This document shows, in pieces, positions 1 through 64,000 of a stretch of 64,000 nt of DNA (within the stretch, counting starts at the first letter, position 1; each line of letters starts with the position of its first letter). A program made the position numbers and the translations under genes. This stretch comes from Candidatus Omnitrophota bacterium (GTDB lineage: Bacteria > Omnitrophota > Gorgyraeia > B26-G9 > JBDRCZ01): positions 2,234 to 66,233 of the forward strand of contig JBDRCZ010000019.1 in assembly GCA_043821285.1 (NCBI GenBank), written 5' to 3'. The notes under the pieces were generated by a model. That model was not told the DNA's origin. It worked only from the letters and a program-made list of their open reading frames with translations, and did no database searches.

Positions 1-527
1 TCCGCTAATATATTCGAAATCGCTAAAGTCATGTTCGATTTTTTTACCATGCGCTCCAGGAGAAAATCGGCAAGATATAATATCATTCTGTTGCGATAAC
101 GGCCAAGTTCATGTTCAAGCATGGCGCGGTAGTCATCAGCGTAATCAAATACCTTGAAACAGTTACAACAGTTCATCAATGGGTATTGAGGAATATTATA
201 CAGAAATAAAACATCAATATTACATTGTGTTACAATCTCCTGCACCTTCTTACGAGAACAAATGGTATAATAACCTTTTTTTACCAACTTGTTTAAAGGG
301 AATGTTCTGTTCCATACAGCTGGATTAACTTCCACATCAATAAGCCGAAGTTTTTCTGGAAGAGCCGCCTCAATTTCCTGATAATTTGTTTCGATTAAAT
401 TTGCCGATGGCGGAGGCTGAAGAACATAAACCATATGTCCCATTTTTGCTAAACGGGTAAACAACTGCTGGTATCTGCTCCAATTAATCGCTTTCCAGCG
501 GGCCATATAAGGGAATAGAAAATTCAT
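1..527 (-). CDS. Glycosyltransferase (GT4-like), N-terminal part only. The gene starts at an ATG whose A overlaps the stop of the next gene (ATGA) and runs off the left edge.
   Basis: My own translation of the minus strand from ~527 gives MNFLFPYMARWKAINWSRYQQLFTRLAKMGHMVYVLQPPPSANL... with no stop before position 1. This is a GT-B N-terminal style sequence. It is absent from the ORF track because no stop lies in the window. Confidence 0.4.
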   Translation of the reverse strand, partial: MNFLFPYMARWKAINWSRYQQLFTRLAKMGHMVYVLQPPPSANLIETNYQEIEAALPEKLRLIDVEVNPAVWNRTFPLNKLVKKGYYTICSRKKVQEIVTQCNIDVLFLYNIPQYPLMNCCNCFKVFDYADDYRAMLEHELGRYRNRMILYLADFLLERMVKKSNMTLAISNILA

Positions 528-1438
528 TGCTTAATCCATCCCTTGTCTAATACATCTATATACCTGGCAACCCTGATATCCGTTTCTTTTTGCTTTAGGA
601 AATCTAATAATTCTGAAAATCTTTTCATTCTAACAACATCATATGGATCTAGATAAATATTGATATAAGCAGATGAATCAATTGCCATATTAACCAAAAG
701 TTTAAATAAATGAATATATTCTTTTTCTGTCCGGTGTATCATTTTATAAAATAATTTTGGGGAATTAAAAGAATGCCAGGTATCAAAGACTGTAAACGGA
801 TGCCGGGGACAAGTGCTTAAAGGAAATTCTACTATTCCATTATCAGCTAAAAACGGCATTCCTTTTGATTTTGTATTTGTAAGGCATGTAGAAGATGAAT
901 ATTTATACCCTATTTCGTTAAGTAACTTATATATGTCCGGGGTAAATAAATTTTTAAAATGCGGAATACGGCATCCTACCGGCTGATATTTAAGAATACT
1001 CTTACAAACATTATGACACTTTTCGATTTCTTCCTTTTTTTCATCATACGATATTTCTTTAAATTTACGCCCCGGGGTTAGCTCGTCATTATCCGGATGT
1101 GAATACGTGTGATTTACGATTTCATGTCCATATTCTAAAATCATTTTATGTTCCTCAGGAAATTTTTCTATCCAATATCCGACACAGGCAAAACTCGTTG
1201 TTATGTCAAATCTCTTTAGGATTTTCAAAACATCTGGAATTGCTTCTACATCTTTAGAATAATCACAATCAAACGAGATGGTCAGTACCGAACATGTTCC
1301 ATTCCAGAATCGCTTACGATATTTGCTATCCCCTAAACAATTCCGCAAAAACCATGCCGGAAATAACAGGGTTACTCCCGCGATAACAATAATATTATCA
1401 TTGTGGTTAAGAATATATTCAATTATCTTCTTTTTCAT
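524..1438 (-). CDS. Polysaccharide deacetylase family protein (CE4/NodB-like, divergent)
   Basis: ORF track 304 aa. Motifs ISFDCDYSKD (a degenerate TFDDG) and HEIVNHTYSHP (the HxxxH metal site) are typical of the NodB homology domain. Confidence 0.55.
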   Translation of the reverse strand: MKKKIIEYILNHNDNIIVIAGVTLLFPAWFLRNCLGDSKYRKRFWNGTCSVLTISFDCDYSKDVEAIPDVLKILKRFDITTSFACVGYWIEKFPEEHKMILEYGHEIVNHTYSHPDNDELTPGRKFKEISYDEKKEEIEKCHNVCKSILKYQPVGCRIPHFKNLFTPDIYKLLNEIGYKYSSSTCLTNTKSKGMPFLADNGIVEFPLSTCPRHPFTVFDTWHSFNSPKLFYKMIHRTEKEYIHLFKLLVNMAIDSSAYINIYLDPYDVVRMKRFSELLDFLKQKETDIRVARYIDVLDKGWIKQ

Positions 1439-2582
1439 CGTGTTTTAACTTATAACATACATCAATAATCTTCGCGGCATTATTTTTCCAAAGATGATTT
1501 TTAAAAACATTATTTCTGGCATTTTCTCTGATTCTCTTATTTAATTCATCATCGTCCAGAATCCTTTCTATACACGCGGCCAAAGCAAATACATTTTGCG
1601 GCTCAAACAAAAGTCCATTCTTATCATCATCAATTACGTCTTCTAAAGGGCCAAGCCTTGGAGCAACAACCGGCTTACCCATTGCCATATATTCGAAAAT
1701 CTTCATTGGTGAGCCGTAATTATTAGAATTTGGCATAACACAAACATCCATACTTGCAATATACTTTGGAAGTTCTTCATATTCTACTTTTCCGGCAAAA
1801 ATTAATTTGCTCATTATTTTCAGATCCGTTTTAATCTCTTCCAGCCTTACTTTCATCGGACCGTCTCCCACCAAAAAGAGACATAGATTGTTTCTTTTTT
1901 TTTCAATATTTTTCACTGCTTCTAACAGCAGCTCTAACCCATGCCACGGATAAAATCCTCCCACAAAACCGATTATATTTCTGCCGCTTAATCCGCATTT
2001 ATCCTTTATTTCATTTGCACTAAAATTAAAGCTAAAAATTTTTTCGTCCACCGCATTGGGGGTTAGATATATTTTTCCATCTGATATACCAAGTGCGATT
2101 AATTGTTTTTTTAAAAAACTTGAAACGACAAAAATTGCATCAGCATTTTCAAAAGATTTTCTCTCAATATAACGCACAAAAGGCAGTAATACCTTTGTCC
2201 GTCTTCTCACCAGCGGCGTATAAGAGGTATAATTGACTTCAAGCATATATGGGATATTAAATCTTTTCGCTAAATATGTGCCCGCCCAGGAAAAAAAAGC
2301 AAAACGTTCATAGACAAAGTCGTATTTATTTAAAGAAAATTTTTGTCTTATCTTTCTGAAAGCAAGAAAATTATAAAAAATTTCCATAAGTTCAAAAACA
2401 TATTCCGGTAAATTCTTGGATAACCAGTCGAACCTTTTTCTTAATGCCCCCTTCCCTTCAGTCATAACCGGACAATCCATATCTACCGTATGTCCCATTC
2501 TTCTTAATGCTTCAACAATCCCGCGGATATGTATGCCCTCAACCCCCTTTCCTTGCGTTCTATGAATATATAATATTTTCAT
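1419..2582 (-). CDS. Glycosyltransferase family 4 (GT-B, group 1)
   Basis: 387 aa. C-terminal EYMAMGKPVVAPRLGPLEDVI matches the GT4 E-x7-E donor-binding motif. The 20-nt overlap with the downstream gene indicates an operon. Confidence 0.8.
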   Translation of the reverse strand: MKILYIHRTQGKGVEGIHIRGIVEALRRMGHTVDMDCPVMTEGKGALRKRFDWLSKNLPEYVFELMEIFYNFLAFRKIRQKFSLNKYDFVYERFAFFSWAGTYLAKRFNIPYMLEVNYTSYTPLVRRRTKVLLPFVRYIERKSFENADAIFVVSSFLKKQLIALGISDGKIYLTPNAVDEKIFSFNFSANEIKDKCGLSGRNIIGFVGGFYPWHGLELLLEAVKNIEKKRNNLCLFLVGDGPMKVRLEEIKTDLKIMSKLIFAGKVEYEELPKYIASMDVCVMPNSNNYGSPMKIFEYMAMGKPVVAPRLGPLEDVIDDDKNGLLFEPQNVFALAACIERILDDDELNKRIRENARNNVFKNHLWKNNAAKIIDVCYKLKHDEKEDN

Positions 2583-2583
2583 T

Positions 2584-3267
2584 TTATTTTATCAACTCGC
2601 TCACTTTTACAAATTCAAAGCCGCGTTTTTGCAAATTATCAATTATTGACGGAAGCGCGGCAACGGTCCCGCGATTGTTATCATGAAACAAAAGAATGTC
2701 TCCCGGTTCAATTTCTTGAGCATTTATTTCGGAAATTATATCCTCAGCATTTTTATGCATAAAATCATTAGTCTCTATAGAATACATAATAAATGTATAT
2801 CCCTTTTTAACCGCAAATAGCAATGCCGGTAAACTTAGCTCGCAATACGGGGAACGAAAAAGTTTAATTCTGTTTTTATAAAACTCTTCTATTTTAATTT
2901 GTGTTTTTTCAATCTCCGAGATAAAGTTCTCTATCCGCATCTGCCGGATATGACTATGGGTATAAAGATGATTGCCAATTGCATGTCCTTGTTCAACGAT
3001 ACATTTTACAAGTTCAGGAAATTTTTCCAACTCCTCCCCAAGCAGAAAAAAGGTCGCTTTTACATCATATCTTTTTAATATCTCCAGCGTTTTTTCTGTA
3101 AATTCAGCATTTGGCCCGTCATCAAATGTCAAGGCAATTCTTTTGGCGGATAATCGCCCCTGCCAGATTATATATTTAGGGGGTACAACGTAGCCGATTA
3201 ATGCCTTTATTATCCGCTTTATCCTCGTGTAAATCCGCAGCTTCCTGAATAGTTTTTGCATTAGCAA
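2584..3267 (-). CDS. Polysaccharide deacetylase (CE4, NodB domain)
   Basis: 227 aa. Canonical TFDDGPN, HAIGNHLYTHSH and LLFHD motifs. Confidence 0.8.
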   Translation of the reverse strand: MLMQKLFRKLRIYTRIKRIIKALIGYVVPPKYIIWQGRLSAKRIALTFDDGPNAEFTEKTLEILKRYDVKATFFLLGEELEKFPELVKCIVEQGHAIGNHLYTHSHIRQMRIENFISEIEKTQIKIEEFYKNRIKLFRSPYCELSLPALLFAVKKGYTFIMYSIETNDFMHKNAEDIISEINAQEIEPGDILLFHDNNRGTVAALPSIIDNLQKRGFEFVKVSELIK

Positions 3268-3325
3268 CTTGAACTTAGTGGGTTAAATGCTCAATTATTA
3301 CTCCACCTATGCCACTTAGTTAAAC

Positions 3326-4243
3326 CTACTGTTTTCTAAAGGCTAAATTTAGCCAAGGCAAAAATGCCTCACGCGGCATATTATTATGACTCGAATTTAG
3401 CACGCCGGCGCCTCTTGCCATAAATGCGATGATTTTAGAAAATAGGTCATTTTTTTTATTTTCCAGAAACTTCTCTACCTGATCGTATCCCTCAATATTA
3501 GTAATATATGTAAAACTATCCAAATATTTCCTTATCTGCCAATAGGTTATACCTACCGTACAAAATTTCGCATGAAAGATATTTGTCATAATCCTTGGAA
3601 AGTAATTTATAAACCATTTCTTCGAGTGAAGCTCTATGGGATAGAGACCATTAGAGGTTTCCAGAATAAACAGGATACCGCCTTTTTTTAAAACCCGAGA
3701 GAGCTCGGTAATATACTTTCCCCGGTTAACATCTTTTATATATTCAAAAACCGATACACAAGTAACAATATCAAATGTTTCATCTATATATTTTAACTTG
3801 CTGCAATCTTTACAATACATTAAACGAATTTTATCTTCTAATCCATATTTTTTTATACGAATGTTTCCTATGTCTATGGCTATAGCGTCGGGATCAACCC
3901 CAACCACCTTAGCCCCTTCTAAAGCCAATGCAACAGCCGTGGCCGCAGTATTGCATCCAAACTCTAAAACATATTTATTCCTTAAGGAATCATTTCCCAT
4001 TTTTAATACACTTGTCATAAAAGGAATAGAATTTATCTGATGAATGTTTACATAATTCAGCATCTTAATTGCTGTTTTCTTAAAATTGACATCGTTTTTA
4101 TTATATCCATACCCTTGCTGATATGCCTTTAGCATTCTGTGATCATATTCATCCATGACCGGCTGCCATCGTTCTAAAGCAGAACCATCTGCATTAACAT
4201 CCTGGGCATTAGCACTTTTTATTATTTTTCTATCGATGTTCAT
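3326..4243 (-). CDS. Class I SAM-dependent methyltransferase
   Basis: 305 aa. Motif I VLEFGCNTAATAVALALEGAKVVGVDPD and a post-I acidic residue. Confidence 0.7.
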   Translation of the reverse strand: MNIDRKIIKSANAQDVNADGSALERWQPVMDEYDHRMLKAYQQGYGYNKNDVNFKKTAIKMLNYVNIHQINSIPFMTSVLKMGNDSLRNKYVLEFGCNTAATAVALALEGAKVVGVDPDAIAIDIGNIRIKKYGLEDKIRLMYCKDCSKLKYIDETFDIVTCVSVFEYIKDVNRGKYITELSRVLKKGGILFILETSNGLYPIELHSKKWFINYFPRIMTNIFHAKFCTVGITYWQIRKYLDSFTYITNIEGYDQVEKFLENKKNDLFSKIIAFMARGAGVLNSSHNNMPREAFLPWLNLAFRKQ

Positions 4244-4307
4244 TTTCTGTTTTCATTAGTGGAGAAATCTCTTTTTTAGCCACGTTCAATCAGTGTTTAT
4301 CCGTAGC

Positions 4308-6422
4308 TTAATCTTTTGATAATTGTCGCCAGATCCTATCCATTAGCTGCATGTTTTGTAATCCTTCTTCTCCGCTTACCGGCGCTTCTTTGTCTTTAAC
4401 AATACTCTGATAAAATTCACGGATTAAAATCTCCGTACCTTCATAATAAGTAAATGTCTTTCTTAAAGCCTGGAAGGTGTTTTTAAATGTACTTGAAACA
4501 ATTGTCTTGGCCTGGGAAAAATTCATTAGGGTGCGGGATATGGCTTTGGGAATACCTTTAACTGCTCCCTGTTTTATTACGGTTTTATTTAAAAAATCCA
4601 GAAATAGCGTCATCTTTGTACCGTAAATGTTTAAGGTTTGATAGCGTGGATTAACTGCTAACGACAGACTCACCATTCCCATAGACTTCTTTGTTTCGAC
4701 AAACACCCGCAGTTCATCACTATCCATTGCCTTGACCACTCCACTATGCCTGCCCGTGGCATAAATTTTTTCGGGGTAACCGATAATATCTGTTAACACA
4801 CAAAGCGCATGCGGAGCCAAGTTCTGATAAAGCCCGCCGGGCATTTTAAACGTCCAGTGATCCTTTGCCCCGGGCCGCATATAACGGCTGTTAGGATTTT
4901 CTCCGAGATTAAAACCGTACCAGCTCTCCACATAGACAATATTGCCAACAAGATGTTTGGCAATTAAATCCCGCGCTTCGATCATTACCGGGTCATACAA
5001 ATGATTATGCCCGACGCACAATTTAATTTTTTGTTCTTCTGCCGCCTGAACCATTTCTTCTGCATCCTGGGCATTTACCGCCATCGGTTTTTCCACATAG
5101 ACGTGGCATCTGTTTTTGAGCGCATAAAGCGTATGCGCTTTATGCAGATGCGGGGGAGTGAGGATATGCACGACATTTGGCCGCTCACTCGTAATCAATT
5201 CTTCGATTGTAGAATGAACGTTTTTTATGTTAAATTTATCCGCAATAAACGCCGCGTTTTTTGCATCCGGGTCGCAGACCCCGACAATCTCCACTCCTTC
5301 TATTCGTTTAAGAATAGGGATATGGGTTAAGGCAATCTGTCCGCAGCCGACAATCGCTGCTTTCTCGGGTTTACTTATGCGAAACTGCCTGTCTCTCACC
5401 CGGGGGCCAATTTTGCGCTTCGGCATTAAATTGTTATTATGCCACTGCATTGTCCGCTTTAATGCCTCGCTCCACTTTACCTCTGGTAACCAGCCCAATT
5501 TATCTTTTAATTTATCATTAAGGTAAATAAATTCATGGCTGCATAAAAACATAAATTTTCTGGCAAAAGGATTATTCTTCTTAAGCAGTTTAAACAAAAT
5601 ACCCAGCATTTCTGAAAAAGCAAGCATGACAAAATAAGGCACATAATATATCGCTAACCTTGGCAGCACCATACTTTTTACCCGTTCCAGGTAATCCTTT
5701 TGCGTAAATTCCGGATTATCAACCACATTAAAGACATGGCCATTGGCTTCGTCTTTCTCCACTGCTAATACGATTGCCTCGGCAAGGTTTTTCACATATA
5801 CTGCCGGCAGCCGGTTATTCCCATTGCCAACAACCATAAACCGGTTAAACCCTAACGCATATCCCATGCGGGGGATATAGAGTTTGCCGTATTCGCCGTA
5901 AATTAACCCCGGCCGGATAATTACCGTGGAGAATTTAGTATGGTTATGAAATTTGGCAATAATATCTTCGGCAATAATTTTGGACCTTGTATAATAATCC
6001 GCATCTTTTTCTTGGACAATAGGGGTATCTTCGGTTATTGGGCCTGATTTATTTGTATCGTGAACAAGTATGGTACTTATATAAATGAATTTTTTGCCGC
6101 CGGCCTTATGGAATTCATCAAGCAAATACTCTGTAGATTTTGCATTAACGTTAAGGTAATCCTCCCATGCCCCGCTCATCGCTGCTGCAGCATGAATAAC
6201 CGCGTCCATACCGGAAACCGCCTGGCTAAAACTTGCCGGATCACTTAAATCACCAAAGCATAATTCTACCCCGGCATTTTGCAAATGCCCGTGATCGGCA
6301 GTCTTTCGCACTAATGCCCGTACCTGGTATCCGGCATCAGTGAGTTTTTCTACTAAATGCCGGCCTAAAAAACCCGCGGCCCCGGTAACAAGTATCTTTG
6401 TATTTTTATTTGTCCTTTCCAT
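4308..6422 (-). CDS. Bifunctional fusion: N-terminal NAD-dependent sugar epimerase/dehydratase (SDR-extended) joined to a C-terminal Gfo/Idh/MocA-family oxidoreductase
   Basis: The ORF track runs to 6500, but the likely true start is the internal MERTNKN, preceded by AAAGGA. The N-terminus has ILVTGAAGFLGRHLVEKL (a GxxGxxG Rossmann motif). After ~residue 370 a second Rossmann motif AAIVGCGQIALTHIPIL and YVEKPMA (the Gfo/Idh/MocA EKP motif) appear. Confidence 0.7.
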   Translation of the reverse strand: MERTNKNTKILVTGAAGFLGRHLVEKLTDAGYQVRALVRKTADHGHLQNAGVELCFGDLSDPASFSQAVSGMDAVIHAAAAMSGAWEDYLNVNAKSTEYLLDEFHKAGGKKFIYISTILVHDTNKSGPITEDTPIVQEKDADYYTRSKIIAEDIIAKFHNHTKFSTVIIRPGLIYGEYGKLYIPRMGYALGFNRFMVVGNGNNRLPAVYVKNLAEAIVLAVEKDEANGHVFNVVDNPEFTQKDYLERVKSMVLPRLAIYYVPYFVMLAFSEMLGILFKLLKKNNPFARKFMFLCSHEFIYLNDKLKDKLGWLPEVKWSEALKRTMQWHNNNLMPKRKIGPRVRDRQFRISKPEKAAIVGCGQIALTHIPILKRIEGVEIVGVCDPDAKNAAFIADKFNIKNVHSTIEELITSERPNVVHILTPPHLHKAHTLYALKNRCHVYVEKPMAVNAQDAEEMVQAAEEQKIKLCVGHNHLYDPVMIEARDLIAKHLVGNIVYVESWYGFNLGENPNSRYMRPGAKDHWTFKMPGGLYQNLAPHALCVLTDIIGYPEKIYATGRHSGVVKAMDSDELRVFVETKKSMGMVSLSLAVNPRYQTLNIYGTKMTLFLDFLNKTVIKQGAVKGIPKAISRTLMNFSQAKTIVSSTFKNTFQALRKTFTYYEGTEILIREFYQSIVKDKEAPVSGEEGLQNMQLMDRIWRQLSKD

Positions 6423-6708
6423 TTTTTGTCCTTTCAATGTTATAGGTTCTCTCAAATAATAAACCACAGAGAGCATAATGCTCACTTTTAAGGTAAACAA
6501 TGGCCTTTTGGCCGTTCATCAACATAAATAATATTTATTTTCCCGCCAAGACGCCAATTTTTACACGGATAAAAAACCGGCTTTTTAATAATCCATTTGT
6601 TTGACCTCATTCCACCACAAGGCATTGGCGGATCTTCGATTTTTATCAGTGTTTAATCCGTGTCAATCCGTGGCTTTGTCTTTTTATTTTATTTGTAAGA
6701 CTACCATT

Positions 6709-7908
6709 TCACAGCACTACTTTCCTAATCTCCGCTTTGAGCCGGTCTATACAATCCTGCCAGGAATTATTTTTTACTCTTGCACGTAAGTCTTCTCTGT
6801 TCCACTGTCTGCTTTTTGCCTCCTTTACAGCCTCTGCCAACTGGTCTGGATTTTTTGGGTCAACTAAAAATCCGTATTTTTTGTCATTAACTATCTCCGG
6901 TATACCGCCAACATTCGATGCCACAATTGGCACCCCGCAGGCTAATGCCTCCATTAACACGTTCGGCCAGCCCTCGCTTAAACTCGGCAGGCAAAACAGG
7001 TCCGCAGCATTCATCCATATGGGCAAGGCAGTATTTTCTATGCTGCCGACAAAACTTATCCGGTCACTAAGCTCATACCCTTTTACCATGTTTTTAAGTT
7101 TATTTTCCAGCTTGCCATGGCCAATTATTATTAAATTAATATTATTTATACTATTCTTACATAAAATATCTATTGCCTTAATCAAATATTCCACGCCTTT
7201 GATCCTACGCAGGTACCCGGCAAAAAGGATAAAAAAACTGTTTTGATTTATGCCAAGCTTTTTCCGGCAATCCTGCCGCTCCTGTATATTAAAAATTTCC
7301 GTGTCCACACCTAAGGTAATTGTCATAATCTTATGCGGCTCAACACCCAATTTGATTATTTTATTCTTCAAATCACCGCACACCGGAAAAATCGTAGTAC
7401 ATTTATTTAAGGTATATTGGATAATCTTTTTTCTTATATATCCCCGCGGTAAAATATTTATATCCGAACCGCGCGGCCGGATAATTACCGGAAGATTATA
7501 TTTCTTCCCCAATAAAACCGCGGCATACCCCTCCGGATATGTCCAGAAAGAAATAATCGCATTAAAGTTAAATTCTTTCCGTAGTTCGATCATTAACTGC
7601 CTTAAGCTAAAATAACAGAAAAAACCAAAAAGCCCGCGGCCAACCTTAGGAATAACCAGATAGCGCCGGTAGAAAACTTCGATATGGCCGTCCTGCCTTT
7701 TTTCTGCGACATTGTATGGCTGTTTATCAATTACCCGTTTAAACGGATATGTGGCAATTGTTGCGACAACTTTTATCTCAAAATCCTCGGATATCCCCTC
7801 AACCTGTCTTTTAATATCTATGCCTAAATTCTCATCTAAATTATTAGGGTAGGCATTAGTCAAAACAAGTATTTTTTTCTTTTCGTTAGGACAAATATAA
7901 CTGCTCAT
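6709..7908 (-). CDS. Glycosyltransferase family 4
   Basis: 399 aa. SEGWPNVLMEALACGVPIVASNVGGIPEIV is a GT4 signature. Confidence 0.8.
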   Translation of the reverse strand: MSSYICPNEKKKILVLTNAYPNNLDENLGIDIKRQVEGISEDFEIKVVATIATYPFKRVIDKQPYNVAEKRQDGHIEVFYRRYLVIPKVGRGLFGFFCYFSLRQLMIELRKEFNFNAIISFWTYPEGYAAVLLGKKYNLPVIIRPRGSDINILPRGYIRKKIIQYTLNKCTTIFPVCGDLKNKIIKLGVEPHKIMTITLGVDTEIFNIQERQDCRKKLGINQNSFFILFAGYLRRIKGVEYLIKAIDILCKNSINNINLIIIGHGKLENKLKNMVKGYELSDRISFVGSIENTALPIWMNAADLFCLPSLSEGWPNVLMEALACGVPIVASNVGGIPEIVNDKKYGFLVDPKNPDQLAEAVKEAKSRQWNREDLRARVKNNSWQDCIDRLKAEIRKVVL

Positions 7909-8986
7909 ACTCCTGCACCATTATCTCCAGATTAAAATGTTCCCTGACTCGCTGACAAGCACATTCTCCCATTTTTTTCTGCAATTTTTTATCGGTCAAT
8001 ATGGTAATTATTTTTTCTGCCATTTGCTTTGGCTCTTTGGGCGTAACTAAATACCCGGTTTTTTCATCCGGCACAACCTCACAATTTCCGCCAACCGCCG
8101 TAGCCACTACCGGAATACTTGCCGCCATGGCTTCAATTAAAGCTAAGGGCAGTCCCTCACTAAGCGAGGATAAGACAAACAGGTCAAATATTTGTAAGAC
8201 CTTATCCACATCATCTCTTGCACCTAAAAACATTATGTTTTTCCTCACTTCTATGTCACGGGAAAAATCCTCTAATTTCTTTCTTAATGGTCCGTCCCCG
8301 ACAATTATTAGGATAACATTTTTTAATTTATCTAACACCAAAGAAAAGGACTTAATCAAAGTTAAATGATCTTTTACCTCTACCAGCCTCCCGACTGTCC
8401 CGATAACACGTGTATCTTCATCAATCCCCAGCTCTTTTTTTAATGTCTTTTGCATATCCTGCCGGCTGAATCTGCCAACATCAATACCGTTTAATATTGT
8501 TTTAATCTTTTGCCGATTAATATTTTCCTCTTTAACCATAAACCCCGCCACATTCGCTGAATCACAAACAATATAATCCGTAGCATAAGACAAAATTTTC
8601 TCCAGTATTTTCCTTCTTTTTAAGTCATCCACGTTACTGTGCTCGGTATGTATTAACCTTATTTCTTGCACCATGTTTTTGGCAACTGCCGCATACAGCC
8701 AAGGGGCATAGTTATGGGTATGGACAATATCAATTTGATTTTCCTGAAACAGCCTTTTTAATTTCCACGGCAGGAAAAAATCAAGGCCATTTCTTTTTTT
8801 AATTATATGCACGGGGATCCCGGCCTTGGTAAATTCCGGTATCAGCTTGCCATCTTCCCTGAGAGTGCAGACACGGGAGGAAAACCGCTGACGGTCAAGG
8901 GCATTCAGCATATTTAAAACAAGCATCTCCAGCCCGCCGATATCTAAAGAATTAGTTACATGCATTATATTTATTTTCTTGTTCAT
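7886..8986 (-). CDS. Glycosyltransferase family 4
   Basis: 366 aa. SEGLPLALIEAMAASIPVVATAVGGNCEVV. It overlaps the upstream GT4 gene by 23 nt. Confidence 0.8.
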   Translation of the reverse strand: MNKKINIMHVTNSLDIGGLEMLVLNMLNALDRQRFSSRVCTLREDGKLIPEFTKAGIPVHIIKKRNGLDFFLPWKLKRLFQENQIDIVHTHNYAPWLYAAVAKNMVQEIRLIHTEHSNVDDLKRRKILEKILSYATDYIVCDSANVAGFMVKEENINRQKIKTILNGIDVGRFSRQDMQKTLKKELGIDEDTRVIGTVGRLVEVKDHLTLIKSFSLVLDKLKNVILIIVGDGPLRKKLEDFSRDIEVRKNIMFLGARDDVDKVLQIFDLFVLSSLSEGLPLALIEAMAASIPVVATAVGGNCEVVPDEKTGYLVTPKEPKQMAEKIITILTDKKLQKKMGECACQRVREHFNLEIMVQEYEQLYLS

Positions 8987-9120
8987 TATAAAAAAATTCC
9001 TTTAGCTCGACTATCATTATTTCAAGATTACCGGGTATTATGCCAAACTGATGAGGTTATGCAGTACCGGAAATTTTTTATCCATTTGAACACGAAAGTT
9101 ATCAAACTTTCCCGCCCAAA
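8987..9120 (-). promoter_or_regulatory. Copy A of a reused promoter/5'-leader module. It carries an extended -10 TGGCATAAT (about 9037-9045) and ends in AAGGAATTTTTTTATAATG at the GT4 start.
   Basis: Read on the minus strand the module is ...TTGATAACTTTCGTGTTCAAATGGATAAAAAATTTCCGGTACTGCATAACCTCATCAGTTTGGCATAATACCCGGTAATC...CTAAAGGAATTTTTTTATAATG. Related copies sit before the genes starting at 27790 and 33000, and on the plus strand at 31590-31700. Confidence 0.5.
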
Positions 9121-9314
9121 TGCCACCCGGCAAAGCCTGACCGCAGCGAATAGGCAATTTATTAGCTTCCGGTGCTTCGCACCATCGTCAATTCATCTCT
9201 ATGCCAAAAGCACAGAAATAAATTGGCATTTTCTTAAAAAATCACTTTCGCTTCCAACCACCACAAAGTGTTGGCGGATCTTCGATGTGCCGGGAAATGC
9301 TTTGAATTTCCCAC

Positions 9315-9354
9315 GTATAAATCTTCCCTGTCGTTAAGACAGGGAAGATTTATA
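9315..9354. terminator. Perfect 18-bp inverted repeat GTATAAATCTTCCCTGTC-gttaa-GACAGGGAAGATTTATAC overlapping the stop codon of the 9334-10203 methyltransferase
   Basis: Seen directly in the sequence. The last six codons and the stop sit inside the hairpin. There is no clear U-tract on the minus strand, so this could be a terminator or a stability element. Confidence 0.4.
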
Positions 9355-10203
9355 CAATGTAATTATCGTGCACCAGCAAAATTTTTTCAAAAAAGTTAGT
9401 TTCCCCAAAATGAACCGGTCAAACCGACAAAGCATATCAAAACTTTGCCCAAACATTTTCTCATTTTTAATAAGCGTCTTCCAAAAAAATGCCAAAAGCG
9501 CAAACAAAAAAAACCGCTCCTGTTCCATCCGGGAAAAACTGTTTTTTAGTTCCTCAAGATCAGCACCGCACAGGGGGTGTTCATCGCTGGTGCGGTCTTT
9601 TGGGGTTAAAAATCTATACAAATTGATAAACGGGTTCATACCTAATGGTTCGATAAACACCGCCTTGCCGTTCTTTTTTAAAACACGGCAAAGTTCATCT
9701 CTTATTTTCTTAATATCAAGGTGATGTACTATTGCCCTTCCAAACACCCCGTCAAATTCCGCATCATTAAACTCTAATTTTTCTGCATCCATCAAAATTG
9801 CCTCTGCCCGATCCATTATTTTTTCTTGTTCGATAAACCGCTTAATCGTCTTTACCGCTTCCTGTGATATATCAATTGCGACCACCCTTGCCCCAGATCT
9901 AATAAAGTAGTGCATAATCTCGGTGTTAGACCCGCATCCCAGATACAAAATTTTTTTATTTTGGACATTATCCATTTTCTCATAGGCCTTTTTTAACAAC
10001 AGTCTTCTCAATTTTTCGTCATAAAATTTTGCCTGCGCAGACCTTACTGCCTTTCCGCCAAAATAGCGGTCATGAAAGAGCCTTTCGCTTTTCTTTCTCT
10101 TCTCAACATTATTTCCGTTTTTCATTTTTATCCAATCATAATAAAAAGATTCCTTCGGAATCTTTTTATCCGTTTGAAAACCATAGGTTTTCAAACTTTC
10201 CAT
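9334..10203 (-). CDS. Class I SAM-dependent methyltransferase
   Basis: 289 aa. Motif I ILYLGCGSNTEIMHYFIRSGARVVAIDIS. Confidence 0.65.
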   Translation of the reverse strand: MESLKTYGFQTDKKIPKESFYYDWIKMKNGNNVEKRKKSERLFHDRYFGGKAVRSAQAKFYDEKLRRLLLKKAYEKMDNVQNKKILYLGCGSNTEIMHYFIRSGARVVAIDISQEAVKTIKRFIEQEKIMDRAEAILMDAEKLEFNDAEFDGVFGRAIVHHLDIKKIRDELCRVLKKNGKAVFIEPLGMNPFINLYRFLTPKDRTSDEHPLCGADLEELKNSFSRMEQERFFLFALLAFFWKTLIKNEKMFGQSFDMLCRFDRFILGKLTFLKKFCWCTIITLYKSSLS

Positions 10204-10214
10204 CCAAAGATAAA

Positions 10215-11546
10215 CTACCCTCTATCTTGCTGCCGGGAATAATCAAGTTTAAAAAAACACAATCTTTTTAAACTTACGGTCAGCGCAACTAATATAAAGG
10301 GTAAAAACTGATATGACCGTGTGAGAAATAAGGCAATAATCATAACCCCTACCAGGCTAGCAAATAATGACGCTGCCCAGGGGGAGAGATTTTTTAGCGC
10401 TTCATTCTTTTTCTGTAATCCCTCAATAAATAAAAGATCAGAGAATGTCTTTAAAAAAATCAAAACGTACAGGATAAATCCCACAACACCGGTCTCAGCA
10501 ATTATCAGAATAAACGAATTATGCGCAGTCAATTTTCTTGTAAGATTTGCCTCTGGTGAAATATACTCCAGGACATTGTCCTCGAACTGGGCAATTCCCA
10601 CTCCCCGGTACGGATGTTCTTTTGCCATGGCAATTCCTGCCTTCCAAAGCTCAATTCTCAATTGTGCTGACCGGTCTAACTGAGAAGTATCTGTTGCCCG
10701 CATCGTCATCATGCGTTCCCTGAATTCTGAACTGCAAAATAAAAGACCAAACAATAATAATAAAACTATAGGCCCGGTAATTATTTTTTTCCGGCTTTTT
10801 ATTACCAGCATCATTAAAACGGCCCCTAATCCCAAAAATCCAGATCTGGAATATGTCAAATATACTGCCCAGATATGTAATAAAAATGCACTAATAAAAA
10901 TTAACTTATAAACAATTTTCTGTGTGCTGGCAGCAAAATTCAAAATAAACGGCAAAGACAAAACGAATACCATGGCTAAATTATTAGGATCGCTTAAACT
11001 GCCATAATATAATATTCGATCTAGCCCATCTTCATATTCGACATTCCCGCCAGAAATATGATATTGAAATATACCATATATTGCCAGATATGTCGTCAAC
11101 GTAACCAGCATCAAAATATAACCGGTAAACTGTTTTTCTGTTTTTATCAGACTAATCACTAAAAAATACATTATAACTACCGGCAAAAAAAATACGGAAA
11201 AATTACGATATGACTCTATAAAAACCGCGCCGCTGAAAACCAAGGCGATCGCGAACAATATAAACAATAGATTTTGTCCTTCCCGCGGGGCCTTTATTTT
11301 TTGCCTAAGATCCGGGTGTAAAACTGAAGATAAAATGAGAAAGAACGCAAAAAATTTAGCTAAAGGAAATGTCTCCAGCCCCGGGAACATCTCTAATTCT
11401 TGCGGTTGTACAATCAAAAGGAACAAGAAAAAAAGTAAACCATAAAATGGACGTCTTAAAGTTAAAATTATAATAATAATTGCAACAAAAAATGCAAACA
11501 TTCCCCGGAGAGAAAACACAAATGCTAAATCCATATCTATCCTCAA
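10215..11546 (-). CDS. Polytopic membrane protein of the O-antigen polymerase/ligase (Wzy_C) superfamily
   Basis: 443 aa with about 10-12 hydrophobic helices. A large loop carries the YSRSGFLGLG...H motif region typical of Wzy/WaaL-type proteins. Confidence 0.5.
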   Translation of the reverse strand: MRIDMDLAFVFSLRGMFAFFVAIIIIILTLRRPFYGLLFFLFLLIVQPQELEMFPGLETFPLAKFFAFFLILSSVLHPDLRQKIKAPREGQNLLFILFAIALVFSGAVFIESYRNFSVFFLPVVIMYFLVISLIKTEKQFTGYILMLVTLTTYLAIYGIFQYHISGGNVEYEDGLDRILYYGSLSDPNNLAMVFVLSLPFILNFAASTQKIVYKLIFISAFLLHIWAVYLTYSRSGFLGLGAVLMMLVIKSRKKIITGPIVLLLLFGLLFCSSEFRERMMTMRATDTSQLDRSAQLRIELWKAGIAMAKEHPYRGVGIAQFEDNVLEYISPEANLTRKLTAHNSFILIIAETGVVGFILYVLIFLKTFSDLLFIEGLQKKNEALKNLSPWAASLFASLVGVMIIALFLTRSYQFLPFILVALTVSLKRLCFFKLDYSRQQDRG

Positions 11547-11552
11547 TTATCC

Positions 11553-13052
11553 TTATCTTACTGCCTTTTTTTGATTATTAATACCTCGATATACCCACCT
11601 GGCAAAAATTGTATTTTTAATTTCTTTCAATTTATTAATTTCTCCACTTTTATAGAAATGCACAAGCTGTAATGCCCAGGGAAAAAGAGCAACCAGCAAC
11701 AGTTTTATTGCCATGCCAAGAATAGAGAAATCCGGGACAAACAGCCGGCAAATAAGATACCACAATACCGCCAAAACAGTTAATTTGACAATGCGCCCAT
11801 ACTCATAATCAATCGGGTAATATCTCTGGGAAACCTTCAAGGTTATCAAAACTAATACAAGATATGAGAGAAAATTTACCAAAGCTGCCCCGTGCATATT
11901 AAAAACAGGAACGAGCAGCCAATTAAGCAGCAGGTGTAAGACTGCCACACATACCAAAATAATGGCAATACTGTTTGTTTTCTTTTGCAGGTATATCCCA
12001 ATCTGACAGATAAAAAACACGCCGTAACAGATCGTGCCTGATAAAATGAACGGGACAATCTTATAAGCGCTAAAAAATGCCGGCGTTGTCATTAAGGCAA
12101 TTACTTCTTTGATAAAAACCGCGAGAATTAAACCGCTAAATACAAGGACAAAACAAAAATAAGTCAGTACCCGGGCATAAATGTCTCTGGCATTGTCTTT
12201 TTTCATTATGGAAAATCTGTATGGCCCGTAGCCGGCCATAAACGGCTGGATAATCAAAAAACGCAAAATTATCCCAAATCTAAATCCCAGCGAATAAATG
12301 CCGACCGTGGCTAAATCGGTGTAACGGTTCAAAAATATCCGGTCAACAGAATTGAGGACATACATCCCGCAGGAAACAATAATCAACGGCATCCCGTATT
12401 GCATAATACTGCGCAGTTTTTCCAGAGAAAAAGCAAACCGGCAATAATGAAAGGTAACGGCTGTTAAAAAAAGCCAGCTAAACGCGGTCGCCACCAGATT
12501 GCTGATAATAACACCGGTTATCCCCATTTTTAAATAAATCACTAAATATATTGTACAGGTTAGCGCAACAATCAGCCGGCCAACAGATACCCCGACAAAA
12601 AGCACTGATCGCTCTTTTGCCCGGATAAAAGCAAACGGTATCTCAATCGTTGTTTCCAAAAACATCAGCACAAAAACTAATTTAAAAAGTTTGGCATATT
12701 CCGGCGTATTAAAAAATAAATTTGAAAATTTGTCTGAGAATAAAGACAAAATAAACATTGCCACAAACACAAACAATAAACTCGCCAAAGATACTGTGCT
12801 AATCACCTGTTTTTTTTCTTTTTCATTATCATATTCAAAATAATAGCGCAGGGCCGCGGAACTAAGCCCCATCCCCAGAAATATCCCACACATCGTGGAA
12901 ACAATTGACAAAATTTCAATTACTCCATAATCACTAGGCAAAAGGCAACGCGTATACAAAGGAATAAGTAAAAAACCTACCGCGTTTCTCATAATATTAC
13001 CCACGCCATATATTATCGAATGTGTCAATAATTTTCTAAATTCCTTAAACAT
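11553..13052 (-). CDS. Oligosaccharide flippase (Wzx, MOP/polysaccharide biosynthesis protein family)
   Basis: 499 aa with about 12-14 TM segments and Wzx-like organisation. It starts MFKEFRKLLTHSIIYGVGNIMRNAVGFLLIPLYTR. Confidence 0.7.
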   Translation of the reverse strand: MFKEFRKLLTHSIIYGVGNIMRNAVGFLLIPLYTRCLLPSDYGVIEILSIVSTMCGIFLGMGLSSAALRYYFEYDNEKEKKQVISTVSLASLLFVFVAMFILSLFSDKFSNLFFNTPEYAKLFKLVFVLMFLETTIEIPFAFIRAKERSVLFVGVSVGRLIVALTCTIYLVIYLKMGITGVIISNLVATAFSWLFLTAVTFHYCRFAFSLEKLRSIMQYGMPLIIVSCGMYVLNSVDRIFLNRYTDLATVGIYSLGFRFGIILRFLIIQPFMAGYGPYRFSIMKKDNARDIYARVLTYFCFVLVFSGLILAVFIKEVIALMTTPAFFSAYKIVPFILSGTICYGVFFICQIGIYLQKKTNSIAIILVCVAVLHLLLNWLLVPVFNMHGAALVNFLSYLVLVLITLKVSQRYYPIDYEYGRIVKLTVLAVLWYLICRLFVPDFSILGMAIKLLLVALFPWALQLVHFYKSGEINKLKEIKNTIFARWVYRGINNQKKAVR

Positions 13053-13088
13053 CCAGCACCACCGGTCGGGTCAGTTATAAACATGTTC

Positions 13089-14123
13089 CTACTTGCCAAT
13101 AAATTGCGGGAAAATTACCCGTGATTTAAAAGACGGTAAATTATCATGCATAGAAATATGTATTCTATTCAATGCAAAAATATCCAGATTAGATATCTTG
13201 TTTAAATCTCCCATGTTTGTAACGGCAAAATCATATCCAATATCTCTTAGCATGTTTTTTATTTCTTTATTAAAAGACCTTTCATCGCCATTGGGATAAG
13301 AAAAAACATTAATTTTCTTATTAATCTTTTCTTCAATCATATCTTTTGACATAGACATTTCGTAATGAAGTTCCGAATAATCAGCGGTCTTGGTCAAAAT
13401 TTTATGGTTCACCGTATGCGCCCCAAATTCAATCCGGCTATTTTGCAGCATCTCAGTTATCTCCTGCCATGTTACAAAAAGATCCTTTTCTAAATTTTTA
13501 TCTATTACAACTCTTAATTCTTCTTCTGTTTCCTTTACCGCCTTCTTCAACTCTACGTCACTCATGCCTTTTGCGGCTTTAGTAAAATCCTGAATTAGTA
13601 GCTTCTTTGCCTGAAGGTTTTTTAAATTATAAATCTGATCACCTAAACATTTAACTTTTATTTGTTCTTTCTGTGTCTTTTTTATGATATAACTAATCTT
13701 ATCCCACCACGGCAGTTCATCTTTGCCAATATACCCTGTCGTCAAAAAAACTGTCGCCGGTAAATTAAGCTTTCTCAAAATAGGATAGATAACTTCAAAA
13801 ATATCTTTATATCCATCATCAAAAGTTATGATTAAAGGATTCTTGATTTTTTCACCATCTCTATTAAGCATCTGCCTTAATCCCGCAAAAGATATGACAG
13901 AAAAATTATCTTTTATAAAATTCATCTGTCTCTCAAAATTATAACTATCCGCATCAATCAGCCGTTCATCTAAAAAAAACTTGTCTTTTTGTATGTCTAA
14001 CACTCGATGGTATGACAAAATGCGCAGCGTGTTATTATTCATCATTTTTTGTGCCATCAAAAAAACATGGTTATACCCTGAATATTTCAAAATTTTTGCA
14101 AAAAAATCTCTTTTTCTTAACAT
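13089..14123 (-). CDS. Polysaccharide deacetylase (CE4)
   Basis: 344 aa. ITFDDGYKD, HTVNHKIL and the surrounding NodB motifs. Confidence 0.75.
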   Translation of the reverse strand: MLRKRDFFAKILKYSGYNHVFLMAQKMMNNNTLRILSYHRVLDIQKDKFFLDERLIDADSYNFERQMNFIKDNFSVISFAGLRQMLNRDGEKIKNPLIITFDDGYKDIFEVIYPILRKLNLPATVFLTTGYIGKDELPWWDKISYIIKKTQKEQIKVKCLGDQIYNLKNLQAKKLLIQDFTKAAKGMSDVELKKAVKETEEELRVVIDKNLEKDLFVTWQEITEMLQNSRIEFGAHTVNHKILTKTADYSELHYEMSMSKDMIEEKINKKINVFSYPNGDERSFNKEIKNMLRDIGYDFAVTNMGDLNKISNLDIFALNRIHISMHDNLPSFKSRVIFPQFIGK

Positions 14124-14171
14124 AAAAAACTCCCGTGTCCACTTTTAAAATAAACAACCAGCTCCTTCTCC

Positions 14172-15347
14172 CTAAGGAAGATAATCCCATATCTTATTCG
14201 TCAACACACAACACTTGGCACATTTTGGAAACAGTTTTTCTCTTTTTAAGATTTTTCTAAAATTTCTGTATTTTGTACTATTCCATATTTTACTAAAAGC
14301 AAGTTCATTAACATTTCCCATCAAAGTATCTATTGAGCAAGGATAAACATTGCCAAAAGGATCAATCCGGCTGGAATACCAGGGATAGAAACATTTTGAC
14401 ACATAAGCATATGAATGATTTGTAAAATATTTCTCCAGCTCATCATTTTTTTCTAAAGCCGGATTAAAAGTGACGTTTATATTATTTTGACGCGCTTTCT
14501 CTTTGCATTCTTTTATCTGTCGGCGCAAAATTTCCGTGTCAACCTTTGTTATATTATCTGATAAAATCTGACTCTCCGGCTTTAAGTGCCCAACCGCGAC
14601 CAATTGATTGGTTTTACTCACCTGTTCTTCATCCGTAAAAAAGACGTATAGAAAATCTAAAAAATGAATATCCAATTTTACCGCCACGTCCACCATTTGA
14701 GAGAGATAATTCTGATTAAGCGCTGAAATCACACAGTTTGCCCATATCTTGGGATATTTACGGCTGTATTTATTTTTTTGTTCATTAATATTTGCGATAC
14801 CTTCGCAAATTTTTGCAAAAGACCTATCCCACCCTCTTATTTCATTATGTACTTCCTCCGGACCATCAATAGAAAAAACCAGCATATCTACCTCAGCTTT
14901 AATCAGCTGCTCGGCAATATCTCTGGTGATCAGCGAACCATTATTTGTTATGCTGCAATAAACTCCTCTTTCTTTGACATATTTAATGATTTCCATAATA
15001 TCTTTTCTCAGGAAAGGTTCTCCGCCGGTTAATGAAACCTTTTTTACTCCCATTTTGCTTAAATCATCAATTATTTTTATTATTTGACTGGTGGTAAGTT
15101 CTTTTTGTCCGGCCCCATACACATCTAATTGCGTACCCGTATCTTTTATTTGATTTTGCCTTTTCCAATTCTCCAGGGGGCACATTTGACACCTTAGATT
15201 ACATAAGTAAGTCAATTCCATATCAACACGCTGGGGGGGGAATGCAAAACCCAATAAAAATCTATAAGGCACCCAGTAATAAGGAATGTCGGCGATTTCT
15301 CTTGTCAGCCCGAATTTTCTTGCTGCCTTTTTAATTATTTTTTTCAT
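14172..15347 (-). CDS. Radical SAM enzyme with a C-terminal SPASM/twitch Cys-rich domain
   Basis: CNLRCQMCP (the CxxxCxxC 4Fe-4S-SAM cluster). A C-terminal CFYPWYSSRIDPFGNVYPCS...PKCAKCC auxiliary-cluster region. The ORF track extends to 15410, but the start is probably the internal MKKIIKKAARKF. Confidence 0.75.
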   Translation of the reverse strand: MKKIIKKAARKFGLTREIADIPYYWVPYRFLLGFAFPPQRVDMELTYLCNLRCQMCPLENWKRQNQIKDTGTQLDVYGAGQKELTTSQIIKIIDDLSKMGVKKVSLTGGEPFLRKDIMEIIKYVKERGVYCSITNNGSLITRDIAEQLIKAEVDMLVFSIDGPEEVHNEIRGWDRSFAKICEGIANINEQKNKYSRKYPKIWANCVISALNQNYLSQMVDVAVKLDIHFLDFLYVFFTDEEQVSKTNQLVAVGHLKPESQILSDNITKVDTEILRRQIKECKEKARQNNINVTFNPALEKNDELEKYFTNHSYAYVSKCFYPWYSSRIDPFGNVYPCSIDTLMGNVNELAFSKIWNSTKYRNFRKILKREKLFPKCAKCCVLTNKIWDYLP

Positions 15348-16419
15348 CGCTGCCCTCCGATAAAATCTTCGTTCTTTTTTCACAAAAAGGGGTGTCTCCC
15401 TTTTCAACATAGTAATTTAATAATTTATTCCAATAATGTTTCTTTCTGATGCCTAAAATCTCTTCATCTACTTGTTGTGCAGCATTTTTGATTAAAAACA
15501 ATGGCAAAAATGCCTTTAGCATTTTAGGCTCAATTCTCATTATCCTGGCATATTTATCAAAAAAACCGTTTACGAGTTTTGAAACCCAGTTTTCCTTAAA
15601 AAAAATAAAATCAAAAGACTTTAGAATATTATCCTCTGTTGTCTGATTATCATTTGCCAGCCTAAAACTGCAAAAAAACATAAACAAATCCCAAAACGCC
15701 AAATCGTTTTTTTGCATATCCGCCCAATCCAGAACACTAATACTACCATCAGAATAGACATGAATATTCTCTGAAAAAAAATCTCCATGGCTGCAACAGA
15801 TCGGAATCTTTTCATTAACCAATCCTAATAAATTTTCTCTGACGTTAAGTAAAAAATGCTCCAGCCAAGGAGTAACTACAACCTTTTTCGAATACTGCTC
15901 AATTATAAAAAAATATTCCTTTTGTATATATTCCTTGGTAAGTTCTACCTCATCTAGTTTAGTCTCTTGTTGAAATCGGCATAACCACTCCACACAACGG
16001 TCGATATCTTTTTTTAACTCATTTCGCCCAAATATATTAGTCTTATTTATCTCTACTGACATTTTACGTCCGCTAACAAAACGTAATATTAAAACCGTAT
16101 TTATATCAATCTTAATACACCCTAGCGGCAAAGGGATACAATTTTTTAAATGCTCAGTTGTTATTATCTCCCGCACATATTTAATATTACAAAATTCCTG
16201 CTCCAGAATACGTGTCTGTCCGGCATCCTGACTCCATTTAGCAAACGCACACGGTTTCTTCCCGTCAAAAACCCAAATGAGTGAACGTATCCATTTATTG
16301 TTGTTTATAAAAAAGGAAAGACGGTCCGGTCTTGGGCGATCATAAAACATTTTATCCCAGTTGGCTAATATGTATTCCTCAAGCTGAGTTACCATTTTTT
16401 TCTCCTTTTCTAGCCACAA
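15331..16419 (-). CDS. Phosphotransferase of the APH/choline-kinase protein-kinase-like family
   Basis: 362 aa. CCSHGDFFSENIHVYSDGSISVLDWADM matches the HGD...N catalytic loop and DW (a DFG-like element) of aminoglycoside/choline kinases. Confidence 0.6.
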   Translation of the reverse strand: MWLEKEKKMVTQLEEYILANWDKMFYDRPRPDRLSFFINNNKWIRSLIWVFDGKKPCAFAKWSQDAGQTRILEQEFCNIKYVREIITTEHLKNCIPLPLGCIKIDINTVLILRFVSGRKMSVEINKTNIFGRNELKKDIDRCVEWLCRFQQETKLDEVELTKEYIQKEYFFIIEQYSKKVVVTPWLEHFLLNVRENLLGLVNEKIPICCSHGDFFSENIHVYSDGSISVLDWADMQKNDLAFWDLFMFFCSFRLANDNQTTEDNILKSFDFIFFKENWVSKLVNGFFDKYARIMRIEPKMLKAFLPLFLIKNAAQQVDEEILGIRKKHYWNKLLNYYVEKGDTPFCEKRTKILSEGSDEKNN

Positions 16420-16903
16420 TACTCAAATCAGGTAAAAATTGCCTGATGAGATAAAAACCGATTCTCATCCTAAACAAAAATTTAAGCATTCTAATCTTTC
16501 TCGAATCGTCACTCTGAACATTTAAATAAAAATGAAACGGTAAAAAGTCATCTAAAGATACAATGTATCTTGGCTCCTTATTGTTTGGCAAACATCCATA
16601 AATATCTATCGTAACAAATCCTGCTTGTTCAAGTATTTTTTTGTATGCCGCAAACGATAGACCTTTACGATTCTTACTATCAATCAGTAAATATCCGCCA
16701 AATTTTAATAGCCGGCTTGCGTTATTGATTAAGGTCTGAAGATTTAAATTGGAAAAATTTTTCTGTTCTCTATTTAAGATAACGATATCGTATCTAAAAT
16801 TTTGATCAAACTTATCATTCGAATCTAACCTTAAGATAGCTGATTTGCTAGCTATCGGCAAAAGCCACTGCAATTTTCTCTCAATTAAGGATAAACGTAT
16901 CAT
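16379..16903 (-). CDS. Small methyltransferase-like protein (post-motif-I part of a class I MTase fold). Function unknown.
   Basis: 174 aa. YDIVILN and LLKFGGYLLID resemble MTase motifs II and III. No GxGxG motif I is present. Confidence 0.3.
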   Translation of the reverse strand: MIRLSLIERKLQWLLPIASKSAILRLDSNDKFDQNFRYDIVILNREQKNFSNLNLQTLINNASRLLKFGGYLLIDSKNRKGLSFAAYKKILEQAGFVTIDIYGCLPNNKEPRYIVSLDDFLPFHFYLNVQSDDSRKIRMLKFLFRMRIGFYLIRQFLPDLSIVARKGEKNGNSA

Positions 16904-18042
16904 CTTATCTGCCCTCCAGACTTCAAAAACCCCCTAACGCTAACGCTGATATTTCTTAATTGATTTAAAAAGTAATAAATGTTTTCTTTATATGTCCATC
17001 TTCTCCTGATTCTGATTGCATAGATTTTTTTATCGGTTGCCGCCCATGCTGTTTTATGGCGCCCTTCGCCCTTAAGAAAATCATATTTTGCAATGCCTTT
17101 ATTTATATAATGCTCAATACACAACGCCCGCAAGATATTTCCTACAGCAATGTTGCCGTTAAAATCCATGTCAAAACCTGATTGATAAAAATATACATTG
17201 TTTTTATAAATAAAATCGTAAGATACCGCCAGAATATTACCATTAAATTCTAAATAACACAGCCGCAACCTATCCCGCTCAAATAATATCTTTATCATTT
17301 TCCTGTGAAAATCCGTAAATTTACTGCTGGCAAAACAACCCTTTTGTCCGGCAGAAAACCATCTTTTTTGATGCAGGGCAATAAGCTTATCAAATATGCA
17401 GCTTAGCTCCTCATATTTTTTCACCTCTTTAAAACTAACCTGTCCTCTTTGTTCTAATTTTTTTCTGTCGCGGTTAATTTTATATCTAAAATTCGAACTT
17501 AATCTTTTCAGCATCTTCCCCCATGAATCAGGCAAATCTATGTAATAGGCACTACCGTCAGGAGCTACCGAATAGCACAGTTTACTGCTTTTGAGTCTAT
17601 CTAAAAGTATCGCCGTGCTTATGTTTTCATCTGATAACTCTTTTAGTACGATCTCCTCCCAGAACTTATTTTCGCTGATATAGTTAATCAGCTTATCGAT
17701 AACTTCGCTTTCTCTGTTTTTTTTAGCGATAATATTCAGATACTCCGAACATATTTCATCCTGCTCATCTTCGCCGCTGGCCAAAAATTCTATTCTTTCA
17801 TATGGCAGCATATTAAAATGTCTTACCTTTCTGCGCAAAAAAGGGGCAATGCCAACAAGTTCCTTTTTATCCCAGAAAGTCAAAATTTCAAGCCCTCTCC
17901 CATCCTGAAAAACTTCCCACCATAAATTAATCCACTCCCAGGTCAAAAAAATAGTATTACTTTGGCTATTTTCAAGCAGTAAATCCCAATTCTGTTTTAT
18001 TTGCTCTAAGCCTTTTATGTTATTAATCACTTTTATCTTCAT
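16900..18042 (-). CDS. FemAB/CelD(BioF2)-like GNAT-fold acyl/aminoacyl transferase
   Basis: 380 aa. It is a paralog of the 21273-22388 product (shared N-terminal pattern W..L...S....F.T.EW...WW). The architecture matches Acetyltransf_6/FemAB. Confidence 0.55.
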   Translation of the reverse strand: MKIKVINNIKGLEQIKQNWDLLLENSQSNTIFLTWEWINLWWEVFQDGRGLEILTFWDKKELVGIAPFLRRKVRHFNMLPYERIEFLASGEDEQDEICSEYLNIIAKKNRESEVIDKLINYISENKFWEEIVLKELSDENISTAILLDRLKSSKLCYSVAPDGSAYYIDLPDSWGKMLKRLSSNFRYKINRDRKKLEQRGQVSFKEVKKYEELSCIFDKLIALHQKRWFSAGQKGCFASSKFTDFHRKMIKILFERDRLRLCYLEFNGNILAVSYDFIYKNNVYFYQSGFDMDFNGNIAVGNILRALCIEHYINKGIAKYDFLKGEGRHKTAWAATDKKIYAIRIRRRWTYKENIYYFLNQLRNISVSVRGFLKSGGQIR

Positions 18043-19154
18043 TAGTTACAACTCTGCCTGCCCCAGACCGTTCCTTCCATAAGCAACCGTGCGGTTCTGC
18101 TGATTAATGCGCTTATTAAAGTAAATTTATCATTATCCATTGTGTAATTAATCTTTGTTTCAATAATACCTGAAGGGTGAACTATGGTAATATTTTCTAA
18201 CGGCTTCTTTATCTCTATATTGAACGCGTCAGCCACGGTGCCGTTGAGGCAAAGTAAACATCCGGTATTTATCGCTCCGGTAATTGCATATGCTTTATGG
18301 ATACGGCCATTGCTGAATATCCTTGCCTGGATATCTGCATTTTGATTATCCGCTTCACTAATTATAGAAATTTTTGGTATTATTGTCTTGTGGAATCTAC
18401 GGCTTAACATTTCTGTAACTCTATTTTTTAATTTATTCAATTTACTCATAAATTCTATATTTTTTTCCAAATCTTGCGGGACATCCCCCCCATCAATACC
18501 TAAATCTTCTGCCTTTACAAAAGCATAAACATTTCCCGCATCTATTATTGTCGCCCGGAAATGGTGTTTACCACAGGTAAGATCTTCACTTACTTTTCCG
18601 GTAGGAAACAATTTACCCGTAATCATTCCGCCCGGCTGCATAAATTCCAACCTAATTTCCGGCCCGGTACCCGGCACGCCATCAATGTGAAAACTACCAT
18701 CTGTCGCAGGCAGTCCATTTGATAAAGGCACTGTCGAAATAATAAATTTATTTGTATTTGTGTTTAACATTCTAACTACTGCTGATTTTCCCGAAACACT
18801 CACATATTTGTGATAAACTGCATATATGGCCGCTCCGGCAGCAAGATTACCGCACATTGCGTTATAGTCAATTGTATTATCCTCTATAGCCACCTGTCCA
18901 AATGTGTATTCAATATCCACATCATCTCTTGGTGAAAGGCTGATAATTGCGAGTTTACTTGTTAAAGGGTCCGCTCCACCTAACCCGTCTATTTGCCGCG
19001 GATCCGGACTGCCAAAAACAGATAAGATAATCTTATTTCTTTCCTGTGCATTTTCCGGGAGGTCTTGTTTAAGGATAAAGATACCTTTACTTGTACCACC
19101 CCTGATGATAGAACAGGGTATTTTTTTATCTTCATAACTTACCTGCTTTAACAT
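18042..19154 (-). CDS. PrpF/AcnD-accessory (DUF453) family isomerase
   Basis: 370 aa. The N-terminus KIPCSIIRGGTSKGIFIL matches the PrpF signature (IPxxxMRGGTSKG). Confidence 0.65.
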   Translation of the reverse strand: MLKQVSYEDKKIPCSIIRGGTSKGIFILKQDLPENAQERNKIILSVFGSPDPRQIDGLGGADPLTSKLAIISLSPRDDVDIEYTFGQVAIEDNTIDYNAMCGNLAAGAAIYAVYHKYVSVSGKSAVVRMLNTNTNKFIISTVPLSNGLPATDGSFHIDGVPGTGPEIRLEFMQPGGMITGKLFPTGKVSEDLTCGKHHFRATIIDAGNVYAFVKAEDLGIDGGDVPQDLEKNIEFMSKLNKLKNRVTEMLSRRFHKTIIPKISIISEADNQNADIQARIFSNGRIHKAYAITGAINTGCLLCLNGTVADAFNIEIKKPLENITIVHPSGIIETKINYTMDNDKFTLISALISRTARLLMEGTVWGRQSCN

Positions 19155-20458
19155 TGTTTTCTCCGTAACATAAGTTTCAATAAAAAATTTAGTCTATTTA
19201 AAATTGCCAACTTCATTTTCAAATACCACAACTTAATAAAAGGGGTTAAGTCATCAAAAGACAAAACCGCGAAAGTTTTCTTTCCGGCGAATATCTTTAA
19301 CCAATTACCTAATGTCAACTTTCTCTTTTTTATCAAATGCCGTGCCATATCAAACTCTTTATCCAGGTATATCCAGGTAACGTTTTCTTTAAATAACGGC
19401 ATTTTAGTTTTACGATCATAAGCCCCCAGCATATCTAAATAACAAATATATGGGAGATTTACACCCGCAGCAGAAGCAAGTCCGACAGTCTGTACTGGTC
19501 TAGCATTTATTTCAATCAGTTTATACCTATTATCTATAGCATCTAATTTGAATTCGACACCAGCAATACCTTTATAATGCAATGACCTAAGCAGGCGATT
19601 AGCCAATTCTTTAACCACAGGTATATTCTCACTTTTAGTTAAACAACAATATCCAAAACCCATTGGATATTGTCTTAGTTTTTTTCTTATACAATATGCT
19701 AATAATTCGGACGTTCGGTTATAATAACATAAAAATGTTATATTACGCTCTACTTCCCCCTGAATTACATTCTGAACCATAATATTACGGTCAAGTTTTG
19801 ATATTTCTTTATATCGCTTGATTAATTCATCCCTGTCTTTAACCATAACGGCCTTACCCCATTTCAGTTCTGTCTCGATCAAAGGCTTCCGCCAAGAATG
19901 TGCAATAATCGGTTTTATTACCGATGGATAATCAATATTTTTCCCCAGATCAATAACATCTGCATAATGTTGCGGAAAAAAGGTCTCGGGGATATCGACT
20001 TGCGCCAAAACAGCAATTTCGTATTGCCTTTTTTTATTTAAAATATTACTGATAACCTCTCTTTCCGGCAAAGGAATTTCATAAAATTTCCTTAAGACCT
20101 CCTGATACTTATTAATAAACCCTAAACATTCATCACTCGCAGGAAACATCACGCCTTTTTTTTTACACCTCTTTCCATAATTGATGATGAATGATAATAA
20201 CTCTTCCTCTTTATCCAGATTGGGACATTCCATGTGCATACAATACCTGGAAGATAACCCAAAGTCTAACTTATTTGGATGAAACCTAATAACCGGGACA
20301 CCTTCCCTGCCCAAATCACGTGATAGGCTTAAAGCGATAATATTAATCTCCGGATACTTTGGATTAGACCGCGGATCGTGCGAGAGTATAAAAACCGGCG
20401 ATTTATTTGCACTATTTAACAAATCATATTTATTATTTATCGTAGCCGTTTTTTTCAT
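19148..20458 (-). CDS. ATP-grasp domain ligase
   Basis: 436 aa. GIAGVEFKLDAIDNRYKLIEINARP is the ATP-grasp catalytic loop (E-x-N). Confidence 0.65.
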   Translation of the reverse strand: MKKTATINNKYDLLNSANKSPVFILSHDPRSNPKYPEINIIALSLSRDLGREGVPVIRFHPNKLDFGLSSRYCMHMECPNLDKEEELLSFIINYGKRCKKKGVMFPASDECLGFINKYQEVLRKFYEIPLPEREVISNILNKKRQYEIAVLAQVDIPETFFPQHYADVIDLGKNIDYPSVIKPIIAHSWRKPLIETELKWGKAVMVKDRDELIKRYKEISKLDRNIMVQNVIQGEVERNITFLCYYNRTSELLAYCIRKKLRQYPMGFGYCCLTKSENIPVVKELANRLLRSLHYKGIAGVEFKLDAIDNRYKLIEINARPVQTVGLASAAGVNLPYICYLDMLGAYDRKTKMPLFKENVTWIYLDKEFDMARHLIKKRKLTLGNWLKIFAGKKTFAVLSFDDLTPFIKLWYLKMKLAILNRLNFLLKLMLRRKQC

Positions 20459-20515
20459 ATCAGGTTGCTATTTTTAATCTTATTTTTTGTCTTTAAATTT
20501 ACGTAAAATTTTAAT

Positions 20516-21193
20516 TCAATAATCAAAATTCTTCATTAATCTTTCAGGATGAAAATTAAATATTTTAATTCCTAAGAATCTTAAATAAAAAATACACCCG
20601 ATTTTCCTGAATCCTATTTTTGTATATATCTTTTGTGAAACATGATTTGACGGAACAATGTGGCACATAATAAATGCTCTGCCTTGAGCCTTTAGCATTT
20701 TCATCGATTCATTTATCATATACAGTGCAATTTTTTTACCACGGTAATCCGGATGAATAAATGTATCATAAATAAACACTAAATTGGGGGGAACTGATAT
20801 ATTCATTAGGTACTCTTTAAAATATGTTTTGTGCAATGCTATTTTCAAAAAACCTATAATTTTATTATTATGCGTAACATTCAAAAAATAATGATTATTT
20901 TGCCGGGCAGTCCTTATCTCCTTTGTTTCTTCACAATAGAAAATCCCATTGTGTAAATTATCTTTTTCCCATTTTAATGTCTCTTCTATAGAGTGATAAT
21001 TAATATCTACAGTGATATTGGGAATTATCTCTACAGATGATTCTGATAACTTCCTGACATACCAGTAAGACGTATGCCATCCAAAAAGCACCTTCCTTGT
21101 TTTTTTAAATACTCTATATAACAAAACACCAAGTCCGCCGGTTTTGTAAGCACGTACTATCTTTTCTTTAATGTTTAGATCTTTATCGTTCAT
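20516..21193 (-). CDS. GNAT family N-acetyltransferase
   Basis: 225 aa. FIHPDYRGKKIALYMINESMKMLKAQG is the GNAT motif A (R/Q-x-x-G-x-G/A). Confidence 0.55.
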   Translation of the reverse strand: MNDKDLNIKEKIVRAYKTGGLGVLLYRVFKKTRKVLFGWHTSYWYVRKLSESSVEIIPNITVDINYHSIEETLKWEKDNLHNGIFYCEETKEIRTARQNNHYFLNVTHNNKIIGFLKIALHKTYFKEYLMNISVPPNLVFIYDTFIHPDYRGKKIALYMINESMKMLKAQGRAFIMCHIVPSNHVSQKIYTKIGFRKIGCIFYLRFLGIKIFNFHPERLMKNFDY

Positions 21194-21272
21194 TTATATA
21201 TATACCATAATCGTCACTTGCGTTGACTTAAAATATCATTCATCTGTGCTGTTCTAATTTCAATCTGTTTTG

Positions 21273-22388
21273 TTACCTCAGTTCCCCCCGCCGGTATCGC
21301 ATTAACTTTTGTTTTTTAATATTAGTGATAACCTTGTATTCCAAAAAAGCTAATATTTTGCCATAACCACTGTTGCCAAAAAAATAACAGTAACAATGTT
21401 TCCTTACTAAAGATGTCCATCGCAGCTTATAGCGGTCCTTGTCGCCTAATAAATCATATTCATTAGCATTATTATCAAAACTATTTTTTATCACAAAAGT
21501 ATCAAGTAATACGCTCGGAGATAAACGGTAATATTTCTCATCAAAACCTGTCTTGAGCGAATAAATATTTTTTTTATAACGCAAACTGAATTCAAAAGCA
21601 ATCGGCCGGCCATTAATCTTTAATATCCAAATGTTCAAATACCCTTTCGATGACATGGCCTCAGCCAATAATCTATAAAAATTCAAGTCATTTGAATTGC
21701 TGGCAATCGCCGTATTTTTTTTGTATTTCCAGGTTTTCTCTGATACAGACATTAAATCTTTCATGCCTTCCGAAACATTATCTTTTACATACAGTATAAT
21801 TTCGTACCTGCCATAACGCCCTACTATATTCCTAACATGCCTCATGCTTTTTCGGAATGTTCTTGAGCGGGTCATTAGATAATCGTCCCAGTTTCTATCT
21901 ATTGAAATATAAGGGGATAAGATGCTTTGTTTTCTCTTGAATTTAAAATTATCTTCCTGCAGAGCTTCGAGCAAAAACTTGTCGGTTAAACACTCCTCCG
22001 GGATATAATCAAAAAAAATCATATCAAATTTAGCATTTGAATTTATGATATATTGCAATAAATGCCGGACGGCTTCATTTCCTTTCTTAATTATCACAAA
22101 TCCCACCCTGTTTGAATGGTCATTGCATATCAGGGTAATTGCCCTTACGGGAAGACCCCGGAATTTTATCATTTTTTTCATCAATGGGGCAATCGCGATA
22201 ATTTCACCACCCTGCTTAACGAGGATAATAAACATTTCATTTTTATCACCATAACACTTCCACCAGCAGGAAAACCATTCAAAGGTCATGAACGGTATGT
22301 CCATATCGCTCTGCGCCAGTAAATCATTCCATACTGATTCAAACTTAAGAAATTTATCAAATTTATCGATAACTTCTATCTGCATCAT
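21273..22388 (-). CDS. FemAB/CelD-like GNAT-fold transferase (paralog of 16900-18042)
   Basis: 371 aa, similar in length and N-terminal motifs to the 16900-18042 product. Confidence 0.55.
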   Translation of the reverse strand: MMQIEVIDKFDKFLKFESVWNDLLAQSDMDIPFMTFEWFSCWWKCYGDKNEMFIILVKQGGEIIAIAPLMKKMIKFRGLPVRAITLICNDHSNRVGFVIIKKGNEAVRHLLQYIINSNAKFDMIFFDYIPEECLTDKFLLEALQEDNFKFKRKQSILSPYISIDRNWDDYLMTRSRTFRKSMRHVRNIVGRYGRYEIILYVKDNVSEGMKDLMSVSEKTWKYKKNTAIASNSNDLNFYRLLAEAMSSKGYLNIWILKINGRPIAFEFSLRYKKNIYSLKTGFDEKYYRLSPSVLLDTFVIKNSFDNNANEYDLLGDKDRYKLRWTSLVRKHCYCYFFGNSGYGKILAFLEYKVITNIKKQKLMRYRRGELR

Positions 22389-22397
22389 AATATCAAT

Positions 22398-23567
22398 TCA
22401 CCCGGATATGTATTTTCTTTTGTATCTTTTTGTATAGTCAACTATTTTTCGCTTTATTGCCTGGGGTATCGTCGGATTTCTTTGTGCGCCTAGGATACAC
22501 TGCTGGCAAATTTTTACTTGTTTATTTTTTATGGCCCTAAGAAAATCACGATGCCTCTTATTTTCCCATATTTTGCTAATCGACATCTCGCAGATATTTC
22601 CTAGATGATAATTTTGAAAAAATAAGCATGGCAAAACATTGCCGCTGGGGTCAATCGTAATATGATACCTTGAAATATAGCAGCGCTCATGCTGACAAGA
22701 GCCTTTAACCAAATCTTGTACACGAAAACAGTCAATATTATCTGTATCCAAATATATTTTCTCTCTATATTTCCTTTCTAATTCATCTATTTTTGTTTTT
22801 AAATAACGCGCCTGTTTTTCATTGAGAAGTAAACTATCATTTTGTCTTTGATAATACGGATTTGCTACAATATCTGCCACTTTTGACTGCTGGATAAGTT
22901 CCGGAGAAAATTCACCGTAATATTCAAAATGTAACTGATCCGCTCCCAAATCAATGGCATACGGTAAAAGCTCGTCAAACTTATCAATATTCAAGTTAGA
23001 CACGGTGCAATAAATACTAATTGAAGGATACGCACGCTTCCCTTTTATCCTAACCATCTCTTTTAATCCCTGCGTAGCTCTTTCAAAAATACCTTTTACT
23101 CCCCGGATATTATCATGTCTTTCTCCTACTGCATCAATGGAAACTCCGATATTATCCGCACCGGTTTCGACCAATTCTTTAGCTATTTCTTTAGTCAATA
23201 AATTACCATTGCTTGTAATATCGCAACTAATGCCTTTGCACTTGATATATTTTGCCAGGGGAAATAGTATTTCTTTTTTTAATAAGACATCTCCGCCAAA
23301 AAGATAAATCAGACCAATTTTAAGTTCCGCAAGCATGTCCACCGCTTTCTTCCATTCGGTTAAATCCATTTCTCGATAATCATACGGCCTCTTCCACATC
23401 TGACACATCTTACAGCGGGAGGAACACCGATAAGTTAAAAAAAATAATGCCTCACGAGGCTTAATCTGATAATAAGCAGCCTCTCTCTTGCCTAACCAGA
23501 TGATAAAATCAAAAAAATCTCTGATTACATTAGTCGTAAGTTTGAACCCGTTAAATATCTTTTTCAT
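22398..23567 (-). CDS. Radical SAM enzyme with SPASM-type C-terminal Cys cluster
   Basis: CSSRCKMCQMW (CxxxCxxC) and a C-terminal CQQC. The ORF track extends to 23804, but the upstream 79 codons run through a repeat element. The start is taken at MKKIFNGF. Confidence 0.75.
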   Translation of the reverse strand: MKKIFNGFKLTTNVIRDFFDFIIWLGKREAAYYQIKPREALFFLTYRCSSRCKMCQMWKRPYDYREMDLTEWKKAVDMLAELKIGLIYLFGGDVLLKKEILFPLAKYIKCKGISCDITSNGNLLTKEIAKELVETGADNIGVSIDAVGERHDNIRGVKGIFERATQGLKEMVRIKGKRAYPSISIYCTVSNLNIDKFDELLPYAIDLGADQLHFEYYGEFSPELIQQSKVADIVANPYYQRQNDSLLLNEKQARYLKTKIDELERKYREKIYLDTDNIDCFRVQDLVKGSCQHERCYISRYHITIDPSGNVLPCLFFQNYHLGNICEMSISKIWENKRHRDFLRAIKNKQVKICQQCILGAQRNPTIPQAIKRKIVDYTKRYKRKYISG

Positions 23568-23625
23568 AATTATGTTAAACGCCCCGCCACAGACTCTTTG
23601 GCAGGGGAGCATAACCCCTACATTT

Positions 23626-23777
23626 AAACCTGAGTATTCCCTGTAGCAAGCTATAGGGTAAAAAGTTTTTGTTTTTTGCGAAATTGTCGAAGATCCGCCG
23701 TGGCGGGGCGAAGACAATTTCGCTTGCAGTTGTCGGAGGCAACTGACCGGAAAATGATTGCATTTTTCGTGTATGAA
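23626..23777. repeat. Copy 1 of a ~150-bp structured intergenic repeat. It is the inverted partner of 58778-58930.
   Basis: It is about 90% identical to the reverse complement of 58778-58930. It contains hairpins GAAAATGattgCATTTTC, CAGTTGtcggaggCAACTG and a long one, GCGAAATTGTCGAAGATCCGCC-gtgg-CGGGGCGAAGACAATTTCGC. Confidence 0.7.
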
Positions 23778-23813
23778 CCCCCCTTGATAGCAGAGTGGCT
23801 GCATTTAACATTC

Positions 23814-24587
23814 TCAATAAATTCCAATTTTATTTAAACTTTTTTTAAACGGCAAAAACACATTTTCTCTCAATCTTCTCTTTAACCCATTTTTGTACCG
23901 GCTTAAAATATTTGACGGTTCTTCTTCCTCTGAAATCGGATAGGAATAATTACAAACAATAGCCTTAAACTTATCTTTTAGGCAACCGATAAAATCCGCA
24001 AATTCTTCTCTGGTTTCAGAAACGTAATCCGGTGAATATGCTATGTAAATATATTCCGGGATAGTGCGGCAATTATATGACAAAAAATCTTTTATACTTT
24101 TTTGCCGCTGTTGTTTTGTTTTATTCTTTAAAGCAAAAAAATCCCAGTCAATATCCAGATGTTCACCTTCTTCAAGTTCTATGGCCGGTGAATACAATAT
24201 TTCTGTGTATTTCAACGGATAGTTTTTTGCCGGCGAGAAAAACGTTTTTATCCGATAAGGAACCGCCGTCAAATCCGAGGTATATTTTACATGCGTCATA
24301 TCCTTATCCCGTCCGCCATAATGGTCATGTAACCACTTTATTTCTTTTATTATTCCATCCCGCACGGCAAGACTGATAAAATTACCGCAGTCGACTGTTT
24401 TTAATTCCGGCAAAATATACACAACTTCTCTGCTTTTGTTAACAAGCAGATGATGCATGTCACAGTGTGTATCCAAATGCAATATCTTAATGTTTTGAAA
24501 ACCTAATTTGCGCCAGAGGAAAAGTAATTCATGGTGATGCTCAACAATATAAATTACGGGTTTAATCTTCATCTTAGCAGTCATCAC
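23814..24587 (-). CDS. Hypothetical protein with His-rich motifs (VEHHHELL, HLDTHCDMHH); possibly a metal-dependent hydrolase
   Basis: 257-aa ORF. I recognise no confident family. Confidence 0.35.
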   Translation of the reverse strand: MMTAKMKIKPVIYIVEHHHELLFLWRKLGFQNIKILHLDTHCDMHHLLVNKSREVVYILPELKTVDCGNFISLAVRDGIIKEIKWLHDHYGGRDKDMTHVKYTSDLTAVPYRIKTFFSPAKNYPLKYTEILYSPAIELEEGEHLDIDWDFFALKNKTKQQRQKSIKDFLSYNCRTIPEYIYIAYSPDYVSETREEFADFIGCLKDKFKAIVCNYSYPISEEEEPSNILSRYKNGLKRRLRENVFLPFKKSLNKIGIY

Positions 24588-24617
24588 CTTTTAAGTTTTC
24601 CAGCACATCGCAAGTTA

Positions 24618-26033
24618 TCAACTCTCCAATCTCCTAAAATCATCATTAACCCTTTCAATATCATCCTCTTCGAGGCAACTTCCGCTCTGTACTTCCACGA
24701 TTTTCAATATTTTGTCTTTTGGATTTTCCAGCCGGTGAAGTTGCTTAGCGGAGACAAAAATGCTTTCATTACTATGTATGAAACTTACCTTTTTACCACA
24801 GGTTACCCTGGCTACCCCTTCAACAACAACCCAGTGTTCACTGCGAAATTTATGCCGCTGCAGGCTCAGACGTTTATGCGGCATTACCTCGATAAGCTTA
24901 ACCTTAAAACCCCGGCCGTGACTAATTACCAAATAATTCCCCCACGGCCGCTTTACTTTCAAGTGAGAAAAATGTTCAGATCCGCCGCTTTTTTTTACCA
25001 GTTCAACCATCTTTTTTACGTCTTCAGTTTTATCTTTATTACAGATTAAAATCGCATCATTTGTATCAACAATAATCAAATCCCGCAAGGCAATGGTTGA
25101 AATCAGCTTATTATCTCCAAAAACCGTAACATTCTTACTGCCTAAATCTATACAATTTGCCTGAATTAGATTACCCTGGCTATTTTTCTGATATAGTTCA
25201 TCAATGGCCAGCCAGGAACCTAAATCACTCCAGCCAATATTACCGGCGGTCACGATAACAGAAGAATTTGATTTTTCCAGTACTCCGTAATCTATAGATA
25301 TCGGAGAAAGTTTTGTCCACTTATGCTCAAATATATTTTTTTGGTCCAGTGTTTCTATACACCCATACAAGTCTGGCAAAAATTTTCTGATTTCTGCTAA
25401 AATTATCCCGGCCTTCCAGATAAACATGCCACTATTCCAGAAATATCTACCGGTCTTTAAAAACTTTCGCGCAAGCTGCGGATCCGGTTTTTCTTTAAAC
25501 TCACCTACCTGATAAGTGTTTTTTAACCCGGCGATCTTATCTCCTTTTTTAATATAACCATATCCAGTAGAAGGTGACTTTGGCTTTATACCCAAAGTCA
25601 CTAAAAAATTATTTCCTGCTGCCCGCAGTGCACTTTTTACAAGTTTTGTGAATTTACCGGTCATTTTCACGGCATGATCTGAAGGCAATACTATGATTAT
25701 TGCCTCGGGATTATCCCTGGCAATTATCTTTGCCGAAAGAGCAATCGCGCCGGCAGTATTTTTTCCTGAAGGCTCAAATATGATATTATCCTTGGAAATC
25801 CCAAAAACAGAAATCTGTTCTTCTAACTCAAATTTGTGCAGCCTATTTGCTACAATATATATCTTTGATAAATTAACTATAGATAAAATCCGTTTTATCG
25901 TCTGCTGGAGTAATGACTGATTATTGTACAGCTTTAAAAATTGTTTCGGCTCAAGTTCCCGGCTAAGCGGCCAAAACCTGCTGCCTACCCCCCCGGCTAA
26001 TATTACCGCGTATATGTGTTTTTTATTAATCAT
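24618..26033 (-). CDS. manC: Mannose-1-phosphate guanylyltransferase / mannose-6-phosphate isomerase (bifunctional type II PMI-GMP)
   Basis: 471 aa. The N-terminus AVILAGGVGSRFWPLSRELEPKQFL is a nucleotidyl-transferase motif. The C-terminus has a cupin domain with RPWGNYLVI...HKRLSLQRHKFRSEHWVVVEGVA. Confidence 0.85.
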   Translation of the reverse strand: MINKKHIYAVILAGGVGSRFWPLSRELEPKQFLKLYNNQSLLQQTIKRILSIVNLSKIYIVANRLHKFELEEQISVFGISKDNIIFEPSGKNTAGAIALSAKIIARDNPEAIIIVLPSDHAVKMTGKFTKLVKSALRAAGNNFLVTLGIKPKSPSTGYGYIKKGDKIAGLKNTYQVGEFKEKPDPQLARKFLKTGRYFWNSGMFIWKAGIILAEIRKFLPDLYGCIETLDQKNIFEHKWTKLSPISIDYGVLEKSNSSVIVTAGNIGWSDLGSWLAIDELYQKNSQGNLIQANCIDLGSKNVTVFGDNKLISTIALRDLIIVDTNDAILICNKDKTEDVKKMVELVKKSGGSEHFSHLKVKRPWGNYLVISHGRGFKVKLIEVMPHKRLSLQRHKFRSEHWVVVEGVARVTCGKKVSFIHSNESIFVSAKQLHRLENPKDKILKIVEVQSGSCLEEDDIERVNDDFRRLES

Positions 26034-26494
26034 ATCCAGCTCTCATGAATCTTCCCGGTTGTGCCAAAACTATCCGCATGTTTTTCTAATCAACCACAGA
26101 CTTTCACAGATTATTATTTTTTTAGCTACGGATTTACACGGATGTAGCACGGATTTTTTAAATAAAAAATTTTCTTCTGCTTGATCATCTCTCCTCCACA
26201 ATGCATTGGCGGATCTTTGATGTAGCAAAAAAACTACAGGGCATTATGCCAAGCTGATAAGGCAATGCAACACCGGAATTTTTTTATCTATTCGTAAAAA
26301 TTGGTGTCCTTCGATAGAATTTATCCTGAGAACAATCGAAGGACTCAGGACTTTTCTTAACACTGAGCGAAGTCGAAGTGTGTTATTCGTGGTGTAAATG
26401 TTTTTACCCTCGTATGTTATCCGTGTTCAATCAGTGTCAATCCGTGGCTTTATTGTTTTAAGGCCAAGTATCTATACCATCCGTGCGATTTTTT

Positions 26495-27790
26495 TTAAAG
26501 TTTAACTATTTTTTTATCACTTATGTTTTTCAAGGCATTACGGGTGTCAAAAATAAGCGGGGAATTTTCGATAATAAAGCTATAATCAAATAAACTGTGA
26601 TCCGTCACGATAACCGCACAATCTGTCTTTCTTAAGAGTGCGGCACTAAGTTTTGTGTTTTTAAAACACAAGCTGTTAAATTCAATTTCCGGGACATGGG
26701 GATCACTATAAAAAACATCGGCACCTTTTTTAATCAGCTGTTCAATGATTTCTAAGGCCGGGGATTCCCGGTAATCAGAAACGTCTTTTTTATAGGCCAC
26801 TCCTAAAATTAAAATCTTTGCCTTCTTTAAACTTTTTTCCCGGTCATTTAATATATCAATAATCCTCCCGACCACATGTTCCGGCATTGAACGGTTAATC
26901 TCCGCGGCCAGATCAATAAATCTTGCTTCAAATCCAAACATCCGTGCTTTCCATGATAAATATTGGGGATCTATCGGTATACAGTGGCCGCCAAGACCAG
27001 GACCAGGATAAAATTTCATAAACCCAAACGGCTTGGTTGCCGCAGCATCAATGACTTCCCAGACATTAATCCCCATCTTATGGCACATCAGGGCAATTTC
27101 ATTGACCAGTCCAATGTTTACACTGCGGAAAGTATTTTCCAGCAGTTTCACCGCCTCGGCCACACGGGTAGACTCTACAGGGATAACCGCGTCAACACTC
27201 TGTTCATAAAATAACGTGGCAATCTTTGTACACTTTTTTGTGATCCCTCCGACAACCTTCGGGATATTTTTTGTGGTATATTTTTTGTTTGAAGGGTCAA
27301 CCCGTTCCGGAGAAAATGCCAGCCAAAAATCCGTCCCGGCCTTTAAGCCGCTTTTTTCAAATATCGGCAGCATCACCTCTTCGGTTGTCCCCGGATAGGT
27401 TGTACTTTCCAATATAACCAACTGCCCTTTTGACAAATATTTTGCAATTTTCTCCGTGGCATAAACGATGTAAGATATATCCGGCTCCTTAGTCTTACGC
27501 AATGGTGTAGGCACGCAGATATTAATCGTGTCTACCCTTTTCAAAGCATGATAATCTGTGGTCGCAGAAAGTCTGCCATCAGCAATAATACTTTTCAACA
27601 GTGAACTCTCAACATCATCGATATATGATTTCCCTTTATTAATGGCATCAACTTTCCACCTTTGCAGGTCAATTGCGATAACCTTAAATCCGGCCAAGGC
27701 AAATTCAACTGCTAACGGTAATCCAACATAGCCCATTCCAATTACCGCGCATGTTGCCTTTTTTGTTTTAATCTTCTCTATTATGTCCAT
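26495..27790 (-). CDS. Nucleotide-sugar 6-dehydrogenase (UDP-GlcNAc/UDP-ManNAc dehydrogenase family, WbpA/WecC-like)
   Basis: 431 aa. N-terminal NAD fold CAVIGMGYVGLPLAVEFA, a catalytic-Cys region GGHCIPIDP, and a UDPG_MGDP_dh C-terminal domain. Confidence 0.85.
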   Translation of the reverse strand: MDIIEKIKTKKATCAVIGMGYVGLPLAVEFALAGFKVIAIDLQRWKVDAINKGKSYIDDVESSLLKSIIADGRLSATTDYHALKRVDTINICVPTPLRKTKEPDISYIVYATEKIAKYLSKGQLVILESTTYPGTTEEVMLPIFEKSGLKAGTDFWLAFSPERVDPSNKKYTTKNIPKVVGGITKKCTKIATLFYEQSVDAVIPVESTRVAEAVKLLENTFRSVNIGLVNEIALMCHKMGINVWEVIDAAATKPFGFMKFYPGPGLGGHCIPIDPQYLSWKARMFGFEARFIDLAAEINRSMPEHVVGRIIDILNDREKSLKKAKILILGVAYKKDVSDYRESPALEIIEQLIKKGADVFYSDPHVPEIEFNSLCFKNTKLSAALLRKTDCAVIVTDHSLFDYSFIIENSPLIFDTRNALKNISDKKIVKL

Positions 27791-27965
27791 TATTTCATCC
27801 TTTCATTAATAAAAAAATTCCTTCCCGCCGATTATTTCAGTAAACAAGACCATAGGATATTGCACCGGCTCTATGATGTCCCTGATCACCAGAATTTTTT
27901 TATCCATTTGAAAACCTGCGGTTTTCAGACTTTAAATGACCCGCCAAAAAACATGGCGGGGAATT
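27791..27965 (-). promoter_or_regulatory. Copy C of the promoter/leader module, including the palindrome TTGAAAACCtgcgGGTTTTCAG and ending in AAGGAATTTTTTTATTAATG at the dehydrogenase start
   Basis: Direct sequence comparison with 8987-9120 and 33001-33165. Confidence 0.5.
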
Positions 27966-28018
27966 TAACAATGTCCATTCCCCCCGGTAAACACATAGGG
28001 AACAGGCACGTTTAAAGC

Positions 28019-28825
28019 TCATAAATAGCGATAAATGTAATCCGGTACCGGATGCTCGACCTGTGTTAAAATAAACCCTAACACCTTTACCTTTGCCTGT
28101 TCAAGTAATGACCTGGCCTGTTTGACCATCCCGCGCTGAGTTCGGTGCAATTGTACAACTAAAATTGCCCCATCCGCCAGTTGGCCGATTATTCCCGGGT
28201 CAGTAAGCGGTATAATTGGCGGAGTATCAATAATCACATAGTCGAATTTCGTTCTAATTTCTGTTAGTAACTTTTTCATTTTAGCACTAGAAAGCAATTC
28301 CGCAGGATTATACGGCGGGATACCTTTTGTCAGAATTTTTAAACTAGTAAATGCCGTTTTTACCAATGCCTCTTCAATCGGAACATTTTCACATAATACC
28401 TCTGAAAGTCCTTTTGTAGAATTTATCCCTAACAGTTTCTCAATCCGGCCTTTCCTGATATCCGCGTCAATAAGCAAGACATTACGGTTATTCGGATCAA
28501 CTGCCAAGGCCATTGCTAAATTCAAGGCAGTTACAGATTTTCCCTCATTGTGAATGGAAGATGTAACAACAATCATCTTTGGCGGATTTGCTGAGTTTAT
28601 TGATTGAATGTTTGTCCGCAAAACGCGGTATTGCTCGGTAACCGGTGAATTTTTATCATGATAAACAATAACATGTGGATCAACACTGCTGTCTTTAATC
28701 ATATCACCAACCACAAACACTGTTTTTTCATTCAATCCCCCGCGCAAAATATTCAGACGTTCTTTTGTTGTCTTCCTTACCCCATCGCCTTTCTTCCCCA
28801 TTATTTTCTCCTTAAATAATGACAT
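28019..28825 (-). CDS. Tyrosine-protein kinase (BY-kinase, CpsD/EpsB-type cytoplasmic ATPase domain)
   Basis: 268 aa. Walker A VTSSIHNEGKSVTALNLA, Walker A' VLLIDADIRKG and Walker B YVIIDTPP. Confidence 0.8.
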   Translation of the reverse strand: MSLFKEKIMGKKGDGVRKTTKERLNILRGGLNEKTVFVVGDMIKDSSVDPHVIVYHDKNSPVTEQYRVLRTNIQSINSANPPKMIVVTSSIHNEGKSVTALNLAMALAVDPNNRNVLLIDADIRKGRIEKLLGINSTKGLSEVLCENVPIEEALVKTAFTSLKILTKGIPPYNPAELLSSAKMKKLLTEIRTKFDYVIIDTPPIIPLTDPGIIGQLADGAILVVQLHRTQRGMVKQARSLLEQAKVKVLGFILTQVEHPVPDYIYRYL

Positions 28826-29061
28826 AATTTATGGCGCTGCCAAGCGACATAAATTATCTGTCATAATTTAATCCGCCAGCTTGTTAGGCGAATATTAAAA
28901 TGTTCCTTAAATGACCCGCAGTTCTGTCAAATACTTAACCACAGAGGTCACAGAGAGACTTGAGAACAAAACACTTATACCTGCCTGCCGGCAGGCAGGT
29001 GTGGTTTCTTTCATTTTATTTTTGACGTTACCTGGCCCGCCATGGTTTTAGCGGGGGAACT

Positions 29062-30342
29062 TTAACTCATCAACGAAGTAACAATTCCTATTATAATCAA
29101 GCAAACAATAATAATTACGGCAACAATAATTGCTTTTTTCTGCTTTATTGCTTCTTTATTTACCTCTTCTATGGTGCTAATTTTCGAAATTGCTCCTAAT
29201 ATTGGTAATTCGAGTACGGTCTTTGCATCCTCTACCGATTTAAAAGAGTGGTCTGTATATTCCCGGCCAAAAACACATCCTACCCCTAAAAATCCACCCA
29301 AGACAAAACCCAAAAAAGAAATTATTAATTTATTAGGCTTTTTCGGCCTTAGCGGTATCCGGGCCGGATCAATTATCTTAAAACGTGTACCTTCACGGGA
29401 AGATTCTAAGCGCTGAGTAATCTTCGCCGTTTCCAGCCGCTCAAGCAGCATATCATATATCTTCTCATTAACCGAAGTATCCCGTGCTTCTGATGTCCCG
29501 AGTTTGTCAAGCATCATCAACGCATATAAATTTTCAGTGGCATTAGGGTCATCCCTGCTTAATGCGCTGATCACCCCTTCTTTTTCATAACGTTGTTTTA
29601 GCTTTTTAATTTCTTCGTGGATATTTCCATACAACGGACTGGCTTTAGAGATATTAGGTTCAGTAATAATTTCACTATTTAATTCTTCTTCTAAGATTTT
29701 GACCTTTTTACGTAAATCCGCTACCTGAGGATGTTCTTCAGTGACATCAGATAATAAATTATCCAGCTGTTCCTTATAACCGGCAAGTTCCGCTTCTTTT
29801 ATTTTGTGTCGATATACATTCAACTGGTCCTCAATGAACTTTATCGCGACATCCGCTTCTTTACCCTGAGATTTTAAGTGTTCTTCGATGAAAATATCTG
29901 TAATATTTCTTACGATCTGCTGCACGACCTGAGGGATTTTCCCCTGATAACTGATGAGAATAATTTCTGGTCCCCGCATTCTTACGGAAATATTTTTTTT
30001 TAAATCCAGAATAAGCCCTTCATATTCTAGAGGATTTTTTATCCCTTTATCCAGCTTTAGACGCTCGACCAGTTTAACCAACCGGTTCCAGCCTAAAATT
30101 TCTTCCTTGAGAGTCTGGTATCGTTGGATCACACTTGTTGAAACGGCAATCCCGCTGATCAAAGGATTTATAACCTTTTCCTCCTCAACCAAAATAACAG
30201 CATTTGATTCATATATTTTGGGCATAAAAAAACTTGCCGCGCTAAATAGCACAAATGTCACATACCATGGCACAAATAAAAACCACTTCTGCCTGAACAG
30301 AACACGGACATAATCTAAAATCGTCAAAGTATGTGTATCCAC
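29062..30342 (-). CDS. Polysaccharide co-polymerase / chain-length determinant (Wzz/GumC/EpsA-type PCP). GTG start.
   Basis: 426 aa. An N-terminal TM (FLFVPWYVTFVLFSAASFF), a long coiled-coil periplasmic region and a C-terminal TM with a G-rich stretch. Together with the adjacent BY-kinase this forms a split PCP2b arrangement. AAGGAGG sits 5 nt before the GTG. Confidence 0.7.
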   Translation of the reverse strand: MDTHTLTILDYVRVLFRQKWFLFVPWYVTFVLFSAASFFMPKIYESNAVILVEEEKVINPLISGIAVSTSVIQRYQTLKEEILGWNRLVKLVERLKLDKGIKNPLEYEGLILDLKKNISVRMRGPEIILISYQGKIPQVVQQIVRNITDIFIEEHLKSQGKEADVAIKFIEDQLNVYRHKIKEAELAGYKEQLDNLLSDVTEEHPQVADLRKKVKILEEELNSEIITEPNISKASPLYGNIHEEIKKLKQRYEKEGVISALSRDDPNATENLYALMMLDKLGTSEARDTSVNEKIYDMLLERLETAKITQRLESSREGTRFKIIDPARIPLRPKKPNKLIISFLGFVLGGFLGVGCVFGREYTDHSFKSVEDAKTVLELPILGAISKISTIEEVNKEAIKQKKAIIVAVIIIVCLIIIGIVTSLMS

Positions 30343-30423
30343 CTTACCTCCTTAAATGAGCAGACAATTTACAGAGTATAAGCTCTGTAAATTGCAGGAC
30401 TACGTCCGTCTGCGAATTTAACA

Positions 30424-31158
30424 TTAACGCTTACCTATTGACTCAATTACTGCTGCTTTATAAAATGGATTTACAATCTGGTCCAAAACCACTCCTAATT
30501 TTCCAAACATGGTAAATGGCACATAAACAATATCACCGGATTCAAGTTGTATATTTTGCGATAAATCTCCTTCATATAGCAAGGCTAATAAATTAATCTT
30601 TTTCACTTTTACCTTTTTTTCGTTGGGTGCCGGGGTAATAATACGGGTTTTGCGCATTGAGGCCAAATGTGTCGTTAATCCCGCAGCAAGCACTGCTTCT
30701 CTCACGGTCAAAATATTCCCTCTCATTGGATACTCACCGGGTCTGGCCACCGCGCCAATAACATAAATCTTTTTACTGTTAAATTCCGCAATGGAAAGGA
30801 TAACTTCAGGTTGTTTAACAAACTTTGTCAATTCTTCCAGGAGTTTTTCCTTAATTTGTTTTGTTGTTAAATCTCCAACTTTTATATCTCCGACAAATAC
30901 ATATTGAATAGTCCCATCATGTCTAACTCTAAATCTGCCGCTTAGTTCTGAATGCCGCTGTACTTGTATATCGAGAACATCTCCTATGCCAAGAATATAA
31001 TCTTCTAATATATATACTTCTGATGCATTATATTCATTATCAACTCTAATGCCAATTTCATCTTCTTGCTCTTTATCATCTAAAGCAAAAACATTCGTAC
31101 AGGAACAAAACGCAGATATAATTATTATCACCAACATTGTTATTTTTCTAAAAAACAT
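30424..31158 (-). CDS. Polysaccharide export protein (Wza/OPX family; Poly_export + SLBB)
   Basis: 244 aa. An N-terminal signal peptide with a cysteine (lipobox-like FCSC), and YILGIGDVLDIQV / GDIKVGDLT polysaccharide-export and SLBB motifs. RBS AAGGAGGG. Confidence 0.75.
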   Translation of the reverse strand: MFFRKITMLVIIIISAFCSCTNVFALDDKEQEDEIGIRVDNEYNASEVYILEDYILGIGDVLDIQVQRHSELSGRFRVRHDGTIQYVFVGDIKVGDLTTKQIKEKLLEELTKFVKQPEVILSIAEFNSKKIYVIGAVARPGEYPMRGNILTVREAVLAAGLTTHLASMRKTRIITPAPNEKKVKVKKINLLALLYEGDLSQNIQLESGDIVYVPFTMFGKLGVVLDQIVNPFYKAAVIESIGKR

Positions 31159-31354
31159 TTTGCCCTCCTTAGTTTAAGAACGGTTCTGTCAAAAATATCT
31201 GCACATTTTTTAAAGCACTCACAGAGCATAAGCACCCATAGGACACAAGCAGCCACTGATTACTCAGATTAAATTGATTTTATTCTTTTAAATCCTGCTC
31301 TAAATCTGTGGTTGCATTTAATTCTTTCATAGGATTTTTGACACTACCTAAGAA

Positions 31355-31546
31355 CTAGTACAATGTTTCATGAAACGACCGGATAGATTCAAGCTCTTCC
31401 TGTGTATAGACACGCCAACCGCGATAATCTCTTTTTGGCCTGCTTATTTTACCAGATTTCTCCCATCGCATAATCGTTTTGGTCGTTACCCCAAGGGTCC
31501 GGGCAATATCAGTAATTGTCATTCTGCCATTATCTACCACTTTCAA
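31355..31546 (-). CDS. Small MerR/excisionase(AlpA)-type helix-turn-helix DNA-binding protein, probably TTG-initiated
   Basis: 63 aa. MTITDIARTLGVTTKTIMRWEKSGKISRPKRDYRGWRVYTQEELESI matches the MerR-type HTH. AGGAGG precedes the TTG. Confidence 0.55.
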   Translation of the reverse strand: MKVVDNGRMTITDIARTLGVTTKTIMRWEKSGKISRPKRDYRGWRVYTQEELESIRSFHETLY

Positions 31547-31589
31547 ACCTCCTCGTTAAATGATTGGTTCTGTCAAAAGTATCCGCATA

Positions 31590-31700
31590 TTTTGCAAAGC
31601 AACCGCAGGTTTTCAATATATAAAAAAATTTCTCATACTGCATAACCTCATCACCTTGGAATAATACCATGCAGTCTTGCAGCAGGAATAATAAAGGTGA
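31590..31700 (+). promoter_or_regulatory. Copy F of the promoter module oriented on the plus strand (TTGGAATAATACC extended -10 near 31665). It points into an ORF-less AT-rich region.
   Basis: CATACTGCATAACCTCATCACCTTGGAATAATACC matches the minus-strand reading of copy A (GGTACTGCATAACCTCATCAGTTTGGCATAATACC). Confidence 0.4.
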
Positions 31701-32085
31701 AAGAGGATTTTTATTCGGTACAGACTTTTCATGAAATACCCATACTGTCTTATACATCTATGCACTAAAAAATAAGCAGCAATATAGCGCGTATTTATGC
31801 TGCCGGTTAAAGCATATTAGATATATTAGCATATACTGTGCCAAAATATCTAAGACAGTCCAGATAAATAAAAAAATCAGTTTTCTATATTTATAACTGA
31901 TTAATCATCAATAAGTTATAATTTATTATTTTATTTTATTTTCGAGCAATTTTTTTAAAGAATATTTTTGTAAAATTCAAAAATGTCCATATAAAACAAC
32001 ATTATTTGTAAAAAAATAAATATTTTATATCCTAACTCATTTTATTTTAAATAGTTCTAAATAATGTCTAAAAATATAATCACCA

Positions 32086-32122
32086 TAAAAATACCCTGCA
32101 GCACGCTACAGGGTTATTTTTA
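32086..32122. terminator. Bidirectional intrinsic terminator AAAAATA-CCCTGCAGCACGCTACAGGG-TTATTTTTA
   Basis: A GC-rich 8-bp stem flanked by an A-tract and a T-tract. It can terminate rnpB (minus) and any plus-strand transcript from 31.7 kb. Confidence 0.65.
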
Positions 32123-32228
32123 TGCTGGAAAACGCAAGTATTTTCCAATTATCCGCCTTACTGAATGCAAACACATTTTTTTATCGCGAAGCGGATAAAT
32201 GATTATTTTTGCGTAGCAAAAATAAAAA

Positions 32229-32593
32229 GAGCAAACCGATAAGCCGAGTTCTGTATTCCAGCAAATTGCTGAAACGATGGTCATCTATCTATCACTAGTG
32301 TTACCACTAGTTTTAAGCAACCATACCCGCCCTGCTGCCTCATAAAAGGCAATGAACGAGCCGTTCAATACAGGGACCTATTTGGTCTTGCTCTACGTAG
32401 AGATTGCCACGTTTCACCCCCCATTATCCGCTATAATTATAGCGAAGTAACCAAATGGAGACTCGTCTCTGTTGCTCTAATCCTCTTGCCACGATTTAAT
32501 GGCAAGGACGGGCGTTACCCGCTACGCTGCTCTATAGAGCTCGGACTTTCCTCCCCGTGGTAAAATACCACGGAGCGACCATCTGGTCTGCTC
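32229..32593 (-). ncRNA. rnpB: RNase P RNA (bacterial type A)
   Basis: The minus strand reads 5'-GAGCAGACCAGAUGGUCGCUCCGUGGUAUUUUACCACGGGGAGGAAAGUCCGAGCUC... (the universally conserved P4 GGAAAGUCCG). It ends ...ACAGAACUCGGCUUAUCGGUUUGCUC-3' (the conserved P4 3' strand ACAGAAnCCGGCUUA). P1 pairing between the ends and a P3 hairpin CCGUGGuauuuuaCCACGG are present. Confidence 0.85.
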
Positions 32594-33000
32594 TTTTTAG
32601 TTGCTTTATCTATTGCTTGTGCAGCTAATTTATCCGCAAGACTATTTTTTTCACGTTTAACATGTTTTAATTCCAGCCGTTCAAACCGGATAAGCAGCTT
32701 TTTTACTCTATTATAAAGCGGTCTTATATTTTTACTTTTTATTTTATACTCGCCGCTAACTTGTTTAACTATCAATTCACTGTCTGAATAAACAATGATA
32801 TGCGCGTATCTTAAATTAGCTGCTTCTTCTAACGCACAGATCAGCGCGGTATATTCTGCAACATTATTTGTTGCAGTGCCAATATAACGGGATATTTCCT
32901 TATAAAAATCATTTTGATCTTTAAAAACCACCCCGATACCTGCGGGGCCAGGATTTCCCTGCGATGCCCCATCAACATTAATTACCAGATTACTCCGCAA
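32515..33000 (-). CDS. rnhA: Ribonuclease HI (RNase H type 1). TTG start. Its C-terminal ~26 codons overlap the 5' end of rnpB.
   Basis: 161 aa. VDGASQGNPGPAGIG, NNVAEYTALICALE, YSDSELIV and REKNSLADKLA match the RNase H1 D-E-D-D catalytic motifs. Confidence 0.75.
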   Translation of the reverse strand: MRSNLVINVDGASQGNPGPAGIGVVFKDQNDFYKEISRYIGTATNNVAEYTALICALEEAANLRYAHIIVYSDSELIVKQVSGEYKIKSKNIRPLYNRVKKLLIRFERLELKHVKREKNSLADKLAAQAIDKATKKSRPDGRSVVFYHGEESPSSIEQRSG

Positions 33001-33165
33001 AATCTTTGTTCCTTAATAAAAAAATTCCTTATCATCGATTATCCCGGCATGCAAGACCTCAGGGTATTGCGCCGGCTGTATAATCTTTTGTATCACCGGA
33101 ATTTTTTATACATTTAAAAACCATAGGTTTTTAAGCTTTCCCGCAATAATGTCACCCTGCAGCAA
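33001..33165 (-). promoter_or_regulatory. Copy D of the promoter/leader module before rnhA (palindrome AAAAACCataGGTTTTT, ...AAGGAATTTTTTTATTAAGGAAC)
   Basis: Sequence comparison with copies A and C. Confidence 0.45.
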
Positions 33166-33186
33166 AACTACCGGGAATAGGCAAGT

Positions 33187-33906
33187 TTAACCTTCTTCCT
33201 TCACATACAAGATCCGTGCACACCGTTCACACAAGATCAGATTGTTATTCATTTTAATTTCATTTATGACCTGAGGCGGTGTAATCATAAAACAACCACA
33301 GCACATACTATCTTTTACCTCTACAATCCCAAGACTGTCATTCTTCCCGTTGATAATTCGCTCGTATCTTGCTAATATTTCTTTATCAACTTTTGTACTT
33401 ATTTGTGCTCTTTGCAAATTAAGCTGATTTATTTTATCATCAAGCTCCCGCATCGCGATTTCAATGGCAGCAATTTTTTGTTTTGTTAAATCTTCATCTT
33501 CCTTTAATTCATTTTTTTCCTTATCTATTTCTTTTTTTGTTGAATCAATTTTCTCAAGCAGCTTAATAACTTCTTCTTCCAATAACGAGTTATCTGCCTT
33601 CGTCTTATTAATTTCAAGCTGTAATGCTGAATATTCTTTATTTGTCTTTACCTGATAAAGTTGTAACTGCTGTTTTTTTACTGATTCTTCTTTAGTTTGA
33701 AGCTCAAGCTCTTTCGCTTTGCGTTCAAGTTGTGTTTTTTTATAGTTCTCTTCTTTTGTTCTAAAGGAGGTAAGTCTGTGTTCAATACTGTTTTTTAACT
33801 CAGTGATTAGATCTGGTTTTTCGTTTTTTTCTGCAACTAAGGCAGCAGCTTCAGAATCAATCTCTTGCATTTCCATCAACAACTTAAGCTGCTCATTTAT
33901 ATTCAT
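33187..33906 (-). CDS. Coiled-coil protein with a C-terminal C4 zinc ribbon (COG1579-type)
   Basis: 239 aa. A long heptad-rich region is followed by CCGCFMITPPQ...CERCARILY. Confidence 0.55.
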   Translation of the reverse strand: MNINEQLKLLMEMQEIDSEAAALVAEKNEKPDLITELKNSIEHRLTSFRTKEENYKKTQLERKAKELELQTKEESVKKQQLQLYQVKTNKEYSALQLEINKTKADNSLLEEEVIKLLEKIDSTKKEIDKEKNELKEDEDLTKQKIAAIEIAMRELDDKINQLNLQRAQISTKVDKEILARYERIINGKNDSLGIVEVKDSMCCGCFMITPPQVINEIKMNNNLILCERCARILYVKEEG

Positions 33907-33979
33907 TTTTCGATTCTCGTCCTTATATTAATAATCTGCACTGAACCATTTGCTACTAGCTATGTGCCACATGCCAACA

Positions 33980-34056
33980 TGGTGGGCGCAATAGGACTCG
34001 AACCTATGACCTCTCGGATGTGAACCGAACGCTCTAACCAACTGAGCTATGCGCCC
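33980..34056 (-). tRNA. tRNA-Val (anticodon CAC), CCA encoded
   Basis: The reverse complement GGGCGCATAGCTCAGTTGGTTAGAGCGTTCGGTTCACATCCGAGAGGTCATAGGTTCGAGTCCTATTGCGCCCACCA folds as a cloverleaf. Anticodon loop is TTCACAT. Confidence 0.85.
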
Positions 34057-34129
34057 GAATTGACAAATGTCCTGTGGCCAATAGCAAATAGTTAACTATT
34101 TTCTACCGGCTATTTACCACATGCCAACT

Positions 34130-34205
34130 TGGTGGGCCCACAAGGACTCGAACCTTGGACCAAGAGATTATGAGTCTCCTGCTCTGCCAACTGAGCTATG
34201 GGCCC
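34130..34205 (-). tRNA. tRNA with anticodon CAT: elongator tRNA-Met or lysidine-modified tRNA-Ile2 (not initiator type). CCA encoded.
   Basis: The reverse complement GGGCCCATAGCTCAGTTGGCAGAGCAGGAGACTCATAATCTCTTGGTCCAAGGTTCGAGTCCTTGTGGGCCCACCA. It has a G1-C72 pair and no three-GC anticodon stem, so it is not an initiator. Confidence 0.8.
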
Positions 34206-34241
34206 GGTTTTAAAACAGTTGCGTTTTTAATTTTGGAATTT

Positions 34242-34270
34242 AATATACCATTTTAAACTTTTTTTGTCAA
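34242..34270 (-). promoter_or_regulatory. Sigma70-like promoter for the tRNA-Met/tRNA-Val unit (TTGACA-17-TATATT)
   Basis: The minus strand reads TTGACAaaaaaagtttaaaatggTATATT about 35 nt upstream of the tRNA 5' end. Confidence 0.45.
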
Positions 34271-34406
34271 TTCATAATTCCTACAGACAAGATAATTTTT
34301 ATAACAGTATATTGAGATCAGAAATTGTTTCGTGCTTAGAGCTTCACCTGCCTGCCACCGGTAATAATCTTGTCATTATCTACCGCGTTAGGTGCGGCCA
34401 AATTTT

Positions 34407-35726
34407 TCAGAAAACTAAACCGTCGCAAAACTGATAAATTATCAATAAGGAAATCGCCATAGAAAAGACGATTTTTTGTAAAGGGTTCAATATAAATATT
34501 TCTTTTTTTTGATAATAAAAATAAATTCCAAGCAGCAGCCAAAATAAAAATGAAACCTGTAAGATATAAAAACTATAACTTAATAAGTTATGCACGAAAA
34601 ATGAAACAATTGCACAAAATACGCCAAGAATAACGAAATTATTTCTAATATATTTTATTGTAGATAAAATATGTCCGGTTATTAGGATAAAGACAATAAA
34701 TGGGAAAATACCGTTTTCCGCAAAAATCTGTAAAAAGCTATTATGGACAAATTTTGTTTCATTGGCTTGCGGATATTTATATTCCGGATAAATAATGCCA
34801 AAATTTCCCCCGCCGACACCAAAGATAAAATTGTCTCGAATCATGTTTATTGCCGACTTCCAATAATACAATCTATTAAAAAAAGAATTACTAATATTCG
34901 AATCCGTTGTGGTTTTTAACCGCAATAATGCAACTACCGCAATAATGAGCAGTAAGCATATTAAAAAACAACCGATAAAAACAAATACTTTGCGTTTTTG
35001 TCTCTTGGCTATTTTTAATTTGTGCGCTATAATAAAAAATACCAGCAGCCCGATTAAAAAACCTATTAATGCCCCAATAGATTTTGTAAAAAACAACATC
35101 ACTAACCCCGTAAAAAATAATATAATAAAAATTATTATCTTTTTTATCTGTGTAATGTTTCCGACCATTATGCCAAAACAAACCAAAAGCATCATGCTTA
35201 TATATCCGGCAAAAAGGTTTGGCGAGGGAAAAAATGAAACGATACGTCTGGTTTGCATAATTTCTTTTAGATAGGGGTGTTTAATCAATGAAATATTATT
35301 TTGGACAATATATTCCTGCAGTACACTATATCCCCAAAAGTATTGATACCCGCCGCGCAGTAGTGTTATGACCAAAGATAATAAGATAATAACCCGGCAA
35401 GCGTTGGCATCTTTTTCATCAAACTGCAGGGTTATCATGAAAATAGAATAACACACCAATAAATCAATTAAAAAATTGATCGTGCGATAAGTATTTACGG
35501 AAACTGTAAGACTAACAATTACCGAGCTAAAAAACAAAATTAATAACGCAGTTAAAACTCTATTAAATTTTATTTCTTTGCTCCGCCAGATAAAAAATAT
35601 CACAAAGATAAACCAGAGTAATTTATAATAGCTTGCCGTAACCGGATAAACACTATCCGCAATAAATGAGCGGGCAAAAACAAATAAAAATAAAATAATA
35701 ATTGTCGGCTTAAGATTTTTTAGCAC
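34407..35726 (-). CDS. O-antigen ligase family (Wzy_C) polytopic membrane protein
   Basis: 439 aa and highly hydrophobic. A loop with HNSFLQIFAENGIF resembles the O-antigen ligase conserved H/N-S motif. Confidence 0.55.
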   Translation of the reverse strand: MLKNLKPTIIILFLFVFARSFIADSVYPVTASYYKLLWFIFVIFFIWRSKEIKFNRVLTALLILFFSSVIVSLTVSVNTYRTINFLIDLLVCYSIFMITLQFDEKDANACRVIILLSLVITLLRGGYQYFWGYSVLQEYIVQNNISLIKHPYLKEIMQTRRIVSFFPSPNLFAGYISMMLLVCFGIMVGNITQIKKIIIFIILFFTGLVMLFFTKSIGALIGFLIGLLVFFIIAHKLKIAKRQKRKVFVFIGCFLICLLLIIAVVALLRLKTTTDSNISNSFFNRLYYWKSAINMIRDNFIFGVGGGNFGIIYPEYKYPQANETKFVHNSFLQIFAENGIFPFIVFILITGHILSTIKYIRNNFVILGVFCAIVSFFVHNLLSYSFYILQVSFLFWLLLGIYFYYQKKEIFILNPLQKIVFSMAISLLIIYQFCDGLVF

Positions 35727-36738
35727 ACTTAATTTTTTCCCTGAGGGTTTTTCTCTTATTATAGGCGCTTTTAAAATATTTTAAATTTTTAATCGTATCC
35801 CTGATCAAATACGGCTCAAACAATAAAACATATCCCCAAAGTTTTAGCTCATAGCATATTATAAATGGCAAAGTTAACAAAAAATCTGGCAAAGTATCAT
35901 TTTTAATCATCGCCATATAACGGTTTTTTACGAGATGCGTTTTAAGCTCGCGGGGAAGCCAGCTGAAATTATATTTTTCAAGAAATTTAAATTTAGGTTT
36001 TTTGCTCTTTGCCGTGCCACCTCTTACGTGATAGGCAACCGCCCCTGGTACATAATAGGCCTTCCAGCCCAAGAGATTTGCCCGCCAGCTCAAATCCAGG
36101 TCTTCGTAAAAAATCTGAAAATCTTCGTCAAAATACTCGCCGTTTAATTTTATATCTTCCAGCATTTCACGTTTAAAAAGAACTGCCACTGCCGCTGCAC
36201 CAAAAATATATTCGGCTTTATTATATCGGCCTATGTCTATCGTCCCATAGCCGCGCTCTACCGGTTTGCGCGATTTGCCGAGGAAAAGTCCGGTAGTATC
36301 AATCGTCTTTTTATCCTGCCGCAAGACTTTCCCGCAGGCCATACCAGCTTTAGGATACAATGTAAGCGCTTCTACTAACTTCGTGATGAACAAAGGTTCA
36401 AGTTCCACATCATCATTCAGGCACAGGATTAACTCTCCTTTTGTCAAATTTATCCCAATATTCTGAGATTTTGCAAATAGCAGATTTTCATTATTCATCA
36501 CTAATTTTACATGGGGAAAGTTTACCCTGACAGATTCCCATAGATTACCATCTATGCTATTTGTCACTAAAATGACTTCCAGGGGGGTGTATGTTTGTTG
36601 GCTTAAAGAACGCAGGCAGTTAAGATAATCGTCATTACTGCCACAGGTTGGAATAATAACCGCAACTGAATTTTCCGGTGATTTATTCATGGCAAATAGG
36701 CAATTACCTCTACCGGGACTTTCACCCTGTTCGGGCAC
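35710..36738 (-). CDS. Glycosyltransferase family 2
   Basis: 342 aa. VIIPTCGSNDDYLNCLRSLSQQTY (GT-A N-terminus), LCLNDDVE (DxD) and a C-terminal TM-associated region. Confidence 0.8.
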   Translation of the reverse strand: MPEQGESPGRGNCLFAMNKSPENSVAVIIPTCGSNDDYLNCLRSLSQQTYTPLEVILVTNSIDGNLWESVRVNFPHVKLVMNNENLLFAKSQNIGINLTKGELILCLNDDVELEPLFITKLVEALTLYPKAGMACGKVLRQDKKTIDTTGLFLGKSRKPVERGYGTIDIGRYNKAEYIFGAAAVAVLFKREMLEDIKLNGEYFDEDFQIFYEDLDLSWRANLLGWKAYYVPGAVAYHVRGGTAKSKKPKFKFLEKYNFSWLPRELKTHLVKNRYMAMIKNDTLPDFLLTLPFIICYELKLWGYVLLFEPYLIRDTIKNLKYFKSAYNKRKTLREKIKCAKKS

Positions 36739-36783
36739 AGAGCTTGCTCGGCTGTACTTTCGTGTTCTCTATGCTAAAATTTT

Positions 36784-37119
36784 TCACTTAACCTGCGCAA
36801 TGTATTTCATTTTCAGTTCATATAACATTTCATCAACTAATTTTTCTTCTTCGGCTAATAAATTTCCTTTGGTTTTCTCCTTAAGTAAATCAATTGTATC
36901 AATGATATATTTTGCCTGAATAATATCTTTCTCTTTTTGTCCTGTCGCCGGATTTTCCATTTCTCCTAAAAACATTAATGCCTGCATCCCCAGACTGCTA
37001 ATAAATAAAGAAAAATTCGCCGCCGGCGCCTCTCCGGCATGCCGAGGAGCATCAGCCGGCTCTTTTTTTTCTTCCTCTACCTTATTTTTCCACGACTCAT
37101 CTATTTTTTTATCCATCAC
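36784..37119 (-). CDS. Small conserved hypothetical protein (DUF1844-like)
   Basis: 111 aa. An acidic N-terminus, then FSLFISSLGMQALMFLGE...NPATG...KTKGNL, a pattern I recall for DUF1844. Confidence 0.4.
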   Translation of the reverse strand: MMDKKIDESWKNKVEEEKKEPADAPRHAGEAPAANFSLFISSLGMQALMFLGEMENPATGQKEKDIIQAKYIIDTIDLLKEKTKGNLLAEEEKLVDEMLYELKMKYIAQVK

Positions 37120-37909
37120 CCCATACCCCTTTCCATGGTTTATCTCTTAGCTGCCGTTTAATCTCCGGCATTGCACTTTCCGCAGCTATCTCACCTCTTT
37201 TTATTATTTCCCGGGCATGATTAAATGACATTTGGTCAAACTCTTGCAGGTTCGGGCTTATCGTAATATCTGCCTGGCTGCTTTCGTAGCGATCTAACTC
37301 CTGTCCTTGAATTTCAAGGGCTTGAAAAATAACCTGGGCAACATTCGTAATCCGGCCCTTCATAATATAAAAACCAATATCTACGGCAATAATAAAATCC
37401 GCCTCTAAGTTTTTTGCGATTTCAACCGGTACGGGACGCTTATACCCTCCATCGACTAACAAACGCCCACCGATTCTTACCGGATTAAATATTCCCACAA
37501 TCGAACAGCTTGCTCTTATTGCCTTAGATAATTGTCCTGACTGAAAAATTACTTCTTCTCCCTTTTCGATATCCAGCGCAACTACTGCCAGCGGAATTTT
37601 AAGATCTTTAAAATCTTTATCGTGCAGGGATTTTCTGATAACCTGTTCTAATCTTTCACCTTTATTTATTCCCATAACCGGCACGGTCAAATCTAACAAA
37701 TCCTGCCATTTAAGCTTGTTTGCCTTTTTTTCAACCTCAACCAATGGTAAATCTAGGGCATAACTTGCTCCAATGAGACTACCGATACTTGTACCCACAA
37801 TAAGGTCAATGATAATATTTTCACGTTTTAAAATCTTGATTACCCCAATATGGGCCAGACCTCTGGCGGCACCACCTCCTAATACTAATGCTATTTTCTT
37901 TTTAGACAT
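37109..37909 (-). CDS. Patatin-like phospholipase
   Basis: 266 aa. GGGAARGLAHIGV (oxyanion hole GGxxRG), GTSIGS (GxSxG nucleophile) and a DGG catalytic Asp. Confidence 0.8.
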   Translation of the reverse strand: MSKKKIALVLGGGAARGLAHIGVIKILKRENIIIDLIVGTSIGSLIGASYALDLPLVEVEKKANKLKWQDLLDLTVPVMGINKGERLEQVIRKSLHDKDFKDLKIPLAVVALDIEKGEEVIFQSGQLSKAIRASCSIVGIFNPVRIGGRLLVDGGYKRPVPVEIAKNLEADFIIAVDIGFYIMKGRITNVAQVIFQALEIQGQELDRYESSQADITISPNLQEFDQMSFNHAREIIKRGEIAAESAMPEIKRQLRDKPWKGVWGDG

Positions 37910-37938
37910 ATTCTCATCTTTTTGTCTTGTTGGGAAAA

Positions 37939-38745
37939 TTAGGATACAATAATCCCGGCATATCCAACAACACTGGTATAATCTCCGGAGGTATCACCGC
38001 TTGTTTGATATTTTATTAACTTAGCGGATTTTGCTCCTAATTTCTTACAACAAACAAGCATCACGATGATTGGCGCCCATCCGCACATGGTAATATTATA
38101 TTGTTGGATATTATTTAAAAGCCTTTGTTCGTCTAACTGTAAAATTGCATCTATTGCCAGCTGATCTTTATATCTGGCCTGAGCGTCTGACTCATAGTGT
38201 GTGAAATCTGAACTTGCAAGTATCACGACATCTTTTCCATAATCTTTAATCGCCCCGGCAATGTGTTCTCCACACATCTCGTATTCGTTTATTTGTGCCG
38301 TAGACAAAACTACGGGAACAAAATCAAAATCTTTGGCAATATACTGCAGGAATGGTAATTGAACCTCAATCGAGTGTTCGTACGCATGTGCCTGTTCATC
38401 AACCTTAAATTTAGGATATCGGTCAATCAAAGCTGTTGCCAGCTTATTATTTATCTTTACCTTCCCCAAAGGAGTACTCCAAGTTCCACAATTTATAATG
38501 CTAAAACCATATCCCGCGCCGGTATGGTTAGGTCCAAGTAAAATGTAAGTTTTCCCCGGGGACAAGGCCGCATATACACTCCCGGCAACAGTCCCCGAAT
38601 AAATATAACCCGCATGGGGAACGACCGCTCCTAAAATATCTCTCTTTTCTGACTGTTTCGGGATCAACGTTTCCAACTGTCGCGCTAATGCTGATTTTGT
38701 GCCTGGATAAAACTGCCCGGATACGACCGGTTCCCGATCACGCAT
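37939..38745 (-). CDS. MEMO1-family protein (AmmeMemoRadiSam system protein B type)
   Basis: 268 aa. GAVVPHAGYIYSG and DFTHYE are hallmark Memo motifs. Confidence 0.75.
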   Translation of the reverse strand: MRDREPVVSGQFYPGTKSALARQLETLIPKQSEKRDILGAVVPHAGYIYSGTVAGSVYAALSPGKTYILLGPNHTGAGYGFSIINCGTWSTPLGKVKINNKLATALIDRYPKFKVDEQAHAYEHSIEVQLPFLQYIAKDFDFVPVVLSTAQINEYEMCGEHIAGAIKDYGKDVVILASSDFTHYESDAQARYKDQLAIDAILQLDEQRLLNNIQQYNITMCGWAPIIVMLVCCKKLGAKSAKLIKYQTSGDTSGDYTSVVGYAGIIVS

Positions 38746-38846
38746 AACTACCCTGCCTTTTTTATTAATTAAAGAAATCCTATCTGCTTTTGATATTTAA
38801 TGCCTGCCGCTGGACACTGCCCAGGCAATCCTCCCTGCTGAATTTA

Positions 38847-39767
38847 TCACAATCTAAATAGCTGCTCAAGATAACTTAACCCGATTTTAACCTGTTCTGC
38901 GGTAACAGGCGGATGCGGTTCTAATACCTTTAAGTGATCTGGTTTCAAATATGGTTTCAAAAGGTTAAAATCAAAGTTCCCCATCAAAGGCGCAAGATGA
39001 TCGCCCATGCAATTTTTTACATCATGCAGGTGAAATCCGGCAATTCGATGTCCTAATTCATCAAGATATTGCTTGTGCATACAAAATCCAAGATTTTCAA
39101 ATACTTGTGCATGTCCGGTATCATGCCAATAAAAAAGTTCGTTTTCTTTAAAATAATCTATCAGTTTTGCGGCTTCCTCAAGACTGGGAATTTCGGAAAA
39201 ATATACTCTATTTTCAAAACATAATTTTATATTCAGGCATTGCGCAAATTTGACCAGTTCTTCAAGACTCTTTAGTAACATCGTAAAATGTCTTCCGGAT
39301 TTTTTAGCGCGCATTTTCTGCACTTTATCTTTTAATGCTATATATTTTAAACTGTCTTTTTCTCCCGCATCACAAAAAGCCGCCAGTCGGCGCGTAAAAT
39401 CCCCAATTTTGACTCTACCCGTATGTAAAATTACCGCCTGGGCACCGGTATTTACCGCGGTCTCAATTGTTTGTTTGGTAAAAAAAACCGCTTTTTTCCG
39501 CTCATCTTCTTGTAATGCCGCAAGGGAAAAATAATCTGGTGAAACAAAACCACGGTAATTTACGACCTCCGGTACGGGACAAAAATTATGAACACTCGTA
39601 ACCCTTATCTGCTGATCCCGAACAGACTGAATGATTTCCTCAACATCCTTTCGTATATGCATAAAACTAAGCTCGATGATATTAATTCCTATTGTTTTAA
39701 TCTCTTCGATTATTTGCCTGGCGGATAGACATTGCCGCACATTCCACGATGTTGATAAGCTAAACAT
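38847..39767 (-). CDS. Sugar phosphate isomerase/epimerase (xylose-isomerase-like TIM barrel, AP endonuclease 2 fold)
   Basis: About 306 aa from MFSLSTSWN (the ORF track extends to 39824). It shows the alternating beta/alpha pattern with conserved E/H/D (ILHTG, CFEN, HDTGH, HLHD). Confidence 0.5.
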   Translation of the reverse strand: MFSLSTSWNVRQCLSARQIIEEIKTIGINIIELSFMHIRKDVEEIIQSVRDQQIRVTSVHNFCPVPEVVNYRGFVSPDYFSLAALQEDERKKAVFFTKQTIETAVNTGAQAVILHTGRVKIGDFTRRLAAFCDAGEKDSLKYIALKDKVQKMRAKKSGRHFTMLLKSLEELVKFAQCLNIKLCFENRVYFSEIPSLEEAAKLIDYFKENELFYWHDTGHAQVFENLGFCMHKQYLDELGHRIAGFHLHDVKNCMGDHLAPLMGNFDFNLLKPYLKPDHLKVLEPHPPVTAEQVKIGLSYLEQLFRL

Positions 39768-39780
39768 TATACTAACCTCT

Positions 39781-42474
39781 CTATTGTTTAACCGGAGCAG
39801 TAACCACCACTGCTGCCTTTGCAAGCTTTAAATAGTCAAGTGCCTCTTTAATATCACTGCGCGTAACAGAATTTATTTTGTTTTCATATTCAAGATAATC
39901 GTTAAAACCAATCCCATATAATTCATTTAATGCAAAATCCAAAGATAAAGCACGGCAGCTCTGGAGTCCTTGCCAATGCATTCCGATAAGATAATTTTTA
40001 GCAATATTTATTTCCTGATCAGTAATCTGCTCAACCGTTAAATTCTCAATCTCCCAATCGACAATTTCAATGACCATATTTAATAATTGCGGCTGGGTCG
40101 CAATATATAGCAGATAATACCCTTGCTCCGGTCCAAATATATTTTGGCCGCCAAGGGTATAAGACATGCCGGCCTGCATTCTAATCTTTTCATACAGCCT
40201 CCCGCCGGTGCTGTCTAAAATTGAGCTTATTAACTCTAAGGCATAACGGAGTTTGTCGGGAAGCGCCACGGTATGAAAACCGTATAAAATTACCGCCTGT
40301 TGTTTATCTTCACGTAAATTAAAAATATAGCGTTTATTTTGAATTTGCGGTTCGCTAATTGACTCTAACGGGGGTTGCGATTTAGCGGGTAAATGCCCGA
40401 ATTTCCTTTTTAGCTTAAGCACAATTTCCGCGGTATCAAAATCACCAACCGCCGATATAACCATGTTCTTGGTACAGAGATAATTGTTGTAAAAATCATG
40501 TAAATCCCCTACCGTAAAATTAGAAACCGATTTCAAACTGCCAATGGGTAAAAAACGATATGGATATTTTTGATAAAGAACTCTTTTTAATACCGATGAG
40601 GTGTAAGAAAAAATATCATCGTCAATGGATTCAATCTCGGCCAAAAGTGTTTTTTTGGCCAGTTTAAATTCGTCTGCGGGGAAAATCGGATTTGTTACAA
40701 TTTCTGATAAAATATCTATGGCTAATTCAAGATCGCAACTTAAAGCATCAATCGTTACCCCGAAACTGTTATGTCCACTAAAATTATTTATCCGCATCCC
40801 ATAAGATTCCGCAAGTTCTGCAAGTTTAGCTTGGGAATATTTTTTTGTTCCTTTAGTCAACATCAATGAAAAAAGATTAGACCGGCCATTTGTTTTTTCA
40901 TCTTCAGATCTTAACCCTCCTTCAATCGCCAAACAAAGGCTTACCATGGGTAATTTTTCTTTCTCCTTGAGGATTACTCTTATCCCATTATCTAAGTTTA
41001 TTTTAGTTGCCGCCTTATCAATAATATGCTCCTTTTGATTATCAGATACGTTTACCTTTTCATCCTCTGTTTTCCGTTTTAAAACCACAGTTGTTGAATT
41101 ATCTACATTTAAATATTTTTTTGCAACCCGTTTTAAATCCGCGATGCTTACCTGATTAATTTTATTTAAATATTTACGTGAAAAGTCATAATCTCCTGTT
41201 AAATAATAGCTTAAGGCCAGGTCACGTGCCTGGCCTGATAAATCCTCCAACCGATCAACATAATCCTTGAAAAGCTGCATTTTTGCCCGGGATAACTGCG
41301 TTTGAGAAATATTTCCCTTTTTTGCCCGGTTAATCTGCTCCCAAATAGCCTGCTTTACCTTTTCTTCGTTAATATCGGTATTAACGACACAAGTGATTCC
41401 AAAACTGCCCGGATCACGTGGTGTAAAATTAAAACAACTAATCGAACGTACTAATCCGGCTTTATAAACATTCTGATATAAAAGCGAACTTTTGCCTTCG
41501 CCTAAAATTATCGCTAAAACGTCTAAAGCAAACAGATCATTATCCGTGATACTTACGCTATGAAAGCCAATAATTAAATGCGGTTGGGCGAGGTTATAGT
41601 TTAGCACATTAGTTCTTTGAACCAACTGTTCCGGTTCAATATAAAATTTATCCTGAACATATAAACTTTGAGAAAAACTACCGAATTCCTGTGAAATTTT
41701 TTTTAAAGCTGATTCCGAATCAATATCACCGGCAACCGCAATGATCATATTATTCGGCTGGTATTTTTTTTTATAATAATTTTCTAGGTCGTTAAGGGTT
41801 ATTTTCTCAAAAATATCCTCGCAGCCAATTATCGGAAAACGGTAGGGATGTCTGGTATATAGATCCTGCAAAAAAACACGTGATAAATATTTATCCGGGT
41901 CATCTAAACACATTTTCATTTCACTCTGAATTACCGCTTTTTCTTTATTAAACTCTTCTTCGCGAAATAATGGATTCTGGACTTGATCGGCAAGTATTTC
42001 AATCGCCGTATCAAAGTTTTCGGCCCGTAGACAAATTATGTAACCCGTGCTGTCAAATGATGTATAGCCATTATAGAAGCCACCGGCATTTTTTATCTGC
42101 TGTTCGATTTCCCGCGCAGTTTTGTTCGTGGTATCTTTAAACATCATATGCTCAAGCAGATGAGATATTCCACTACCCCAATAATCCGTTTCGCGCGCAC
42201 TTCCGGTTTTTACCAACAAAAAAACTGCCACCAGCGAAACACTGTGGTCTTCGGAAATTAAAATCTGCAGACTATTCCTCAAGGTTTCTTTATCGATCGA
42301 TAAGGCTGGAGTACCAAAGGTAAGATTTTCAGCATAGCTGACCGCAGAAAATGTAAGGTAAATACATATTGCAAAAATATAATATTTTACGAGGATATTT
42401 TTCGTATGCATTACAATTAAAAAGGCAGCAGTGACAATACAATAAGAAATTTGCTTAAGGCTAAAGTTTAGCAA
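39781..42474 (-). CDS. Two-unit M16 family zinc metallopeptidase (pitrilysin/insulinase-like), with an N-terminal TM/signal
   Basis: 897 aa. HLLEHMMFKDT (the inverted zincin HxxEH motif) plus E downstream. A second inactive-type M16 half begins near residue 480. Confidence 0.8.
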   Translation of the reverse strand: MLNFSLKQISYCIVTAAFLIVMHTKNILVKYYIFAICIYLTFSAVSYAENLTFGTPALSIDKETLRNSLQILISEDHSVSLVAVFLLVKTGSARETDYWGSGISHLLEHMMFKDTTNKTAREIEQQIKNAGGFYNGYTSFDSTGYIICLRAENFDTAIEILADQVQNPLFREEEFNKEKAVIQSEMKMCLDDPDKYLSRVFLQDLYTRHPYRFPIIGCEDIFEKITLNDLENYYKKKYQPNNMIIAVAGDIDSESALKKISQEFGSFSQSLYVQDKFYIEPEQLVQRTNVLNYNLAQPHLIIGFHSVSITDNDLFALDVLAIILGEGKSSLLYQNVYKAGLVRSISCFNFTPRDPGSFGITCVVNTDINEEKVKQAIWEQINRAKKGNISQTQLSRAKMQLFKDYVDRLEDLSGQARDLALSYYLTGDYDFSRKYLNKINQVSIADLKRVAKKYLNVDNSTTVVLKRKTEDEKVNVSDNQKEHIIDKAATKINLDNGIRVILKEKEKLPMVSLCLAIEGGLRSEDEKTNGRSNLFSLMLTKGTKKYSQAKLAELAESYGMRINNFSGHNSFGVTIDALSCDLELAIDILSEIVTNPIFPADEFKLAKKTLLAEIESIDDDIFSYTSSVLKRVLYQKYPYRFLPIGSLKSVSNFTVGDLHDFYNNYLCTKNMVISAVGDFDTAEIVLKLKRKFGHLPAKSQPPLESISEPQIQNKRYIFNLREDKQQAVILYGFHTVALPDKLRYALELISSILDSTGGRLYEKIRMQAGMSYTLGGQNIFGPEQGYYLLYIATQPQLLNMVIEIVDWEIENLTVEQITDQEINIAKNYLIGMHWQGLQSCRALSLDFALNELYGIGFNDYLEYENKINSVTRSDIKEALDYLKLAKAAVVVTAPVKQ

Positions 42475-42602
42475 TTCATAATTTTGCTTTTCAGATAATT
42501 AATCAAAAATCCGCCAGTATATTATGGTGGACTGGCGCCCTCCATAAAAATTGGCGGACAGTGATTAATTCACCCGCCCTGTATTTTGGCGGGTCATTAA
42601 AG

Positions 42603-42776
42603 TTAATATTTTCTGCTTTTTGAGCTTTTTCTTTTTCTTCGTTTTATTTCGCTTGGTTTTTCGTAATGTTTGCGTGCTTTAAGTTCTTTTAAAATTCCTG
42701 ACTTTTCTATCTTTTTTTTAAATCGGCGCAGGGCTTTTTCCAGTGGTTCTCCTGCTTCAACTTTTATCCTATCCAT
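42603..42776 (-). CDS. rpsU: 30S ribosomal protein S21 (not in the ORF track)
   Basis: The minus-strand translation is MDRIKVEAGEPLEKALRRFKKKIEKSGILKELKARKHYEKPSEIKRRKRKSSKSRKY. This is the S21 pattern (cf. E. coli [29 protein letters not shown]...FYEKPT..RKR). RBS AGGGAG. Confidence 0.85.
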   Translation of the reverse strand: MDRIKVEAGEPLEKALRRFKKKIEKSGILKELKARKHYEKPSEIKRRKRKSSKSRKY

Positions 42777-43104
42777 TTTGTTGTCACTCCCTCTGTTTAT
42801 AGATTAAATGTGTAGACAATACCCGTAGCACAAACTACGTATATTCTATGACAATGTCCGTCTGCGAATTAAATCCCTGTCCGCCAAATCCGCCGCTTAT
42901 ACCTTGGCAGATTTTCAGCTTTCTGAGGACAAAACTATCTGTTCAGCGGATGTTTAGTTTATTTTAATGACCCGCCATGGTTTTTGGCGGGGAATTTACC
43001 CACCGTCGTATTAGCGGCGGGAGATTATGTTTATGCTTTTACTATGGTGTATATTAATTAACTGCAAGAAAATTACGAAAAATAATTCTTATAAGAACCA
43101 CCTT

Positions 43105-43133
43105 GATTTTAGCAAGATCAAACAGTTTTGTCA
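43105..43133 (-). promoter_or_regulatory. Near-consensus sigma70 promoter TTGACA-17-TAAAAT on the minus strand, about 320 nt upstream of rpsU
   Basis: The minus strand reads TTGACAaaactgtttgatcttgcTAAAAT. The long leader contains CCCGCC/GGCGGG hairpins. Confidence 0.45.
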
Positions 43134-43317
43134 AGATAATCTTCTAATCGGATAATTACACTTGAAAAATACGGATTATCCCGCCGACTATTATTTGTAA
43201 ACATTTGCCGCTCATCAGCAGCTATTACTACTGAAAAAAGTTTTAATTTCCAATCACCGTCCCCCGTCGCCACAGAAAAAAACAGAGCATTTTCCCTATG
43301 CGTGGGATCTCTATGAA

Positions 43318-43971
43318 CTACGTCTGTGGAGATTCCACTTCAAAAGAAATTACGAGATTAAAAGTAAGTTCTTCACGGTCAATTTTTTCGGGGATTGCCG
43401 GGAATGGTGTCGCCGCTTCAATGCTTCTTATTGCCGCCTTTTGTAAAAACTGATCTGAAGCTGAATTCTCTTCGATTATCTGTACACAATGTAACTGGCC
43501 TTTTTTCGTAATCGTAAACGTAAGAAAGATATCTCCGCGCTTGAATTGTGCCGGATAGATAACATTGCGGCGGATTTTTTCACGAATATTGGAATAATAA
43601 TCCAAATAAATTTTAGATTCTTTCAGACTTTGCGCTTGCCTTTTGTAAAATTCGTTTGTCTCATCTCTGATATTAACCTTTTTTGTTCCGGGGACCGAGC
43701 GTTTGTAAACTGAGACGGTATGCTTTTTTGTGGTGATCGCGGTAGATTTTTCTTTTTTTGGTAAATATATCGGCTCGGACGGCAACGCTGTCTTTTCTGC
43801 TGGCAATGATAGCTTATCCTGAGAAGAAATAAGATATGTTACTTCAATATCCGCTATTTTAGCTTTTGGAAAAAAATATTTGCTGCAGAACGCTCTGGGT
43901 AAAAACAAGGTTGCATGTAAACACATCGAAATTAGCAGTGCCGCTTGAAATGTCTTATTTTGTTCAATCAT
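43318..43971 (-). CDS. TonB-family energy transducer (C-terminal TonB domain protein)
   Basis: 217 aa. An N-terminal TM (ALLISMCLHATLFL), a Pro/Lys-rich linker, and a C-terminal YPAQFKRGDIFLTFTITKKGQLHCVQII...F motif typical of TonB_C. Confidence 0.6.
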   Translation of the reverse strand: MIEQNKTFQAALLISMCLHATLFLPRAFCSKYFFPKAKIADIEVTYLISSQDKLSLPAEKTALPSEPIYLPKKEKSTAITTKKHTVSVYKRSVPGTKKVNIRDETNEFYKRQAQSLKESKIYLDYYSNIREKIRRNVIYPAQFKRGDIFLTFTITKKGQLHCVQIIEENSASDQFLQKAAIRSIEAATPFPAIPEKIDREELTFNLVISFEVESPQT

Positions 43972-44019
43972 TTATTATTCACAATTTTCAATTACGTTCT
44001 ATTTTTTAGAACAGATGGT

Positions 44020-44090
44020 AAATATCCGGAAAATGCGGTGCATTTTCCGTGCATGAATATCCTCAAGAGCAAGTTCTTGAGGATATTCAT
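44020..44090 (-). terminator. Tandem hairpins just after the HD-GYP gene stop: a perfect 38-nt palindrome ATGAATATCCTCAAGAGC|GCTCTTGAGGATATTCAT (44053-44090), plus CGGAAAATGCggtGCATTTTCCG (44025-44048)
   Basis: Seen directly in the sequence. The second hairpin resembles hairpin 1 of the ~150-bp repeat element. Confidence 0.55.
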
Positions 44091-45629
44091 TTAGTCTTCC
44101 TTTTGCACCTCGGTAATAAGTTCTGGATTTTTATCTAACACCCTTAAAAATGCTTCGACAACTTTAGGATCAAACTGTGTGCCGCTGCATTTCTTAACTT
44201 CCGACATTGCCATATCCTTAGTAAAACCTGTTTCGCGATACGGACGGACGGTTACCATTGCGTCAAAACTATCGGCAACACTAATTATCCGTGCACCAAC
44301 TTTTATCTCTTCACCTTTAAGACCAGTGGGATACCCTTGCCCGTCATATCTTTCATGATGCTGCTTTACAAATTCAATAACATCACCTAAAAAAACCAAC
44401 GGGCTTAAAATTTCTGCGCTCTTTCCTGGGTGTAATTTTATCTCCGCCCACTCTCCGGGAGTTAATTTGTCGTTTTTGGTCAAGATATAATCATGCACGC
44501 CAATCTTCCCTAAATCATGCAGCTGACATGCCAGTCGGATATTTTCTGTATCTTTTTCACCTAGTCCCATCTCCTTGGCAATCTCAACAGCATACCTGGT
44601 CACGTGTTCTGAATGATTACGCGTATAATGATCTTTGGCATCAATCGCTGAAGTCAATGCCTTGACGGTCCGAATATAAGTTTCCGTAAGCGAAGTATAT
44701 AACCGGGCGTTTTCAACCGCAATTGCCGCTTCATTCGTCAACCCTTTGATAAATCCAAAATCTTCTTTAGTAAACGGTTCTCCGGACCTTTTATTATTAA
44801 CGTTAATCACGCCAATAACGTCATTCTTTACGGTTAAAGGGACGCTAATAAAAGAATGGGTATAGTATTGCTCTTTATTGGTTGGAGTAAATCTTGTCTC
44901 TTGCGCAAGATCTTCGACTAATATCCCTTCGCTATTTTCAATAATCCAGCCGGAAATTGACTCTCCTATTTTAATTCTGGTATTACGAATAATGTCCTCG
45001 GTTAACCCCCGGGCCGCCTGAATGGATAATTCCTGCCGGTTTAGATCAAGCAATAAAATCGCGCATTTTTCAATATCTAAAACCGTACAAATTCTATCCA
45101 CGATCGTTTTTAAAACTTCATCCAATTTTATACTGGATAAAATATCGCGGCTGATACTAAAAAGAAGCGATAACTCTTTAGTTCGCTCCTTAACCTTTTC
45201 TTCTAATTTGACATTTTGTTCTTCTAATTCCTTCATCAGTCTTTTATTCATAAACGATAAATTCTGCAAGTCAACCGCTCTTTTTATCACTAAAGAAATC
45301 TCTTCAATATTAAAAGGCTTGGTAATATAATCATAAGCACCTTCTCTTATTGCCGATTGGATAGTTTCGAAAGAAGGGTAACCGGTCATGATGATAACAA
45401 TTGTGTCTGAATTAGCAGATTTTACTTCCTGCAACACCTGTATTCCATTAATATCCGGCATTTTAAAATCTACCATAACAACATTGTAATTATCTTCTTT
45501 AAACGTTTTCAAACCGTCACGTCCGGAGTTAGCATAGTTAACAATATAGCCCCGGTCTTGTAATAAATCTCTCAAAAATTCACACATCACTAATTCATCA
45601 TCAATAATCAGAATCTTTGCCGCTGACAT
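44091..45629 (-). CDS. Response regulator with receiver + GAF + HD-GYP (c-di-GMP phosphodiesterase-type) domains
   Basis: 512 aa. Receiver ILIIDDE...VMVDFKMPD. A GAF region. HDLGKIGV and HHERYDGQGYP are the HD and GYP motifs. Confidence 0.8.
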   Translation of the reverse strand: MSAAKILIIDDELVMCEFLRDLLQDRGYIVNYANSGRDGLKTFKEDNYNVVMVDFKMPDINGIQVLQEVKSANSDTIVIIMTGYPSFETIQSAIREGAYDYITKPFNIEEISLVIKRAVDLQNLSFMNKRLMKELEEQNVKLEEKVKERTKELSLLFSISRDILSSIKLDEVLKTIVDRICTVLDIEKCAILLLDLNRQELSIQAARGLTEDIIRNTRIKIGESISGWIIENSEGILVEDLAQETRFTPTNKEQYYTHSFISVPLTVKNDVIGVINVNNKRSGEPFTKEDFGFIKGLTNEAAIAVENARLYTSLTETYIRTVKALTSAIDAKDHYTRNHSEHVTRYAVEIAKEMGLGEKDTENIRLACQLHDLGKIGVHDYILTKNDKLTPGEWAEIKLHPGKSAEILSPLVFLGDVIEFVKQHHERYDGQGYPTGLKGEEIKVGARIISVADSFDAMVTVRPYRETGFTKDMAMSEVKKCSGTQFDPKVVEAFLRVLDKNPELITEVQKED

Positions 45630-45793
45630 TTATAATCTCCCAATCTCTATTAGACAAAATCAAGCATAATAAAAAAATTTTTCTCGTATAGATTACCCTA
45701 TGAAAACCGTAAGGTTTTCAAGCTTTCTCCTTATTATATAAAAATTCTTTTTTCCTTTTGGCCTACATTTTCTTTATTAAAAGAAAATGTCAG

Positions 45794-45824
45794 GTAAACT
45801 TATTGCCGCAGGCAATAAGTTTAC
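45794..45824 (-). terminator. Intrinsic terminator GTAAACTTATTGCC-gca-GGCAATAAGTTTAC followed by a U-rich tract (minus strand) at the end of the CheY-like gene
   Basis: A 14-bp perfect stem. Downstream on the minus strand is CTGACATTTTCTTTT. Confidence 0.6.
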
Positions 45825-46189
45825 TGTTTATTTCTAATTTTGTTAACAATAGCAATAACTTCTGTTACATTAAATGGTTTATGTATACAAGTTACCGCCC
45901 CATTGGTCATTGACTCTTCAAGGGCATGTATCGGCATACTATCCATCATAACCACCGCAGTATTCGGAGTAAGCTGCCTTAACATTTTAAGTGTTTTTAC
46001 CCCATCCATAACCGGCATGTGCACGTCGACAAAAGCAATCGGGAAAAATTTTTCTTTTACAATACGTTCTGCCTCTTTGCCATTATTAACTGTCGTTACC
46101 TTATATCCCTCATCCTGTAAGATATCAATAAATAAATTACGCATTATCTCTTCATCATCTACTACGAGAATTTCTAAACATTTATCCAT
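45821..46189 (-). CDS. Single-domain CheY-like response regulator receiver
   Basis: 122 aa. ILVVDDEEIMRNLFIDIL, FVDVHMP (the phospho-Asp) and a conserved K near the C-terminus. Confidence 0.8.
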   Translation of the reverse strand: MDKCLEILVVDDEEIMRNLFIDILQDEGYKVTTVNNGKEAERIVKEKFFPIAFVDVHMPVMDGVKTLKMLRQLTPNTAVVMMDSMPIHALEESMTNGAVTCIHKPFNVTEVIAIVNKIRNKQ

Positions 46190-46223
46190 TTTTTTCTCCT
46201 CTGTTTTTTGCTATACAGCAAAA

Positions 46224-46616
46224 TCATGATCCCTCCTGTTTGCTCTGTTCTACGGCCTTTTTCATCGCTTCTCTTATCTCATTTATATCAAACGGTTTAT
46301 GAATGCTAGTAACCGCGCCTTCATGTTCTGCCATTTTAAGGAGAAGGTCGGGATAGCTATCCATCATGACAATTGCTGTCTTCGGGCTGATCCGTTTTAA
46401 AGCCGAGAGAGTCTGTACGCCATCCCTTACCGGCATATGTATGTCTATAAAAGCAGCATTGAAAAATGTTCTTTTGGCTATGTCTTCTGCTTCCTTTCCA
46501 TCAGCTGCCGTAACAACATTATATCCTTCTTCTTGCAGTATATCTGTAAAAAGACTGCGCATTACCTCTTCATCATCGACGACTAATATGTTGATATCCT
46601 GCTTTGCTTGTTCCAT
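46224..46616 (-). CDS. Single-domain CheY-like response regulator receiver (paralog of 45821-46189)
   Basis: Start taken at the internal MEQAKQDINILVVDDEEVMRSLF (the ORF track extends to 46655). About 50% identical to its neighbour. Confidence 0.8.
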   Translation of the reverse strand: MEQAKQDINILVVDDEEVMRSLFTDILQEEGYNVVTAADGKEAEDIAKRTFFNAAFIDIHMPVRDGVQTLSALKRISPKTAIVMMDSYPDLLLKMAEHEGAVTSIHKPFDINEIREAMKKAVEQSKQEGS

Positions 46617-46670
46617 AAAAAAATTAAATATGAAAACACGATTTTTTTCATACAATATATCAACAATCAG

Positions 46671-48305
46671 CTATATCTTTGCCGGAGGTAAAAAAATTAT
46701 AAACTTCGTTCCTTTTCCTTCTTCACTCACCACCTCGATTGCGCCCTGATGATCTTTAATAATCTGGTAACTCACCGCCAGTCCTAATCCTGTTCCTTTA
46801 TCTTTTGTCTTGGTTGTGTAAAATGGTTCGAAAATACGGGGAATATCTTTTTCAGGAATTCCCATTCCGGTATCACTGAATTCAATCTTTATTCCCCATG
46901 GTGATTGTTGAATACCTTCATATCGCATGTTCTCCGTCACAATTGTCAAATCACCGCCATCAGGCATAGCCTGCTGGGCATTTAAAATGATGTTCGTAAA
47001 TACCTGTTGCAGCTGGTTTGTTATCCCCATGGTCTTGGATAAATCCGGATCAAGACTGGTTACCAGATTTATATTTTTCAGTTTTAATTGATGTCCAATA
47101 ATCGAAATCGTCTCTTCGATTGCATGGTTAATATCCAGCACTTCCTGCTTAGCAAATATTGGTTTGCGGGAAAATTTAAGCAGGCTTTCGACGATTTTTT
47201 TACAACGGGTTGACTCTCTTTCAATCGATTCGATATATCTATTGCATGCCTTAAATTCTTCTACGCCAAAGTTGGGCCGTTTAAATTTTTCCAGCATAAA
47301 CTGAGAATATCCCAGAATCCCACCCAAAGGATTATTCAGTTCATGGGCGACCCCGGCTCCCAACTGCCCAACCGCAGCCATCTTTGCTGATTGGACAAGT
47401 TGCGCCTGTGCCTCTTTCAATTCTTTAGTGCGTTCCTCAACCTTTTGTTCCAATGTCCGGCTGTAATTTTCTATTTCATTCCGCGACCTTTTGAGTTCGG
47501 CTGTCATCTGATTAAAAGATTTTGCCAGTATACCGATTTCATCTTTCGCGTGCACATTTACCTGATAAGTTAAATCTCCTGCGGTAATCTTTTGTGTTCC
47601 CAGAACTAATTGACGAATAGGTCCAATGATTATCCCGACGAGAAAAAACGTTATGATGATCCCGATTATAATCACGATTGCTGTTAGTAAAATAATCTGA
47701 ATGGTTATGTTTTTTATTTCATTATTTATATGTGCCAAAGAAATTCCGATCTGGGCAAAACCGATTAACTCTTCTTTTACCGTGGTTACCTCTTCAAACC
47801 CCATAAGTTCTATTTCTTCACGACCCAAAAAAATCTGCTTGGTCTTAATCAAAGACATAATATTATACATCGGTTCATTATCCTCGGAAATAAACGGTGT
47901 TAATATTGGTTTAGACATATTTTCTGCATTTTTAATATCTGCGTCCGGCAGCTCAATTGCCCGATTATCTATAGGATTTCCGGATAAAGCCAAAATTTCT
48001 TTTTCGCGGCTTTGTATCAGACAATAGACCACATCCTCTTCTTCTAATAAACCTTCGACCAACATAACCAGCGGTTGTTTATTTGCGGTCAAAACTCCGT
48101 ACTCGCTGTTAACCGCAATATTTTTTACTAAAAATTCCCCTTTATTCAATAAATCTTTTTTGCGATGCCTTATTTCGTTTTTAATATAGTAATAACTTAA
48201 CGTCGCAGACGTTAAGATAATAATTCCCGAGATTGCTAATATGAATTTTGTCGGTAATGCCAGCTTAGCTATTTTCGAACCAGCCATTAATATACTCCTC
48301 TCCAT
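46671..48305 (-). CDS. Sensor histidine kinase: periplasmic sensor domain + HAMP + HisKA + HATPase_c
   Basis: 544 aa. Two TMs flank a ~170-aa periplasmic domain. HELNNPLGGILGYSQ is the H-box. N/G1/G2 boxes GDLTIVTENM...DTGMGIP...GTGLGLAV. Confidence 0.8.
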   Translation of the reverse strand: MERSILMAGSKIAKLALPTKFILAISGIIILTSATLSYYYIKNEIRHRKKDLLNKGEFLVKNIAVNSEYGVLTANKQPLVMLVEGLLEEEDVVYCLIQSREKEILALSGNPIDNRAIELPDADIKNAENMSKPILTPFISEDNEPMYNIMSLIKTKQIFLGREEIELMGFEEVTTVKEELIGFAQIGISLAHINNEIKNITIQIILLTAIVIIIGIIITFFLVGIIIGPIRQLVLGTQKITAGDLTYQVNVHAKDEIGILAKSFNQMTAELKRSRNEIENYSRTLEQKVEERTKELKEAQAQLVQSAKMAAVGQLGAGVAHELNNPLGGILGYSQFMLEKFKRPNFGVEEFKACNRYIESIERESTRCKKIVESLLKFSRKPIFAKQEVLDINHAIEETISIIGHQLKLKNINLVTSLDPDLSKTMGITNQLQQVFTNIILNAQQAMPDGGDLTIVTENMRYEGIQQSPWGIKIEFSDTGMGIPEKDIPRIFEPFYTTKTKDKGTGLGLAVSYQIIKDHQGAIEVVSEEGKGTKFIIFLPPAKI

Positions 48306-48336
48306 AAATTAGTGCCAAAGGCACTAATTTATGGTA

Positions 48337-49299
48337 TCATTCAAAAATATCCCGTGCCGCTTTTAATATCTGTTCAGGAATTTCTATCCCGATCTGTTTT
48401 GCGGTTCTACGATTAACCGATAAGTATAATTTTCTCGGGAGAGTAACCGGTAATTCCCGGGGCATTTTTCCTGACAATACCGCGGCAGCTAATTCACCCG
48501 ACTGTCTGCCAATATCTTCCAGATCATAGCTTATGCTAAATAATGCGCCGGCTTTAACATAACCCGCAGAAAGTCCCATAAAAGGTTTTCTGTGCCGTAA
48601 AGTGGTCAGAATAATGAATTGGGTAGCCTGCAGGGTAAAAATAGTACCATCCGCCACTCCCCATAAAACATCTATTTCTTTTAGCAACTCTTCTAACGCC
48701 TCGGGAACGTTTTTTTCGGAGTAAACCTTTTTTGCAACTAACACCAGCCCCATTTCCTGGACGGTCTTTGCTGCCTCATCGATTAAAAATTCCGTTTCCT
48801 TGGGATTGTAAAGTACGCCAATTTTCTGGGCATTTGGTATAACCTGTTTAATGTTTGTAAACTGGTCTTTTACAGAAAGATCCATCGCGGCGCCAGTAAG
48901 ATTATTTCCTGAAGACTCAAGTGAATCGACAAATCTTAACATCACCGGATTAAGCACTAAAGAAAAAACCACCGGGATATCGGTTGTACTATTTTTTGCA
49001 ATCTCGGTTGCCAATGACCCCAGGGCTAAAATTAAATCCGGTTTTTTTTCGATGATTTTTTTTGCGGCGCGATAATTTTCTGCTTCTGTACCGGCAAAAT
49101 CTAAGGTGATATATTGCGGCTTAATACCTTTTTGTTTAAATACGTTAGTAAACCCCTCCAATGCAATATTAAACGGCGTAACGTTACGGCTTTTAAAAAC
49201 AGCAATTATCGGCTGACCCTCGGCTTGAACAAAGTGAATTGCTCCAATAAAAATAATGAACGTAAATATAAAAAAACACCTGATATTTTTTTCTGACAT
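48337..49299 (-). CDS. Periplasmic substrate-binding protein of the ABC_sub_bind (COG2984/PF04392) family, with no ABC permease or ATPase partner nearby
   Basis: 320 aa with a signal peptide. ILALGSLATEIAKNSTTDIPVVFSLVLNP is shared with the two paralogs at 56503-57483 and 57749-58675. Confidence 0.7.
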   Translation of the reverse strand: MSEKNIRCFFIFTFIIFIGAIHFVQAEGQPIIAVFKSRNVTPFNIALEGFTNVFKQKGIKPQYITLDFAGTEAENYRAAKKIIEKKPDLILALGSLATEIAKNSTTDIPVVFSLVLNPVMLRFVDSLESSGNNLTGAAMDLSVKDQFTNIKQVIPNAQKIGVLYNPKETEFLIDEAAKTVQEMGLVLVAKKVYSEKNVPEALEELLKEIDVLWGVADGTIFTLQATQFIILTTLRHRKPFMGLSAGYVKAGALFSISYDLEDIGRQSGELAAAVLSGKMPRELPVTLPRKLYLSVNRRTAKQIGIEIPEQILKAARDIFE

Positions 49300-49405
49300 G
49301 AAATTTACCTTCTTTTTGTCACTTGCTATTTATTATAAACAATTGACCGGTTCATTTTCAACGAAAATCAGACTGGTTTATATTTTATCAGTAATTACCA
49401 TATAG

Positions 49406-50791
49406 TTATAGTTTTTTTCGTCGTGACCATAATTTATAGGCCGGTATCCCACTTGCGACCAATGCGATGCCGAACAGCGACTCTTGTGGTTTTTGCCCAA
49501 AGACAATAATCACGATAAGAATATTAGACAAAATAAAAATAATCGGGACAAAAGGATATCCCCAGCATTTAAATGGCCTCGGCATATCCGGTGCCTTGTA
49601 TCTTAATATAATTAAAGACACACCCACGAGCACGGAAAACATCGCAATAACAAATGAGGTAAAAATTAAAAGTTGTTCAAATGTTCCTGAAAAAATAAGC
49701 ACGGTAACACAAATCGCCTGTAAGAGTAGTGCCCAATGCGGCGTTATATATTTAGGGTGTAGGTGTGCTATTTTATCAAAAAAAATCTTATCTTTGGCCA
49801 TAGCAAAATAAATTCTTGCGCCGGTCATGATCATTACATTTAAACAACCAAGTATGGAAATTAAAATTAGGATATTAATCGGAACGGCCATCTTGCGTCC
49901 AAAAAGACTTATTGCTGCCAATGCCCCGATATCCAGTACATTCTTCATCTCTTCTAAAGGCAGTGCATAAAGGTAAACACAATTAACTAATAAATAAAGA
50001 CCAATGGTTATAAGTGTACCCAGCAAAAGCGCCAATGGCACGTTCCGCTGGGGGTTCTTAATTTCACTCGCAATATACGTTGCCCCGTTCCAGCCGGAAT
50101 AAGTAAAGATAACAAACATCAGACTCACGGCAAAAGGCCCAATAACAGAATAACCCGCAGTGTAATGCCAAAAATTTTCGTAATTGACCATGGTCCCTTT
50201 TCCAATGGCAAAGGCAAAAATAGATATCAGCAATAACGGCAGTATTTTTAAAACTGTCAATACATTCTCGATAAAACTACCCCACTTAATCCCAATATAA
50301 TTAATATATGTCAAACAATAAACCACCAGTAATCCCGCAAGTTGTCCTTTGTTAATTGAAAAAGAAAAAACATTTCCAATATTTACCGTAAAGATTACAA
50401 AAGAACTGCCTAACCATGGGGAAAAATTGGCCAAATATTTGGCAAAGGCAATACTCGATAAAGCAATCGATGCAGAAAATGACGCGAAAAGGGCTGTCCA
50501 GCCGACAAGGAATCCGATAATCGGTGAATATGCCCGTTTTAAATAAACGTATTCGCCGCCTGAATGCGGCATGGAAGCCGCCAGTTCCGCATAGGTTAGT
50601 GCCCCGGTAAAAGCAAAAATTCCGCCAACTACCCAAGTCAATAAAATAAGAAATCCCGAATCCAGACTTGCGGCTTGAAACCCTGTTGAGGTAAATATTC
50701 CCGTACCAATTATGTTTCCGACCACGACCATAATTGCACCAAATAACCCGATTTTTCTTGCAAATGTTTTTGTGCTGCTCATTCTATTCAT
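49406..50791 (-). CDS. Amino acid/polyamine/organocation (APC) family permease
   Basis: 461 aa with 12 TMs. An N-terminal GIFTSTG-like signature (GTGIFTSTGFQAAS). Confidence 0.8.
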   Translation of the reverse strand: MNRMSSTKTFARKIGLFGAIMVVVGNIIGTGIFTSTGFQAASLDSGFLILLTWVVGGIFAFTGALTYAELAASMPHSGGEYVYLKRAYSPIIGFLVGWTALFASFSASIALSSIAFAKYLANFSPWLGSSFVIFTVNIGNVFSFSINKGQLAGLLVVYCLTYINYIGIKWGSFIENVLTVLKILPLLLISIFAFAIGKGTMVNYENFWHYTAGYSVIGPFAVSLMFVIFTYSGWNGATYIASEIKNPQRNVPLALLLGTLITIGLYLLVNCVYLYALPLEEMKNVLDIGALAAISLFGRKMAVPINILILISILGCLNVMIMTGARIYFAMAKDKIFFDKIAHLHPKYITPHWALLLQAICVTVLIFSGTFEQLLIFTSFVIAMFSVLVGVSLIILRYKAPDMPRPFKCWGYPFVPIIFILSNILIVIIVFGQKPQESLFGIALVASGIPAYKLWSRRKKL

Positions 50792-50807
50792 TCGCCCCTT
50801 TCTTCTC

Positions 50808-53800
50808 TTATAATTCCTCTATTAACTTTTCAATCTGTTGTAACGTTGCTTGCGCCCTTATTCCGTAAATAGAATTCAATTCCAAAGCATCGTTTAAAAT
50901 TTTACGCGCTTCGAGAACTGAGGTTCTGGCACTGGTATAATCTTTAAGTTCTTTTTCAACCCATGCCTTTAAATAATAGCAATCGCCTAAATCTACATAC
51001 AGTTTATATTCATCAGGAGTAATGCGATAGATCTTTTTATAATATTCTATTGCCGTGTTAAAATCTTTTAGCGCATCTTTATTTTGCCCGATTTCTTTTT
51101 TTAATCTTCCCCAGTGATAATAAAGATACCCCAGCGCATCATATCCCGCTACTGAAGTTTCTAAGGTTATCGAATTTGCCAGTTTTACTTTTGCTAACCC
51201 CATATATTTTTCTGCTTCTTTATAGCGGGCATTGACAAACATTAATATAGCATAATTTAAATAAGCACGTCCGAGTTCAATATCATTATAATAAAAATCC
51301 GGCCTTTTTCGATCTGCATCTTTCAAATAGGAAATTGCCTGCTGAAAGCTGGACTTGGCTTCATAAAAATTGCTGTTTTTTATGTATAAATTCCCCCGCT
51401 GTGAATATAAAAAACCTAAGACCAGATATGCAATGTATGGATTTTTATCTATCCCCAGCGCTTCTTTGGCAATATCTATTGCTCCTTCGGTCACTTCAAT
51501 CTTACCGGCTACTTCTTGAAAATAAAGTTTAAGCGTCTGATGTATTTTATGATAATACTCAACTTTTCGCTTATTTTTTAATAAACCGATGTACGAACCG
51601 TAATAAGCCGACATTAGTGGACTCATATCTATTGCTTTTTTCATATATTGAATAGCTAAGGCAATATCGCCCGTATGCTGATAAAATACCGACATTTGCG
51701 CCGGAACCACGGAAAAATAGGGAAAATCTTCCGATGCCTTTTTTAGTGTTTTAACCGCATCTTCTAATTTATTGTTATGGAAATAGGTTAAGGCAAGATA
51801 AAGGTATTGTGCAATATCAGGTTCATTTTTTAATTTCTGTTTGTATATTCTGATTAATTCCAAATGGTTGCCTTGGGGAAAAAGATATTGTGAAACGGCG
51901 CGGTTTATTCTTAAAAATTTTTCATAAACGCCATTATTATAAAACGAGCCAAGATTATATGTCGTATCATATAAAATCAGCAGTCCTTGGATATTTAAAA
52001 CTTTAAACACCTTATCAATGTTTTTGTACACTTCTTGCGAATCAATATACATTAAAACATTCTGTACGCTGACAAGATCGTATGGCGGCCGGAAATTTTC
52101 CGGTAAATTAACCGGCAAATCAGTCAGGATATTTTGTTCTTTAAAGATGATGTGTTCCTTAAAAAAATTCACGTCTTTTATACTATATCCGTTATCCACT
52201 TTTATAAAATATTTCATAATTTTCTGCTTTATTTCTTCGGGAACGCGCAAAAAGGCATCTTCAGGAAAAGTCATTTTTTCCGCAATCTCCACGACCCGCT
52301 GATCATAATCCGTCGCTAAAATATAAAAATCCTTAATCCCCAGCTCAAGCAGTGCCATGGCAAAGGTTAGTGGTTCCTGTCCGGTCGAGCAGGCAAATAC
52401 TTTTAGTTTTAATGGTCGATTTTGCGCTTTTGCTTTTGCCGCCAGTGGTGGTATATACCTCAGGAATTCTTTAACCTCAGTCCAGTTACGGTAAAAATAG
52501 GTACTGCTTAAAGTATAAAACTTTACCGATAAGGAAAAAAGCAATTGATCATCTACTTTATCCAACTGACCAATGCCATTTGACAGTAAATAATTATTCA
52601 GGTTTTCACTCAATTGATATTTATCTTTATCACTTAACTCGATAAAAAATACCGTCTTATACCGCCTTTTGATTTTTTCGGCTAATTGATCATAGGTATT
52701 ATTGTTTAATTTATGATCTTTAAGAACGGTAATATATTCGGCTATTGCCGTATTGATCATTTTTGCCGGTAACAGGCGATCATCCACATGTTCCAATAAA
52801 TTAGCTATGTTATTTAGCACGTTAAAATCATTAATTAAAAAATACCAGTCATAAATTTTGCTCCCATCCTGTTTATATCTGACAAACGGCTTATTTAGAA
52901 ACTTTATTAATTTTTCTTTTGACAGCTCAAAATCTGTTATAAATTCTGTATCGCCTAATACCGCGGGGGCGGTGTAATTATCTAAAGGAGCGGTGATATC
53001 AAACAAAAGATTATAAGGATTTTTTATGGAAACATTTCCCGATACGGCAATCATTCTCTTCGCGGGATTGCTGCCCAAGCGGGCAAGAATACTAACTACA
53101 TTCTTATCGTGCATTAGATCTTTGACCAGCGCATTATCAAAATATACCTTTTCTGCAAATTTGTCCGAGCTCGTAAACAAATGCCGCTTTTGATTAGCCT
53201 GATTGGGTTGGATATCTTTTGCACTTAAGGTATGTGTTAACCAGCTAATTATCTTTTCCTCGACTTCATGCCGGACATCGGAAAGAAATAATCTTGTCCC
53301 GTGTCCCTTTTGATTATATATTTTTAATTCTTTAACCCCTTGATAATTCTCATAAAGATGTTTGCCGGATGCATAGTTTTGTTCTGTTTCATCTAAAAAT
53401 ACTAACAGGCTAATATCTTTTTTAGCTATATTTTTTATCTCGTTTTTAACTTCGACTCCCAGATAATTAAATGCCGGAGACATCAATACCATGCTGCATA
53501 TATTATTAGATACAGCCGCAAGTTGTATCGCAACATTACACCCAAGGCTCGCACCAATAAGCCCAACCCTCTCCAGATCAACGCCCGGCTGCTGCAATAA
53601 AAAATCTCTGGCCGCAGTTGCATCCTTTATCATGTCTTGATATGCGGCATATTTAAATTTTTGCCAATTAATATCCTTGCCTTTTTGCACGTTACTTTGG
53701 CCATGTCCGCGCAGGTCAATTGCCAGCACAACATATCCTTCCTGCTGTAATTTTTGCGCAAAGGCATGCCAATCCTCTTTGCTCCCCTGCCACATATGAA

Positions 53801-54017
53801 AAAGCATCACTGCCGGCCTGCTGTTTGTATCCTGATGAAAATATAAAGTGCCTTTGATAATCACGCTATCACTGGTAGAAAACTCCACGGTTTTTACCGG
53901 ATATTCCATAGAAAATGCCAATCTGGCATTAAAAATAACCAATAACAAAAATATAAATACTACCTGATTAAAATTTTTCACCTTCTCTACTCCTGGCAAT
54001 CGCCCTGAATTCGTCAA
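50808..54017 (-). CDS. Tripartite protein: N-terminal signal/anchor + alpha/beta-hydrolase (dienelactone-hydrolase-like), a central CheR-type SAM methyltransferase, and C-terminal TPR repeats
   Basis: 1069 aa from a TTG. An alternative GTG start at ~53978 has an AGGAG RBS. GASLGCNVA is the GxSxG. KVFACSTGQEPLTFAMAL...ATDYDQRVVEIAEK...YDLVSVQNVLMYID aligns to CheR motifs (xxxACSTGEEPYSxAM...ASDID...FCRNVMIYFD). The C-terminal ~400 aa are TPR-like. Confidence 0.65.
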   Translation of the reverse strand: MTNSGRLPGVEKVKNFNQVVFIFLLLVIFNARLAFSMEYPVKTVEFSTSDSVIIKGTLYFHQDTNSRPAVMLFHMWQGSKEDWHAFAQKLQQEGYVVLAIDLRGHGQSNVQKGKDINWQKFKYAAYQDMIKDATAARDFLLQQPGVDLERVGLIGASLGCNVAIQLAAVSNNICSMVLMSPAFNYLGVEVKNEIKNIAKKDISLLVFLDETEQNYASGKHLYENYQGVKELKIYNQKGHGTRLFLSDVRHEVEEKIISWLTHTLSAKDIQPNQANQKRHLFTSSDKFAEKVYFDNALVKDLMHDKNVVSILARLGSNPAKRMIAVSGNVSIKNPYNLLFDITAPLDNYTAPAVLGDTEFITDFELSKEKLIKFLNKPFVRYKQDGSKIYDWYFLINDFNVLNNIANLLEHVDDRLLPAKMINTAIAEYITVLKDHKLNNNTYDQLAEKIKRRYKTVFFIELSDKDKYQLSENLNNYLLSNGIGQLDKVDDQLLFSLSVKFYTLSSTYFYRNWTEVKEFLRYIPPLAAKAKAQNRPLKLKVFACSTGQEPLTFAMALLELGIKDFYILATDYDQRVVEIAEKMTFPEDAFLRVPEEIKQKIMKYFIKVDNGYSIKDVNFFKEHIIFKEQNILTDLPVNLPENFRPPYDLVSVQNVLMYIDSQEVYKNIDKVFKVLNIQGLLILYDTTYNLGSFYNNGVYEKFLRINRAVSQYLFPQGNHLELIRIYKQKLKNEPDIAQYLYLALTYFHNNKLEDAVKTLKKASEDFPYFSVVPAQMSVFYQHTGDIALAIQYMKKAIDMSPLMSAYYGSYIGLLKNKRKVEYYHKIHQTLKLYFQEVAGKIEVTEGAIDIAKEALGIDKNPYIAYLVLGFLYSQRGNLYIKNSNFYEAKSSFQQAISYLKDADRKRPDFYYNDIELGRAYLNYAILMFVNARYKEAEKYMGLAKVKLANSITLETSVAGYDALGYLYYHWGRLKKEIGQNKDALKDFNTAIEYYKKIYRITPDEYKLYVDLGDCYYLKAWVEKELKDYTSARTSVLEARKILNDALELNSIYGIRAQATLQQIEKLIEEL

Positions 54018-54663
54018 TGTTTTTTTTAAGATTCCTGTCTAATTGTATTGCTCTCCTAAAATCTTTTCCCGCCTTTTTCTTTTCTCTCTGTAAAACATAG
54101 ATCCTGCCCCGGGTAAAATAACTGAATGCATGATCTCTATTCAGTTTAATTGCACCGGATATATCCCGCATTGCTTCATCTAATTTATTTAACTCCATAA
54201 GAATAAGCGCCCGGTTGTTTAAAGAAAAAAAGTTTTCCGGTTCTAACTCGATGGCAATATTGGCATTTTCTAATGCCTTTTCTAATTCATGCAGATTATA
54301 AAATACCCAGGCAAGATTATTATGAACAATATGATCAAGGCGGTTAATCTCTAATGCGCGGTATAAATCTTTTAGCGCCTGGTCATATTTTTCAAGTTCC
54401 GTGTACAAAAAAGAACGTGCAATATATGCACGTATTAACTTCTCTCCGCTATTGTTCTGACCGCGTTCGGATTCAATTATTTTCGTGTTCGCGGCGATCT
54501 TTTGCTCAATATTCGAAATGTTTGGCAGATATTTCCAATTTTTAAAATTTGCGGCAAAAATAACATCCGCTAAGACAAAAACCAAATATACAAATACAAA
54601 TAAACCAATTAATAAATTCCCCTGCCCATTCTCTTCTTCAATTATGTTGCTAATTCCGTTCAC
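53968..54663 (-). CDS. TPR-repeat protein with an N-terminal membrane anchor
   Basis: 231 aa. TM LLIGLFVFVYLVFVL, then several 34-aa TPR-like repeats (ALKDLYRALEINRLD..., ALENANIAIELEPENFF...). Confidence 0.6.
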   Translation of the reverse strand: MNGISNIIEEENGQGNLLIGLFVFVYLVFVLADVIFAANFKNWKYLPNISNIEQKIAANTKIIESERGQNNSGEKLIRAYIARSFLYTELEKYDQALKDLYRALEINRLDHIVHNNLAWVFYNLHELEKALENANIAIELEPENFFSLNNRALILMELNKLDEAMRDISGAIKLNRDHAFSYFTRGRIYVLQREKKKAGKDFRRAIQLDRNLKKNIDEFRAIARSREGEKF

Positions 54664-54689
54664 CCCCTTAAATATGCGAGTTGCGCTGT

Positions 54690-56465
54690 TTAGCCGGCAA
54701 TTTCCGATTCCTGTTTATTATTATCTTCCGCTTCTTCTTTTAATTTAAACCGCTTTACTAAATTTGCCAAACTTGCCGCCATTTTTGATAATTCTTCGGA
54801 TGAAGAAGTCATTTCTTCCATCGATGAGGTTTGCTGCTGGGTTGAAGTTGAAGTTTCCTGCGCTGCGGACGAGCTCTCCTGGGCAATTGCCGCCAATTCC
54901 TCAATTGCCTTAACTACCCCTTGGGTAACCTTAAGTTGTTCCTGGGCTGCGGTTGAAATATCCGTAACCATTACCGCGGTCTTTTCTACGGTAGTAATAA
55001 TCTCACTGAGCGCTTTTCCGGCCCGATTAACCACTTCTCTTCCACTGGTAACTTCTTTTGAGCCCACCTCGATTGTCCCCACTGCCTTACCAATCTCCGT
55101 CTGTATCCCTTTGATTAATCCGCCAATTTTAGTTGTTGCATCCGCTGACCCCTCCGCTAATTTTCTGATCTCCTCCGCGACCACGGCAAAACCGCGGCCG
55201 GTCTCGCCGGCGCGTGCCGCTTCAATCGCGGCATTTAATGCCAAAAGATTGGTCTGGTCAGCAATCTTCGTAATTACTTCCGTAATTTCACCAATTTGCA
55301 GAGAACGTTCATTTAAGGCACGGATTAAATTCGTGGCAATCGTTACAACTTCCGCAATTTTATCCATCTTTCCGACTGTTTCTTCCGTTGCCTCACCTCC
55401 GACTTGCGCCCGGTCCCTGGCTTGCTGTGAGGCCTCGGCTGCATGCTGAGCATTTTCTGTCACTTGCCGTACCGACCCAGACATTTCATCCATAAGCTTA
55501 GATATTTCCCCCATACGTATTGCCTGGGTCGTAACCCCTTTAGATATCTGCTGGATGGTTGAAGAAATTTCCAATGTTGATGCATTCATGTGCTGGGTAA
55601 ATGAAGACATCTCTTGCGCCGAGGAATTTACTTTCTCTGCCGTGTTTCTAATCTGGCCAACAATATGGTGGGTACTTCGAATAAGCGTGTTAAACCCATC
55701 CGCTAACTGCCCAATCTCATCTTTTAATTGAATATTTACCTGTTGGGTTAGGTCTCCTTCTGCCGCGTTCTGAGCTCCTAACAGTAATAATTTAATTGGA
55801 TAAATTAATCTTTTTACCCCGGCAATAGTTACTACCGTACTAATCAGAATGATTATAAGGGTTAACATTATCGTAGTATTAGTGATGCGTTTGGTTAACA
55901 AATCCGTATTTTTAAGAGAGATGCCCACGCGGGCAACCCCGATCTTGCCTTTGCTTGTTTCTTTCAATTCCTTATCTTCCGAAAACAACCCCATTTCCAA
56001 CTCCGAAAATCCTCCGCCAATTGAATACACTGGCACGGTAATATCATATAAAGATTCCCTGTTTTTATTTTCATATACCTCAACAACCGGTTCAGTCGCG
56101 GTTATTGCTTTTGCATTTATTTTACCACCCAATCCCAGTTCTTCCATGCCGCTTTCACTACTTGCTAAAACATTACCTTCTAAATCTTGAGTTATGGCGT
56201 AAACCACGTCATCCTCTTTCATCACCCCATCAATAAGCTTAGAAAGCATTTCGCGGTTGGCAATCAATACGCCATATTCACTGTTATAGGCTAAATTTTT
56301 CGCTAAAGAAAGCCCGCGTTTTCGCAGATCCTCATATGCCTGTTGATTTACATATCTTATAAAATAAAAACTCAAGCTGCTGGCAACAATAATAATTAGT
56401 AAGGCAATTGAAATTACGGCCTTAAGCTGTAATCCGATCCTAAATGTTTTATGAGAAATATCCAT
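54690..56465 (-). CDS. Methyl-accepting chemotaxis protein (periplasmic sensor + HAMP + MCP signalling domain)
   Basis: 591 aa. The highly conserved MCP hairpin tip [31 protein letters not shown]. The N-terminal sensor is homologous to that of the kinase at 46671-48305. Confidence 0.85.
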
Positions 56466-56502
56466 ATATAACCTCCTGCATCAATACGTTTAATTATTAT
56501 AG

Positions 56503-57483
56503 CTACTTAAAAATTTCATCTGCTTTTGATAATACTTTCGCCGGGATTTTTATCCCCATAATATCAGCAACTCGTACATTTATAGCCAGGTCCGGGTCCG
56601 TTGGTAAATCTACCGGAATATCCCCGGGCGCCTCTCCTTTTAACACCCGTATAATCATCTCCCCGGTTTTTCGGCCGATATTTTTATAATTACAGTACAC
56701 GCCCATTAATGCCCCGGCTTTTACAAAACTCGGAGAAAATCCGATAAATGGGATCTTATTGCGTAAACTAAATAGCAGGATAAACTGGATAGACTGAGAA
56801 GTAAAGACCGTTGTATCTACCGTTCCCCAGAGAACATCAATCTTTCCATTAAGCGATTCTATGGTTTTAGGCACATCAGCTTTGGAAGAAACCGGCAGCG
56901 CAACCAATTCTAATCCAAGTTTTTCTGCAGCTTCTTTTGCTTCCTTAACCACTCCTGCGGTTTTATCCCGGTCATAGACAACTCCAATTCTTCGTGCCGT
57001 GGGAATAATTGATTTTATCACCGTAAACTGTGTCTCAACGGAAATATTAATACTAACCCCGGTTACATTGTTACCTGGACGTGTCATGCTATTAACTAAA
57101 CCTTCCTCAAGCGGATTAATCACCAGGGAAAATACTACCGGGATATCAGAGATTTCATTTTTAACGATAATACTTGCCTTTGAGCCAAGGGTTAATATTA
57201 AATCGCTTTTTTTATCTTTAATTTTTCGGGCCATCGCCTGTCCCTGCGGCGTACTATCTTCGAAATTATAATAGGTAAAATTAGGCGTGTATCTATTTTT
57301 TTTCAATATCTCGCCAATCCCTTCCACAATACTCTGATAAGCATTAAGTTCCCGATCGATAAAAACAGGTATGTCCACTTCCGCCGCGGCAAGCGGATTT
57401 ATCATGGATAGTAAAAAACAGAGGGAAAATATAAATAACCGTACACTTTTTTTTCTCAGGTTATTTATCTTCAATAAAACCAT
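56503..57483 (-). CDS. ABC_sub_bind (COG2984) family periplasmic binding protein, paralog 2, adjacent to the MCP
   Basis: Start taken at the internal MVLLKINNLRKK with a signal peptide (the ORF track extends to 57657). ILTLGSKASIIVKNEISDIPVVFSLVINP. Confidence 0.65.
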   Translation of the reverse strand: MVLLKINNLRKKSVRLFIFSLCFLLSMINPLAAAEVDIPVFIDRELNAYQSIVEGIGEILKKNRYTPNFTYYNFEDSTPQGQAMARKIKDKKSDLILTLGSKASIIVKNEISDIPVVFSLVINPLEEGLVNSMTRPGNNVTGVSINISVETQFTVIKSIIPTARRIGVVYDRDKTAGVVKEAKEAAEKLGLELVALPVSSKADVPKTIESLNGKIDVLWGTVDTTVFTSQSIQFILLFSLRNKIPFIGFSPSFVKAGALMGVYCNYKNIGRKTGEMIIRVLKGEAPGDIPVDLPTDPDLAINVRVADIMGIKIPAKVLSKADEIFK

Positions 57484-57748
57484 GGTAACCTCATGCGATA
57501 TAATTACCTGCCGCTTTAAAATCCGCAGACATAGCCCTTGGATGTCAGAAAAACCTTTGTGCTGTACATCGTCTCCGTTTGCTGGCTCGGTTTTTAAATA
57601 ATTGCCGCTTATTAGATAATTACTGCCAAATATATTAAGCACAATCGAGTTTCCCACTTTTTCTTCTCCTGTTTTTCTCTTTTATTTGTAAAAACACTGT
57701 TTTACCCGCACACGAAAAAGTCATTGTGTAAACCCGCGGCGCTGCACT

Positions 57749-58675
57749 TTACTCGACAATTTCCGCCTTATCGATAATTGCCTGAGGTATCAATAAATTT
57801 ATTTTCTCCGCAACCTTTAAATTTAAAACTAAATTAACCGTTTGTGGAGACTGGATGCCAATATCAGCCGGTGTCTTTTCCCCGCTTAAAATTTTATTAG
57901 CAATATCTGCGGCCTGTCTGCCTAAATCTTGACAATCAACATCCAAACTGAATAATCCCCCTTTTTTTACAAAGGTTTTAGCCGGACATAGTAACGGTAT
58001 CTCATTACTTAAACTAAAAAACAGCAATCCTTGAAATACCGTGCTATTTACAACAACCGGGTCGGGAATTACCCAAAAGGCATCGATCTTGTCTTGCAAA
58101 TATTTAATCGTTTTAGAAATCTCTGATTTCGACTCCATCTTTACATCAACAATAGTTAGATCTAAAGCCAGCGCTTCTTTTTTAGCTTCCTTAATTATCT
58201 CGGTAGTTCTTTGCGGATCGTATATCACCCCTACTCTTTTAACCTGCGGGGCGATGTTTTTTAAATGTATCAGTTGATATTTAGGTGCTACGTCTAACCT
58301 CACCCCACAGATATTGTCGCCAACTAAACCATACCGGACAGGATTCACGACCATGCTAAAAACAATCGGGATATTTGAGATATTCAGTTTAGCCAGCTGG
58401 GCGGCTTTGCTGCCAAGGGCAAAAATTAGGCGGGGAGACTGAAACCGGATTCGCTCGATGATATTTTTTCCTTTATTTAAATCTCCGTGCAGCCAATATT
58501 CGGTCGTCCGCCCCTCATAAGCATCATTAAATCCTTTAAGCACCAACGGATAAATACTATAATCCTCACCAACAATAACCGCAACATCCGCGGCATCGGC
58601 TTTAATACACCATACCCCCATTAATACCCATACTAAAAATAAACCGACAATTACTGCCCGCTTTTCTTTTCTCAT
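57749..58675 (-). CDS. ABC_sub_bind (COG2984) family periplasmic binding protein, paralog 3
   Basis: Start taken at MRKEKRAVIVGLFLVWVLMG (the ORF track N-terminal extension to 58801 reads through a repeat element). IFALGSKAAQLAKLNISNIPIVFSMVVNP. Confidence 0.65.
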   Translation of the reverse strand: MRKEKRAVIVGLFLVWVLMGVWCIKADAADVAVIVGEDYSIYPLVLKGFNDAYEGRTTEYWLHGDLNKGKNIIERIRFQSPRLIFALGSKAAQLAKLNISNIPIVFSMVVNPVRYGLVGDNICGVRLDVAPKYQLIHLKNIAPQVKRVGVIYDPQRTTEIIKEAKKEALALDLTIVDVKMESKSEISKTIKYLQDKIDAFWVIPDPVVVNSTVFQGLLFFSLSNEIPLLCPAKTFVKKGGLFSLDVDCQDLGRQAADIANKILSGEKTPADIGIQSPQTVNLVLNLKVAEKINLLIPQAIIDKAEIVE

Positions 58676-58777
58676 CTTCACTCCTTTGCACCATTCCGAT
58701 ATTCCATCATCGTCGAAAAACCTTTGCTTCTCATCAAAACGATAATGAATCTCCCGCTCAGCAAGAGAAGGGGTATC

Positions 58778-58930
58778 TTCATACATGGAAAATGCAATCA
58801 TTTTCCGGTCATCCGCCTAGGCGGATGCAAGCGAAATTGTCTTCGCTTCCGCCACGGCGGATCTTCGACAATTTCGCAAAAAACAAAAACCTTTTACCCT
58901 CTAGCTTGCTACCGGGAATACTCAAGTTTA
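58778..58930. repeat. Copy 2 (inverted) of the ~150-bp structured repeat
   Basis: The reverse complement of 23626-23777 at about 90% identity. Its middle hairpin is replaced by a different self-complementary sequence, CATCCGCCtaGGCGGATG. Confidence 0.7.
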
Positions 58931-58967
58931 TCCACGCACAAAACATGTTCTGTATCCGGGATGTTTT

Positions 58968-60926
58968 CTAAAAGGTATAAGTAAAATTAGCCGTAATCCT
59001 TCTTGTTATATCAGCAGTATCTATCGGATAATCATCATACTTATTATCAAAAAGATTCCAAACGGACAATGCTACTTCCGCATTATTATTTAACAGTCTA
59101 AGTTTATAACCCAGGCGCACATTAACAATAAGATAATCGTCTGCTTTCCCTCCGCCGATTGTTCTGCCTTGAAGGGGAGGATTTGCAGAATTGTACCAGG
59201 CATATTCTAACCAGTTTGTAGAACCTCGATAATGGAGAGAAACATTTGCTGAAATTCTATTTGCAAACTGCGCTCTTAGTTGAGCATTAAACATATGTTC
59301 TGGAGTCATCAACAAAAAGTCGCGATCACTAACATCATCCTCCCACATCTTATAATAGGTATAATTAAATACACCACTCAACCAGTCAGTAACCGGATAC
59401 TTTAACTCTATTTCTGCCCCATACTGCATCAGGTTTTCTGCATTTACATAGTCTATTATTTGCGGCGGACCTAAAAATATAGTTCTTTTGGCAATATAAT
59501 CAGCGACCTTAGTATAGAATAGATTAGTCTCTATACTCAATTTTTCAACCCATCCTCGGTAACCAATTTCCAAGGTCTCTGCTTTTTCAGGTTCAAGGGT
59601 TTCATATCCTGTGAGAATATAGGTGCCAGGGATCACATAACTTACATAGCTCTCAACAAAATCAGGATTGCGAAAGGCACTTGAACTGGTAAAACGAAAA
59701 TGATGCTTCTCATTAGGAGAATAAAGAAAGGCTAAGCGGTGAGAATTGGTATCTCCAGTATTGGGGTGGAAATCAAACCGCAGTCCGGTATCAATACTAA
59801 AATTATCAGTAAGTTTATAAACATTATCCGCATATACGCCACTCATGTCGTGTCTGCGTTTACCGCAAAGAACGCTAAGAACTTTAACCTGGCTAACATT
59901 AGCTCCCCACACAAAGATATCGTTCCCAAAAGGCTCAAAAGAATGCTGGAATTCTGCACCCTGCAATTTCATTTGCGACGCAGCGTTCCTCGCCACTCCT
60001 TTAGAGTTACCACTATCCCAATGGTCCTTAAAAGACCAAAAAACACGAGAAATTATATTAGGGTCACGAGAGGTATATGATACTGCGGTAAAGTAATAGT
60101 CAGAATCTGCATAGTCTATCGCACCGGTGCTTTCAGAAAACCCATAACACTCTCGTAGATCCATATAGCTTCCCACAAGATTAACCTTAGAGTTATCATC
60201 AATAATATAATCAACACTGGCATTTGTTCGGGGATATTTGCCTACCGGGTTATCTAAGTAAGCAATAGAACCGGAAAAATTATCCCGATAATCTAACCCC
60301 AAAGAAAGCCGGTAATCTATTTTATTCTCTATTGAGCTTCCATGCAGGTAATTGCCGACAATTGTATTATCTTCTCCGACTGTTAAAGAAACTAACGTCC
60401 CCGGTATATCCTTAAGTTTTTTGGTAATTATATTCACTAATCCGAGCATCGCATTAGCGCCATAAAGAGAAGAACCAGGTCCTCGTAATACCTCTATCCT
60501 TTCAATTTCTTCTAAGGCTATTGGTAACGGATAGTACGCCGGGCGATTATACATATCCCATTGCCAAAGTACTCCGTCAATTAAAAGTAATGTTTTATTT
60601 CCTGGTAATTTTTCAAAACCTCTTATGCCGCCGGCAATCATATAATTAGCTGCGGTGTAGCCTATATGCACGCCTGGGGTCATAATAAATGCTTCACCAA
60701 GTTGTGTTGCCCCTAATTGCTTAATGTCTTCACTGGTTATAACTGATATTGCTGAAGGAGCCTCGACGATCTTCTGTTCCCTTTTTGCGGCAGTAACAAT
60801 TATGTCTTCTCCGTAAATGAGCTCCAACTCCTCAATTTCTATTTCTTGGGCAGCGATTCTTAAAGAAAAAAAAGACAAAATCATCACCAGAGAAAAAACT
60901 ATCTGATAAGACGCTACTTTAGTCAT
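58968..60926 (-). CDS. TonB-dependent outer-membrane receptor
   Basis: 652 aa. A signal peptide, a plug domain with IVTAAKREQKIVEAPSAISVI, and a beta-barrel ending in the terminal aromatic ...NFTYTF. Confidence 0.8.
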   Translation of the reverse strand: MTKVASYQIVFSLVMILSFFSLRIAAQEIEIEELELIYGEDIIVTAAKREQKIVEAPSAISVITSEDIKQLGATQLGEAFIMTPGVHIGYTAANYMIAGGIRGFEKLPGNKTLLLIDGVLWQWDMYNRPAYYPLPIALEEIERIEVLRGPGSSLYGANAMLGLVNIITKKLKDIPGTLVSLTVGEDNTIVGNYLHGSSIENKIDYRLSLGLDYRDNFSGSIAYLDNPVGKYPRTNASVDYIIDDNSKVNLVGSYMDLRECYGFSESTGAIDYADSDYYFTAVSYTSRDPNIISRVFWSFKDHWDSGNSKGVARNAASQMKLQGAEFQHSFEPFGNDIFVWGANVSQVKVLSVLCGKRRHDMSGVYADNVYKLTDNFSIDTGLRFDFHPNTGDTNSHRLAFLYSPNEKHHFRFTSSSAFRNPDFVESYVSYVIPGTYILTGYETLEPEKAETLEIGYRGWVEKLSIETNLFYTKVADYIAKRTIFLGPPQIIDYVNAENLMQYGAEIELKYPVTDWLSGVFNYTYYKMWEDDVSDRDFLLMTPEHMFNAQLRAQFANRISANVSLHYRGSTNWLEYAWYNSANPPLQGRTIGGGKADDYLIVNVRLGYKLRLLNNNAEVALSVWNLFDNKYDDYPIDTADITRRITANFTYTF

Positions 60927-60985
60927 TCTTGTCTCCTGGCAAATATAACCGCATTGTCATATTTGCCGGTAAAATTATCTGAAGC

Positions 60986-62839
60986 TCAAAATTTATAGCT
61001 TGCACTTACTGTTACTCGCCGGCCGATTTCATCGGCTGAGACCAGTCCAAGGTTTGCACCCTCACGGTGTCGCTCCTCAAATAGATTATAGACGGCAATA
61101 GCAAACTCCAGGTTATCTTTGAACAGGTAGGCCACGCGGGTATCTACCGTGGTATAAGCATCAATCCTCACGGGCACGGTTACCGGAAAAATCGATGAAC
61201 CGACGTCATAAAATTTATCTGCGTAATGGATACCCATATTTGCTGACCACCGATCAAACCTGGCGTTAAAACCAAAATTAAGCATATGCGCTGGAGAAAC
61301 ATCCAAATCATCATAGTCTTCTCTATGAATATTTTGATAGGTATAACTAACAAAGCCCGTCAGCCAATGAATAAGTAAAATATCAACCCCTAATTCTGCG
61401 CCCTGTTGATAGGCACTAGCCGCATTGGCATAACTTAATCCGGCGGGTTTAATTATATCTTGATAATCATTATAAAAAAGCGTTGCGTTTAGTTTGACTC
61501 TCTGGAACAAATAAGTATCATAAGCTAACTCATACGTGGTAATCTTTTCTTTTGTTAAAGAAATATTCCCCAGGGAAATAGCGCCCGGCATAATTGCCCC
61601 TTCACTATAAAACTGCAGTAAAGAAGGTATATAATAACCATTAGCAATCGTGAAACGCATGGTCTGGTCACTGCTCAGACCATAGATAATACTTCCCCGG
61701 CCTAAACCAATAAAATCCAACTCCGAAACATATTCTAACCGACCGCCTAACGTAAACATGAGCTGGTCATTGAAGCGATATTCATTTTCCGCGTTAACCG
61801 CGAAATCCTTTAAATCACATTTCTCCTTAACATTTGTATCATTGTTTATTGTCGTCAGATAAACATGCTTCAGATAACCGCCAAAAGTCGTAATATTATT
61901 ATCCCATCTTACGATTTTCAAGACTTCAAACTCATAATTATTATCATCGTAATTAATCGTCTGTGAACTTAAGTAACAATCTTTACAATGACTGTTATAG
62001 AAAAACCGCGCCCACAAATCAGCGGTTTCATAATGCGCGCTAAGATATGTGTTTTCCGGATCACAAATACCGCCAACTACTCTATCGGTATCACCATAAC
62101 GTCCGCTTAAAGATATCGCTGTTTCCTCATCAATATGATAAATCGTTTTCAAGCCATAGTAATCAGTATTAGCATCCCGGTCATCTATGCCTGGCTGCCA
62201 GCGTTTTGCCTCACGATGACCAACAGAAATACTATAATCCCAGTTCTCATGACTACCGCCGTGCAGAAAATTACCGGTTTTCGTATCATATTCACCCATA
62301 GTTATTTTTGTTTCCGTTCCATTTATCTGGTTAGGTGTTTTCGTAACAATATTAATAACCCCGCTAAAGGCATTTCCGCCATAGAATATCGCGCCAGGTC
62401 CTTTAATAATTTCAATGCGTTCTATCTCTTCCAACCCAATCGGCACGGCATCCCAGAAAATTACATTCGCATGGTAAATAAAGATGTTACTGCCATCTAA
62501 GGTAACTAAGACGTGTTGGCTATCAGGAAAACCACGAATACCCACAAAATGGTCCCCTGCTCTAAGCTCTCTCACCTCGATGCCACTTACCTGTCGTAAA
62601 ACATCGGCAATACCTACTGCCCCGGAAGCGATTATTTCATCCGCGGTAATTACCGCGATACTGGATGCAGCCTCACTAATTGGTTGTTCTCTCTTTGCCG
62701 AGGAAAATACGAGCACTTCTCCGCCATAGATCTTTTCTAATTCGGCAATTTCTATTTCTTGCGCAAAAACTCCCCTGGTTAAAAGGACTAACCCCAAGAA
62801 AAAAAGACCGGTTATTCGATATCTTTCTACCTTACTCAT
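60986..62839 (-). CDS. TonB-dependent outer-membrane receptor (paralog)
   Basis: 617 aa. A plug motif region (REQPISEAASSIAVIT) and a C-terminal ...SASYKF. Confidence 0.8.
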   Translation of the reverse strand: MSKVERYRITGLFFLGLVLLTRGVFAQEIEIAELEKIYGGEVLVFSSAKREQPISEAASSIAVITADEIIASGAVGIADVLRQVSGIEVRELRAGDHFVGIRGFPDSQHVLVTLDGSNIFIYHANVIFWDAVPIGLEEIERIEIIKGPGAIFYGGNAFSGVINIVTKTPNQINGTETKITMGEYDTKTGNFLHGGSHENWDYSISVGHREAKRWQPGIDDRDANTDYYGLKTIYHIDEETAISLSGRYGDTDRVVGGICDPENTYLSAHYETADLWARFFYNSHCKDCYLSSQTINYDDNNYEFEVLKIVRWDNNITTFGGYLKHVYLTTINNDTNVKEKCDLKDFAVNAENEYRFNDQLMFTLGGRLEYVSELDFIGLGRGSIIYGLSSDQTMRFTIANGYYIPSLLQFYSEGAIMPGAISLGNISLTKEKITTYELAYDTYLFQRVKLNATLFYNDYQDIIKPAGLSYANAASAYQQGAELGVDILLIHWLTGFVSYTYQNIHREDYDDLDVSPAHMLNFGFNARFDRWSANMGIHYADKFYDVGSSIFPVTVPVRIDAYTTVDTRVAYLFKDNLEFAIAVYNLFEERHREGANLGLVSADEIGRRVTVSASYKF

Positions 62840-63048
62840 TTTTAGCCTCCCATTTTCTTGATATCAAAATTCAATCCGTAAGTTTAGCTAAATAAATGCC
62901 TCGACAACATGTTGCGCGGCATTTTATCCGTTTTTAGCAGCAATATCCCTAATTTTAATTATACAAATATTTTTTCTTTTGTCAACATTATAGTTACAAT
63001 AATTTTATAGTTGATTTCTGATTATATTAGATTTATAATCAAAGCATT

Positions 63049-64000
63049 ATGAAAAAAACCATTTTAACCCTGCTCATAATAATTCTAATCATTCTAATTT
63101 TAGCCCCCTTTTTGGGATATTTGTACATCAACAAAATCCTGCTGCCTAAAAGAATAAAACCGCAATTAATAAAAATCATCCGCGAAACAACCGATGCTAA
63201 TGCCACAATCGATGAAATGTTTCTAACTCCTGCCGGTAATATAATTTTTAAAAATTTTAGGCTCTCTGCGCTTGACTCTGATAAACAAATATTTTTATTT
63301 GGGCAGCTTTTGCTAAAAACGGATTACAAAAGACTATTATTAGTAATTACCCGCAAACACCCGGCTATTTTGCTTAATGCCGGTCTATCCGGGCTAAGAA
63401 TTAATGCCGAGGATTTAGAAGTTAGCGGAGAACTCAATCTCACCGCTAAAATTTCTCCTAACTTTGCTGATTGGACTTCTTCAGATTATGAAGGAATACT
63501 GACTTTAAGTGAATTTGCGATTAAAAATATTCCGAAAATAAATTCGCTTAAAAATATTGGCGGCAAAATTAGTTTTAATAAAAATAAGATTTTATCTGAA
63601 GACCTCCGCGGATTTATTGCCGGTATTATTCCGCTGACCTTAGATATTTCCGTAGAAGACTATTTAAAAGATCCGAACATAACCCTGCAATTAAACACCT
63701 TAGACCTGAACATAGCCTGCAACCTATTAAAAACCCAAAACAATATCCTGCTCAATAAATTAACCGCCCGTTTAGGTGCGAGCATGTTAACTATCCATGG
63801 CACAATTAAAAACATCACTTCGCCAGAGGTTTATCTCACCGCTAATTTAGACGCAAATTTAAATACGCTCAGCGCCCTGCCCCTGGGGCAAGATTACTTA
63901 CAAAATATAAACTTAAGCGGCCAAGTCAAAGCCGAGGGAACGCTCTCCGGCCCCCTAAGTAACCTTGACCAGTTAAAACTTTCTCTCTTATTTTCGTCTT
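63049..64000 (+). CDS. AsmA-family (AsmA/TamB-like) outer-membrane biogenesis protein. N-terminal 317 codons; it continues past the window.
   Basis: My translation from the ATG at 63049: MKKTILTLLIIILIILILAPFLGYLYINKILLPKRIKPQLIKII..., an N-terminal TM followed by repetitive beta-rich segments typical of AsmA-like proteins. No stop lies in the window, so it is absent from the ORF track. Confidence 0.5.
   Translation, partial: MKKTILTLLIIILIILILAPFLGYLYINKILLPKRIKPQLIKIIRETTDANATIDEMFLTPAGNIIFKNFRLSALDSDKQIFLFGQLLLKTDYKRLLLVITRKHPAILLNAGLSGLRINAEDLEVSGELNLTAKISPNFADWTSSDYEGILTLSEFAIKNIPKINSLKNIGGKISFNKNKILSEDLRGFIAGIIPLTLDISVEDYLKDPNITLQLNTLDLNIACNLLKTQNNILLNKLTARLGASMLTIHGTIKNITSPEVYLTANLDANLNTLSALPLGQDYLQNINLSGQVKAEGTLSGPLSNLDQLKLSLLFSS

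Follow-up and report, generated by a model that had tools for sequence, protein, structure and literature searches.

A nine-gene block embedded in an exopolysaccharide locus

The window, i.e., the whole 64-kb stretch of DNA from an uncultured Omnitrophota bacterium that was analysed, carries at 14172-23567 a run of nine tightly packed, co-directional genes, all on the minus strand. A previous reading, made from the sequence only, had described them as a sugar-tailoring cassette. Pfam searches bore out the families that it had assigned, and the gene order and coordinates are as it gave them. The block is flanked on one side by genes encoding Wza, Wzz, a BY-kinase, a UDP-sugar dehydrogenase, and ManC, and on the other by those encoding CE4 deacetylases, Wzx, Wzy, and glycosyltransferases (GTs), in agreement with the earlier placement of the block inside an exopolysaccharide (EPS) locus. 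Consecutive genes overlap by 1-17 nt or are separated by gaps of 9-79 nt, and we found no convincing terminator inside the block. This spacing fits the single operon that had been proposed. The Wza, Wzz, BY-kinase, and Wzy proteins of the window have their best NCBIfam matches in XrtA/PEP-CTERM families, and from its gene content the host locus is most likely an XrtA-like Wzx/Wzy EPS locus; the 64-kb window contains no exosortase. The locus also encodes two intact methyltransferases elsewhere and a nucleotide-sugar dehydrogenase (26495-27790, 449 bits to NDP-sugar DHase). The window holds three CE4 genes, not the four that had been counted.

The block is a mosaic of three modules

The nine genes had been interpreted as a single unit with an equivalent SPASM enzyme at either end. 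This part of the interpretation did not hold: the block consists of three separately recurring modules, and a UPF0489 gene has to be added to it.

The first module is composed of UPF0489, a radical-SAM enzyme (rSAM1), an Acetyltransf_6 protein, and a GNAT. The UPF0489 gene (23814-24587, minus strand) lies upstream of the nine genes and encodes a 257-aa arginase-fold protein (Pfam UPF0489, 30 bits), which scores 32.5 bits against the NCBIfam peptide-arginase family, far under its cut-off of 350. Its metal motifs, DxHxD (LDTHCD) and DxD (DIDWD), are shared in the alignment with the ortholog of locus L008 (58% identity), where UPF0489 is directly upstream of the rSAM1 ortholog. Here, the two genes are separated by a non-coding, dispersed intergenic repeat of 246 nt (23568-23813, minus strand), with a GC content above that of its surroundings, a predicted fold of z = -4.7, no Rfam family, and a second copy in inverted orientation at about 58778-58930. 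Being a non-coding dispersed repeat, it was rejected as a precursor-peptide gene. We also rejected a longer rSAM1 ORF reaching 23804, which is a read-through of the repeat. From its NCBI start, rSAM1 (22398-23567, minus strand) is 389 aa long and matches Pfam Radical_SAM (78 bits) and SPASM (52 bits). Its orthologs adjoin Acetyltransf_6 and GNAT genes in L008 (59% identity) and in L009/L010 (40%). The Acetyltransf_6 protein "a" (21273-22388, minus strand; PF13480, 77 bits) is a double-GNAT, FemAB/CelD-like N-acyl or aminoacyl transferase that matches Pfam FemAB with an E-value of 0.007 and has orthologs in L001 (36%), L008 (48%), and L009 (30%). The 225-aa GNAT N-acetyltransferase (20516-21193, minus strand; Acetyltransf_1, 49 bits) has orthologs that come after that of Acetyltransf_6 "a" in L001 (37%) and L008 (52%); the L009 ortholog (22%) precedes it, directly after the rSAM1 ortholog.

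The second module includes an ATP-grasp ligase, a PrpF-family isomerase, and an Acetyltransf_6 protein, usually accompanied by a SAM methyltransferase. The ligase (19148-20458, minus strand; ATPgrasp_Ter, 35 bits) has a confident model (pLDDT 93) with the ATP-grasp fold, and its profile matches CPSase, Ddl, cyanophycin synthetase, and RimK, which are relatives among carboxylate-amine ligases; its assignment to a COG3919 or "D-aspartate ligase"-like family comes from the JGI names of homologues. The PrpF protein (18042-19154, minus strand; 317 bits) matches the 3-methylitaconate isomerase structure 3g7k with an E-value of 2e-64, and also YbhH, LigU, and PrpF; its N-terminal domain scores 202 bits over 237 residues against Mii. 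Residues K67, C101, and H286 are kept in all 24 sequences covering those columns (the window and 23 loci), and the functional residues of SoPrpF are K73 and C107 (PMC5690661); the predicted catalytic Lys/Cys pair is thus intact. The protein is 30-39% identical to most EPS-linked PrpFs and 40-46% identical to database-named methylitaconate isomerases, and its four top hits with a context that was read all lie in EPS loci (three distinct loci). The Acetyltransf_6 protein "b" (16900-18042, minus strand; PF13480, 93 bits) has orthologs adjoining PrpF in L013, L022, L023, L026, L027, and L048, others adjoining orthologs of the CE4 protein "c" described below in L004, L005, L037, L047, L054, and L058, and another in L008 (34%). 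These neighbourhoods indicate that it partners both the ATP-grasp/PrpF pair and the CE4/rSAM2 pair, i.e., modules 2 and 3. As to the donor of the Acetyltransf_6 proteins, a profile search of "a" against the PDB returned FemA only (E 0.49), versus a best curated match of the family to the acyl-CoA-dependent BspF that is itself weak (30-38 bits). The adjacent 174-aa ORF (16379-16903, minus strand) had been called a truncated methyltransferase-like protein. It matches no Pfam or NCBIfam family, aligns at 32% identity with the C-terminal half of a Trm112-zinc-ribbon plus SAM methyltransferase that is full-length in L054, and reads ILRLDSNDKF in place of VLDLGAGTG at motif I, the picture of a degenerate remnant; the window has no clear ortholog of the module-2 methyltransferase.

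The third module groups Acetyltransf_6, a second radical-SAM enzyme (rSAM2), and a CE4 deacetylase. rSAM2 (14172-15347, minus strand; Radical_SAM 78 bits, SPASM 55 bits) has a relative adjoining Wzy in L011 (45% identity) and another in L094 within a run of Acetyltransf_6, CE4, and rSAM genes that is defined by Pfam families only. The likely partner of the module, to judge by homology and position, is the CE4 polysaccharide de-N-acetylase "c" (13089-14123, minus strand; Polysacc_deac_1, 85 bits), which lies just outside the nine genes, has a PgaB-like N-terminus, and is fused to GT4 in L001, L003, and L009. Next to rSAM2 is an APH/choline-kinase-fold protein (15331-16395, minus strand; 354 aa from the annotated start). 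Its own APH score of 21.5 bits is under Pfam's cut-off of 23.2, but the assignment stands on its homologues (652 at E <= 1e-3), 24 of the top 30 of which match APH, and on its HGDxxxxN and DW motifs. The homologues include two CE4 fusions and one fusion with a Wzx flippase.

Both radical-SAM enzymes have one-cluster auxiliary domains

The two enzymes had been classed as radical-SAM/SPASM proteins, and both Pfam families do match. Yet a full two-cluster SPASM domain was rejected in both, because they keep only four conserved C-terminal Cys (CX17C...CX2C), as in the one-cluster "twitch" domain of the BtrN type. In rSAM1 these four are invariant and accompany a CX3CX2C motif; in rSAM2 four are invariant and one more is nearly so. 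The best PDB sequence match of rSAM1 is the BtrN twitch domain, with BlsE also matched, and rSAM2 matches PqqE, BlsE, and BtrN. A fold search with the rSAM1 model (pLDDT 88) recovered sugar-acting and peptide-acting relatives without separating them, including BlsE, SkfB, SuiB, and CteB. No RRE domain was found in rSAM1.

The modules recur in other polysaccharide loci

Gene neighbourhoods indicate that the three modules are found again in the polysaccharide loci of numerous uncultured, unrelated bacteria. Every related locus that we recovered (GC range 30-71%) is a Wzx/Wzy-type EPS locus, one of them beside an exosortase, and none of the related blocks came from another setting. L001/L002 have the order Acetyltransf_6, GNAT, ATP-grasp, an ORF without assignment, PrpF, and GT4/CE4; L008 has UPF0489, rSAM, Acetyltransf_6, and GNAT, followed further on by Acetyltransf_6 and ATP-grasp; L009/L010 have rSAM, GNAT, Acetyltransf_6, and CE4/GT4; and L093 has an exosortase (EpsH/EpsI), PrpF, a methyltransferase, Acetyltransf_6, ATP-grasp, and Acetyltransf_6. 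Modules also recur in L004 and L005. Since sub-blocks recur syntenically in independent loci, the clustering of these genes is not due to chance. Each radical-SAM gene is accompanied by an Acetyltransf_6 gene of its own.

Most loci were retrieved with the ATP-grasp as bait, and its presence in them is by construction. Of 30 loci with a homologue at least 37% identical to the ATP-grasp of the window, 22 have PrpF as a neighbour. For the well-flanked ones the figure is 13 of 15, compared with 1 of 17 where the ATP-grasp is more distant. An Acetyltransf_6 gene is found no more than 3 kb from PrpF in 15 of 21 loci, and a methyltransferase gene in 14. Related blocks contain fusions of GT4 with CE4, ATP-grasp with GT, and APH with CE4 or Wzx, and the methyltransferase is fused to PrpF in L013/L014.

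A candidate tailoring route and its alternatives

We regard it as an evenly balanced proposition that the block serves as a tailoring region of composite make-up and alters the N-substituents that amino sugars of the repeat unit carry, in which case an acetyl group would probably be swapped for a more elaborate substituent. The chemistry of this route is deduced from the families of the proteins and the linkage of their genes. The three CE4 deacetylases, often fused to GT4 in sister loci, would strip N-acetyl groups from HexNAc or HexNAc-uronate, leaving free amines. The two Acetyltransf_6 double-GNATs would re-acylate these with a substituent other than acetate, either aminoacyl (Fem-like, from aa-tRNA) or short acyl (BspF-like, from acyl-CoA), and the small GNAT could cap the resulting free amine. 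PrpF, whose nearest relatives are 3-methylitaconate, oxalomesaconate, and aconitate isomerases, would convert an unsaturated di- or tricarboxylic acid into the double-bond isomer that is needed, and the tightly linked ATP-grasp would join carboxylate and amine by an amide bond. The methyltransferase that normally accompanies this pair is represented here by the degenerate copy. The radical-SAM enzymes may perform an oxygen-independent two-electron oxidation, epimerisation, or decarboxylation on the sugar or the new substituent; the UPF0489 protein may hydrolyse a guanidino or amide group; and the APH-fold kinase may phosphorylate a hydroxyl. The product would be an EPS heavily decorated with N-acyl or peptidyl groups and partly methylated and phosphorylated. 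The earlier suggestion that a sugar is decorated with an amino acid or peptide remains reasonable and has an experimental precedent in C. difficile. Points against the route are that PrpF resembles most EPS-linked PrpFs no more closely than the database-named methylitaconate isomerases, that the rSAM1 fold search left sugar-acting and peptide-acting relatives unseparated, and that the window has no clear ortholog of the module-2 methyltransferase.

The ATP-grasp could equally activate the carboxylate of a uronic acid on the sugar, which opens an unlikely alternative of uronic-acid tailoring instead of amine re-acylation. The dehydrogenase, as a UDP-HexNAc/Hex 6-dehydrogenase, would make uronic acids, and the ATP-grasp would couple their C6 carboxylate to an amine or amino acid by an amide bond, in the manner of the glucuronamide ligase of Campylobacter jejuni HS:2. 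A radical-SAM enzyme would take the part of BlsE and decarboxylate or oxidise the uronate, in line with the BlsE matches of both enzymes. The PrpF-fold enzyme would remove the proton alpha to the carboxylate, resulting in C5 epimerisation or a shift of a 4,5 double bond, and the chemistry of its family does begin by abstracting a carboxylate-adjacent proton (PMC5690661). Besides the one in the window, dehydrogenases lie 1-7 kb from the ATP-grasp in L005, L012, L068, L069, L071, L078, and L088, but they are common in EPS loci and never adjacent to it here. The likeness of the PrpF N-terminal domain to small-acid isomerases speaks for a small-acid pocket, and the conserved CE4 and Acetyltransf_6 partners would be left without a role.

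It is rather improbable that the Acetyltransf_6 proteins are true Fem-type aa-tRNA transferases building, with the ATP-grasp, a short peptide stem or anchor on the glycan, in which the arginase-fold protein would edit Arg to Orn, a radical-SAM enzyme would modify residues (e.g., by L-to-D epimerisation), and the GNAT would cap. The Acetyltransf_6 family is part of the Fem/GNAT clan and matches FemAB/FemA weakly, but acyl-CoA-dependent BspF is its best curated match; UPF0489 is the family of RiPP peptide arginases, and the protein of the window has intact metal motifs and conserved synteny in L008, but it scores only 32 bits where the peptide-arginase cut-off is 350. By analogy with FemXAB and sortase, the peptide of exosortase-bearing relatives could be the nucleophile for PEP-CTERM attachment. 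The L093 triad directly adjoins the exosortase gene and the export genes of the window resemble those of XrtA systems, whereas the window itself lacks an exosortase; PrpF would have no role. A peptide-bearing glycan has a precedent in the peptidylamido-glycan of C. difficile.

Very improbable is a small-molecule or RiPP-like pathway merely sitting inside the EPS locus: the SPASM matches, the RiPP maturases among the top folds (SkfB, SuiB, and CteB), the peptide-arginase family of UPF0489, and the ATP-grasp and GNAT pairs of small-molecule clusters are outweighed by the absence of a precursor ORF (the gaps inside the block measure 9-79 nt and the 246-nt one is the dispersed repeat; the sequence-only reading had seen none either, and the small ORFs of L008 are Acetyltransf_6 and CE4 gene fragments), the missing RRE domain, the BtrN-like four-Cys twitch type, the lack of a transporter, protease, or regulator in the block, and the position of every related block recovered among Wzx, Wzy, GT, and CE4 genes, often fused to them.

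Comparison with known systems

We found no published description of such a block, which had likewise not been recognised as a described pathway. PrpF and these radical-SAM enzymes had been considered non-standard in capsule and O-antigen pathways; this applies to the characterised ones, whereas uncultured bacteria have both repeatedly in their EPS loci. The twitch domain and the reaction of BtrN have been described (PMC9012708), and both radical-SAM enzymes share the four-Cys auxiliary motif of this one-cluster enzyme. Both also have BlsE, a cytosylglucuronate decarboxylase, among their top matches in sequence and fold. The type B flagellin glycan locus of C. difficile requires FemAB-like, ATP-grasp, and other genes to make a peptidylamido sugar (PMC5207246), and the block described here has genes of both of these kinds.

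Organisation of the EPS locus

Read along the minus strand, on which all of its genes lie, the EPS locus comprises Wza (30424-31158), Wzz/GNVR (29062-30342), a BY-kinase (28019-28825), a nucleotide-sugar 6-dehydrogenase (26495-27790), ManC (24618-26033), UPF0489 (23814-24587), the block of nine genes (23567-14172), a CE4 deacetylase (13089-14123), Wzx (11553-13052), and Wzy (10215-11546). After Wzy come, in order, a methyltransferase, two GT4 glycosyltransferases, an epimerase-GFO fusion, a methyltransferase, a CE4, a GT4, and a CE4. The window holds three CE4 genes, not the four counted in the sequence-only reading. The GC content of the region is 32-41%, with no sharp break at the block. PrpF, the ATP-grasp, and both radical-SAM proteins of the block have NCBI entries of 100% identity. 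Within the block, genes overlap by 1-17 nt or are separated by 9-79 nt, and no credible terminator was found inside it, which fits the single operon suggested earlier.

Wza, Wzz, the BY-kinase, and Wzy have their best NCBIfam matches in XrtA/PEP-CTERM families, every score being under the curated cut-off (score/cut-off pairs for these export and polymerisation proteins: 116/180, 268/279, 164/231, and 148/188). The 64-kb window contains no exosortase gene. With neither an exosortase nor equivalogs above cut-off in the window, the locus as covered here does not qualify as an XrtA/PEP-CTERM EPS system.

Directly upstream of the EPS locus is an RNase P RNA (class A, 198 bits; 32224-32594, minus strand), which overlaps with its 5' 80 nt the 3' end of an RNase H-like ORF (32515-33000, minus strand) and is followed by two tRNA genes (33983-34056 and 34133-34205, both on the minus strand). 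The RNase P RNA and tRNA genes part the main EPS locus from a second, small pair of Wzy_C and GT2 genes (34407-36738). Elsewhere in the window, a 1069-aa protein (50808-54017, minus strand) combines alpha/beta-hydrolase and CheR-type methyltransferase domains with many TPR repeats, an unusual chemotaxis-type architecture; its neighbours are a TPR protein, an MCP, and several response regulators.

Between UPF0489 and the start of rSAM1, the first radical-SAM gene of the block, lies a dispersed intergenic repeat of 246 nt (23568-23813), of which a second copy lies inverted at about 58778-58930. The repeat core, of about 150 nt, is about 92% identical between the two copies. The element at 23568-23813 has a strong predicted fold (MFE -81 kcal/mol, z = -4.7), and one hairpin inside the repeat differs between the copies yet pairs in both (CAGTTG..CAACTG versus CATCCGCC..GGCGGATG). 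We rejected a riboswitch or leader at this position because the repeat matches no Rfam family and has an inverted second copy in the window. Shorter repeats of several families (30-130 nt) are confined to the intergenic gaps of the EPS locus and beyond, e.g., at 6571-6686, 9217-9286, 26192-26221, 26410-26460, 27802-27968, 29033-29062, 31164-31224, 31548-31714, 33009-33141, 42557-42606, and 42958-43025. Among them are GC-rich hairpins (GACCCGCCA...TGGCGGG type) and, at 28982-28997, a perfect palindrome, TGCCTGCCGGCAGGCA. These repeats look like REP/MITE-like elements or shared regulatory sites.

The block consists of three modules that recur separately

The nine genes had been read as a single cassette bracketed by two SPASM enzymes. 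The gene contexts of homologous loci, most of which were fetched with the ATP-grasp as bait, show instead a divisible block whose three modules recur apart. Among the related blocks recovered, the number found outside polysaccharide loci is zero, in agreement with the earlier assignment of these genes to EPS biosynthesis.

Module 1 is made of UPF0489, rSAM1, the Acetyltransf_6 gene 'a', and a GNAT gene. All four are found in the same order in L008 (identities of 55, 59, 48, and 52%), and L009 and L010 have rSAM - GNAT - Acetyltransf_6 and, after these, a CE4-GT4 fusion, a GT, and Wzy. Module 2 is made of the ATP-grasp, PrpF, and the Acetyltransf_6 gene 'b', usually with a SAM methyltransferase. 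It appears as Acetyltransf_6 - GNAT - ATP-grasp - unknown ORF - PrpF - GT4/CE4 - Wzx in L001/L002; as ATP-grasp, methyltransferase, and PrpF beside Wza/GNVR in L005, with Acetyltransf_6 - CE4 further along; and in L093 as PrpF - methyltransferase - Acetyltransf_6 - ATP-grasp - Acetyltransf_6, following GNVR, a kinase, Bac_transf, CE4/DUF3473, and the exosortase EpsH/EpsI. Module 3 is made of Acetyltransf_6 'b', rSAM2 (the second radical-SAM gene), and CE4. A Wzx/Wzy locus, L094, has DegT - Acetyltransf_6 - CE4 - rSAM - GT4, and the closest relative of rSAM2 (45% identity, L011) adjoins Wzy. Four loci with more distant ATP-grasps (L037, L047, L054, and L058) follow the pattern Acetyltransf_6 'b' - CE4 'c' (the homologue of the deacetylase at 13089-14123) ... 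Wzy ... Wzx ... ATP-grasp, except that Wzx was not detected in L058, unlike in the other three.

Several features of the homologous loci accompany these modules. Two small called genes of L008, the closest module-1 locus (6540-6818 and 9036-9227), are N-terminal fragments, one from an Acetyltransf_6 gene and the other from a CE4 gene; we rejected them as precursor-peptide genes, and as fragments they point to decay or rearrangement of genes inside such cassettes. In the closest sister locus, a 472-aa protein encoded between the ATP-grasp and PrpF (L001 8554-9972, also L002 3395-4813), and absent from the window, has an N-terminal membrane helix and no Pfam match; by eye, its C-terminal LLWAGYG motif recalls nitroreductase/SagB-type domains. 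Fusions of a GT4 glycosyltransferase with a CE4 deacetylase, or of an ATP-grasp with a glycosyltransferase (the latter in L003), occur at L001 11137-13362, L003 7968-9950 and 9947-11998, and L009 13113-15356. They suggest that deacetylation and ligation take place on the nascent lipid-linked repeat unit.

The ATP-grasp and PrpF are tightly associated in EPS loci

A metagenome scan with an alignment of 10 ATP-grasp sequences yielded 80 further loci. PrpF is present in 22 of the 30 loci with an ATP-grasp of at least 37% identity to that of the window; with at least 3 kb on both flanks, the count is 13 of 15, at distances of 9-1504 nt. More distant ATP-grasps have PrpF in 1 of 55 loci (1 of 17 with good flanks). 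Of the 21 non-redundant loci with PrpF, 15 have an Acetyltransf_6 gene and 14 a methyltransferase no more than 3 kb away. Because the loci range from 30 to 71% GC, this association crosses large phylogenetic distances. A scan of genome contigs with the ATP-grasp alignment returned a single locus, on an Omnitrophota chromosome without PrpF. When PrpF is taken as the query, the four top matches with readable context (P0002, P0005, P0008, and P0037) are all in EPS loci, those of P0002 and P0005 being near-duplicates (L001/L002). Overall, these data show that a specific clade of ATP-grasps and a FemAB-like transferase make up, with PrpF, a conserved set of genes in EPS loci of the Wzx/Wzy type, usually joined by a methyltransferase and frequently partnered by one-cluster radical-SAM enzymes. 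A PrpF gene adjoining an ATP-grasp of at least 37% identity is a practical marker for mining such loci.

In the metagenome contigs L013 (Ga0137401_10000039, about 11270-13260) and L014 (WNFR01012256.1), one ORF joins SAM methyltransferase and PrpF domains, with ATP-grasp and Acetyltransf_6 genes as its neighbours. The fusion provides Rosetta-stone evidence for a common pathway of methyltransferase and PrpF.

Protein families of the block

PrpF matches its family over the full length (Pfam PF04303, 317 bits over residues 10-364). An exact-sequence lookup with the window protein gave no match. The closest solved relatives, all with full-length homology (E-values from 2e-64 for 3g7k to 1e-50), are the 3-methylitaconate delta-isomerase Mii (3g7k), E. 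coli YbhH (6otv), LigU (6p3j), and SoPrpF (2pvz). Its catalytic residues are K67 (in LTSKLAII) and C101 (in MCGN), and the window protein shares the Lys and Cys with the 23 locus sequences covering those columns. Their functional counterparts in SoPrpF are K73 and C107, and substituting either abolishes growth on propionate (PMC5690661). Given the full-length match and the conserved residues, the window protein probably has allylic isomerase activity on an unsaturated di- or tricarboxylate. Its scores are below the NCBIfam equivalog cut-offs for both OMA tautomerase (311 versus 440) and PrpF (215 versus 441), which places it outside the 4-oxalomesaconate tautomerase and 2-methylaconitate isomerase equivalogs.

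The ATP-grasp (PF15632, 35 bits versus a cut-off of 29) has profile matches to CPSase, Ddl, RimK, and cyanophycin synthetase, and a fold search with its structural model (pLDDT 93) gave biotin carboxylase, L-amino-acid ligases, and PurK, all with probability 1.0. The modelled fold and nucleotide-binding core are consistent with a carboxylate-amine ligase; profile relatives and fold encompass carboxylate-amine ligases and carboxylases, and the fold search does not narrow the substrate. The protein belongs to the COG3919 group and its homologues are labelled 'D-aspartate ligase' by JGI; a single-sequence PDB search matched no solved structure. The two Acetyltransf_6 proteins are double-GNAT members of the Fem/CelD clan (PF13480, 77 bits for 'a' and 93 bits for 'b'). 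For the 'a' copy, the match to FemAB (PF02388) reaches no better than an E-value of 0.007, and the nearest curated family, the acyl-CoA-dependent crotonyl/acetyl-transferase BspF, is matched weakly (NCBIfam, 30-38 bits). In the PDB, the profile gives FemA as its sole signal (E-value 0.49, not significant) and a single-sequence search with 'a' gives no match. The donor may be an aminoacyl-tRNA or an acyl-CoA.

The 174-aa ORF matches no family, but had been described as a truncated methyltransferase, and this is borne out by its 32% identity to the C-terminal half of a full-length Trm112-zinc-ribbon/SAM methyltransferase located between Wzy and Wzx in L054. With a degenerate motif I position, the 174-aa protein is probably inactive. 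An HMM of the module methyltransferases matched the ORF at an E-value of 0.13, which is not significant, and we rejected descent of the ORF from them. The APH-like kinase scores 21.5 bits versus a Pfam cut-off of 23.2 (PF01636) and has the motifs HGDFFSEN and LDWAD, and 24 of 30 homologues match APH (best E-value 9e-13). The tentative APH assignment is supported by the HGDxxxxN/DW motifs and the homologues, with the protein's own score under the cut-off. Members of this family also occur as long fusions of 748-906 aa (P0370, P0377, P0380, and P0399), and among the 30 aligned homologues two contain a CE4 deacetylase domain, while a Wzx-type flippase domain is present in one. UPF0489 keeps the arginase-fold metal motifs DxHxD and DxD. 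It matches the peptide arginases (FlmR/OhkR/OspR) only in these motifs and the general domain, scores 32.5 bits against their NCBIfam cut-off of 350, lies in an EPS and not a RiPP context, and has no match in a single-sequence PDB search; it is not classed among them. The remaining family calls of the sequence-only reading were all reproduced with Pfam and NCBIfam HMMs, the qualifications being those for SPASM, APH, the 174-aa ORF, and the number of CE4 genes.

The radical-SAM enzymes are of the twitch type

Both rSAM1 and rSAM2 belong to the radical SAM superfamily (PF04055, 78 bits each). Their CX3CX2C motif (YRCSSRCKMC in rSAM1, YLCNLRCQMC in rSAM2) is nearly invariant in the alignment of the rSAM1 family and invariant in that of rSAM2. 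They had been described as SPASM enzymes, and the Pfam SPASM domain does match (52 bits for rSAM1, 55 bits for rSAM2). SPASM domains bind two auxiliary clusters, and the shortened 'twitch' domain binds one (PMC9012708). After CX3CX2C, each family alignment has only four invariant Cys (CX17C...CX2C), with one more nearly invariant in rSAM2; neither has the seven- or eight-Cys C-terminal motif of two-cluster SPASM enzymes. The best PDB sequence match of both C-terminal domains is BtrN. The four-Cys motif and this match lead us to regard both as one-cluster, twitch-type enzymes, so that the domain match is retained and the full two-cluster domain is not. The best NCBIfam matches (AhbD, NirJ, and a tungsten-cofactor maturase) are all far under cut-off. 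The fold matches of the rSAM1 model spread over SkfB, SuiB, BlsE (best TM-score), CteB, PqqE, anSME, DesII, and viperin, which supports the fold and does not narrow the substrate class.

In the model, the N-terminus of rSAM1 is a single long helix, with no RRE domain. The gaps of the block hold no small ORF and the 246-nt gap is the dispersed repeat, which upholds the earlier observation that a precursor-peptide ORF is lacking; the RRE and adjacent precursor gene of RiPP radical-SAM maturases are both absent. A long version of the rSAM1 ORF (to 23804) has a Cys-rich N-terminal extension, which we rejected as a fused precursor because it is the translated repeat. This long ORF is artefactual, since the extension is repeat and the downstream ATG (23567) is the start used by NCBI and by all homologues.

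A proposed pathway and its alternatives

CE4, Acetyltransf_6, and the putatively amide-forming ATP-grasp are constant across loci, from which we propose a cycle of deacetylation and re-decoration, i.e., that the block removes an acetyl group from amino sugars and adds another group. We give this general scheme about an even chance and any single step a much smaller one. It builds on observed families, conserved catalytic residues, gene linkage and fusions, and EPS context; every substrate and product is one that we infer. In these loci CE4 is often fused to GT4, which presumably adds HexNAc. PrpF would deliver the correct isomer of an unsaturated acid, which the ATP-grasp would couple, and the methyltransferase may methyl-esterify the leftover carboxylate or methylate the sugar. 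The twitch radical-SAM enzymes, whose genes each travel with one Acetyltransf_6 gene, may carry out an anaerobic oxidation, epimerisation, or decarboxylation. UPF0489 could hydrolyse a guanidino or amide group and the APH-like kinase could add a phosphate.

Alternatively, the genes might tailor uronic acids, by amidation of a uronate together with its epimerisation or decarboxylation. The dehydrogenase genes and the resemblance of the radical-SAM proteins to BlsE speak for this, but it leaves CE4 and Acetyltransf_6 without a role, and we regard it as unlikely. A Fem-type peptide stem with RiPP-like editing, possibly serving an exosortase, is attractive and would call for tRNA-dependent transferases, but leaves PrpF without a role and seems to us quite unlikely. 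On a further reading, to which we likewise lend little credence, the modules would build an amino-acid or peptide stem on de-N-acetylated EPS sugars and tailor it by enzymology otherwise known from RiPPs and peptidoglycan: arginase-fold conversion of Arg to Orn, epimerisation or oxidation by radical SAM, and capping by the ATP-grasp with an unsaturated dicarboxylate that PrpF has isomerised and that is then methyl-esterified. If true, this would define an unrecognised 'peptidyl/acyl-amido' class of EPS, widespread in uncultured anaerobes, and possibly an attachment point for PEP-CTERM proteins in exosortase-bearing relatives. An embedded RiPP or small-molecule pathway is very improbable, with no precursor, no RRE, only four auxiliary Cys, and modules consistently fused or linked to glycan genes.

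What these genes make up is a Wzx/Wzy EPS tailoring region whose enzymes belong to known superfamilies. In the literature we found no described polysaccharide substituent or pathway that explains the PrpF/ATP-grasp/FemAB-like gene set, and full-text searches gave no account of PrpF, methylitaconate, or radical SAM/SPASM in a polysaccharide or exosortase setting, consistent with the earlier view that this is not a described pathway. The broad and tight association of the ATP-grasp, PrpF, and Acetyltransf_6 implies an unrecognised, common glycan substituent, for which the deacetylation and re-decoration cycle is our proposed mechanism. Knowledge of EPS and capsule chemistry comes almost wholly from cultured pathogens. 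If we are right, these genes mark a class of sugar decoration that is hitherto unknown and is common among environmental and anaerobic bacteria, with a bearing on the properties of biofilm and floc matrices and possibly on exosortase protein attachment to EPS, and they give the PrpF family its first biosynthetic, glycan-linked role.

Comparison with known systems

The solved PrpF isomerases come from propionate, nicotinate, and lignin catabolism, whereas the window-type gene lies in an EPS biosynthesis context and is linked or fused to methyltransferase and ATP-grasp genes. BtrN (2-deoxy-scyllo-inosamine dehydrogenase) and BlsE (cytosylglucuronate decarboxylase) are twitch radical-SAM enzymes with carbohydrate-type substrates; they have CX3CX2C and the single four-Cys auxiliary motif CX17C...CX2C in common with rSAM1 and rSAM2, but share only 14-19% identity with them. 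The D-aspartate ligase of Enterococcus faecium (Aslfm, COG3919) is comparable through the JGI name of the homologues and a shared logic, in which an ATP-grasp puts a dicarboxylic acid on the amine of a sugar-linked precursor and a neighbouring isomerase or racemase supplies the substrate. The partner of Aslfm is an Asp racemase and its setting is peptidoglycan, against a PrpF-fold isomerase and EPS here.

XrtA loci have as hallmark genes a FemAB-family protein (TIGR03019) and a CE4/DUF3473 deacetylase (TIGR03006). The window has the same pairing of Acetyltransf_6 and CE4, although its Acetyltransf_6 proteins do not match TIGR03019, and in the sister locus L093 the exosortase EpsH/EpsI stands beside PrpF - methyltransferase - Acetyltransf_6 - ATP-grasp. 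To our knowledge, PrpF, the ATP-grasp, twitch radical-SAM enzymes, UPF0489, and the APH-like kinase are not among the parts of the described XrtA system.

The type B flagellin glycan locus of C. difficile (CDR20291_0244-0247) encodes a FemAB-like protein, an ATP-grasp, an ornithine cyclodeaminase, and FdtB, and its product, a sulfonated peptidylamido sugar, is lost in the ATP-grasp mutant (PMC5207246). It differs in serving protein O-glycosylation in a Firmicute, in lacking PrpF, radical-SAM, CE4, and UPF0489 genes, and in obtaining its amine from an aminotransferase rather than by de-N-acetylation. By analogy of gene families, this glycan locus, in which the FemAB-type transferase gene adjoins that of the ATP-grasp, is the closest experimental precedent for the system described here.

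Follow-up and report, generated by a model that had tools for sequence, protein, structure and literature searches.

The window, i.e. the whole stretch of 64,000 nucleotides analysed here, is a piece of a contig of 68,982 bp that belongs to the MAG of a Candidatus Omnitrophota bacterium; it has a G+C content of 37%, is 88% coding and carries all its real-looking ORFs of at least 110 codons on the minus strand. Two copies of one repeat, designated A and B, lie in it 35 kb apart and in opposite orientations. Copy A is located in a surface-polysaccharide cluster (UPF0489, copy A, radical SAM/SPASM, two GNAT genes), between the stop codon of the UPF0489 gene (23814) and the start of the radical-SAM/SPASM gene (23567), and is antisense to all neighbouring genes. 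Copy B is found in a TonB/ABC uptake cluster (TonB-dependent receptor, copy B, ABC substrate-binding protein), between the stop codon of the receptor gene (58968) and the start of the gene for the substrate-binding protein (58678), and is co-directional with the genes. The assignment of the genes in both clusters is based on Pfam, which bore out the statement of the initial annotation that both copies are intergenic between the genes named there.

Extent of the repeat and its effect on gene calling

The initial annotation described A and B as an inverted repeat, alignable from end to end at about 90% identity, and all three comparisons that we made agree with this: the MAFFT alignment (94% mean column identity, 154 columns), blastn inside the window (89% identity over 154 nt, E = 2e-40) and a repeat search of the window. 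The latter returned two pairs of matching arms, 23625-23706 with 58849-58930 (95%, 82 nt) and 23737-23777 with 58778-58818 (88%, 41 nt), with a divergent middle hairpin in between. The likeness of the copies extends for another ~25-30 nt past the 3' end of the conserved core, at ~60% identity, and the whole element is a non-coding, hairpin-rich sequence of about 150-180 nt. Its features and relatives are listed in Table 1, where the scores refer to R1, a covariance model built from A and B (154 positions, 39 pairs).

As had been noticed before, both copies falsely lengthen the N-termini of neighbouring ORFs, and we could confirm this at each of the two loci. The radical-SAM ORF (22398-23804) comprises 468 codons versus 389 aa in the deposited protein. 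The ORF of the binding protein (57749-58801, 350 codons) was taken over in the NCBI record MFH1776303.1, in which a stretch of ~44 residues at the N-terminus corresponds to nothing in five homologues and is followed by a signal-peptide-like MRKEKRAVIVGLFLV..., so that ~306-309 aa would be expected versus the 350 aa of the record. The element misleads gene callers, and one false N-terminal extension is now public.

Table 1. Coordinates of the repeat copies, their hairpins and the related elements of the window
Feature	Position	Strand	Sequence and remarks
Copy A, conserved core	23625..23777	+	190.7 bits with R1
Copy B, conserved core	58778..58930	-	192.6 bits with R1
Hairpin 1, copy A	23639..23658	+	CCCTGTAG-CAAG-CTATAGGG; part of the 5' block 1 module
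Hairpin 1, copy B	58897-58916	-	2x2 internal mismatch
Long hairpin, copy A	23678..23723	+	11-bp outer stem GCGAAATTGTC/GACAATTTCGC; 4-5-bp apical stem
Long hairpin, copy B	58831-58877	-	
Middle hairpin, copy A	23727..23745	+	CAGTTGTC-GGA-GGCAACTG
Middle hairpin, copy B	58810-58827	-	CATCCGCC-TA-GGCGGATG
Hairpin 3, copy A	23749..23768	+	GGAAAATG-ATTG-CATTTTTC, then tail GTGTATGAA
Hairpin 3, copy B	58787-58806	-	
Weak 3' extension, copy A	23778..23808	+	hairpin GCAG-AGTGG-CTGC (23790-23802); ends ~6 nt from the UPF0489 stop
Weak 3' extension, copy B	58750..58777	-	hairpin TCTCTTGC-TGA-GCGGGAGA (58750-58768); terminator-like in the consensus scan
Partial relative	10131..10253	-	block 1 (10216-10253), 92% over 36 nt to copy B; no long hairpin
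Partial relative	33105..33192	-	block 1 (33168-33192), hairpin-3 homologue (33105-33135), tail ATGTATAAA; no long hairpin
Partial relative, 3' half	44024..44090	+	CCGGAAAATG-CGGT-GCATTTTCC-GTGCATGAA, then perfect 16-bp palindrome
Compact relative	32080..32155	+	hairpins 1 and 3 only 13 nt apart; hairpin 3 and tail at 32127-32155
Free-standing core unit	6612..6639	-	TCGAAGATCCGCC-AATGCCTTGT-GGTGG
Free-standing core unit	9258-9285	-	
Free-standing core unit	26192-26221	-	one mismatch

Predicted fold and the divergent middle hairpin

All the hairpins quoted in the initial annotation are present, but each copy contains five helices and not just the three hairpins that had been counted, the two additional ones being hairpin 1 and the weakly conserved hairpin of the 3' extension. 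Both strands of A and B fold far better than dinucleotide shuffles (z from -3.6 to -5.6; for the forward strands of A and B, from -3.6 to -4.3), and the forward strand of copy A gives a fold better than that of the reverse strand by 15 kcal/mol. Hairpin 1, together with the sequence TAAACTTGAnTATTCCC, makes up the 5' block 1. The long hairpin of copy A has the internal loop GAAGAT/GGCGAA and the apical part CCGC-CGUG-GCGG, and holds at 23685-23706 the sequence TGTCGAAGATCCGCCGTGGCGG, an instance of a widespread core unit. Hairpin 3 reads GGAAAATG-ATTG-CATTTT[T/C]C across A and B, and the same module occurs in other elements of the window.

Comparison of the copies pair by pair showed that 34 of the 39 pairs are unchanged or paired in both. 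Three adjacent pairs of the middle helix are changed on both sides (G-C/U-A, U-A/C-G and U-A/C-G), two pairs are changed on one side, giving G.U on the forward strand in both cases, and two pairs of hairpin 1 are open in copy B. The double changes in the middle helix had been taken for a structure-preserving replacement of the kind produced by selection. They are indeed present, 3 of the 39 pairs being affected, within a single helix; however, two sequences provide no significance, and an equally good result was reached by 71 of 500 shuffles. The middle hairpin differs between A and B at 9 of its 19 positions (~47%) within an element that is otherwise 90-95% identical, and its version in copy B (ATCCGCC-TA-GGCGGAT) is similar to the hairpin at the apex of the core unit. 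On these grounds, a swap of sub-families or modules is at least as likely an explanation of the middle hairpin as compensatory evolution of an RNA. Sub-families with "alternative complementary stem residues" have been described for REP families (PMC3733652). In hairpin 3, the double changes between its two sub-families affect three of eight pairs, which corresponds to one or two events.

The three differences of copy A that are single-sided or restore pairing all produce G.U on the forward strand (n = 3). Together with the 15 kcal/mol advantage of this strand, such a bias (three transitions) fits strand-specific selection on an RNA or on a single DNA strand, and the strand asymmetry would, accordingly, count against an interpretation of the element as a mosaic repeat acting at the DNA level. 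It also bears on the proposal that A and B are a pair of paralogous small RNA genes, each having its own promoter and giving a forward-strand transcript of ~150-180 nt with four to five hairpins, which we consider unlikely. Consistent with such genes are the highly stable forward fold, the middle helix kept through three double changes, the two single changes and one restored pair that give G.U on the forward strand only, the pairing of hairpin 3 kept through three double changes across the module copies and the terminator-like hairpin after copy B; besides, an independent gene may face either way relative to its neighbours. Yet the covariation is not significant, copy A is not followed by a terminator, and a search of the whole window against Rfam 15 at the gathering score yielded no match (at E up to 10, the region 23500-23900 gave chance-level matches only). 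Nor is a sigma-70-like promoter present at or just upstream of block 1: consensus scans for promoters and terminators revealed nothing above the level of shuffles in or directly upstream of A and B, although the promoter rules of Omnitrophota are not established. Upon inspection of block 1, both a sigma-70 promoter (no -10 element 16-18 nt from TTGAGT) and a sigma-54 promoter (no GG-N10-GC) were rejected.

Comparison of the two insertion sites with relatives

The spacer between the UPF0489 (PF12640) and radical-SAM genes is 246 nt long here versus 16, 59, 54 and 42 nt at the syntenic loci L259, L260, L264 and L265, respectively; in this comparison the gene order is kept and the radical-SAM homologues are 57-61% identical, while the relatives are distant overall (48-61% protein identity). 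The spacer between the genes of the TonB receptor and the ABC_sub_bind protein has 289 nt versus 70 nt in one relative (L261). A search with R1 did not find the element at the syntenic loci of the five relatives (L259-L265), nor did it in 31 low-GC loci and 18 viral loci. Since the junctions of the syntenic relatives are short and free of the element, the sequence must have been inserted twice; judging from this comparison, A and B are lineage-specific insertions into two unrelated, otherwise compact operon junctions. The absence of the element from the syntenic loci of the five relatives and from the 49 other loci speaks, in addition, against small RNA genes.

The initial annotation proposed a small RNA or a MITE. 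The mobile part of this proposal is upheld in spirit by the double insertion, but the element is not a classical MITE, and the small RNA found no positive support. Its size, non-coding nature and presence at intergenic sites that are empty in relatives are those expected of a MITE mobilised by a DDE transposase, and copy A is surrounded by a 7-bp direct repeat CATTTAA (23621-23627 and 23802-23808, with a shifted boundary). Against this, the ends of the element are exactly complementary over a run of 5-6 nt at most, whether the 3' extension is included or not, so that there are no terminal inverted repeats; copy B lacks a flanking direct repeat at the equivalent positions, and the check for target-site duplications that had been suggested thus revealed none common to both copies. 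By our own estimate, a match of seven nucleotides is expected by chance in ~5-20% of trials in AT-rich DNA for a search space of this size. A classical DDE-type MITE is therefore largely refuted and, in our opinion, highly improbable. The left flanks differ (...ACATT versus ...GTGGA), with no conserved target tetranucleotide 5' of the left end. Pfam detected no transposase or RAYT among 20 ORFs of the window, and blastn of the 181-nt element against plasmids and phages gave no match.

Related elements of the window

The window was scanned with R1, and the partial matches were then read by eye. There were four of them, at 10251->10131 (30.1 bits), 33189->33105 (27.1 bits), 43920-44057 (22.4 bits) and 32080-32155 (18.2 bits). 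In the first of these relatives, the palindrome TTTGAAAACC-TAT-GGTTTTCAAA stands where hairpin 3 would be. The element at 44024..44090 adjoins the stop codon of the gene 44091-45629, and hairpin 3 with its tail (…CATTTTCC-ATGTATGAA) is almost unchanged in it (44027-44057); the compact element at 32080..32155 adjoins the 3' end of the RNase P RNA gene. Block 1 heads several other intergenic elements, and an alternative but still paired hairpin 3 (TGAAAACC/GGTTTTCA, tail ATGGATAAA) is present in at least three. In total, there are at least six other intergenic elements in which block 1 and hairpin 3 are present separately, and modules are found at no fewer than eight further sites of the 64 kb. 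The 3' block consists of hairpin 3 and its tail, followed by the weak hairpin 4 of the 3' extension. In A and B, the 5' and 3' blocks are separated by an insert of ~90 nt that consists of a T-run, the long hairpin and a small hairpin of the CCGCC type, while the element 27791-28012 has at this position a different GC-rich hairpin (CCCGCC…GGCGGG). The element is thus modular: the terminal blocks are kept and the internal hairpin modules vary. As only two full-length copies lie in the 64-kb window, the notion of a repeat family is based on the copies of the modules. The separate occurrence of the latter is a further argument against a pair of small RNA genes.

The same data bear on the possibility that a single event of segmental duplication or gene conversion linked the two loci, implying neither mobility nor a family. 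It would account for the presence of only two full copies in the window, for the lack of terminal inverted repeats and target-site duplications and for the patchy identity of A and B (95%, replaced, 88%, ~60%), which is as after partial conversion. However, both sites are insertions when compared with relatives, which implies that an unrelated junction received the sequence de novo at least once, and the modules recur at the further sites mentioned above; we regard this scenario as very unlikely.

Ten elements bear modules, six of them on the strand of the genes and four on the opposite one. The former six are co-directional with the genes and directly upstream of them, have block 1 and hairpin 3 in common with copy B, and possess a conserved 13-bp long-range helix adjoining the ribosome-binding site. 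These facts would agree with a cis-acting leader or attenuator, copy B being the 5' UTR of the ABC substrate-binding gene, akin to the other elements with block 1 that immediately precede start codons, and copy A a decaying inverted duplicate. Nevertheless, copy B itself lacks the 13-bp helix; copy A is as well preserved as B in spite of being antisense and having no downstream gene on its strand; the four other module copies are located on the plus strand, which carries no genes; and the syntenic junction of L261 manages with 70 nt and lacks a leader of this type. In view of this, there is little probability that the element is a leader.

The core hairpin unit within and outside the window

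The central hairpin of the element contains the core unit TGTCGAAGATCCGCC-NN-GGCGG. Its 13-mer TCGAAGATCCGCC occurs in the 64 kb in five copies, one of them with a mismatch, and all of these are intergenic; the small ORF that follows the free-standing units is, on inspection, not conserved between the copies. Hairpins of the type CCGCC…GGCGG number 9 in the window versus 0.14 expected from shuffles, 7 of the 9 being intergenic.

Outside the window, the exact pattern TGTCGAAGATCCGCCNNGGCGG, with 20 specified bases, has at least 120 matches in metagenome contigs, while at 4^-20 per position only a few matches per terabase would be expected by chance, according to our own arithmetic. Among the matches listed, the contigs with the unit range from 37 to 74% G+C, and a three-fold enrichment of the unit is seen in the terminal 120 nt of contigs. 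Two or more clustered units were seen in 23 of the 120 metagenome loci listed (median spacing 122 nt), some of them in tandem arrays. We found no conservation outside the unit among the metagenome loci, no Rfam match in 20 loci carrying it, and, among 240 loci listed, neither a full-length copy of the element nor a protein family recurring within 4 kb of the unit. The pattern TGTCGAAGATCCGCCNNGGCGG had no matches in 2.9 million viral contigs; the viral matches to the patterns of hairpin 3 and block 1 (6 and 12, respectively) were rejected as chance because none of them scores with R1. Literature searches with the motif string returned unrelated primers only, and those for palindromic repeats in Omnitrophota nothing relevant.

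The scan of genome contigs was made with the pattern TCGAAGATCCGCCN{3,5}GGCGG, which has a longer loop and does not match the A/B element with its N2 loop. The longer-loop unit is common in MAGs of the PVC group, with many chance coding matches in high-GC genomes. Its intergenic instances concentrate in Planctomycetaceae, Phycisphaerae, Sedimentisphaerales, Kiritimatiellae and Lentisphaeria, and others were found in Armatimonadota, Acidobacteriota, Desulfobacterales and Calditrichia.

With respect to the flanking ORFs, the unit (M) is oriented at random (>M> 27, <M< 22, >M< 18, <M> 18; about 85 intergenic instances, the genes being called by crude ORF heuristics), as it is in the low-GC loci, where ORF calls are safer (10/9/9/4 for the configurations). 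The random orientation argues against a strand-specific RNA signal transcribed together with the genes, and in favour of a palindromic REP-type repeat at the level of DNA; the lack of a preference in these instances is unfavourable for small RNA genes as well. An enclosing outer stem was observed in ~13% of the unit instances versus 2% in controls, with 15 G.U versus 11 A.C. A universal outer stem around the unit was therefore rejected, as this is only a small part of the instances and there is no strand asymmetry. Some metagenome sub-families have GTAG before the outer stem, e.g. cagTAGGGGCACGGCA-unit-GCCGTGCCC. A K-turn, considered because GGCGAAGA resembles the bulged strand of Kt-7, was rejected upon inspection, as the opposite strand has no G.A partners both in A/B and in the general family.

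The core unit is a member of a family of GC-rich palindromes that are dispersed and very widespread. One might go further and suppose that the unit UGUCGAAGAUCCGCC-loop-GGCGG is a functional motif common to several phyla (the PVC group, Acidobacteriota, Armatimonadota, Desulfobacterota and Omnitrophota), with 20 bases identical across genomes of 37-74% G+C, and not merely one more REP restricted to a species; it would be bound by a conserved protein, for instance an HUH enzyme of a hitherto undescribed REP super-family whose tag has 9-10 nt or an RNA-binding factor, A and B then being copies of a mobile structured RNA that carries the motif. We consider this extension unlikely.

Nature of the repeat and comparison with known systems

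In our opinion, A and B are probably insertions of a non-autonomous, non-coding mosaic repeat similar to REP/BIME or BOX elements, whose copy number is known for the 64 kb of the window. Such a repeat would have spread at the DNA level. Single-stranded hairpin intermediates and a trans-acting enzyme encoded elsewhere may have been involved, a RAYT-like HUH transposase being the obvious candidate; otherwise, template switching or recombination between modules could have had the same outcome. Any effect on the host would be incidental: through the insertion a polycistronic mRNA acquires three to five stable hairpins, located after a stop codon and ahead of the following ribosome-binding site, and hairpins in either orientation may alter mRNA stability or read-through. 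In this way the expression of the surface-polysaccharide and TonB/ABC operons may be changed. Moreover, two inverted copies of 150 bp, separated by 35 kb, provide a substrate for inversion, and repeats of this kind break metagenome assemblies. In the genome of a representative of the little-studied, small-celled Omnitrophota, mosaic intergenic repeats form a dense layer. Of greater interest as a lead is the hairpin unit of 20 bases, common to many phyla and having no match in Rfam.

Mosaic intergenic repeats are known as REP/BIME in enterobacteria and Pseudomonas, BOX in pneumococci and NIME/Correia in Neisseria. With REP/BIME, the A/B element and its relatives share GC-rich imperfect palindromes, intergenic location, occurrence in clusters and in both orientations (A on the plus and B on the minus strand, modules on both strands, clustered units in the metagenome loci listed), mosaics with other short motifs, alternative complementary stem residues, frequent G.T pairs and position inside operons after stop codons. 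The imperfect palindrome of REPs measures about 20-40 bp and can form a stem-loop; its counterpart here is the core unit GAAGAT-CCGCC-GT-GGCGG inside the 11-bp outer stem, the likeness being one of described features and not of consensus sequences. REPs, including dimers, mosaics and sub-families, have been described in the PVC phyla too, and their super-families are distinguished by a conserved terminal tetranucleotide of the palindrome, either GTAG or CGTC (PMC3733652). The A/B stem has neither: TTTTTGTTTTTT precedes the long stem, and the conserved single-stranded tag, (TGTC)GAAGAT, is longer. A further difference is that the unit sequence is common to several phyla, whereas REP families are usually specific to a species or genus.

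In its build the element has a BOX-like arrangement, i.e. it is a modular non-coding repeat of 100-200 nt with conserved terminal and variable internal hairpin modules, intergenic in either orientation, with a stable predicted RNA fold and able to affect its neighbours. Block 1 and hairpin 3 are either joined closely (32080-32155), or separated by the ~90-nt insert (A and B), or by the other GC-rich hairpin (27791-28012). BOX of Streptococcus pneumoniae has the structure boxA-boxB(n)-boxC, with mutually complementary, TIR-like ends; the ends of A and B, on the contrary, are not complementary, and homology in sequence would not be expected across phyla. With NIME and Correia elements the repeat shares intergenic mosaics of short blocks near genes of surface structures and hairpins in transcripts, but Correia elements possess 26-bp TIRs and a TA duplication, and NIMEs are bounded by dRS3 repeats, none of which is present in A and B.

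The absence of TIRs and target-site duplications, combined with subterminal hairpins near both ends, likens A and B to PATE, other IS200/IS605-derived elements and REPINs, and is compatible with mobilisation of a single strand by an HUH transposase. In contrast to PATE, hairpin 1 (CCCTGTAG..) is unrelated to hairpins 3 and 4 (GGAAAATG.., GCAG..), and the left flanks of A and B differ from each other. On the whole, the A/B element looks like a representative of a known kind of mosaic intergenic repeats, and not like a new small RNA.

Gene content and the start of the substrate-binding protein

All credible genes of the window (1-64000) are encoded on the minus strand, and the region of 4-27 kb is a surface-polysaccharide/O-antigen-type cluster comprising GT4 glycosyltransferases, a Wzy-like ligase, a methyltransferase, GNATs, a radical SAM/SPASM protein and ManC. 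The publicly annotated start of the ABC substrate-binding protein falls within copy B, one of the two inverted copies of the hairpin-rich A/B repeat. Its homologues and the position of a signal-peptide-like segment indicate that the true start is at 58678, which would give a protein of 309 aa.

Features of the window
Feature	Position	Strand	Remarks
ABC substrate-binding protein ORF	57749-58801	-	MFH1776303.1, 350 aa
RNase P RNA, class A	32224-32594	-	198.5 bits
tRNA genes	33983-34056; 34133-34205	-	two genes
Repeat D4	31164-31224; 31548-31608; 26039-26099	-	~60 nt
Second-family elements	33195 to 33000; 28012 to 27791; 9165 to 8987; 10255 to ~10100	-	
Second-family element, partial	26330 to 26034	-	
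Second-family element, partial	31540-31760	+	
Free-standing core units	6612-6639; 9258-9285; 26192-26221	-	TCGAAGATCCGCC-loop-GG(C/T)GG
Small palindromes	27932-27968; 42565-42601; 42958-43007; 29033-29062; also 42511-42530		TTAAATGACCCGCC…GGCGGGGAATTTAA
Perfect 16-bp palindrome	44058-44090	+	ATGAATATCCTCAAGA-GCAAGT-TCTTGAGGATATTCAT

Intergenic elements upstream of genes

Conserved intergenic elements of a second, larger family lie directly 5' of start codons, the downstream genes being those of an RNase H-like protein, a 431-aa protein, a GT4 glycosyltransferase, a methyltransferase and ManC. The parts of the element are, in order, block 1 (the 5' module of the A/B repeat), GGGAAAG, the palindrome TTTGAAAACC-nnn-GGTTTTCAAA, TGGATAAAAAATTCCGG, about 70 nt containing the motif GGCATAATACCC, and finally AAGGAATTTTTTTAT; this last part and the fourth make up a 13-bp long-range helix, which adjoins the ribosome-binding site. 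The elements have no match in Rfam. They could be cis-regulatory leaders or, alternatively, harbor a nested MITE of ~95 bp with TIRs.

The ~1 kb at 31160-32220 contains several repeat modules and no ORF of at least 110 codons. The RNase P gene is followed closely at its 3' end by a compact element of hairpins 1 and 3, which lies on the other strand. Repeat D4, with its TTGACA and AAGGAGG-like motifs, is located directly 5' of the genes 30424-31158 and 24618-26033 and is probably a duplicated promoter/RBS region.

Core units and small palindromes

The core unit, a GC-rich palindrome of the long hairpin of the A/B repeat, is also found free-standing, flanked by low-complexity short repeats, such as CACGGATTGACACGGATT in the window and GAATGACGAATGACGAA, GGATGAAGGATGAAGG or AATCGTTAATCGTT outside it (loci L121-L240 and, e.g., L016, L029, L125, L133, L218, L233). 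Some soil metagenome contigs carry it in tandem arrays with a period of ~73 nt and with GTAG before an outer stem.

The perfect palindrome immediately follows the stop codon of the gene 44091-45629, beside a hairpin-3 copy, and its arm is similar to CTTGAGTATTC of block 1. The small GC-rich palindromes form a further family, located in intergenic DNA; three or four of them occur in the spacer 42475-43317 alone, and this group looks like a BIME-like cluster.

Follow-up and report, generated by a model that had tools for sequence, protein, structure and literature searches.

Two gene modules in an Omnitrophota genome fragment that pair PF04392 binding proteins with Cache-domain sensors, and their possible role in signalling

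[quoted passage not shown] What does such a binding protein do beside a sensor, with no importer in the neighbourhood? We find that the window holds two old copies of a widespread gene module consisting of an outer-membrane transporter, a binding protein without a nearby ABC importer and a membrane sensor.

Every gene named in a preliminary description of this DNA is present, all on the minus strand. The MCP string opens with two TonB-dependent receptors, TBDR1 (60986..62839, 617 aa, Plug and TonB_dep_Rec_b-barrel domains) and TBDR2 (58968..60926, 652 aa, Plug and barrel), and continues co-directionally with the binding proteins SBP3 (57749..58675, alternative start 58801) and SBP2 (56503..57483) and with the MCP itself (54690..56465). 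Then come a TPR protein (53968..54663, 231 aa; TPR_1, TPR_2 and related families) and an alpha/beta-hydrolase/CheR-type methyltransferase/TPR fusion of 1069 aa (50808..54017; Hydrolase_4 and Abhydrolase_1 at residues 66-190, CheR at 505-682, and TPR repeats). The intergenic gaps measure 59 nt (TBDR1-TBDR2), 292 nt (TBDR2-SBP3), 265 nt (SBP3-SBP2) and 37 nt (SBP2-MCP); SBP3 belongs to the MCP gene string, by which a single transcript is not implied. Further along, likewise on the minus strand, the genes run from SBP1 (48337..49299), 31 nt upstream of the HK (46671..48305), through two REC single-domain response regulators (46224..46655, Response_reg 80.4 bits; REC2, 45821..46189, 83.6 bits) and a REC-GAF-HD-GYP response regulator (44091..45629; Response_reg, GAF, HD_5 and HD), a predicted c-di-GMP phosphodiesterase, to a TonB-like protein with a C-terminal TonB domain, the final gene of the string (43318..43971; TonB_2 29.7 bits, TonB_C 25.0 bits). 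By pattern match, a 15-bp hairpin spans the REC2 stop codon (45793..45825, minus strand), with a T-rich stretch a few bases on, and is a possible terminator before the HD-GYP gene. A perfect sigma-70 consensus (TTGACA, 16 nt, TATAAT; 62958..62985, minus strand) lies 119 nt upstream of TBDR1, and an 11/12 sigma-70-like candidate site (49332..49361, minus strand) lies 33 nt upstream of SBP1; since promoter-like sites in the region are no more numerous than in shuffled sequence, the TBDR1 site is a candidate only.

The N-terminal parts of the HK and MCP are 35% identical over 298 aa (BLASTP, E=3e-38). Trimmed of their transmembrane (TM) segments and of HAMP, the two periplasmic regions still share 34% identity over 163 aa (E=8e-23); therefore, the similarity is not confined to HAMP, and the homology of the two sensors proposed in the preliminary description stands. 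Both proteins are laid out as TM1, a Cache-like periplasmic domain (about residues 42-201 in the HK), TM2 and HAMP, followed by HisKA and HATPase_c in the HK and by MCPsignal in the MCP (HAMP 40.4 bits, MCPsignal 160.3 bits). The Pfam family sCache_4 (PF09984) matches the MCP slightly over its 22.1-bit cut-off (25.4 bits) and the HK under it (19.2 bits). Structure prediction gives a confident single PDC/Cache fold for the sensor domain: between the two TM helices, a long N-terminal helix leads into a sheet of five strands, and a further helix closes the domain at its C-terminus. An exhaustive profile search was used in place of a word-indexed protein search with a two-sequence profile, which had returned 9 matches, mostly fragments; the family comprises 4367 cluster representatives at E<=0.001, and 1542 at E<=1e-10. 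Whole-sequence scans of 78 members gave sCache_4 in 45 and sCache_3_2 in 25 (E<=0.001). A tblastn comparison of the sensor domain with plasmids gave no match.

Conservation within the sensor domain peaks at the turn between helices 1 and 2, where the sole near-invariant motif, NSEYGVL, is placed, and in strand 5. This distribution bears on a reading in which the Cache domain is the true ligand sensor and the binding protein shuttles or buffers ligand on its way from the TonB-dependent receptor to the Cache pocket or to a carrier. The PDC/Cache structural relatives CitA and DctB do bind small ligands directly, and a candidate carrier sits between the two modules, namely an APC-family amino-acid permease, a secondary carrier (49406..50791, minus strand; AA_permease_2 209 bits) whose tie to the module is uncertain. 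However, the part between strand 2 and strand 3, the usual place of a PDC ligand, is the most variable of the domain, some members having about 30 residues fewer there, and no APC permease was seen in the corresponding place in related loci, the neighbours of which are partly annotated. We regard direct sensing by the Cache domain as unlikely, and favour a sensor that is addressed by its binding protein.

All three binding proteins belong firmly to PF04392 (SBP1 155.5, SBP2 194.7 and SBP3 135.9 bits, against a cut-off of 25.9), and the solved PF04392 structures 3lkv, 3lft and 6hni were matched at profile E-values of 7e-49 to 7e-44. None reaches the NCBIfam equivalog for TrpX, NF041285, at 129.2, 168.5 and 115.3 bits against a 390-bit cut-off. 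Their N-termini, inspected by eye, are hydrophobic and end in Ala-rich stretches (FVQA, PLAA and IKADA), which are putative export signals. Binding proteins linked to sensors are 35-47% identical among themselves and 19-30% identical to canonical PF04392 proteins. Moreover, they have conserved residues of their own, with a canonical Asp replaced by Asn117 and a canonical Arg/Asn by Ala250, and by sequence comparison they form a separate subfamily. SBP3, 28% identical to SBP1, finds its nearest relatives at 34-36% identity among sensor-linked binding proteins from other loci.

The pairing itself recurs widely. Of 38 sensor genes of the family, 34 have a PF04392 gene as their immediate upstream neighbour on the same strand, the set being made up of 29 genome loci (27 with the upstream gene), the 2 window copies (both) and 7 independent metagenome look-ups (5, the other 2 being without an upstream binding protein). 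The genome loci were retrieved with an NSEYGV-based pattern and so sample one subfamily, and the sensor genes examined derive from metagenome-assembled genomes that carry the labels of eight or more phyla or classes. The adjacency noted earlier for this DNA is part of a broader co-occurrence, as would be expected of a binding protein dedicated to signalling. In 15 pairs the two genes overlap by 4 nt, suggesting translational coupling. Pairwise identities among the binding proteins track those among the sensors (matrix correlation r=0.94, reached by 0 of 2000 permutations), a correlation that is not specific to contact because any two co-inherited neighbours would be expected to show it. A literature search on PF04392, COG2984, ABC_sub_bind and sCache_4 found no account of such a pairing. 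One candidate for a natural fusion of the two proteins, P0132, was rejected as a probable assembly artefact: it comes from a 1.8x long-read contig with fragmented downstream genes, at its junction the reading frame simply continues from the C-terminus of the binding protein into the start codon of the sensor, and the fused topology puts the Cache domain in the cytoplasm.

Binding protein and sensor occur together as a unit with three kinds of output, HK, hybrid HK and MCP, and the sensor domain was also found on an HD-GYP protein; with outputs so varied, the unit behaves as an input module. The preliminary description had seen one sensing system feeding two outputs, a view that the nearest relatives of the two pairs do not bear out. 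SBP1 is closest (47%) to the binding protein of a related genome locus, L001, which also has the HK sensor's nearest relative, and SBP2 is closest (43%) to that of another locus, L014, which also has the nearest relative of the MCP sensor. Each window pair is thus closer to a foreign locus than to the other pair, which argues that SBP1/HK and SBP2/MCP are two old, separate modules, probably with different ligands.

Could these proteins nevertheless be ordinary transport components? PF04392 proteins might serve a distant ABC importer, with the sensors regulating, or merely co-expressed with, uptake through TonB-dependent receptor, binding protein and permease, and with no contact between binding protein and sensor. 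Canonical members of PF04392, a transporter family, are encoded in operons in the order binding protein, permease, ATPase, and those with solved structures bind Trp, Tyr or Phe (PMC10443332); the two look-ups with a sensor gene alone fit this account too, and a transporter could be encoded elsewhere in the genome. As the preliminary description had it, however, the window lacks ABC permeases and ATPases: ABC_tran and BPD_transp families found no match among all coding-strand ORFs of at least 100 aa (Pfam), and phmmer queries with the permeases and ATPases from two canonical PF04392 operons found none among ORFs of at least 70 aa (E<=0.01). A partial gene at the 3' end of the window (63049 to 64000, plus strand) matched no Pfam family. 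Nor was a homologue of the cognate permease found within about 10 kb in the 29 related loci, where the sole ABC ATPase matches are FtsE of a divergent FtsEX-M23 operon. Ignavibacteria ORFs resembling an ABC ATPase and divergent from the binding-protein gene, considered as a cognate transporter, proved to be such an FtsE-FtsX-M23 peptidase operon beside the gene for DNA polymerase III delta'. The earlier label 'orphan' holds for the window and for about 10 kb around the 29 loci, as a local statement. Also against plain transport stand the position of the binding-protein gene, which, where paired, adjoins the sensor gene on its 5' side and often overlaps it, the recurrence of the pair with different outputs, and the distinct subfamily with its replaced canonical residues. 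We consider plain transport with co-regulation improbable, and continue with the binding protein as a dedicated partner of the sensor.

On the outer-membrane side, the preliminary description had set SBP3 and the two receptors apart as a possible uptake side. Its separation of the two functions gives way to the observation that a TonB-dependent receptor lies inside the fetched flank in 24 of the 29 genome loci, with another outer-membrane barrel, Phenol_MetA_deg, in the receptor position in 2 further loci, and that SBP3 is in the MCP string; TonB-dependent receptors belong to the conserved make-up of the sensing module. TBDR1 and TBDR2 are 29% identical to each other, and the best NCBIfam match of both is the TOL_0244 family, below its cut-off (TBDR1 162.8 bits against 645). 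Consisting of Plug and barrel only, neither receptor has an STN signalling extension in Pfam, and no scanned window ORF matched the FecR or sigma-70_r2/r4 families. An Rfam search upstream of the receptor genes, as a hint to the ligand, found no riboswitch. The receptor partnership also bears on a reading in which a binding-protein-like subunit tunes the sensor without binding a solute, in the manner of WalH/WalI on WalK or LapG on LapD. This we judge highly improbable: a conserved outer-membrane transporter partner implies a transported ligand, and most family-wide PF04392 motifs are kept, suggesting an intact two-lobe binding protein.

Downstream genes fit both outputs named in the preliminary description, c-di-GMP turnover and chemotaxis. 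The HK is followed by the two REC-only proteins and by the REC-GAF-HD-GYP protein with its HHERYDGQGYP motif, and in L001 the orthologous HK is followed by REC-GGDEF, REC and REC-HD-GYP genes; most likely, the HK controls c-di-GMP breakdown. For the MCP, the alpha/beta-hydrolase/CheR/TPR fusion is probably the adaptation enzyme. It is the only chemotaxis component of its kind in the window, Pfam having detected neither CheA nor CheW there; in a further related locus, L038, the MCP is followed by CheA/CheW, CheB and CheR genes, and a CheR-TPR gene also ends that chemosensory cluster.

In the relay that we propose, with moderate confidence, a ligand would pass the outer membrane through a TonB-dependent receptor energised by TonB and would be captured in the periplasm by the dedicated PF04392 protein. 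Loaded or unloaded, this protein would then dock on the single-Cache periplasmic domain of the sensor, probably at the conserved NSEYGVL motif, altering the signalling state of TM2 and HAMP. In module A (SBP1-HK), the two REC proteins and the REC-GAF-HD-GYP phosphodiesterase would be phosphorylated, changing the level of c-di-GMP, and module B (TBDR1, TBDR2, SBP3, SBP2, MCP and CheR-TPR) would feed a chemosensory pathway. Passages in published accounts describe the genes of binding proteins that stimulate sensor kinases as typically adjoining signalling genes (PMC8050422; PMC11113362), and a relay from receptor to binding protein to kinase has been reported experimentally (PMC10570129). A more far-reaching idea, which we offer tentatively, is that of an unnamed envelope-spanning module in which a TonB-dependent receptor or Phenol_MetA_deg barrel passes a scarce or hydrophobic ligand to a PF04392 protein that switches a Cache sensor; in many phyla, most of them uncultivated, it may be attached interchangeably to kinases, chemoreceptors and cyclic-nucleotide enzymes, with PahS-PahP-PahK (see below) as its only studied member.

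Should the relay operate as proposed, PF04392 would join the binding-protein families that act in signalling, and a distinct subfamily that serves sensors would prove to be mis-annotated everywhere as ABC transporter substrate-binding protein. The large Cache sensor family would gain a testable input mechanism. Furthermore, sensing in these bacteria would start at an energised outer-membrane transporter, extending cell-surface signalling beyond the FecA/FecR/ECF-sigma scheme and providing a link to the single experimental report, on PahSPK. The envelope-spanning module, if real, would mean that chemoreceptors possess binding proteins reserved for them, and that energised uptake at the outer membrane is wired straight to chemotaxis and c-di-GMP, with no sigma/anti-sigma pair in between. 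The conserved gene pair offers many natural pairs for modelling and ligand screening.

Among known systems, the canonical PF04392 ABC importers (TrpX type; 3lkv, 3lft and 6hni) share the fold family of the SBPs described here, but they have a permease and an ATPase, neither of which lies near these genes. In the FecA/FecR/FecI type, an outer-membrane TonB-dependent protein is also the first link of a signalling chain; the receptors here differ in being without the STN extension, the string has no FecR or ECF sigma gene, and the signal would travel via a soluble binding protein.

Chemoreceptor sensing through a periplasmic binding protein, as proposed here, is known for MBP-Tar, GBP/RBP-Trg and DppA-Tap, in which MBP, GBP/RBP and DppA are encoded among transporter genes and each protein has two roles (PMC8050422). 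In contrast, the binding-protein gene here and in loci L027 and L038 lies directly upstream of mcp in a transporter-free neighbourhood, and the receptor domain of the MCP is a Cache domain, not the four-helix bundle of Tar, Trg and Tap. NspS-MbaA and ScrB-ScrC likewise have a binding protein encoded with signalling genes and controlling c-di-GMP turnover (PMC8050422). Their binding proteins, of the SBP_bac_8 and SBP_bac_3 families rather than PF04392, act directly on a membrane GGDEF-EAL enzyme, whereas the target proposed here is a histidine kinase, with an HD-GYP response regulator (REC-GGDEF in L001) as its phosphorylation substrate.

LuxP-LuxQ, TorT-TorS and ChvE-VirA are sensor kinases under a dedicated periplasmic binding protein (PMC8050422), and the likeness here lies in the conserved adjacency of binding-protein and sensor genes; PF04392 was not found in the full text of this review of binding-protein sensing. 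These systems use other binding-protein families and, unlike the module here, have no conserved TonB-dependent receptor partner. The LuxQ sensor consists of tandem PAS-like domains and the periplasmic sensor domain of TorS is helical, in contrast to the single Cache of the HK and MCP.

The closest architecture is that of PahS-PahP-PahK-PahR in Cycloclasticus sp. P1, where consecutive genes encode a TonB-dependent receptor of 687 aa, a binding protein of 318 aa and a histidine kinase of 771 aa, and where, according to the authors, the receptor hands the ligand to the binding protein, which once loaded activates the kinase (PMC10570129, PMC8547461). PahS-PahP-PahK and the module here agree in their three-part architecture and in the logic proposed for them, a likeness by gene order, the Pfam family of PahP being unnamed in those papers. 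The Pah-like order with a kinase recurs in L001, L021, L022 and L024, and the MCP string of the window has it with the MCP at its end. Among the differences, PahK is said to be without a periplasmic sensor domain, unlike the HK and MCP; PahR is a GacA-type DNA-binding regulator, compared with REC-only and REC-GAF-HD-GYP proteins here; and the Pah ligand is a polycyclic aromatic hydrocarbon. Overall, the arrangement in the window is a new variant of binding-protein-dependent sensing as known from LuxPQ, TorTS and NspS-MbaA, and architecturally it stands near PahS-PahP-PahK.

Fourteen genes, all co-directional, occupy positions 43318-62839 on the minus strand of the window. In transcription order, they encode two TonB-dependent receptors (TBDR1, 60986-62839; TBDR2, 58968-60926), two periplasmic binding proteins of family PF04392 (SBP3, 57749-58675; SBP2, 56503-57483), a methyl-accepting chemotaxis protein (MCP, 54690-56465), a TPR protein (53968-54663), a 1069-aa fusion of alpha/beta-hydrolase, CheR and TPR repeats (50808-54017), an APC amino-acid permease (49406-50791), a third PF04392 protein (SBP1, 48337-49299), a histidine kinase (HK, 46671-48305), two single-domain receiver (REC) proteins (46224-46655, and REC2, 45821-46189), a REC-GAF-HD-GYP regulator (44091-45629) and a TonB-like protein (43318-43971). 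Intergenic gaps are mostly 15-120 nt, with longer ones flanking SBP3 (265-292 nt) and ahead of the HD-GYP gene (191 nt). Pattern matching alone places a sigma-70-like site of perfect consensus (12/12) 5' of TBDR1 (62958-62985, minus strand), another (11/12) 5' of SBP1, and, just past the REC2 stop, a 15-bp hairpin (45793-45825) with a T-rich stretch after it on the coding strand. A 17-bp hairpin (44053-44090) just past the HD-GYP stop has no such stretch. Since hairpins flank it, the REC2-side one with its T-rich stretch, the HD-GYP gene may be a transcription unit by itself. In the fusion protein, the hydrolase (aa 66-190) precedes the CheR-type methyltransferase (aa 505-682) and C-terminal TPR repeats; CheR-TPR fusions are present in related loci too, and the hydrolase in front is unusual. 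Because its annotated TTG start places it 50 nt into the preceding TPR gene, the real start may be further downstream.

Elsewhere, the first 31 kb is mostly a polysaccharide-synthesis cluster (524-31158, minus strand) with glycosyltransferase, Wzy, Wzx and Wzz/Wzc-like genes, two radical-SAM/SPASM enzymes, two FemAB-like Acetyltransf_6 proteins, a PrpF-family isomerase, an ATP-grasp enzyme and a GNAT, a mix that suggests unusual sugar or peptide decoration. The 32-43 kb stretch holds housekeeping and cell-envelope genes, among them, on the minus strand, a class A RNase P RNA (32224-32594, 198.5 bits) and two tRNA genes (33983-34056 and 34133-34205); the 3' end of an RNase H-like ORF (32515-33000) overlaps the RNase P RNA 5' end by ~80 nt. 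Divergent from the receptor operon, a partial plus-strand gene (63049-64000, >317 aa, N-terminal TM anchor, no Pfam family matched) leaves the window at its 3' end; the two share a ~200-nt intergenic region containing the 12/12 sigma-70 consensus.

The N-termini of HK and MCP are 35% identical over 298 residues (E=3e-38). Trimmed of TM segments and HAMP, the periplasmic parts still align (34% identity, 163 residues, E=8e-23), so the paralogy proposed in the preliminary description extends beyond HAMP. A sensor-region profile (alignment A3), searched exhaustively against 1.84 billion cluster representatives, returned 4367 proteins at E<=0.001, of which 1542 reach E<=1e-10; among 78 full-length top matches there are 66-67 histidine kinases and 7 MCPs, and 11 contain a receiver domain. 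Sequence search detects no solved structure for the domain, and AlphaFold2 gives a confident model of HK residues 41-202 from 47 sequences (pLDDT 90.5, pTM 0.84), in which the order of elements is that of PDC/Cache domains.

A genome scan with one genome per species found 29 sensor loci, in MAGs labelled Omnitrophota, Ignavibacteria, Zixibacteria, Deltaproteobacteria/Syntrophobacteraceae, Acidobacteriota, Sumerlaeota, Cloacimonadota and Clostridia; because the search pattern was built on the NSEYGV motif, these sample the subfamily carrying it. In 27/29, the gene directly 5' of the sensor gene, in the same orientation, encodes a PF04392 protein, and the two genes overlap by 4 nt in 15 loci. 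Seven more family members, taken independently from metagenome assemblies, include five with the binding protein upstream (P0015, P0132, P0099, P0123 and P0063) and two with no such gene there (P0141 and P0113); with the two window copies, the total is 34/38. An apparent single-ORF fusion of PF04392 and Cache sensor kinase (P0132; L033, 147-3482) has probably lost a stop codon, given its 1.8x long-read contig, fragmented downstream genes and impossible fused topology. Furthermore, across 29 pairs, the binding-protein and sensor identity matrices are correlated (r=0.94, reached by 0/2000 permutations); the two genes are therefore inherited as a unit, the correlation alone being no proof that their products touch.

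The reported lack of an ABC permease or ATPase in the window holds: no ORF there matches the ABC ATPase or permease families, and phmmer queries with the permease and ATPase of two canonical PF04392 operons (from Pseudomonas aeruginosa and Salinivibrio plasmids) gave zero matches. A canonical permease homologue was found in 0/29 loci, each taken together with as much as 10 kb either side. The ABC ATPase matches in these loci are FtsE only, not a cognate transporter; the FtsE-like gene sits on the opposite strand, just upstream of and divergent from the binding-protein gene, in L002, L004-L006, L010, L015, L019 and L026. At L005, Pfam identifies FtsE, FtsX, an M23 peptidase and DNA polymerase III delta' in the neighbourhood, which is conserved in these Ignavibacteria/Zixibacteria loci and probably functionally unrelated to the module.

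By comparison, a TonB-dependent receptor gene lies inside the flank in 24/29 loci, usually 5' of the binding-protein gene and mostly directly so in Omnitrophota, Deltaproteobacteria, Acidobacteriota, Cloacimonadota and Clostridia-labelled loci; at L020 it is 3' of the sensor gene. The receptors, which had been tentatively assigned to a separate uptake side, thus belong to the module itself. Adjacent genes could also be merely co-regulated, with an ABC importer encoded beyond the flanks; with no cognate permease in the window or the 29 flanked loci, and the binding-protein gene so regularly set directly 5' of the sensor gene, this seems unlikely to us. Ignavibacteria/Zixibacteria loci have a ~900-aa receptor with CarboxypepD_reg a few genes off; with a ~885-aa uncharacterised protein without Pfam match and a PorV-like outer-membrane protein, it forms a trio (L002-L007, L010, L012, L013, L015-L019 and L026) that may be a surface capture complex. 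Three binding-protein loci lack a receptor, two of them ending at a contig edge. Two metagenome loci (L034/L035, 3715-4914, and the P0123 locus) have a Phenol_MetA_deg outer-membrane barrel in the receptor's place, directly 5' of the binding-protein gene, with a cytochrome-c-like gene ahead of the barrel; among the L034 output genes are those for a REC-guanylate-cyclase protein and a class II phosphodiesterase, pointing to outputs through other cyclic nucleotides than c-di-GMP. The window receptors lack the STN signalling extension, and their best NCBIfam match, well under cut-off, is the TOL_0244 family; TOL_0244 itself is an alkane-induced receptor 40% similar to Alcanivorax OmpS (PMC6304351).

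SBP1, SBP2 and SBP3 all match PF04392 far over threshold, show N-terminal export signals on inspection of the sequence and are clear homologues of PDB 3lkv, 3lft and 6hni. Solved members of the family take Trp, Tyr or Phe (PMC10443332). Sensor-linked binding proteins share 35-47% identity with one another and 19-30% with two canonical transporter proteins, and form a subfamily with its own conserved residues: Asn117 replaces the Asp of the canonical TDP motif, and Ala250 the Arg/Asn of VERGA/VxNGA (SBP1 numbering). Given these substitutions, the ligand may perhaps be something other than a free amino acid; Rfam found no riboswitch hinting at it. We regard it as highly improbable that the protein acts as an accessory subunit independent of ligand: most PF04392 family motifs are kept, and the conserved outer-membrane partner points to a transported ligand. 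Several solved chains of 164-189 residues (PDB 6k1w, 8wxm, 8wgk and 5z6v), named 'ABC-type uncharacterized transport system periplasmic component-like protein', match profile positions 139-261 only (one lobe); single-lobe relatives of the family therefore exist.

PDC domains usually hold ligand in the middle of the domain, and the Cache domain might likewise bind it directly, leaving the binding protein as a shuttle. We give this little weight: the middle is the most variable part of these sensors and is shorter in some, and near-invariance is found in the NSEYGVL motif and a G...SL segment of the last strand. In the model, NSEYGVL falls at the turn between helices 1 and 2, which, going by secondary-structure order and not coordinates, should be membrane-distal and would on that ground be a plausible candidate docking site.

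The two window copies are separate modules. The HK sensor domain and SBP1 both have their nearest relatives at L001 (an Omnitrophica MAG), and the MCP sensor domain and SBP2 at L014 (an Omnitrophota MAG), a locus with a kinase output. The paralogous sensors with locally orphan binding proteins seen earlier are confirmed, and their interpretation stands in part: two old modules replace one system with two outputs. The outputs themselves find support. L001 reads receptor, binding protein, HK, REC-GGDEF, REC and REC-HD-GYP, which backs c-di-GMP for the HK module; at L038 the gene order is receptor, binding protein, MCP, a 422-aa protein without Pfam match, CheA/CheW, CheB, REC, REC and CheR-TPR, which backs a chemosensory output and ties the window CheR-TPR gene to the MCP module.

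We favour, with some confidence, a form of binding-protein-dependent sensing whose first step is at the outer membrane. The analysis establishes the domains, the fold, the paralogy, the conservation of gene order and the lack of a transporter nearby; all physical contacts, the direction of ligand flow, the phosphotransfer partners and the ligand are inferred. A TonB-energised receptor would import the ligand through the outer membrane, and a dedicated binding protein would then capture it and dock on the Cache domain, altering the TM2-HAMP signalling state. SBP1-HK would then pass phosphate to the two REC proteins and the HD-GYP phosphodiesterase, and the second module would signal through MCP with its own CheR-TPR enzyme.

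Binding-protein-dependent sensors are well established, including LuxPQ, TorTS, ChvE-VirA, AioX-AioS, NspS-MbaA, MBP-Tar and relatives. According to a 2021 review, the binding proteins of kinases are encoded among signalling genes and those of chemoreceptors among transporter genes (PMC8050422); PF04392 was not found on searching its full text. A 2024 paper describes many such kinases as encoded beside their binding-protein gene (PMC11113362). New relative to earlier work are PF04392 as binding-protein family, the partner sensor domain, a chemoreceptor with a dedicated binding-protein gene and the conserved outer-membrane transporter; our literature search found no paper describing the PF04392-Cache pairing. 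The conserved module is a solid comparative-genomics lead within an established sensing principle, and a similar three-part relay is already published. This closest system, alike in architecture, is PahS-PahP-PahK of Cycloclasticus, whose consecutive genes encode a TonB-dependent receptor (687 aa), a binding protein (318 aa) and a kinase (771 aa), and for which the authors report hand-over of ligand and activation of the kinase (PMC10570129).
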